Source: Candidatus Hydrogenedentota bacterium (GTDB taxonomy: Bacteria > Hydrogenedentota > Hydrogenedentia > Hydrogenedentales > SLHB01). From it: 14,949 bases of DNA. The stretch is taken from NCBI GenBank assembly GCA_034408725.1, contig JAWXCN010000166.1:1-14949 (forward strand), written 5' to 3'. Shown here piece after piece: positions 1-14,949 of this stretch (positions are counted from its first letter, which is position 1; the number at the start of each line of letters is the position of its first letter). The notes beneath the pieces were generated by a model. The model worked only from the letters and a program-made list of their open reading frames with translations, was not told where the DNA came from and ran no database searches. The position numbers were made by a program, and so were the translations under genes.

Positions 1-22
1 ATCTTCTTTGAATTATATTCAA
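1..22 (-). CDS. Possible 5' end of a divergent gene running off the left edge (MNIIQRR...)
   Basis: Minus-strand SD AGAGGAGG (37-30), a 7-nt spacer, then TTG at 22-20, open to the window edge. Only 7 codons are visible. Confidence 0.35.
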
Positions 23-57
23 TGTAAATCCTCCTCTTTTAACCAAGCTCCTTCCCG

Positions 58-66
58 TGTTAGACT
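58..66 (+). promoter_or_regulatory. Extended -10 element (TG-T-TAGACT), probably driving a leaderless mRNA
   Basis: TGTTAGACT ends 7 nt before ATG 74, and no SD precedes that ATG. Confidence 0.4.
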
Positions 67-73
67 TGCAAGC

Positions 74-1075
74 ATGGCCACGCTCTTCATTGCAGTGCTA
101 ACTCTATCCGCCAGCCTGACTTCCGCTGACCTGGCGGTAGTTAGCGGCGTTGTGCCCGGCGAACGCAGGGTCTGCATCGTCAACCTGGACTCTGGCGCGC
201 TCCGTCAAGTCAGTAATGGCCCTTGGGACGGCGCGCCGGCATGGTCGCCGGACGGGAACTGGATTGCGCACGAATGCCTGATGCCGGAGGGGCAGACCGG
301 GATTCGTATTGTGGGAGACGATGGCATCGAGCTGCGCCACCTTACAGTCACGGAAGTTTCCTGCCGGTGGCCCGCATGGTCTCCCGACGGGACGAAACTG
401 GGGTACGCCGCGGGTGCGGGAGAATCGTGGCGGGTCTGGGTACATGATCTCGCGGCGAATACGAGTGTGGCCTGGGGAACAGAAGCGTTGTCGATGATGT
501 CGGGGGTGTGGGCGTCCGACACGGAGATCGTTGGCGTCGCGGCGGTGCGCGCGGACGACGGGCGCACGACGAACCTTTACACCGTCGAAGAAAAAGCGGT
601 ATCGCCGCTGGTGACGACGTGGGGTGGTGGAGCGTTTGTTGAGTGGAGTCCGGCGCCTCATGAGGGAACTGGCTCGATTGCATATGAATCGAATGACGGC
701 GGAGACCGCGAAATATTCGTCGAACGGCCGAGGCGCGGCGTCGTGGATGTCAGCAACCATCACGCGCCGGACTGGAACCCGGTCTGGTCTCCGGACGGTG
801 CATGGCTCGCCTTCGAATCGCTTCGAGGCGGCACGAGGGGAATCTATAAGGTAGCGCCGCAACGCACGCTCGTTTATCCGGTAGCCGCCGACGCCGCGTC
901 GGACAACTGGTCGCCCGCGTGGTCGCCGGATGGCGATTCGATGGCCTTCGTATCCACGCGCGGTGGAAAGCCGGGCGTATACATTTGTGATGCGGACGGA
1001 AGCAACGCGCGAGCAGTGACGCCACCGGAGCGCGAAGACCTCGCGCCTGCGTGGCGGCCGGCGCAGATGAAATAA
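74..1075 (+). CDS. TolB-like / PD40-repeat beta-propeller protein with N-terminal signal peptide (333 aa)
   Basis: Four P[AV]WSPDG repeats plus a terminal PAWRP. Hydrophobic N-terminus MATLFIAVLTLSASLTSA from ATG 74, preferred over TTG 8. Confidence 0.85.
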   Translation: MATLFIAVLTLSASLTSADLAVVSGVVPGERRVCIVNLDSGALRQVSNGPWDGAPAWSPDGNWIAHECLMPEGQTGIRIVGDDGIELRHLTVTEVSCRWPAWSPDGTKLGYAAGAGESWRVWVHDLAANTSVAWGTEALSMMSGVWASDTEIVGVAAVRADDGRTTNLYTVEEKAVSPLVTTWGGGAFVEWSPAPHEGTGSIAYESNDGGDREIFVERPRRGVVDVSNHHAPDWNPVWSPDGAWLAFESLRGGTRGIYKVAPQRTLVYPVAADAASDNWSPAWSPDGDSMAFVSTRGGKPGVYICDADGSNARAVTPPEREDLAPAWRPAQMK

Positions 1076-2043
1076 TGTTGCGGGCCTTGGCAATAGTCTG
1101 GCTTATGTGCGCGGCGTCGATTGCGCGCACCCCGGAAGGTCCGTTGGGGGCGTTGCAGACACCAAACGATGCGCGGCCCGCGCTCTGCGTAGCGGGCAGC
1201 ACGGCTGAGCTTGTTGCGGAACGGCGCGGCACGGTTCATTTGGTGTCGGACGCCGCGCGCCATGCGCTCGCCGCGGAATGGATCGAGCAGCCAAACGGGG
1301 GTGTCGAAGCGCAATGTACGATTCCCAGGGAGGTCCCGCCCGGCGCCTACGCGCTTGAATGGTCGCAGGGCGACGAAATGGATTCCACGCCCCGCGCCGT
1401 GTTCGTGGTTGAGTCCGAACTGGATCGCTACACGTTTGCATGCATCAACGCGAACGCGAAGAATTTTCCCGTACTGGCCGCTTCTTTGGAAACCGCGCAA
1501 CCGCGGTTCGCGGTGGTCTTTGTCGAAGGCGGCGCCGAACAATTCTCCGCTGCGCTTGCTGCGCTTGCGGATTGCCCAATACCAACGTATTTCGTTTGGC
1601 ATTCGGCGCCACCGGACGCGGAGCATTGGGCTGGTCCCGGCACGTATGCGTTTTCCTGCGGACCGGACGAATTCTTCGCGCTCGATTCGGGCCGCGCGGG
1701 TTTGGAAGATTCGATAGGCGCGGCGCCTGGCGTATTCGCGAAACTTCGCAGGGAGCGCAAATCCGCGCGTTGGGCAGTTGCGCTTTTGCATTCCATCGAT
1801 TCCAACATTTCCATGCGAAACGCGATGACGCTTTTCGTGGACGACCCGGTGCATGCCGTCATTTGCGGCGCACCGCCGGCGAACGCGAACGCGCCCACGG
1901 CGATCGAATGGGCGGGGTGGTTTGAACCGGTCCCGGTGTATTCGCCGGAGTCCGATGGCGTCCGGGTATTTTCCGCGTCACTGAAAGACGTTTCGCCTTT
2001 CGTGCCGAAGCCTATTCCACGGGCGGGCATTGCGCCGCGGTAA
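1075..2043 (+). CDS. Exported hypothetical protein; C-terminal region resembles a degenerate calcineurin-like metallophosphoesterase fold (322 aa)
   Basis: TAATG stop/start overlap with the upstream gene, signal-peptide-like MLRALAIVWLMCAAS, and segments IPTYFV, YAFSCGPDEFFALDS, WAVALLH and VHAVICG in phosphoesterase order. Confidence 0.65.
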   Translation: MLRALAIVWLMCAASIARTPEGPLGALQTPNDARPALCVAGSTAELVAERRGTVHLVSDAARHALAAEWIEQPNGGVEAQCTIPREVPPGAYALEWSQGDEMDSTPRAVFVVESELDRYTFACINANAKNFPVLAASLETAQPRFAVVFVEGGAEQFSAALAALADCPIPTYFVWHSAPPDAEHWAGPGTYAFSCGPDEFFALDSGRAGLEDSIGAAPGVFAKLRRERKSARWAVALLHSIDSNISMRNAMTLFVDDPVHAVICGAPPANANAPTAIEWAGWFEPVPVYSPESDGVRVFSASLKDVSPFVPKPIPRAGIAPR

Positions 2044-2057
2044 TCGCGTGCTATACT
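2030..2057 (+). promoter_or_regulatory. Putative sigma70 promoter of the histidine kinase gene
   Basis: TTGCGC (2030-2035), 16 nt, then TATACT (2052-2057) with the TG extension at 2049-2050. Confidence 0.45.
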
Positions 2058-2138
2058 TCGCTGTCCTTATGAGAGGGGGCGCCGCTACCGCTCTGCTTGC
2101 CGGGGAAACGTAAGGGAACCGGGTAACTGTAACGCGGA

Positions 2139-4295
2139 ATGAACAACGACCAATCATCAGCGCCATCGACGGCGTCATCAGCATTGTTGCGGCAAGTGGA
2201 CCACTTGCACACAACCTTGGCGCGTCTTGAAGAAAGTTCGGGGGCGTTGCCCCCGACGGCCGCGGCCGATTTACTGCACCAGGCGTTGGCCGTTTGCCGC
2301 CAGCTCGAACAGGGTATTCGAGGCTCCGCGGACGAACTGGATGCACAACAACTAAAGCTCGCCGACGCGGAAAAACGCGCACAGCTTGCGGACGAGCGGT
2401 TCCATCTCGCGTATGAGGACTGTCCGTTTTCGATGGCCATCGCGAATGTTTCCGAAGGACGTTTCCGGGACGTCAACAAGATGTTTCTCTTCCGCTTGGG
2501 GTATGTGCGTGAGGAGGTCGTGGGGAAAACATCCACCGAACTTGCAATTTTTCCGGATTCACAAGGCCGGCAATGGCTTGTTGACGCGCTCCAGCGCGAC
2601 GGGCGCGCGGAAGGCATTGAACTCATGGCGCGCGGCAAGGACGGCGAATTCCGGTTGGGCCGCATCTATGCGCGCATCGTGTCGTACAACGGCGAGCAAT
2701 GCATCCTGTCGCTGACACAGAGCCTCGACGAGATTCGCGCCGCCGAGTATGAAGCCATACGCTTGCGCCAGTTTTACGAGCAATTATTGGGAGACCTGCC
2801 GGCACAAATAGCGGTCTTTGACGCCGATGGCCGTTATCTCTACATCTCGCCGAGCAGTGTGTTTGATCCCGACCTCCGCGCCTGGCTGATCAACCGCACC
2901 GACTTTGACTACTGCGAGCGGCGCGGCCGTGATCGTTCGATCGCGGAACGCCGGCAGGAATGGCTTCGGTCTGCCGTGTCCAAACGCGAGATTGTCAGTC
3001 AGGAAGAACGGTTCGACTCGCAGGCGGGCGAGCCGCGCCACTTCATCAGGACGTACAAACCTATTGTCGACCGGAACGGCGTGGTGTCACATGTCATCGC
3101 GTACGGACACGACATTACGGACTTCAAACAACTTGAGGAACAGTTACGGCACGCGCAGAAGATGGAGGCGGTTGGCCGGCTCGCGGGCGGCGTGGCGCAC
3201 GACTTCAACAACCTGCTTACCGCGATGATGGGAATCGCCGATTTCATTTTGCCGCAGGTAGCCGGTAACCCTGTCCTCGAATCGGGCATTGCGGAAATTC
3301 AACACGCCGCGGAACGGGCGGCGGCGCTCACGCGCCAATTGCTTGCCTTCAGCCGGCGCGCGCCCGTGCGAAACGTTGCGGTGGACCCGAGCGGCGTGAT
3401 CGATGCCCTGGCCACGATGCTGCGGCGCATCATCGGTGAAAAGGTTTCCCTTACGCTTGCGCTGGACCACGATGTGCCCTGCATCATGGGTGATCCCGGA
3501 CGTCTGGAACAGATCATCATGAACCTTGTCGTGAACGCGCGCGATGCGATGCCCGAAGGCGGCGCGCTGACGATTGAAACCGCGCGCGTCCAAGTCCCGG
3601 TCGATGATGAGGTAAACCAGCCCATGCCGCTGGCCGGGGAGTACGCGCGCATCGCGGTGCGGGATACGGGAGTTGGTATCGATCTTGAAACCAAGCAGCA
3701 CATTTTCGAGCCGTTCTTTACCACCAAGGCAGAAGACAAGGGCACCGGCTTGGGGCTCAGCACGGTGTATGCAATCGTCGAACGCTGGGGTGGGCGTGTG
3801 CAGGTTGAAAGCGAACCGGGTAGCGGCACGGCATTCTTCATCTATCTGCCGTGCGTGGACGAGCACGTCGAGAGCGCGGCGGCAATACCAAAATCTTCGA
3901 CCGGAACCGCGGGGTCGGAAACGGTGCTCGTGGTGGAAGATGAAGACGCGGTGCGCGACGTGGTTTGCCGCATTCTCGGGCGCTGTGGGTACACGGTGCT
4001 TGAGGCCGCGAATGGCGAAGATGCCCTATCCATGGCGGAACACTATACAGGCCCGATCGATATGCTCGTTTCGGACATGGTGATGCCGGGTATGTCAGGC
4101 CGGCAACTTGCCGAACGGCTGCTCGAGCACCGTCCATCCATCGCGATGTTGTTCATGTCTGGGCATTGTGAAGACATGGACGCCGAATTTGTGGCGCAAC
4201 TTCAACCACCGGCGTTTATTCAAAAACCATTTGCATCGACCGAGCTTGCTGTAAAGGTCCGGGAGCTATTGGGACAGTGCCGGGTACCGCAGTAG
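2139..4295 (+). CDS. Cytoplasmic hybrid sensor histidine kinase (coiled coil-PAS-PAS-HisKA-HATPase_c-REC; CckA-like architecture)
   Basis: H-box LAGGVAHDFNNLL, N-box IMNLVVNARDAM, G1 DTGVG, F-box IFEPFFTTK, G2 GTGLGLS. Receiver motifs VLVVEDE, SDMVMPGMSG, FMSG and KPF. Two PAS/PAC-like segments and no TM helix. Confidence 0.95.
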   Translation: MNNDQSSAPSTASSALLRQVDHLHTTLARLEESSGALPPTAAADLLHQALAVCRQLEQGIRGSADELDAQQLKLADAEKRAQLADERFHLAYEDCPFSMAIANVSEGRFRDVNKMFLFRLGYVREEVVGKTSTELAIFPDSQGRQWLVDALQRDGRAEGIELMARGKDGEFRLGRIYARIVSYNGEQCILSLTQSLDEIRAAEYEAIRLRQFYEQLLGDLPAQIAVFDADGRYLYISPSSVFDPDLRAWLINRTDFDYCERRGRDRSIAERRQEWLRSAVSKREIVSQEERFDSQAGEPRHFIRTYKPIVDRNGVVSHVIAYGHDITDFKQLEEQLRHAQKMEAVGRLAGGVAHDFNNLLTAMMGIADFILPQVAGNPVLESGIAEIQHAAERAAALTRQLLAFSRRAPVRNVAVDPSGVIDALATMLRRIIGEKVSLTLALDHDVPCIMGDPGRLEQIIMNLVVNARDAMPEGGALTIETARVQVPVDDEVNQPMPLAGEYARIAVRDTGVGIDLETKQHIFEPFFTTKAEDKGTGLGLSTVYAIVERWGGRVQVESEPGSGTAFFIYLPCVDEHVESAAAIPKSSTGTAGSETVLVVEDEDAVRDVVCRILGRCGYTVLEAANGEDALSMAEHYTGPIDMLVSDMVMPGMSGRQLAERLLEHRPSIAMLFMSGHCEDMDAEFVAQLQPPAFIQKPFASTELAVKVRELLGQCRVPQ

Positions 4296-4299
4296 CTCC

Positions 4300-5301
4300 T
4301 TACTTCCGCGCTGCCTTTGGCGCGCCGGCGCTAATCTGTTCCAGTAACGGAATCAGCGTTGCGTCGATTTGAGCGTCCGTGCCGCCCACTTCCGCCTTGA
4401 AAAGAAACCATTCCTCCACGTGTTCAACAGTGCCGCCCGCCGAACCGATCTTTGAAAGAGGACCCAAGGTCTCTATCTCAAGCATGTCGGCATTGGTAAA
4501 CGTTTCCGTGCTGCAACCGAAGTCCACGTATTCGCCATCTTCGTCGTGGGTGAATCGCTTGATAAAAACGTCTCCCTTCAACGTGTATGCGGCCCAGCCC
4601 CGGGCATTCTTGAAGCCGGCTTTTTGCGACGTGGCCGAAGCGGGGTCCTGCCGCAACTGAATGTATTTGGTTCCCCAGGTCCAACGCGGGTCTTGCATGT
4701 CGGTATAGTGCCAAAGGACCAGCGGCCTTGCGGGCAGCAGGTAGTCATCATGCGCGATGTACGGTTCCTGCGGATAAATGGCGCGGCCTTCTTTCGCCAT
4801 TACCGTCAACGCCCACGGCGCGAGTTTTACGTCCCATTCGTTATGGTTAGTCAGGCGATGCAAAATGGTGATCTTGCTCGATCCGGAGTCAAGCGCGATT
4901 TCCATTTGCTTTTGAATCCCCGTGGATTTTTCGGTGTCCTGCGTCACGCGCAACGTGACGCCATCCCATTCATGTTTCACCGGGGAATTATCGGGCGCAT
5001 AGGTGCGTGGTTTCGCTTCGGGCGCATGCCATAAGCGATGGCCGCCGTAGATGCGCCAGTCTTCGCCGCCGGTTTTTCCCAACATGTCGGGATACTCGTT
5101 CAGCAGGTTCTGGCCACCAATGAAACCGTAGCGCATGATGCGTGGACCGACGTCGGTGATAACTATGGCTTCAACCGTGCCGTTGGACAGTACGATACAG
5201 TTTGGCCAGCCGCCGTAAGCTTTTTTCTCCATCGTCACTTCGGAGTGCGCCGGCGACACGAGCGCCAGGCCGATAAACGCAAATAAAAAAATTCGCCGCA
5301 T
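4300..5301 (-). CDS. Exported conserved hypothetical protein, probably a galactose-mutarotase/aldose-epimerase-like beta-sandwich
   Basis: SD GGAGG, signal peptide MRRIFLFAFIGLALVSPAHS, and motifs LSNG-VE-DVGPRI, YGGHRLWHAPE, EIETLGP and HVEEW. The fold assignment is from memory. Confidence 0.7.
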   Translation of the reverse strand: MRRIFLFAFIGLALVSPAHSEVTMEKKAYGGWPNCIVLSNGTVEAIVITDVGPRIMRYGFIGGQNLLNEYPDMLGKTGGEDWRIYGGHRLWHAPEAKPRTYAPDNSPVKHEWDGVTLRVTQDTEKSTGIQKQMEIALDSGSSKITILHRLTNHNEWDVKLAPWALTVMAKEGRAIYPQEPYIAHDDYLLPARPLVLWHYTDMQDPRWTWGTKYIQLRQDPASATSQKAGFKNARGWAAYTLKGDVFIKRFTHDEDGEYVDFGCSTETFTNADMLEIETLGPLSKIGSAGGTVEHVEEWFLFKAEVGGTDAQIDATLIPLLEQISAGAPKAARK

Positions 5302-5414
5302 GGATTTGTTCCTCCCCTCGTCTACATGGATGCACCGCCCCTACTCTACACAAAGTGAGCTCCGGCATCGAAACGCGGGACAGCAAGGGCATTCGCGCTT
5401 AACTGTGAAGCGAC

Positions 5415-5663
5415 TTTGCCCAGGAAATAGAAAGCGGAAGCTACCCGTTGCCGCACTCCAAGGCCCGCGCGGATTTTAGACGTCGTTTGGCCGCGCGAAG
5501 CGCCTTGGACTGCGGTGTGTCAGCGCCGCTTTCACTTCGGGGTACTCGAAACGCTCCATAATTTGAAGGCTTCAGGACCACGAATCTAAACCAGCGCAGT
5601 CGCGAATCGCGAACAATTTTGCCCAGGAAATGGAAAGCGGCAACACCTGCCGAACTCAAAGGC
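5415..5663. repeat. Cluster of three REP-like units (GAAAGCGG-N-CCGcAcTCcAAGGC): 5430-5464 (+), 5502-5533 (-), 5633-5663 (+)
   Basis: Units 1 and 2 are inverted relative to each other. Units 1 and 3 share TTTGCCCAGGAAAT[A/G]GAAAGCGG (5415-5437 vs 5618-5640, 22/23) and 14/16 nt at their 3' ends. Units 1 and 2 have an internal GCGG...CCGC stem, which is degenerate in unit 3. Confidence 0.75.
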
Positions 5664-5682
5664 GGGGGGCGAATGTCGCATC

Positions 5683-6693
5683 TTACGAATTTAAAGGAAA
5701 CGGCATCAGGACTTTTTCGTGTTCGACGGGCTTGGCCGGTACAAACGGGTCCGCAAAGATTTCCTTCAGACTCGCGCCCATTAGGAAGGTCTGCTTTTGT
5801 AATTTCTTCACGAGATCGGGGTGGCCGCAGAGATATACACGGAATCCTTTTAATGCGAGCAATATCTCCGGCACGTGAGCATCGATGGGGCCGAGGTGCA
5901 TGCCAGCATCGACATCGCCTTCGAGGACACAAGGGTGATAATGAAACTGAGGCGCGCGCTCGGCCAATGCGCGCAAACGATCCACGAGATACAACCCCGC
6001 CTTTCGAACGCTTCCGTGAAACAGGTGAATTGGGCCGTCATGCCCCTGCCGCAGCGCATCGGTGAGAATCCCCAGCAGCGGGGCCAATCCCGTGCCTGTG
6101 CCCACGAGCAGCAATGGTTGTGTTGTGTTTCCGGGCACATAAAAACAATTGCCGTGCGGCCCCAACAACTCGACGGAGTCGCCTGGTTTTGCGCGCTCAT
6201 GCACCCAACCGCTCATAGCGCCTCCCGGCACGCGCGCCACGTGCAACGCGAGGGTGTCGTCTACACCTGGAATACTGGCCAGTGAATAGCTGCGGACAAT
6301 TCCATCGGGATTGACGAGGTTCACAAATTGGCCTGGCCGGTAGTCGAACGTATCCGCGCAACGCAACCGCACCTCGCTGACTGAGTCGTTCAACAACTGT
6401 AGTTTCGCAATTGTGGCCACGCACCGGAAACCCGCGCCTGGTCGGCCGATCACCAGCCGCTCCTCCGGTATGCACATGCACGCAAGGAAATAACGCTGAA
6501 CGCGCAAAGTATCGCGCAGTCCCGCCTGCGCTTTGGCCGGTGGTGAACCCTCGAGCGCCTGCATCATGCAGGTCTGACAAATACCGCTGCGGCAGGAGCT
6601 GCGCACGTCTTTGCCGGCCGCTTCCAGCGCATCGAGAACAGTGGCCCCCAGCGGGAGGTGCAGGATCTCCCCCTCGAAAACTATTTCGCCCAT
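5683..6693 (-). CDS. [2Fe-2S]/FAD/NAD(P)H ferredoxin reductase-type protein, putative globin reductase
   Basis: Plant-type Fe-S motif CRSGICQTC...LAC, FAD motifs RSYSLAS and GGAMS, NAD motifs GTGTGLAP and YLCG. Starts 2 nt after the globin stop. Confidence 0.9.
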   Translation of the reverse strand: MGEIVFEGEILHLPLGATVLDALEAAGKDVRSSCRSGICQTCMMQALEGSPPAKAQAGLRDTLRVQRYFLACMCIPEERLVIGRPGAGFRCVATIAKLQLLNDSVSEVRLRCADTFDYRPGQFVNLVNPDGIVRSYSLASIPGVDDTLALHVARVPGGAMSGWVHERAKPGDSVELLGPHGNCFYVPGNTTQPLLLVGTGTGLAPLLGILTDALRQGHDGPIHLFHGSVRKAGLYLVDRLRALAERAPQFHYHPCVLEGDVDAGMHLGPIDAHVPEILLALKGFRVYLCGHPDLVKKLQKQTFLMGASLKEIFADPFVPAKPVEHEKVLMPFPLNS

Positions 6694-6695
6694 TG

Positions 6696-7085
6696 CTACA
6701 CCGATGCGGGAGCTGGCGCGCGGTTTAAGACGTCGTTTCGGGTAGTCTCCACAAGGTCAAGCACCTGCTGAATCAGATGGGCCGGCACCGATAATTCGTT
6801 CAGCGCCTTAACAAGATTTTCTTTTACCGCATCGAAATGGGTATCGTTCAAGCCACGTTCCACCATTTTGGCATGACCGGTACGCAAATCAGCGCCGGTA
6901 TAGGCGTGTGGTCCGCCGAAGGCCATCGTCATGAATGCATGCTGCTTCGCGGCCTGTTTTTCCATATCGATGTCTTCAAACCAGAAATTGATGCGGTCGT
7001 CCTGCAATACGTACCGGTAGAAAATATCGACCGCCTGCTCTACGGCAGCCTCCCCACCGAGCGCTTCAAAAATAGATTTCGACAT
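6696..7085 (-). CDS. glbN: Group I truncated (2/2) hemoglobin, trHbN/GlbN type (129 aa)
   Basis: LGG motif, FY (B9/B10), CD1 Phe, KQAAKQ (E7/E11 Gln), GGPxxYTG, proximal His in RTGH, and HFDAV. ATG 7085 is preceded by SD GGAGAG. Confidence 0.93.
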   Translation of the reverse strand: MSKSIFEALGGEAAVEQAVDIFYRYVLQDDRINFWFEDIDMEKQAAKQHAFMTMAFGGPHAYTGADLRTGHAKMVERGLNDTHFDAVKENLVKALNELSVPAHLIQQVLDLVETTRNDVLNRAPAPASV

Positions 7086-7123
7086 AAAGACCCTCTCCAA
7101 TGTAAATAGCCCCGCGATCCGAG

Positions 7124-7146
7124 AACATATATCTAACATATAGCTT
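7124..7146. promoter_or_regulatory. Candidate NsrR operator (11-1-11 imperfect inverted repeat AACATATATCT-A-ACATATAGCTT)
   Basis: 8/11 arm symmetry. The minus strand AAGCTATATGTTAGATATATGTT resembles the AAGATG(C/T)ATTT-N-AAAT(G/A)CATCTT NsrR-type site. It overlaps a candidate glbN promoter (TTGAAT 7158-7153, 17 nt, TAGATA 7135-7130). Confidence 0.65.
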
Positions 7147-7170
7147 AATGGAATTCAAGCGGCGCCTTCG

Positions 7171-7179
7171 TGCTACACT
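7171..7179 (+). promoter_or_regulatory. Extended -10 (TG-C-TACACT) of nsrR, probably leaderless
   Basis: Ends 6 nt before ATG 7186, with no convincing SD. Confidence 0.45.
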
Positions 7180-7185
7180 TGGATC

Positions 7186-7647
7186 ATGCAACTGACCCTT
7201 TATACCGATTACGCGTTGCGCGTACTCCTCTACCTTGCGTTGCATCCTGAAGGCGCAACTATCGCGGAGATTGCCTCGCGCTATCGGGTGTCGCGAAATC
7301 ATCTCGTGAAAATTGCGCACAATTTGGGCAAGCTGGGGTTGTTGGAAACCAAACGCGGACGCAACGGCGGCTTGCGCCTGACGCGATCGCCCGGCCAACT
7401 GAACCTGGGCGAAATCGTGCGGCTGGTGGAACCGAATTTTCATATCGTGGAATGCTTCGATAGGAAACGGAACGCCTGCTCGATTGCGCCGGCATGCGGC
7501 ATGCGCGGCGCGTTTTACGAGGCACAACAAGCGTTTCTCCAAACACTGGATCGGTATACGCTCGCGGATTTTACTCCGAACGGCGACGAACTTCGGAAGC
7601 TGCTGCGCAGACGCGCGGCGCCACCGTCACTAGCCCGGGAAGCATAG
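7186..7647 (+). CDS. nsrR: Rrf2-family NO-sensing transcriptional repressor (NsrR-type)
   Basis: MQLTLYTDYALRVLLYLA, SRNHLVK and RGRNGG, three conserved Cys (IVECF, NACSI, APAC) and AFLQTLDRYTLAD. Divergent from a globin. Confidence 0.88.
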   Translation: MQLTLYTDYALRVLLYLALHPEGATIAEIASRYRVSRNHLVKIAHNLGKLGLLETKRGRNGGLRLTRSPGQLNLGEIVRLVEPNFHIVECFDRKRNACSIAPACGMRGAFYEAQQAFLQTLDRYTLADFTPNGDELRKLLRRRAAPPSLAREA

Positions 7648-7740
7648 CGCTTCGACGCCGAAGTCATTCAAGCCAATCCCCGGCTATGGCGTTTATTTGA
7701 TGTGAGAAGGAGTTGCGATAGACATTGCGGAGGTAGGCGC

Positions 7741-8883
7741 ATGAAACCTGAAGTTATTAAGGCCACTGCCTGGGCGGTCCTATTCACCGGTTTGCTCGCG
7801 ATATCTATCGTGATCGGTTCCCGCAATCTTTCCCGGTTTGACGCGCCGCTCGTCGCGTACACATTCGCAACCCTTTTCGCGATGTTTGGTATCACCTACC
7901 GGTACTCGATGTGGCTTCAACGGCCACCGACGGCGATGTTTTGGAAGCGCGGCTGGCAAACGTTTTTCTCGCGCGGAAGGATAGCGCGGAATACGGGTAT
8001 CTGGTTTGTGCGCGTAGGCGGCGAGTTCGCGCTAAACAATTTCATCTGGAAACGGGCGCGAGTGCGATGGCTGGCCCACTTCCTCATCATGTGGGGTAGC
8101 ATTATTGCCGCCGCCATCACGTTTCCGCTCGTGTTCGGCTGGATGAGTTTCGAATCGCTACCCGGCAACATCGAATGGTACCGGGTCTATATCTTCGGCT
8201 TTCCAACCATAGCGATGCCGCACGAATCTTTCCTCGCCTTTTTTATTTTCCACGGCCTGGTATGGGCCTCGTTGATGGTCATACCCGGCGTCATGATCGC
8301 CATGCGGCGCCGAATGCGAGATGAAGGCGCCGCGGCGCTCCAGACGTTTTCGGAAGATTTCCTGCCGCTGATTCTGCTCTTCGCAGTGAGTGTATCGGGA
8401 TTGTTGCTAACGGTCAGCTATACGTGGCTGCAAGGTTATGGCTATGAATTTCTGGCGTTGCTGCACGCGGTGACCGTCATCTTCACATTGTTGTGGTTGC
8501 CGTTTGGAAAGTTTTTTCATATCTTCCAAAGGCCCGCGCAGCTTGGCGTTGAATTCTACAAGGATGTCGCCGCCGCGGGCGAGGCGGCAACCTGCGGCCG
8601 TTGCGGCCACCCATTCGCATCACTCCTGCACGTGAACGATCTCATCAAGGTTGAGCAGGCGCTGGGTTATCGTTATGAGATTCGCGGAGAGCCCAGGGTG
8701 GGGCATTACCAAAGGATTTGTCCCCCTTGCCGCCGTGCGATGCTAGCGATCGCGCAGGGATCACTCATGCGGGGCTCCGCATACGAACAGACCGGAATGA
8801 CGTTGCCAATGCCCGCGTATGTGAATACCGGTTTGGGCGAAGGGCCGCTTGGCGACGAAGACGCGCGCAATTTTCACCCGTAA
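7741..8883 (+). CDS. Polytopic membrane protein, NarI/HmcE-like cytochrome b anchor with C-terminal CxxC...CxxC domain (380 aa)
   Basis: SD GGAGG at 7729-7733 and several TM helices. Membrane His residues in RWLAH, IFHG and LLH-x17-H (LPFGKFFH). C-terminal CGRC and CPPC. Confidence 0.75.
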
Positions 8884-8898
8884 CAGGAGTATCGAGTC

Positions 8899-11160
8899 TT
8901 GGCTAACCCAGGCACTACTATCGAAGCGATAGCCGGAGAGTTTGGCCCGCATCTTTCCCAATCCACTGGCATGCGGCTCGATTCGACGCTGGTCCCCGAC
9001 AAGGTCGTCAATACGCATTGCTGTTTTTGCGGCCAGCAATGCGGCATCAAACTTTTGGTCAAAGATGAGGTCGTCGTCGGGTTCGAGCCTTGGTACGATT
9101 TCCCGTTCAACGAAGGGAAGCTTTGCCCTAAAGGCGTGAAGCGTTACCTTCAAGGCGCCCACCCTGACCGGTTATTGCATGCATATCAGCGTGACACCAA
9201 CTCGCCAAATGGTTTCCGTGCCCTGGGCTACGACGAGGCCATTGCGCGGGTAGCTTCGGAGATTCAGCGCATCCAGGATGCGCATGGCCCGCATGCCATG
9301 GCCTGCCTTAGTGGGGCGAGCCTTACGACTGAGAAATGTTATTTGATGGGAAAGTTCGCGCGCGTCTGTCTGAAATCGTCGAATATCGATTACAACGGCC
9401 GGTTGTGCATGGTAAGCGCCGGTGCCGCCAATAAAAAGGCTTTCGGCGTAGACCGCGCCGCGAATTCCTGGGCGGACATTCTCAAGACGCAACTGGTTTG
9501 GATTAGCGGCGCGAACATCGCCGAGTGCGCGCCCATCACAACCGACTACGTGTGGCAAGCGCGGGAGAACGGCGCAAAAGTCATTGTCGTTGACCCGCGC
9601 ATTACAGCCATAGCGCGCACCTGTGACCTGTTTCTACCGATCAAGCCCGGGCGCGATGTCGCGTTGTTCAACGGGATTCTTCATTTGATGATCGAGAACA
9701 ATTGGCTGGACCATGATTTTATTGCAAAGCACACCGTAAATTTTGACGAAGTCGCCGCGGGTGTTAAGGACTGCTCACCGTCGCGCACGGCTGAAATCAC
9801 GGGAATCGCCGAACGTGCAATCCGTACTGCCGCGGAGTGGTGGGGCGAGGCCCAATCAAGTTTCCTGCTGCATGCGCGCGGCATCGAACACCACACCCAC
9901 GGGGTGCAGAATTGCCTCGGCGCCATCAATATCGTCCTCGCGTCCGGGCGCATCGGCCGGGAGTTTTGCGGCTACGCGACCATCACCGGGCAGGCAAACG
10001 GCCAAGGCGGACGCGAGCATGGCCAGAAGTGTGATCAGTTGCCGGGTTGGCGCGACCTTGGAAACCCGGAGCACCGTGCGCATATCGCAAAGATATGGGG
10101 CGTGGCCGAGCAGGACCTGCCGCCTCCCGGCGTGGATGCGTACGAAATCTTCCGCAAGATCGATCGGAATGAAATCAAGGGCCTGCTTTCCATCTGCTTC
10201 AACCCACTGGTATCGCTACCGGACAATAACTTCGTGCGGCGCATGTTGCAAAAGCTCGAGTTTTATGTCGCCATCGATTTCTTCATGAACGAAACCGCGC
10301 GATACGCTGACATTGTGTTGCCGGGTTCGCTGCACGAAGAGGATGAAGGCACGGTAACGACAGCCGAGGGCCGCGTCATTAAAATCAACAAGGCAGTCGA
10401 ATGTCCGGGAGACGCGCGCGAGGATTGGCGAATCATCCAGGACATCGCGAAGTCGCTAAATCGGCCGCACGGATTCACTTTCGATTCCCCGCGCGAAATT
10501 CTCGAAGAATTGCGCGTTGCGTCGAGGGGCGGCGTTGCGGATTACTCTGGCATCACGTACGAAAGGCTGGAGAAGGAACATGGGGTTTTCTGGCCGTGCT
10601 ACTCGGAAGAGCATCCTGGCACGCCACGCCTATTCGAACCTGGGACCTGGAACCCGGTGGCAAACGGCAATGGGCCGTTTTACTTTCCCGACGGTAAGGC
10701 GCGGTTTAACGCGATTACCTATCAGCCGCCCGCCGAAGTCACTGACGCCGAGTATCCCTACATTCTGACGACCGGTCGTGTGATCAGTCATTTTCTTTCC
10801 GGTACACAGACCCGGCGCATTGGACCCTTGGTGGATCAATGCCCGGAGCCGTACATCGAAGTGCATCCGGAGCTTGCGGGAAAGCTGGGACTGGCAACGG
10901 GCGATTGGGCAACGGCCGAATCACGGCGAGGAACCTGCACCTTGCCAGTCCGTGTGGTGACGACCATTCGCCCCGATACGATTTTCATTCCCTATCACTG
11001 GCCTGGGCGAAAGAGCGTGAACCAACTCACGATTTCCGCGCAAGACGCCATTTCTAAAATCCCGGAGTACAAGGTCTGCGCGGTGAGGCTAAAGAAAGTG
11101 CCCGCGCCCTCTGCGGAAGAGTTGGCGCGAATCGAGCCCGCTGCGCGGGTGGAGGTATAA
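8899..11160 (+). CDS. Mo/W-bisPGD oxidoreductase catalytic subunit of the Nas/Nap/Fdh clade, nitrate-reductase-like (753 aa)
   Basis: TTG start with SD AGGAG. [4Fe-4S] motif [10 protein letters not shown]...LCPKG, active-site [26 protein letters not shown] and LTTGR. No Tat motif. Confidence 0.9.
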
Positions 11161-11164
11161 GCAC

Positions 11165-11824
11165 ATGCCTGTTTCGGAGTTGCTGGAATTTTTCGTCGAT
11201 CCCGCGAGATGCATCGGGTGCAACGCCTGCGTGCAGGCGTGTTCCGAATGCGATACGCACAAGGGCCATTCGATGATCCAGTTGGACATGATCGACCAGG
11301 CGCATTCAACACAGACCGTGCCGGTGATTTGCATGCATTGCGACTCGCCAACCTGCGCGGAGGTGTGCCCCGCGGACGCCATCAAGAAAACGGCAGATGG
11401 CGTGGTCCAGAGTGCGCGCAAACCACGCTGCATCGCTTGCAACAATTGTGTGCTTGCGTGCCCGTTTGGCGTTCCCAAGATGAATACCGAAACGCATCTG
11501 ATGATGAAGTGCGACATGTGTTACGACCGCAGTTCCGTGGGCAAGAAACCGATGTGCGCGTCGGTATGTCCAAGTCAGGCGCTTTTCTTTGGCACGCGAG
11601 AGGAGATCGCGCGATTACGGCCCCGGTCACGTGCGGTCAATGCCTTTCAATTCGGCAATCAAACCATCACTACCAAAGTGAACATGATGGTGCCCAACTA
11701 TGCGGCGGCGGATTGCATTGATGTCACCGGGTCGATGCACGGCACGGTCATTGGAAATCAGATTGACGCGAGCGTGCTCTATCAGGGGATTGAAACAGGA
11801 GAATCTCACCATGCGTCCACATGA
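11165..11824 (+). CDS. Four-cluster [4Fe-4S] electron-transfer subunit (DmsB/NrfC-like)
   Basis: Four Cys groups: [35 protein letters not shown] and KCDMC...PMCASVC. SD GGAGG. Confidence 0.93.
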
Positions 11825-12359
11825 TGAAGAAAACGTATCGGCAGCGCCGGACGGCGCCCCGCCCGGGGAACAGCCACACTGGCGCCGCCAGTTCCCAATT
11901 GATGTGGCGGAGGACGAGTATCGCTCCCGGCGCGATTTTACGAAACTGCTCGGGCTGACAAGCCTGGCCTTCGTGTCGGGTCAGGGTTTCATTATCGCCC
12001 AGAGCATTACAAAGAAATCCGAAGGGCCTCTTCCCGAAATCGATGTGGCCGCGCTGGACGAACTCGAGGTCGGTATGGCAAAGGTGTTCCAATATCCTCA
12101 CGAAGGAAACGCTTGTGTGCTGGTGCGGATTTCAGAGGACAACTTTGTCGCCTATGGCCAGAAGTGCACACACCTGTCCTGCCCCGTGATACCCAAGCCG
12201 CGAGATGGAAAATTCTATTGTCCGTGTCACAATGGCAGCTTCGACCTGCATACGGGACGTCCATTGGCCGGCCCGCCGCGCCGCGCCTTGCCGAAAGTCA
12301 CTCTGAAAATGGCCAATGGCCGAATCATTGCAACCGGATTGGAGCACGGAGTCGTATGA
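11811..12359 (+). CDS. Rieske [2Fe-2S] protein with Tat-type signal/anchor (182 aa)
   Basis: SD AGGAG at 11797-11801 and 14-nt overlap with the upstream gene. SRRDFTK followed by a hydrophobic stretch, and boxes CTHLSC and CPCH. Confidence 0.92.
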
Positions 12360-12583
12360 AAGGGTCAACATTTGCGCGCAGCCAGCGCGGGGCCATTGTG
12401 CTGGGCATACTCTGCATCGTAGGAACACTTGTCGTGTTTCAGTTGTGGCTTTTGACCGCGACGATGGAAGCGTACCTCGGGGGCAATGATGACATTGTTA
12501 TTCCTGCCGCGCTTGCGAGTGTTGGTTGCTTTTTGCTGAACTTCGGAATTCTCCATTTCTATATGCGGCGCCTGGATCGTTAG
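12356..12583 (+). CDS. Small two-TM membrane protein (75 aa; QLWLLT motif, recalled as DUF6755-like)
   Basis: ATGA overlap with the Rieske stop and two hydrophobic helices. The true start is internal to the ORF-track ORF 12113..12583. Confidence 0.8.
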   Translation: MKGSTFARSQRGAIVLGILCIVGTLVVFQLWLLTATMEAYLGGNDDIVIPAALASVGCFLLNFGILHFYMRRLDR

Positions 12584-12590
12584 CACGGCC

Positions 12591-13646
12591 ATGGAGCCAG
12601 ACAGCACGCCGGCGCCGAAATTATTTTCGCCGCTCTCAACTCTTTTTCCCGGTTACTTTTCGCTCGTTATGGCCACCGGAATCGTCTCAATCGCAGCGCA
12701 TTTCATGGAATACACTTGGATTTCACGAGCACTGTTTTGTTTTAACGTGATAGCATACTGCGTCCTGTGGGCACTGACCCTTGCGCGGGTGCTCTTTTTC
12801 ACACAGCAGATACTCGCGGATATTATGAACAACGCCCGGAGCGTTCTTTTTCTTACCATGGTCGCGGGGACGATGGTGTTGGGCAGCCAGTTTGCCCTGA
12901 TGTCGCCTTACATGGGCGTTGCAAAGGCGCTGTGGTGGCTCGGAATTCTGCTCTGGGTTGTGCTCATCTATACGTTTTTCACCGTGAATACCGTTCACGA
13001 GCCAAAGCCGAAATTTGAAGACGCAATCAATGGCGCGTGGCTGCTCGCCACGGTGTCGACGGAATCTATTTGCGTGCTCGGCACGCTGGTGGCGCCATCG
13101 ATGCGCAATGCGGAGGCGGTATTCTTCGTGTCGTTGTCGGCGTATTTGCTGGGCGCAATGTTTTACATCGTCCTGATAGCGCTGATTGTGTATCGATGGT
13201 TTTTTTTCAGCCTTCCTCCAGACAAATTGACGCCGCCGTATTGGATCAACATGGGCGCGCTCGCCATCACCACGCTTGCCGGTTCGCGGTTATTGTTGTC
13301 CACGACACATTGGCCGTTCCTAGAGACCATCCGCGGATTTATCACCGGGTTTACCCTGTTTTTCTGGGTCACCGGAACATGGTGGATTCCGCTTCTCATC
13401 TTCGTGGGCATCTGGCGGCATGTGGCGCAGCGGGCGCCACTGAAATATGACCCCCAATATTGGTCGCTGGTGTTCCCTATCGGAATGTACACCGTCTCAA
13501 CCTTCATATTCGCGCAGGCAACAGGATTGCAAGTGCTCGCGTCAATACCGGTTGCCGCTTTTTATGTTGCGCTTGCGGCGTGGGCGCTGACGTTTGCCGG
13601 AATGATGCACGCGCTCGCGCGCCAGGCGCTGCACCGCGAAGCGTAG
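12591..13646 (+). CDS. SLAC1/TDT family (tellurite-resistance/dicarboxylate) anion channel
   Basis: About 10 TM helices with PGYFSLVMATGIVS, NGAWLL, PPYWINMGALAITTLAG and YWSLVFPIGMY (gate WxxxFP). Confidence 0.9.
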   Translation: MEPDSTPAPKLFSPLSTLFPGYFSLVMATGIVSIAAHFMEYTWISRALFCFNVIAYCVLWALTLARVLFFTQQILADIMNNARSVLFLTMVAGTMVLGSQFALMSPYMGVAKALWWLGILLWVVLIYTFFTVNTVHEPKPKFEDAINGAWLLATVSTESICVLGTLVAPSMRNAEAVFFVSLSAYLLGAMFYIVLIALIVYRWFFFSLPPDKLTPPYWINMGALAITTLAGSRLLLSTTHWPFLETIRGFITGFTLFFWVTGTWWIPLLIFVGIWRHVAQRAPLKYDPQYWSLVFPIGMYTVSTFIFAQATGLQVLASIPVAAFYVALAAWALTFAGMMHALARQALHREA

Positions 13647-13655
13647 CGGCGTTGT

Positions 13656-13970
13656 TCAGGGCCGGATCGTCACTAAATAGAATTTGCTGTTGGTGTTGGC
13701 GACGAGGCTGTGCGCAACGCGCGGTGCCATCCGAAGCCAAGTCCCCGCAGCGGCTGTGTACTGCTTGTCTTCGACGGTAAGTTCGATTTCGCCCTCAAGG
13801 AAATGCAGCATCGCTTCCATTGACGTGGTGTGCTCCGACATCTCCTGCCCCGCCGTCATCGCAAACAACGTGGCGTGCATCCTTTCGCCTTTGAAAATGA
13901 TGTGGCTCAGAATGCCTTCTTTTGGATATTCAATAGCATTTAACACGTCTAAAACGATTGTATGTTGCAT
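13656..13970 (-). CDS. Single-domain cupin protein (104 aa)
   Basis: Start MQHTIV with SD GGAGA. Cupin motifs GQEMSEH...HFLEG and AGTWLRMAPRVAH. The upstream extension in the ORF track overlaps the next gene and is spurious. Confidence 0.85.
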   Translation of the reverse strand: MQHTIVLDVLNAIEYPKEGILSHIIFKGERMHATLFAMTAGQEMSEHTTSMEAMLHFLEGEIELTVEDKQYTAAAGTWLRMAPRVAHSLVANTNSKFYLVTIRP

Positions 13971-14016
13971 GGTGTTTCTCCGGTGTGTGCGAAAGTGAAA
14001 GACCTTCTCGCTCGCT

Positions 14017-14025
14017 ACTGTACCA
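14017..14025 (-). promoter_or_regulatory. Possible extended -10 (TG-G-TACAGT) for the cupin gene
   Basis: Motif lies in the 64-nt gap upstream of the cupin start. Confidence 0.3.
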
Positions 14026-14034
14026 AACGCCGCT

Positions 14035-14949
14035 TTACTGTTGCGCATAGTGCGTGTACCAGTCGCTCGTGAAGATGTTCGCGGGATCGGACGCGCGCTT
14101 GTGTTCCAGAAACTTGCTGAAACGAGGATGCGCCGCGCGAACCTGCTCCTGCGTTGCGAATATGTGATACGTGAGATAATAGCTGCCGCGGTATTCGATT
14201 GAGCGATCGATGAGCCTGCGGAACGAATCTGCTGCGCCCATAAGGCCCGCGGGCGTATGGTCAACGTGTAGATTGAAAATGACGCACGCCCAGGGTTCGC
14301 GCGCCCATGCGAGAAATGATTCGGAATCTCGCTCGATGAGGCGGACTGTGCCGTAGATGACATTCACGCCGTGCTTGCGAAAATCTCTCGCGCACGTGCG
14401 CATGAATGCGGCAAGCGAAGCGCGGGGTATGTAGGCCTCCGTAATCATTTCCGTGCCGCGCACGTGTGCGCCAGTCTTTTCATCAAGCCATTCGTGGTAG
14501 TCATCAAGATAGGTGCTCATCTGCATGGTGTCTGACCAGTAGATTTGACCTGACGTCGCGCGGTAATGGCCGGCATATGCCTCATAGGCCTTTGCCTTGT
14601 CGACATGGGCGAGATGAATCAGGTCGCGCCATTGCGCCGGTGAAAGTTCGTGTTGATCGTTGGGAACCGGAGTCGAGGGCGAAACCTCGCGGTAGCATGC
14701 CATGACGCCTTTATGCAGGAAACCGGGAGATTGCGCGTCCGTCATATATTGAAAATCTCCATAGTCGAACCCGTCGCGAATGCGGGCATGAAACTTGTCG
14801 ATGGCATCATCAATCGTTGAGATCTCCACAATGCGTTGCATCTTCCGCCTCCGGACGAGTCGCAGCGACACGCTGTACACAATTCCGAAGAGTCCATAGC
14901 CTCCCAAGATGAGCGAGAACAAATCGGCATTCTCGCCACGGCTGCATCG
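14035..14949 (-). CDS. FAD-linked oxidase (VAO/PCMH-type, arabinono-lactone oxidase/DprE1-like), 5'-truncated by the window edge
   Basis: The frame is open to 14949 and reads RCSRGENADLFSLILGGYGLFG. The C-terminus has GSYYLTYH and KRASDPANIFTS. Confidence 0.85.
   Translation of the reverse strand, partial: RCSRGENADLFSLILGGYGLFGIVYSVSLRLVRRRKMQRIVEISTIDDAIDKFHARIRDGFDYGDFQYMTDAQSPGFLHKGVMACYREVSPSTPVPNDQHELSPAQWRDLIHLAHVDKAKAYEAYAGHYRATSGQIYWSDTMQMSTYLDDYHEWLDEKTGAHVRGTEMITEAYIPRASLAAFMRTCARDFRKHGVNVIYGTVRLIERDSESFLAWAREPWACVIFNLHVDHTPAGLMGAADSFRRLIDRSIEYRGSYYLTYHIFATQEQVRAAHPRFSKFLEHKRASDPANIFTSDWYTHYAQQ

Follow-up and report, generated by a model that had tools for sequence, protein, structure and literature searches.

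Why does a gene for an NsrR-like repressor lie between a truncated haemoglobin gene pair and a molybdoenzyme operon in the 14,949-nt stretch of Candidatus Hydrogenedentota DNA analysed here (the window)? A preliminary description saw in this arrangement a possible NO circuit and offered two alternatives for it: nitrate made by the globin feeds the reductase and the channel moves the anion, or the globin removes NO produced as a by-product by the Mo enzyme. We find it more convincing, with a probability of about 60%, that NO defence is parked here beside a nitrite-producing enzyme, as two self-contained, separately inherited modules standing back to back.

Layout of the locus

The window is the entire contig C166 of a metagenome-assembled genome with 92% completeness. 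The layout observed earlier was confirmed: the minus strand carries a reductase gene and glbN, and the plus strand carries nsrR followed by an operon of six genes for a molybdoenzyme. The distance of 93 nt between nsrR and the operon on the same strand is exact (stop at 7647, ATG at 7741), and a canonical terminator was not found there. A 5050-base contig of run X1 spans 6478–11527 with no difference to the window, and the metagenome contig L205 is identical to it over the nsrR-cassette junction. Thus, the junction is not a binning artefact; both contigs possibly come from the window's own source sample and are therefore not independent support for it. Judged by their sequences, the genes fall into two separate conserved modules, that is nsrR with the divergent glbN-reductase pair (5683–7647) and the Mo cassette (7741–13646).

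A probable NO-responsive globin module

The globin gene (6696–7085, minus strand; ORF 6696–7139) has its conserved start, MSKS, at 7085, preceded by GGAGAGG. Its product matches Pfam Bac_globin and belongs to group I (GlbN/trHbN type), as first described, since its matches to cyanoglobin (4e-30), Chlamydomonas THB1 (2e-25, the fifth-best solved structure) and Mycobacterium tuberculosis HbN (1e-16) are far ahead of that to HbO (about 1e-3). All of the 14 sequences compared share Y23, Q44, K47, Q48 and H71, and the protein is probably an NO dioxygenase. The partner gene (5683–6693, minus strand) encodes the FNR-type reductase that had been proposed, a [2Fe-2S] ferredoxin-FAD-NAD(P)H protein with Pfam Fer2, FAD_binding_6 and NAD_binding_1 domains. 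Three of its motifs are kept in 17 homologues, namely C34/C39/C42/C72, R134-S135-Y136-S137 (Y136 in at least 90%) and G198-T199-G200-T201-G202 (G198 and G200 in at least 90%). Directly after its stop, a consensus scan detected a terminator-like hairpin (5638–5652, minus strand; 6 pairs, then CTTTCCATTT), which likely ends the glbN-reductase transcript.

The reductase adjoins glbN in 69 of 80 glbN loci (nsrR does so in 33 of 80) and is the probable electron donor of the globin. Structure prediction of the complex weakly supports this pairing, with a score of 0.39 against 0.00 for the best control, agreement between runs on at least 67% of contacts and a partner pLDDT of at least 80; in calibration, 7 of 80 solved complexes passed at scores of 0.60 or less, and both of the mismatched pairs that passed (2 of 110) lay in that same range.

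The regulator (7186–7647, plus strand) is a Pfam Rrf2 protein whose best PDB match is Streptomyces coelicolor NsrR (4e-18), with D8 and three cysteines aligned. It was rightly called NsrR-like, at an NCBIfam NsrR score (132.7 bits; RirA, 114.7) below the curated cut-off of 182. A matrix built from 17 other loci, the window being left out, located a single predicted NsrR-type operator at 7124–7146, 38–39 nt from both divergent start codons. It scores 17.9 bits, is the only site in the window above 6.5 bits and ranks fifth among 5.16 million genome positions; the four sites that outscore it lie in or at ORFs without any NO-related family. The consensus for this operator, to which the window did not contribute, is similar to the NsrR box with bench support in Acinetobacter baumannii. 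The regulon seems to consist of one divergent promoter pair. As a unit, nsrR, glbN and the reductase gene are all present in the 8 fetched relatives, and nsrR lies beside glbN in all 10 relatives that have a glbN orthologue. More widely, glbN divergently adjoins nsrR in 17 of 80 NsrR-homologue loci, 13 of which also have the reductase.

We propose that the NsrR-like [4Fe-4S] repressor, bound at 7124–7146, would keep both divergent promoters off until NO displaces it. Once expressed, the truncated haemoglobin would use O2 to convert NO into nitrate, its haem being re-reduced by the reductase. Elsewhere in the genome, nothing scored above cut-off for NirK, NrfA, Hcp, YtfE, Hmp or NarK, and the sole NIR_SIR protein adjoins a PAPS reductase. 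The one Cytochrom_D1 (NirS) match barely clears its cut-off (30.5 against 25.5 bits) and extends over only 82 of the 368 profile positions within a frame of 1095 aa; we do not take it for a cd1 nitrite reductase. Among these searched families, the globin module would be the sole NO defence of this 92% complete genome.

A nitrate-reductase-like cassette

The six cassette genes (plus strand, 7741–8883 to 12591–13646) are separated by 15, 4, −14, −4 and 7 nt. The first (7741–8883) encodes a membrane subunit that conservation and fold identify as a dihaem cytochrome b resembling NarI and ending in a domain with four cysteines: H113, H171, H242, H260, C285, C288, C327 and C330 are invariant in 33 sequences, and the best folds for its model (pLDDT 84) are EtfD (Z 12.0) and Escherichia coli NarI (Z 10.8), the next scoring 8.0. 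The second (8899–11160) encodes a Mo-bisPGD catalytic subunit of Nas/Nap type, without a signal peptide. Its description as nitrate-reductase-like is upheld by the NCBIfam NasC model, which reaches 779.9 bits (cut-off 1100) against 570.9 for Fdh-alpha, and by an RLCMxSA stretch that aligns with Desulfovibrio desulfuricans NapA, where the aligned formate dehydrogenases have C-H; we take Met instead of His after the Mo-ligand Cys to be NapA-like. The NasC, NsrR and NarK model scores are all under their curated cut-offs.

A four-cluster [4Fe-4S] electron-transfer subunit (11165–11824; Pfam Fer4_11, DmsB/FdhB-like) follows, then a Rieske [2Fe-2S] protein (11811–12359; conserved part from 11808) that matches Pfam Rieske and the arsenite-oxidase small subunit and bc1 Rieske models and carries a Tat-type SRRDFTK twin-arginine motif with a hydrophobic anchor. 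The last two genes encode a 75-aa two-helix membrane protein (DUF6755, 12356–12583; PF20540, 91.1 bits) and a TehA/SLAC1-family anion channel (12591–13646; PF03595, 161 bits). Judged by its gene position, the latter is a probable nitrate/nitrite carrier, as had been suggested, occupying the slot that a NarK-type MFS protein holds elsewhere.

Of at least 558 genome matches and at least 533 metagenome matches, we inspected the best 80 in each set; many of the metagenome matches lie on short contigs. Across the best 80 genome loci, from many phyla, the genes are present in 78 (membrane subunit), 80 (Mo), 76 (FeS), 75 (Rieske) and 72 (DUF6755) cases. The same slot holds TehA in 44 and a NarK-type MFS in 23 (one of them upstream), never both, and one or the other lies directly downstream in 57 of the 62 loci having enough downstream DNA. 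By these criteria, the module appears to be a widespread, cross-phylum and as yet uncharacterised membrane nitrate-reductase-like cassette. Its neighbours, among the best matches, include RIC/YtfE (14/80 genome and 12/79 metagenome cassettes; 26/159), NnrS (4/80 and 4/79) and Crp/Fnr (11/80 and 6/79); hemerythrin genes lie beside some cassettes, and a NarJ-type chaperone occurs too.

The cassette would be a mobile six-gene unit encoding a cytoplasm-facing nitrate reductase bound to the membrane. Quinol would deliver electrons to the NarI-like cytochrome b, from which the FeS subunit would relay them to the Mo site, and the TehA/SLAC1 protein would carry nitrate in and/or nitrite out. A periplasm-facing Rieske domain is without a place in such a simple NarGHI-like scheme and counts against this reading.

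Possible regulatory coupling of the two modules

Could the modules nevertheless form one circuit, in which NO frees NsrR, transcription from the nsrR promoter reads over the spacer, the Mo enzyme turns nitrate from the globin into nitrite and TehA moves the anions? Bacteria would then have their own version of the algal haemoglobin/nitrate-reductase NO cycle. Such read-through is possible. The 93-nt spacer (7648–7740, plus strand) offers a good ribosome-binding site (GGAGG before the ATG at 7741), a consensus scan found no terminator-like or sigma-70-like site in it, and the operator is positioned to gate nsrR itself. However, the fold of 7625–7745 contains a long imperfect hairpin followed by UUUAUUU (z −0.78), which may still terminate transcription. 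Moreover, the ORFs after nsrR in relatives vary by locus, several having the nearest ORF on the opposite strand. Direct action of NsrR on the operon is not indicated, since no NsrR box was found at 7637–7741 (−0.4 bits), nor in the 400 nt preceding each of 73 other cassettes, where the best site reaches 11.9 bits.

Two other loci appear to speak for coupling. In L218 an NsrR gene with 51% identity again adjoins a cassette, but the two converge, so that no common transcript is possible; in L338 glbN, reductase and TehA genes run in a single direction. Algal fusions and pairings of nitrate reductase with truncated haemoglobins (2/2HbN, THB1) also provide precedents. On the other side, no nitrite reductase among the families searched was found in the genome to use the nitrite, and the nitrate flux from NO would presumably be tiny. 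NO dioxygenation depends on O2, but nitrate is mostly respired where oxygen is scarce. Taken together, we consider the circuit unlikely.

Rarity of the pairing and its meaning

The earlier reading is supported in part: the component identities stand, with a matching operator, but conserved adjacency, which the preliminary description had itself made a point of refutation, is not supported. First, the nsrR-cassette adjacency was not found in the 8 fetched relatives, and the relatives G020 and G009 have each of the modules on a contig of its own. Second, among 159 other cassettes (best genome and metagenome matches), glbN adjoins none by tblastn and profile, and a close NsrR adjoins one, the convergent L218. 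Third, the cassette adjoins none of 80 NsrR loci and none of 80 glbN loci. With so few instances of this exact arrangement, the evidence that it is under selection is weak.

This rarity raises the alternative that a patchy, evidently mobile cassette landed beside nsrR without functional or regulatory meaning. A cassette orthologue is present in 4 of 40 relatives, its upstream neighbours differ at nearly every locus, and the genes flanking the window's modules (mutarotase, cupin, FAD-type protein) are not common to relatives. Against this, a single-copy 2-kb module would touch a single-copy 6-kb cassette in a 5.2-Mb genome by chance about once in a thousand genomes (a rough estimate), at least two NsrR-cassette loci are seen, and other nitrosative-stress genes lie beside the cassette far above the expectation for single-copy genes. 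The cassette G+C of 0.55–0.58 matches the genome mean (0.57), so that the cassette is not a recent arrival. Pure chance is accordingly improbable.

It is very unlikely that the cassette acts instead as a formate dehydrogenase or on another oxyanion, which TehA would carry, with an indirect or absent link to NO defence: formate dehydrogenases are its best solved-structure sequence matches (FdhF 3e-131, NapA 9e-99), presumably because no NasC-type structure is among the matches, the TehA name is tied to tellurite and dicarboxylates, Rieske partners are typical of arsenite oxidase and the NasC score is under its cut-off, but the NasC margin over Fdh-alpha, the NapA-like Met, the NarK-type proteins in TehA's stead and the neighbouring NarJ-type, RIC, NnrS and Crp/Fnr genes point to nitrate.

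For two modules placed back to back, we propose that they are neighbours because the reduction of nitrate to nitrite brings nitrosative stress, the globin module standing in for the RIC/YtfE, NnrS or hemerythrin genes seen at the cassettes of other lineages. Between the two alternatives first offered, these genes, together with a genome without a nitrite reductase or another NO-detoxifying gene among those searched, favour the globin removing NO that accompanies the Mo-enzyme chemistry. That globin-derived nitrate feeds the reductase would be possible chemically, with a precedent in algae.

Comparison with known systems

Legionella pneumophila has an NsrR-type regulator and a bicistronic pair of a cyanoglobin-type truncated haemoglobin, glbN, and the ferredoxin reductase lpg2536; this pair was predicted to be the only target of NsrR there, the genome having no hmp, hcp, dnrN or nnrS (Rodionov et al. 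2005, PMC1274295; Gardner 2012, PMC3820574). The window shares this design, and its genome also lacks Hmp, Hcp and YtfE matches among the families searched; it differs in phylum and in the nitrate-reductase-like operon after nsrR, both cases being sequence predictions. Bacillus bataviensis has a 729-aa NasC linked to iron-sulfur protein and Rieske genes, a linkage common to other species and suggested as an alternative assimilatory system (Heylen and Keltjens 2012, PMC3475470). NasC is the best family model for our Mo subunit, below its cut-off; in contrast, the window's genome yielded no nitrite reductase, and its membrane cytochrome b and carrier point to a respiratory or quinol-linked enzyme.

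With E. coli NarGHI and NarK, the cassette shares a predicted membrane dihaem cytochrome b of NarI fold (180 of 224 residues), an FeS subunit holding four clusters, a Mo-bisPGD subunit in the cytoplasm that lacks a signal peptide and an operon-linked nitrate/nitrite carrier. However, with 753 aa its catalytic subunit falls into the small Nas/Nap type, the narG model reaching no more than 56 bits, the Tat-type Rieske protein, DUF6755 and the four-Cys cytochrome b tail are additions, and TehA replaces NarK. This TehA is a strong family match to plant SLAC1, which conducts nitrate and chloride, and to bacterial TehA; a solved structure matching it by sequence at E 0.01 or better was not found. 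The enterobacterial NsrR regulon (hmp, ytfE, hcp) likewise has an NO-released Rrf2 repressor with an inverted-repeat operator, and predicted NsrR regulons include narK-like carriers, whereas the regulon here is seemingly a single divergent promoter pair.

The algal NO cycle is alike in that a group I truncated haemoglobin is tied physically or genetically to nitrate reductase. The raphidophyte enzyme NR2-2/2HbN reportedly has an inserted 2/2HbN domain, and work on Chlamydomonas THB1 and nitrate reductase reportedly describes an NO cycle joining the two; THB1 has Lys at the position aligned with K47 of our globin. The eukaryotic nitrate reductase belongs to the sulfite oxidase family of Mo enzymes and reduces the globin directly, whereas the window pairs a bisPGD-type Mo enzyme with a globin that has its own reductase, the two sets lying on opposite strands or in separate units.

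Gene layout and continuity of the locus

The ORF listing, read with family scans, confirmed the gene coordinates of the preliminary description and its 93-nt spacer (7648-7740) downstream of nsrR. The window comprises all 14,949 bases of contig C166, one of 280 in a MAG that is 92% complete. On the forward strand it opens with three reading frames (2-4295), for a PD40-repeat protein, an unassigned product and a PAS hybrid histidine kinase. The reverse strand then carries genes for a mutarotase (4300-5301), a Fer2-FAD-NAD reductase (5683-6693) and a truncated haemoglobin, glbN (6696-7085). Back on the forward strand are an Rrf2 regulator, nsrR (7186-7647), and six tightly packed genes (7741-13646; hereafter the cassette) encoding, in this order, a possibly NarI-like membrane subunit, a molybdenum (Mo) subunit, an iron-sulfur (FeS) subunit, a Rieske protein, a DUF6755 protein and a TehA/SLAC1 channel. 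After the cassette, a cupin ORF (13656-14363) and a truncated FAD-type ORF lie on the reverse strand. The globin ORF extends to 7139, and every homologue begins at the MSKS of 7085, which has GGAGAGG ahead of it. No Rfam family was found in the window. There was also no sign of a recent transfer of the cassette, the G+C content of which equals the genome mean.

Positions 6478-11527 were matched without difference by a 5050-base contig of sequencing run X1, which bears on DNA continuity only, and metagenome contig L205 is identical over the nsrR/cassette junction; the window's own source may account for both. In four of four runs, a contig follows the window to 7616, 31 nt before the nsrR stop codon, and then continues into unlike sequence (bin 7497-7767). 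Depth is raised in the bin with this break and the diverging continuation is absent from the MAG; the 3' part of nsrR seems to be common to another strain or organism of the same samples, in a different context.

We also made two observations on the flanks. First, the cupin domain of the 235-aa cupin ORF is confined to its last 70 residues; the N-terminal part resembles non-coding read-through, and translation probably begins near MQHTIVLD. Weak cupin homologues (31-37%), some fused to hemerythrin, occur a few kb from cassettes at 9 of 80 genome loci (the best 80 of at least 558) and at one metagenome locus. Second, the PAS hybrid histidine kinase (2139-4295, forward strand) lies 3.4 kb upstream of the cassette, and in a relative of the same family a homologue with 48% identity is found some 2 kb ahead of the cassette (L005:5972, L093:5502). 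This proximity may be meaningless, since the genome holds more than 20 kinase paralogues.

The globin, its reductase and NsrR follow a known design

The globin belongs to group I: among solved structures it matches best cyanobacterial GlbN (4e-30), Chlamydomonas THB1 (2e-25) and M. tuberculosis HbN (1e-16), and group II HbO only at about 1e-3. We aligned it with 13 of 22 references, having dropped three with stops and six for odd length or low identity. G10 G11, Y23, Q44, K47, Q48, G57 G58 and H71 were invariant in the 14 globins, and we take these residues, K47 apart, to be the Gly-Gly hinges, Tyr B10, Gln E7/E11 and the proximal His. The reductase has Fer2, FAD and NAD domains in Pfam. When it was aligned with 16 of 20 references, C34, C39, C42, C72, R134, S135, S137, T199, T201 and G202 were invariant in the 17 sequences, and Y136, G198 and G200 were kept in at least 90% of them; presumably these are the plant-type 2Fe-2S Cys set, the RxYS flavin motif and the GTGxxP nucleotide motif. 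Prediction of a globin-reductase complex gave a score of 0.39 (best control 0.00), with at least 67% of contacts shared by three runs and a partner pLDDT of at least 80. In the calibration, 7 of 80 solved complexes passed at a score of 0.60 or lower, as did both of the two mismatched pairs, out of 110, that passed at all, counts that are rough owing to own alignments and two riding ligands. The modelling thus gives weak support to a complex of the two proteins.

The regulator has an Rrf2 winged-helix domain (Pfam Rrf2, 128.7 bits, cut-off 30). Its best model is NsrR NF008240 at 132.7 bits, under the cut-off of 182, with RirA next at 114.7. The best structure match is S. coelicolor NsrR: D8 and the three cluster Cys align with entry 5N07, and the three Cys positions are Ala in the variant entry 5N08. 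In S. coelicolor NsrR, the [4Fe-4S] cluster is held by Asp8 and the three C-terminal Cys.

For the operator, we built a palindromic matrix from 17 NsrR-homologue loci in which glbN is divergent; the window was not among them. The resulting consensus is similar to the NsrR-like box described upstream of an NsrR-regulated haemoglobin gene in A. baumannii. A putative operator at 7124-7146 scored 17.9 bits (training sites, 8.8 to 25.3) and sits 38-39 nt from the start codon on either side. It is the sole window site above 6.5 bits and ranks fifth among 5.16 million genome positions. The other high-scoring genome sites comprise three within long ORFs and one ahead of a 448-aa ORF. This last one is the top NsrR-like site of the genome (20.8 bits; G000 C59:20107-20129, equivalent to L365:3608-3630) and lies just before the ORF, which has a hydrophobic N-terminus and no Pfam match and is a possible second NsrR target. 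We also noticed that seven NsrR loci of Zetaproteobacteria (L134, L142, L145, L146, L148, L150 and L169) carry two tandem glbN copies. Two operator-like sites were present in the scanned intergenic region at five of these and at four other loci; the window has one glbN and one site.

The arrangement recurs elsewhere. A divergently adjacent glbN was found at 17 of 80 NsrR-homologue loci, several on cut contigs, and 13 of these 17 also had the reductase. At 80 glbN loci, the reductase lay within 1.5 kb in 69 and nsrR in 33. Among 40 relatives, ten have a glbN orthologue, all ten with an nsrR match a few hundred bases off on the same contig, and the three genes occurred together in all eight whose loci were examined. 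Such an nsrR/glbN-reductase design was predicted in Legionella (Rodionov et al. 2005, PMC1274295), a prediction restated in a later review (Gardner 2012, PMC3820574), and a 2024 paper has nsrR and group 1 glbN in Hydrogenedentota genomes. Judged by sequence, the putative NO dioxygenase module is a known design and a further example of the 2005 prediction. Downstream of nsrR, four relatives (L112, L139, L199 and L202) share the same two convergent ORFs, both about 460 aa long; one opens with a GGGVTG dinucleotide-binding motif.

The cassette is a probable, widespread nitrate reductase

The Mo subunit is 70-78% identical across the best 80 of at least 558 genome hits, the hosts of which are Acidobacteriota, Planctomycetota, Chloroflexota, Verrucomicrobiota and other phyla. 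These 80 loci hold the membrane subunit in 78 cases, the FeS subunit in 76, the Rieske protein in 75 and the small membrane protein in 72. Three of the partner proteins matched no named family or only a domain of unknown function, the small membrane protein being DUF6755.

By model scores, NasC was the best of 27 for the Mo subunit (779.9 bits, under the cut-off of 1100), and Fdh-alpha reached 570.9. A NarG-type catalytic subunit was discarded, as the narG model gave 56 bits against a cut-off of 1084. The N-terminal 4Fe-4S domain matches Pfam Molybdop_Fe4S4. Among solved structures, formate dehydrogenases rank first. At the Mo-ligand Cys, however, the subunit reads RLCMVSA, which lines up with RLCMASA in NapA from D. 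desulfuricans, and the formate dehydrogenases in the alignment show C-H at this point; we take Met after this Cys to mark Nap/Nas enzymes and His to mark formate dehydrogenases. NasC-type enzymes are soluble and draw electrons from NAD(P)H, ferredoxin or flavodoxin modules. Here, by contrast, the Mo subunit is accompanied by a putative membrane cytochrome b, by an FeS protein with four clusters and by a Tat-type Rieske protein, which has SRRDFTK followed by a hydrophobic stretch.

In the membrane subunit, aligned with 32 of 73 sequences, four His and four Cys were invariant in all 33. Its model (pLDDT 84) matched M. smegmatis EtfD (Z 12.0, 217 residues, rmsd 3.7) and E. coli NarI (1Q16 chain C; Z 10.8, 180 of 224 residues, rmsd 4.3), and the match ranked after these reached 8.0. 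For helical bundles, however, a Z value under roughly 13 may be non-specific. Foldseek against the PDB returned nothing at E 0.001 or better, and its top rows were receptors.

We found no study of the cassette and no paper on DUF6755, genes that supplementary gene tables may list. The sole literature match was a remark on B. bataviensis, in which nasC occurs in linkage with genes for an iron-sulfur protein and a Rieske protein (Heylen and Keltjens 2012, PMC3475470). Together, these data suggest that the cassette is a probable nitrate reductase, uncharacterised and widespread. Hundreds of bacteria from soil, sediment and reactors carry it, and the best model of its catalytic gene reads "assimilatory nitrate reductase". 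If it is a quinol-linked nitrate reductase, metagenome counts of nitrate-reducing potential are too low. The cassette matters more than the globin module taken alone.

The last cassette gene points to nitrate or nitrite transport

The channel matches PF03595 over its whole length (161 bits, residues 20-338). A TehA/SLAC1 homologue occurred at 46 of the best 80 of at least 558 genome loci, in 44 of them on the same strand and no more than 1 kb away. A further 23 of these 80 had an MFS protein, with the NarK family as best model (212.5 bits, cut-off 311.7), and none had both. One or the other lay directly 3' in 57 of the 62 loci, among the same best 80, that have at least 1.5 kb after the small gene. 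This mutual exclusion in one slot makes a good positional case for nitrate and/or nitrite as the cargo of the TehA-type protein, and it would also imply a cytoplasmic active site. More broadly, exclusivity with NarK-type proteins offers positional evidence for a bacterial nitrate/nitrite channel family. No protein of known structure in the PDB matched the TehA homologue in phmmer at E 0.01 or better, and no NarK scored above its cut-off in the window's own genome (92% complete MAG). At a Burkholderiaceae MAG locus (L338:9001-11503), glbN, an FNR-type reductase and a TehA/SLAC1 gene 42% identical to the window's run in one direction with no nitrate reductase nearby, which hints that the channel may also export globin-made nitrate.

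Direct adjacency of the two modules is rare

If the two modules formed one circuit, as had been proposed, their neighbourhood might be expected to recur, and at the loci inspected it did not. With tblastn and a profile of 14 globins, glbN adjoined none of 159 other cassettes, namely 80 genome loci (the best 80 of at least 558) and 79 non-self metagenome loci (from the best 80 of at least 533). Conversely, cassette genes were absent from the 8-9 kb around all 80 NsrR loci and all 80 glbN loci. An Rrf2 profile gave five matches at the 159 cassette loci, four distant (L010, L035, L058 and L080) and one close. The close one, L218:5293-6911, has a full cassette with TehA and, about 180 nt further on, a convergent NsrR gene (51% identical, 133.5 bits). 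Any glbN beyond it is out of view because the contig end cuts the nsrR gene.

Among the 40 relatives, only four have a cassette orthologue, and in the two with both modules, G020 and G009, each module has a contig of its own. The ORFs after nsrR vary by locus in the relatives, and in several the nearest is on the opposite strand. No empty insertion site was demonstrable, as the eight relatives examined share no other window genes around the module. Direct adjacency of the globin module and the cassette is rare.

Direct control of the cassette by NsrR is not indicated

The best operator-matrix score in 7637-7741, a stretch that includes the spacer, was -0.4 bits, and no NsrR box was found within 400 nt upstream of 73 other cassettes, where the best score was 11.9 bits. 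Direct NsrR control of the cassette is thus not indicated. Matrix hits at +882 of cassettes were set aside, since they fall within conserved coding sequence. FNR-type boxes, scanned with half-sites that we take to be the consensus, were absent from the window and present at 3 of 73 cassette loci, which makes them no general rule.

The preliminary description had also seen no clear terminator after nsrR, and this observation stood: a consensus scan of the spacer returned no canonical terminator and no sigma-70-like promoter. The spacer holds a long imperfect hairpin ending in UUUAUUU. NsrR-gated read-through from the nsrR promoter into the cassette may occur, a minority reading of the sequence.

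NO defence most likely lies beside a nitrite source

Genes of nitrosative stress do gather around cassettes. Among the best 80 of at least 558 genome loci, the iron-sulfur repair protein RIC/YtfE (a representative scored above the TIGR03652 cut-off) stood beside 14, 13 of them upstream and 11 on the same strand, and among the 79 metagenome loci (from the best 80 of at least 533) beside 12. On the same genome and metagenome samples (the best 80 of at least 558 and of at least 533), the counts were 4 of 80 and 4 of 79 for NnrS, 11 and 6 for Crp/Fnr regulators, and 10 and 2 for a 383-aa hemerythrin protein. We estimate that chance alone would bring a single-copy gene to within 10 kb of any one locus in far less than 1% of genomes. 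That cassettes attract such genes fits a nitrite-producing enzyme, and the globin module and the cassette are probably linked in function, more loosely than in a closed circuit.

In the window's own genome (92% complete MAG), NirK, NrfA, Hcp, YtfE and Hmp gave no match above cut-off. A cd1 nitrite reductase was rejected, as the one Cytochrom_D1 (NirS) match, barely above its cut-off (30.5 against 25.5 bits), extends over no more than 82 of the profile's 368 positions and lies in a 1095-aa frame. The sole NIR_SIR protein is probably a sulfite reductase, since it lies beside a PAPS reductase. The genome has one haem-copper oxidase. The organism would then produce nitrite without a recognised enzyme to remove it, the globin being the only recognised NO defence among those searched. 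Such a setting fits the second alternative of the preliminary description, in which the globin clears NO formed as a by-product by the Mo enzyme; that part of its interpretation is favoured, while conserved adjacency and direct NsrR control were not supported. Most likely, the adjacency is a co-location of NO defence with a nitrite source.

The first alternative, in which the globin makes nitrate for the Mo enzyme, would go further than co-location. With the cassette NO-inducible through NsrR-gated read-through and the SLAC1-type channel moving the anions, the globin would close a bacterial NO-to-nitrate-to-nitrite loop, which on sequence we consider unlikely. Only at a few loci, the window among them, could the cassette be gated directly by an NO sensor, and this makes the window a simple test system. 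Were the loop real, it would parallel in prokaryotes the algal haemoglobin/nitrate-reductase cycle, with unrelated components and with independent assembly in a few lineages, among them those of the window and of L218.

Follow-up and report, generated by a model that had tools for sequence, protein, structure and literature searches.

The window, that is the whole stretch of 14,949 nucleotides analysed from a Candidatus Hydrogenedentota genome, contains a six-gene cluster which probably encodes a nitrate reductase linked to quinol, its active site lying in the cytoplasm and its Rieske/haem-b quinol site facing outward. Membrane-bound nitrate reductases of this kind appear to be widespread yet undescribed, and no description of such a complex was found in the literature searched. 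Nitrate is favoured as the substrate on the basis of the active-site residues, of the alternation of NarK-type and SLAC1 transporters beside the core genes and of the fusions between NarK and the membrane anchor. Together with the separate clade of the catalytic subunit, these observations are in agreement with the initial annotation of an uncharacterised oxidoreductase acting probably on nitrate or nitrite.

Organization of the locus

The genes of the cluster (g1 to g6) and the regulatory gene located upstream are the following:

7186..7647, + strand: Rrf2/NsrR-like regulator, upstream of g1 (PF02082, 129 bits)
7741-13646, + strand: six-gene cluster, all genes co-directional (positions recomputed)
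7741..8883, + strand: g1, predicted haem-b membrane anchor with six helices, a NarI/EtfD-like fold and a cytoplasmic Cys4 tail (fold model)
8899..11160, + strand: g2, Nas-type Mo-bisPGD catalytic subunit, TTG start (Pfam/NCBIfam)
11165..11824, + strand: g3, four-cluster [4Fe-4S] electron-transfer subunit, DmsB/FdnH-like (Fer4_11, Cys motifs)
11811..12359, + strand: g4, membrane-anchored respiratory-type Rieske [2Fe-2S] protein (PF00355, RR motif)
12356..12583, + strand: g5, DUF6755 two-helix membrane protein (PF20540)
12591..13646, + strand: g6, SLAC1/TehA-family anion channel (PF03595)

Six co-oriented genes had been annotated initially, and recomputation gave identical coordinates and the same junctions of 15, 4, -14, -4 and 7 nt from g1 to g6. 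No promoter-like or terminator-like signal at the locus exceeded shuffled controls. The spacing and the conserved synteny suggest that g1 to g6 form one operon. The Rrf2/NsrR-like regulator (133 bits with the NsrR model, below the cut-off of 182) is separated from g1 by 93 nt and is possibly co-transcribed with g1-g6. An Rrf2 gene is found in only 2 of 80 related loci, and its association with the complex is confined to this genome and a small number of others. Besides this regulator, the window also encodes a truncated globin and a reductase.

Conservation across genomes

An anchor relative is encoded by at least 526 of the at least 599 pattern matches among GTDB species genomes. The best 80 of these at least 526 relatives are 61-72% identical and include Acidobacteriota, Planctomycetota, Verrucomicrobiota, Chloroflexota, Gemmatimonadota, Myxococcota, Rhodothermales and Armatimonadota MAGs. 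In the 64 informative loci (related loci whose sequence extends 4200 nt or more beyond the anchor), the survey of the gene neighbourhood revealed co-occurrence of the five-gene core in 64/64 cases, DUF6755 included, with anchor, Nas-type molybdoenzyme, 4x[4Fe-4S] protein, Tat Rieske protein and DUF6755 on the same strand and in the same order, so that the arrangement is not due to chance. These loci span at least eight phyla. The public names of the proteins are generic or wrong ('MFS transporter', 'hypothetical', 'molybdopterin oxidoreductase family protein', 'DUF6755 family protein'), as expected from the earlier suggestion of a widespread cluster hidden under generic annotation.

The product of g6 matched SLAC1 (PF03595) with 161 bits. 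Among the 60 loci with at least 1300 nt beyond g5, the next gene encodes a SLAC1 homologue in 34 and a NarK-type MFS protein in 15, and a SLAC1/TehA-type or NarK-type transporter is present somewhere in the locus in 58. The best model for the MFS proteins was the NarK family, with 210-277 bits for a cut-off of 312. In addition, at least 2233 longer database proteins match the anchor; MFS_1 was found in 120/120 of the fusions among the matches listed, many of them named NarK by JGI. These data suggest that g6 provides a nitrate/nitrite pathway.

Catalytic and iron-sulfur subunits

The g2 protein (753 aa) matched the Pfam families PF04879 (Molybdop_Fe4S4), PF00384 (Molybdopterin) and PF01568 (Molydop_binding). 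The top NCBIfam model was NasC with 780 bits, below the equivalog cut-off of 1100, and the other scores were 571 for Fdh-alpha, 264 for NapA and 56 for NarG (cut-off 1084). An N-terminal [4Fe-4S] motif is formed by C41/C44/C48/C76. The segments GRLCMVSA and ITGQ align with Nas/Nap and display C-M and T-G-Q at the places where Fdh carries CH, or (U/C)-H, and RGQ. As read from this alignment, the active-site residues are of the nitrate-reductase and not of the formate-dehydrogenase type. In a tree of 29 rows, built by a quick method and with several long branches, the g2 family forms its own clade (SH-aLRT 100) with a soluble Nas enzyme as sister, and is not nested in any of the characterised clades sampled.

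The g3 protein (219 aa) was recognized by Fer4_11 (78.6 bits) and, below the cut-off, by the DmsB model (97.7 bits). Its closest solved chain is FdnH (1kqf_B, 101 bits), and NarH scored 51 bits. Its 16 cysteines are distributed in four cluster motifs (16/19/22/26, 56/59/64/68, 89/92/95/99 and 116/119/131/135) kept in at least 95% of 69 sequences.

Membrane anchor

The start codon of g1 (380 aa) is the ATG at 7741, which is preceded by GGAGGT 6 nt upstream and agrees with the family alignment. No Pfam family matched the protein, NarI included, and among the NCBIfam models those of QmoC and TcuB alone gave hits, weak ones (E about 1e-5) in their haem-b domains. An AF2 model (pLDDT 81, pTM 0.76) was compared with solved structures using VIA-align. 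The top matches were M. smegmatis EtfD (9ojn_A, Z 11.7, 249 residues aligned) and E. coli NarI (1q16_C, 182 residues aligned, rmsd 4.9, with a Z of 10.9 that the tool places in the range where helical bundles may match merely by common arrangement), and the next-best chain reached Z 8.1. The designation 'NarI-like' given initially to this subunit thus holds at the level of the fold but not at that of Pfam.

Eight residues of g1 are invariant across 28 sequences: H113, H171, H242, H260, C285, C288, C327 and C330. One of the histidines is on TM3, one on TM4 and two are on TM6; NarI carries two on each of two helices. The zinc-ribbon matches of the Cys4 tail were all below threshold. The number of K+R residues (9 and 2 in the inner loops; 2, 1 and 0 in the outer loops) fits a topology with both termini inside. 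The NarK fusions join the anchor at its residue 4, which places the N-terminus and the Cys4 tail on the inner side. The fold suggests that g1 is linked to quinol.

Rieske protein and DUF6755

The g4 protein matched the Rieske family PF00355 (43 bits). When its profile was compared with solved chains, the bc Rieske protein of Thermus (61 bits) and AioB (60 bits) were the closest, dioxygenase ferredoxins reaching at most 39 bits. The invariant residues are R40 and R41, the CTHLxC and CPCH boxes, which include both extra cysteines typical of respiratory Rieske proteins, and W24, R25, F28 and P29. The protein is predicted to have a conserved N-peptide on the cytoplasmic side, a Tat-like RR motif and a helix of mild hydrophobicity, and the twin arginine is followed by an uncharged 16-mer in 67/67 members of the family. 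The arginine pair, the respiratory boxes and the closest solved relatives suggest that the Rieske domain faces outward. The g5 protein (DUF6755, 91 bits) displays two hydrophobic segments with K/R at both ends.

Complex formation, another proposal of the initial annotation, was assayed by modelling g1, g4 and g5 together, and an interface between Rieske protein, DUF6755 and anchor was predicted. The Rieske protein, scored as partner of anchor and DUF6755, gave an ipSAE of 0.77 (runs 0.75, 0.77 and 0.77). The best control gave 0.52, the value obtained with DUF6755 alone when the anchor was replaced, and two partner-replaced controls gave 0.00. The ipSAE mark is reached by 58/80 solved complexes and 2/110 mismatched pairs, a calibration that is only approximate here because custom alignments were used. 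The contact agreement was at least 77% and the partner pLDDT at least 79. In the model, the cluster loops of the Rieske protein (120-125 and 138-142) touch residues 30-38, 130-147, 161-170 and 226-239 of the anchor, so that the cluster tip lies on the outer loops of the latter. The contacts of lowest error are those of DUF6755 22-59 with Rieske 47-61, and DUF6755 is predicted to clamp the Rieske helix.

Proposed mechanism and alternative explanations

We propose that the gene products form a single membrane complex in which quinol of the membrane pool would supply the electrons for reducing intracellular nitrate to nitrite. In this mechanism we infer the substrate, the direction, the quinol donor, the attachment of g3 and g2 from the cytoplasmic side and what exactly the Rieske cluster does. 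The SLAC1/TehA-type channel would let nitrate in and nitrite out, its role being taken in other genomes by a NarK-type porter, often fused to the anchor. Quinol oxidation would take place on the outer side of the six-helix anchor, where the Rieske protein, inserted by Tat and kept in place by DUF6755, may lie with its tip over the ligands of the outer haem b. Electrons would cross the membrane via two b haems, liganded by the four invariant histidines, then travel along five [4Fe-4S] clusters, four in g3 and one in g2, and end at the Cys-ligated Mo-bisPGD site of Nas type on the cytoplasmic side. Protons would be released outside and consumed inside, resulting in a redox loop as in NarGHI. A point against this scheme is that NarI works without Rieske protein, yet the latter is invariant here.

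The same complex and chemistry could serve assimilation, as a quinol-driven substitute for ferredoxin- or NADH-dependent Nas that provides nitrite for biosynthesis; we consider this role unlikely. It is suggested by the proximity of g2 to the NasC model and by the sister Nas gene in the tree, which adjoins nirBD and an MFS transporter. Moreover, NarG is found alongside the complex in 2 of the 5 other carriers of the same phylum, and a split NarG in a third; the complex is thus not simply a Nar substitute and may have a job unlike that of Nar. Against assimilation, NirB/NirA-type nitrite reductases are absent from the recurrent neighbour clusters of the 80 related loci, where RIC/ScdA (8), Crp/Fnr (7), Usp (7), NrfA (2) and NrfH (2) are encountered instead. 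The own genome, a 92% complete MAG, was also found to lack an assimilatory nitrite reductase, as well as NrfA and any NirK above the cut-off. Its sole NIR_SIR gene adjoins a PAPS-reductase-like gene, and neither NarG nor NapA is among its four MopB genes. The lack of these nitrite reductases fits the reduction of nitrate to nitrite followed by export.

A periplasmic orientation, in which g2 and g3 would fold in the cytoplasm and be exported on the Tat signal of the Rieske protein in a Nap- or Aio-like manner, appears improbable. The twin-arginine motif is present on the Rieske protein only: g2 and g3 have no signal peptide, and a twin-arginine signal was detected in 0/63 members of the g2 family and 0/66 of the g3 family. 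AioA is exported without signal of its own, riding on AioB, so the missing signals alone do not exclude a periplasmic enzyme. In addition, g4 has AioB as one of its nearest solved relatives, and its best-fitting NCBIfam model is the arsenite-oxidase small subunit (46 bits, cut-off 96). However, a periplasmic enzyme does not need a nitrate/nitrite porter, yet nearly all loci have one and the anchor is repeatedly fused to NarK; such a dedicated transporter makes sense only with an internal active site. The cytoplasmic Cys4 tail conserved on the anchor and the cytoplasmic N-peptide of the Rieske protein also argue against export. The Cys ligand and the four-Cys cluster motif of g2 differ from AioA as described in a section of PMC7331816. 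Taken together, the signal-less g2 and g3, the fusion point, the K+R counts and the transporters point to a cytoplasmic active site.

We give only a slim chance to a flow in reverse, in which cytoplasmic nitrite or another oxyanion precursor would be oxidised at Mo and electrons would pass via FeS clusters, b haems and the outward Rieske protein to cytochrome c or a cupredoxin in the periplasm and on to a terminal oxidase. To our knowledge, the acceptor of respiratory Rieske proteins is periplasmic and of high potential in all characterised systems (bc1/b6f, Aio), and a NarK-type antiporter suits both directions. On the other hand, Cys-ligated enzymes of Nas/Nap type are known as reductases, the known nitrite oxidoreductases being NarG-type; no cytochrome c or cupredoxin gene is recurrent beside the cluster in the 80 loci, and the presence of NO-stress genes nearby (RIC, NsrR, globin) agrees with the production of nitrite. 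Another substrate (chlorate, selenate, tellurite, arsenite or formate), carried by the transporters, is just as doubtful: the sub-cut-off NasC score, the separate g2 clade and the name of TehA, first given for tellurite resistance, would allow it, but g2 lacks the His and Arg of Fdh and the features of AioA, the MFS alternative is of the NarK family and the neighbours are related to nitrogen oxides.

Comparison with known systems

Membership in Nar, Nap, Nas, Aio and Fdh was rejected, each failing at least one defining feature, and the earlier view that the complex matches none of Nas, Nap, Nar and Aio is retained. As in E. coli NarGHI with NarK, the di-haem-b anchor has a NarI fold (Z 10.9), the FeS subunit carries four clusters, the catalytic subunit lacks an export signal and a NarK-type transporter is linked; a redox loop with a cytoplasmic active site is presumably shared too. 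The complex differs by the Cys-ligated, Nas-type g2 of 753 aa (NarG has about 1250 aa and an Asp ligand), by g3 with 219 aa instead of about 500, and by the extra N-terminal helix, the Cys4 tail and the other His pattern of g1. No NarJ-like gene was seen in the window, and Nar has neither Rieske protein nor DUF6755, both invariant in the present complex.

NasC, NarB and NasA have in common with g2 the best profile (NasC), the N-terminal [4Fe-4S] motif, the Cys ligand, the C-M and T-G-Q residues and, probably, the cytoplasmic location. Where Nas enzymes use ferredoxin, flavodoxin or an NADH diaphorase, g2 has membrane-bound partners; its score does not reach the equivalog cut-off, and genes for an assimilatory nitrite reductase do not recur nearby. 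Members of this clade are described without canonical four-cluster or membrane-anchor subunits in a section of Wells et al. 2020 (PMC7331816).

The pNar of haloarchaea and Methanoperedens is also a nitrate reductase, tied genetically to a Rieske protein and a b-type cytochrome (NarB/NarC), according to the relevant part of PMC4683180. The catalytic subunit of pNar is NarG-type and exported to the outer face, and the cytochrome is bc1-type, whereas g2 is Nas-type and probably cytoplasmic and g1 has a NarI fold and no PF00033 match. AioAB likewise combines a small Rieske subunit carrying a Tat signal with a signal-less MopB protein that belongs to the same broad clade. AioA has no amino-acid Mo ligand, as stated in a section of PMC7331816. 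A four-cluster FeS subunit, a membrane cytochrome and a transporter are all lacking in Aio.

With the Qo site of cytochrome bc1/b6f, the complex shares the CTHLxC/CPCH Rieske protein with a one-helix anchor and the predicted position of its tip on the outer side of a membrane protein with two haems; g1 is NarI-like and not a cytochrome b, no PEWY-type motif was seen by eye, and cytochrome c1/f is absent here. A separate bc-type cytochrome b was found in 5/5 of the other carriers tested. Finally, EtfD, TcuB and QmoC possess the NarI-like haem-b domain, EtfD being the top structural match of g1 and the haem domains of QmoC and TcuB its only sequence-profile matches; they differ by CCG/HdrD-type cytoplasmic domains and other donors, whereas g1 carries only the short Cys4 tail.

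Organization of the operon and of its surroundings

The window is one entire contig of a MAG of 5.17 Mb (280 contigs, 92% complete). Six closely spaced genes, g1 to g6, follow each other on its + strand, and the recomputed junctions (15, 4, -14, -4 and 7 nt) are identical to those from which a single operon had been proposed in the initial annotation. The gene contents named there are backed by Pfam and NCBIfam, apart from g1, which gave no Pfam match.

Features of the contig (coordinates, strand, description)
2139-4295, +, hybrid histidine kinase (PAS, PAS_4, HisKA, HATPase_c and receiver domains)
5683-6693, -, Fer2-FAD-NAD reductase, next after the truncated globin
6696-7139, -, truncated globin (Bac_globin), divergent from the Rrf2/NsrR-like gene
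7741-8883, +, g1, anchor; weak matches to QmoC and TcuB haem-b domains
8899-11160, +, g2, MopB enzyme; Fe4S4, Molybdopterin and Molydop_binding domains (Pfam, NCBIfam)
11165-11824, +, g3, DmsB/FdnH-like protein; 16 Cys forming four cluster motifs
11811-12359, +, g4, Rieske protein (Pfam, NCBIfam)
12356-12583, +, g5, DUF6755 protein (PF20540)
12591-13646, +, g6, SLAC1/TehA (PF03595)
13656-14363, -, ORF with a cupin domain, downstream of the operon
14035-14949, -, ORF running off the contig end; sub-threshold FAD/NAD-binding match only; partly overlaps the cupin ORF

The start of g1 is supported by a GGAGGT located 6 nt 5' of the ATG at 7741. Between positions 7000 and 14100, a scan for promoter-like sites yielded 3 (shuffled sequences would give 3.9) and one for terminator-like sites yielded 5 (shuffled 8.6); since such simple scans do no better than shuffles, the operon is claimed on spacing and synteny. 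The locus, in part or whole, was present in 7 DNA runs labelled microbial mat metagenome, and no RNA run was listed as containing it. Among the ORFs of the window that were scanned, none matched a NarJ/TorD-type family and none was NapB/NapC-like, and the operon contains no c-type cytochrome gene.

Just upstream of the operon, an NsrR-like Rrf2 gene is divergent from the truncated globin and the Fer2-FAD-NAD reductase, which together resemble an NO-dioxygenase pair. Between the globin and Rrf2 genes lies a tandem AT-rich 11-mer, AACATATATCT / AACATATAGCT (7124-7145), a candidate that could be the operator of the Rrf2/NsrR-like regulator; no similar word was found 5' of g1. The hybrid histidine kinase has no evident link to the operon. 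Downstream, it is likely that at most one of the two overlapping frames (13656-14363 and 14035-14949) is real over the stretch that they share.

Conservation and distribution of the five-gene core

The scan of g1 against one genome per GTDB species gave at least 599 pattern matches and, among those listed, a relative of g1 was encoded at no fewer than 526 GTDB-species matches. The best 80 relatives of the matches listed were 61-72% identical to g1 and came from MAGs labelled Acidobacteriota, Planctomycetota, Verrucomicrobiota, Chloroflexota, Gemmatimonadota, Myxococcota, Rhodothermales, Armatimonadetes and others. When these 80 loci were analyzed by tblastn, g1 to g5 were found in the same order and on the same strand in all 64 loci whose sequence extends 4200 nt or more beyond the anchor; contig ends cut the remaining 16. 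The five-gene core is hence conserved in every informative locus, and MopB (g2) identities (69-78%) are remarkably high across phyla.

In the window's own phylum, the anchor was detected in only 6 of 94 genomes and in none of the three congeners. A complete copy of the cluster is carried at 5584-12201 of a 375-kb plasmid (NZ_CP026517.1, locus L082) of the cultured strain Deinococcus sp. NW-56. The unit therefore looks horizontally mobile, and this Deinococcus strain is a possible experimental system for the cluster. The plasmid anchor gene carries the annotation 'MFS transporter' and is overlapped at its start by a hypothetical gene of 65 aa; in place of SLAC1, the plasmid encodes a NarK/NarU-type MFS.

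At the protein level, at least 6384 anchor relatives of similar length were found among 8000 scored candidates. Of 120 rows listed, 7 bear the NCBI name 'MFS transporter' and 3 the JGI name 'nitrate reductase gamma subunit', JGI otherwise using 'hypothetical protein'. With at least 526 GTDB species concerned and names that are generic or wrong, the suggestion in the initial annotation of a widespread cluster under generic annotation is supported. The DUF6755 domain of g5 (PF20540, 91.1 bits for a cut-off of 27) occurs as a single copy in the own genome.

The catalytic and iron-sulfur subunits

The best model for g2 (753 aa) was NasC NF047855, with 779.9 bits, below the equivalog cut-off of 1100. 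The scores with Fdh-alpha TIGR01591 (571 bits, cut-off 666), the NapA models (254-265 bits, cut-offs 904-931), AioA TIGR02693 (129.8 bits, cut-off 359) and NarG TIGR01580 (56 bits, cut-off 1084) were lower. The N-terminal cluster motif is C41/C44/C48/C76, and the alignment of the g2 family displays a conserved Cys in the Mo-ligand column. The family was aligned at the active site with plasmid-borne genes annotated as Nas, Nap or FdhF: it carries GRLCMVSA and ITGQ, of which C-M and T-G-Q are common to the Nas and Nap rows, whereas FdhF of E. coli and Haloarcula shows (U/C)-H and R-G-Q where the family has C-M and T. The formate-dehydrogenase sites are the Sec/Cys, the His that follows it and the active-site Arg (E. 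coli FdhH 140, 141 and 333), the columns having been checked on the E. coli fdhF row. Among 35 solved-structure matches of g2, cytoplasmic formate dehydrogenases came top (442 bits), D. desulfuricans NapA reached 335 bits and no chain was named assimilatory nitrate reductase.

A quick maximum-likelihood tree of 29 rows, thinly sampled and with several long branches, placed 17 family rows, including the window and the Deinococcus plasmid copy, in one clade of their own (SH-aLRT 100). Its sister (SH-aLRT 100) is a Deinococcus actinosclerus gene adjoining nirBD and an MFS transporter, and the proteobacterial Nas, a Streptomyces Nas and NapA formed a separate group (97). The rows did not include the characterised B. 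subtilis NasC, cyanobacterial NarB, Klebsiella NasA, AioA and IdrA, and a Klebsiella plasmid match (L088) with no annotated gene under the match was left out.

The four-cluster subunit g3 (219 aa) scored 39.7 bits with the NarH model TIGR01660, for a cut-off of 524. A twin-arginine followed by an uncharged stretch was found in 0/63 MopB and 0/66 FeS sequences of the family.

The membrane anchor

No Pfam family, NarI PF02665 included, matched g1 at E <= 0.01, and scans of the own genome with PF00033 and PF13631 returned nothing, g1 included. Its AF2 model (pLDDT 81, pTM 0.76) has six long helices. By VIA-align, the best structural match was M. smegmatis EtfD (Z 11.7, 249 residues aligned), followed by the five-helix di-haem protein E. 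coli NarI 1q16_C (Z 10.9, rmsd 4.9, 182/224 residues, 18% identity) and then by a row at 8.1, values under about 13 being possibly generic for helical bundles. With Foldseek, no PDB entry matched the model at E <= 0.001 and EtfD ranked just ninth, and the sequence search against the PDB gave just a chance match (E 1.9). Four His residues are invariant (H113, H171, H242 and H260) and, by their helix positions, could ligate one haem near each membrane face.

The C-terminal part of g1 contains an invariant Cys4 tail (C285, C288, C327 and C330). Its assignment to a known domain was not retained, zinc-ribbon matches being sub-threshold only (<=15 bits). Lys and Arg residues number 9 and 2 in the loops placed inside versus 2, 1 and 0 in those placed outside. 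Longer relatives of g1 were also found: of 8000 candidates, at least 2233 reached E <= 1e-10, and the 120 listed (677-793 aa) all contain MFS_1, their JGI name often being NarK. One of these NarK-anchor fusions includes the anchor from residue 4 onwards. Such a fusion requires a cytoplasmic anchor N-terminus, which would put the Cys4 tail on the cytoplasmic side. Two apparent anchor-MopB fusions were not used as proof of topology: at locus L069 a stop codon separates the two genes, and the 708-aa database protein P0166, an MFS-anchor-MopB start fusion with a low-complexity tail, is most likely a frameshifted gene call.

The Rieske protein and its predicted partners

A twin-arginine followed by an uncharged stretch was present in 67/67 family Rieske sequences. 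In an alignment of 29 family sequences, R40 and R41 and the CTHLxC and CPCH boxes are invariant, and the boxes hold the additional pair of Cys that characterises respiratory Rieske proteins. The N-terminal peptide is unusually conserved, with W24, R25, F28 and P29 invariant. The window protein g4, which has the RR motif, scored 46.1 bits with the AioB model TIGR02694 (cut-off 95.65). Compared with solved chains, the family profile gave 61 bits for the Thermus bc-complex Rieske, 58-60 for AioB and at most 39 for dioxygenase ferredoxins. No Rieske fused within a longer protein was found at E <= 1e-15 among 1325 candidates, which is weak evidence.

The complex of the anchor, DUF6755 and Rieske proteins, three of the five core chains, was predicted with the Rieske as scored partner. 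It passed with an ipSAE of 0.77 (runs 0.75, 0.77 and 0.77), a mark that 58/80 solved complexes and 2/110 mismatched pairs reached in the calibration of the method; with the custom alignments used, this calibration is approximate. The best control (0.52) was the one in which the anchor was replaced and the Rieske still packed on DUF6755; both controls with a replaced partner gave 0.00. The runs agreed in at least 77% of contacts, with a partner pLDDT of at least 79. In the model, the Rieske helix 39-65 is packed between the two DUF6755 helices, and the cluster loops 120-125 and 138-142 touch the anchor outer loops 30-38, 130-147, 161-170 and 226-239, which adjoin the H171 ligand. On the cytoplasmic side, the anchor is contacted by the conserved Rieske N-peptide (at 2-8, 54-61, 202-204, 247-256 and 308-310 of the anchor). 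The prediction supports a binding of the Rieske protein to the anchor and DUF6755, and the arrangement, as modelled, is the geometry of a putative quinol site flanked by the Rieske cluster and the outer haem.

Transporters and neighbouring genes

The g6 product matched PF03595 with 161 bits (cut-off 27.9) over profile positions 4-330 of 331. Sequence of 1300 nt or more follows g5 in 60 loci: a SLAC1 homologue came next in 34 and an NarK-type MFS occupied that position in 15; SLAC1 was elsewhere in the locus in 6 and NarK in 3, and 2 had neither. The best family of the locus MFS proteins was NarK, at 210-277 bits for a cut-off of 312. The recurrent neighbours of the 80 loci were RIC/ScdA (8 loci), Crp/Fnr-type regulators (7), Usp (7), NrfA (2) and NrfH (2), and no NirB/NirA cluster was among them. 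On these grounds, the genomic context points to nitrate as the probable substrate, in the same direction as the scores and residues of g2. A nitronate monooxygenase (PF03060) is encoded directly upstream of the anchor in 3/80 loci, for example at L057:6424-7860; it is another nitrite-yielding enzyme near the cluster.

Gene content of the own MAG and of other carriers

None of the four MopB genes of the own MAG (92% complete) is NarG or NapA, and the MAG yielded no NrfA and no NirK over cut-off. Its only NIR_SIR gene adjoins a PAPS-reductase-like gene, the latter named by eye. This content, in an incomplete MAG, is consistent with nitrate being reduced to nitrite, with export and with NO detoxification. 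A second MopB gene of 748 aa (C115:6237-8573), on a very long tree branch (9.65), was assigned to neither Nas, Nap nor Fdh.

In the five other carriers of the phylum, NarG was over cut-off in two, in two pieces in one, NarG-like below cut-off in one and lacking in one. That the complex replaces Nar could thus apply, at most, to the own MAG and the phylum-mate G027. Two cluster-carrying phylum-mates have interrupted narG genes, one read in two adjacent frames (G061:C53:5848-9421) and the other with one in-frame TAG (G058:C39:42292-45879); either case may reflect a frameshift, a sequencing error or a pseudogene.

Bc-type cytochrome b (PF00033, PF13631) had no match in the 92%-complete own MAG. 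It is present in 5/5 other carriers and 3/3 congeners, so this blank probably results from incompleteness, as an assembly gap. The same five carriers leave the proposal that the complex replaces the bc complex without support. In the carrier G050, the cluster and a bc-type cytochrome b gene (C124:13719-14324) share a contig, about 8 kb apart.

Proposed function

The reading that we favour, and hold to be reasonably probable, is that of a quinol:nitrate oxidoreductase whose Nas-type active site lies in the cytoplasm. Nitrate would enter via SLAC1, or via NarK in other genomes, and quinol would be oxidised at the outer face; electrons would then cross the membrane by way of two b haems, reaching the four-cluster subunit and the Mo site, and nitrite would leave. 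The results agree with the initial annotation, which had proposed an uncharacterised quinone-linked oxyanion oxidoreductase, probably acting on nitrate/nitrite; here too, the function, the direction and the quinol link are inferences.

The Nas-type Mo centre in soluble enzymes needs low-potential donors. In an alternative that we regard as rather unlikely, the Rieske protein and the outer haem b would form a Qo-type bifurcating quinol site: one electron would pass through the Rieske to a periplasmic high-potential acceptor, and the other, strongly reducing, would pass through the b haems and the FeS chain to the Nas-type Mo. Bifurcation would explain why the Rieske is always kept in an otherwise Nar-like wiring. 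A check for carriers that lack the bc complex, as a test of this idea, provided no support, all five other carriers having a bc-type cytochrome b. If bifurcating, the system would be a hybrid of bc complex and nitrate reductase, a new energy-coupling design. The invariant Rieske on a presumed NarI-type cytochrome also raises a concrete bioenergetic question.

Current teaching distinguishes three kinds of prokaryotic nitrate reductase (Nar, Nap and Nas), and genome and metagenome surveys deduce nitrate respiration from narG and napA, Nas-type genes being treated as assimilatory. A quinol-linked nitrate reductase encoded by the cluster would be a fourth architecture, present in at least 526 GTDB species and thousands of metagenomic protein clusters, mainly in soil and sediment phyla, with the catalytic gene labelled 'assimilatory' or 'molybdopterin oxidoreductase' and the anchor 'MFS transporter'. 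If this holds, such labels mean that nitrate-reducing capacity is under-counted in Acidobacteriota, Chloroflexota, Gemmatimonadota, Planctomycetota and others. The cluster may explain reports such as that of Eichorst et al. 2018 (PMC5900883), where acidobacterial isolates reduce nitrate although only 'nasA' genes were found.

Comparison with known systems

The full-text literature, which covers neither subscription journals nor supplementary files, yielded no description of the gene set, and 'DUF6755' was absent from the texts searched. Passages of Tooke et al. 2017 (PMC5449189) and of PMC4013037 have no bearing on the system. The cluster encodes a membrane-bound molybdoenzyme, presumably a nitrate reductase, with an undescribed subunit set that is widespread and misannotated.

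The claim of the initial annotation that the set matches none of Nas, Nap, Nar and Aio stands: for these systems, and for Fdh and the bc complexes as well, at least one defining feature fails. Part by part, the anchor g1 most resembles NarI and EtfD, the catalytic subunit g2 NasC, and the Rieske protein g4 those of bc complexes and Aio; in its presumed way of working, the set is closest to NarGHI with NarK. From NarGHI the set differs by its catalytic subunit, of 753 aa with Cys at the ligand column versus about 1250 aa for NarG. The four-Cys N-terminal motif, the Cys Mo ligand and the nitrate-reductase-type residues are common to g2 and Nas/NarB, but the latter are soluble and accompanied by an assimilatory nitrite reductase and a ferredoxin/NADH-type donor, whereas g2 stands with the anchor, FeS, Rieske and DUF6755 proteins (64/64). 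NapA has a Tat signal and NapB/NapC partners, and the g2 family is without a twin-arginine (0/63). AioA lacks an amino-acid Mo ligand, where the family has its conserved Cys. With bc1/b6f, g4 shares the respiratory Rieske boxes and an N-terminal anchor; their type of cytochrome b (PF00033/PF13631) and c1/f are missing here.

In passages of Wells et al. 2020 (PMC7331816), the Nas/Aio/Nap/Fdh clade is described as not associated with canonical four-cluster or membrane-anchor subunits, and the role of NasA/NasC as only assimilation; Wells et al. 2023 (PMC10100899) give NasC/NasA as cytoplasmic and assimilatory. The cluster contradicts the former generalisation, as worded in those passages. According to PMC4683180, haloarchaea and Methanoperedens have a Rieske/cytochrome b module paired with an outward-facing NarG-type enzyme; this pairing is the nearest described idea, built from different parts.
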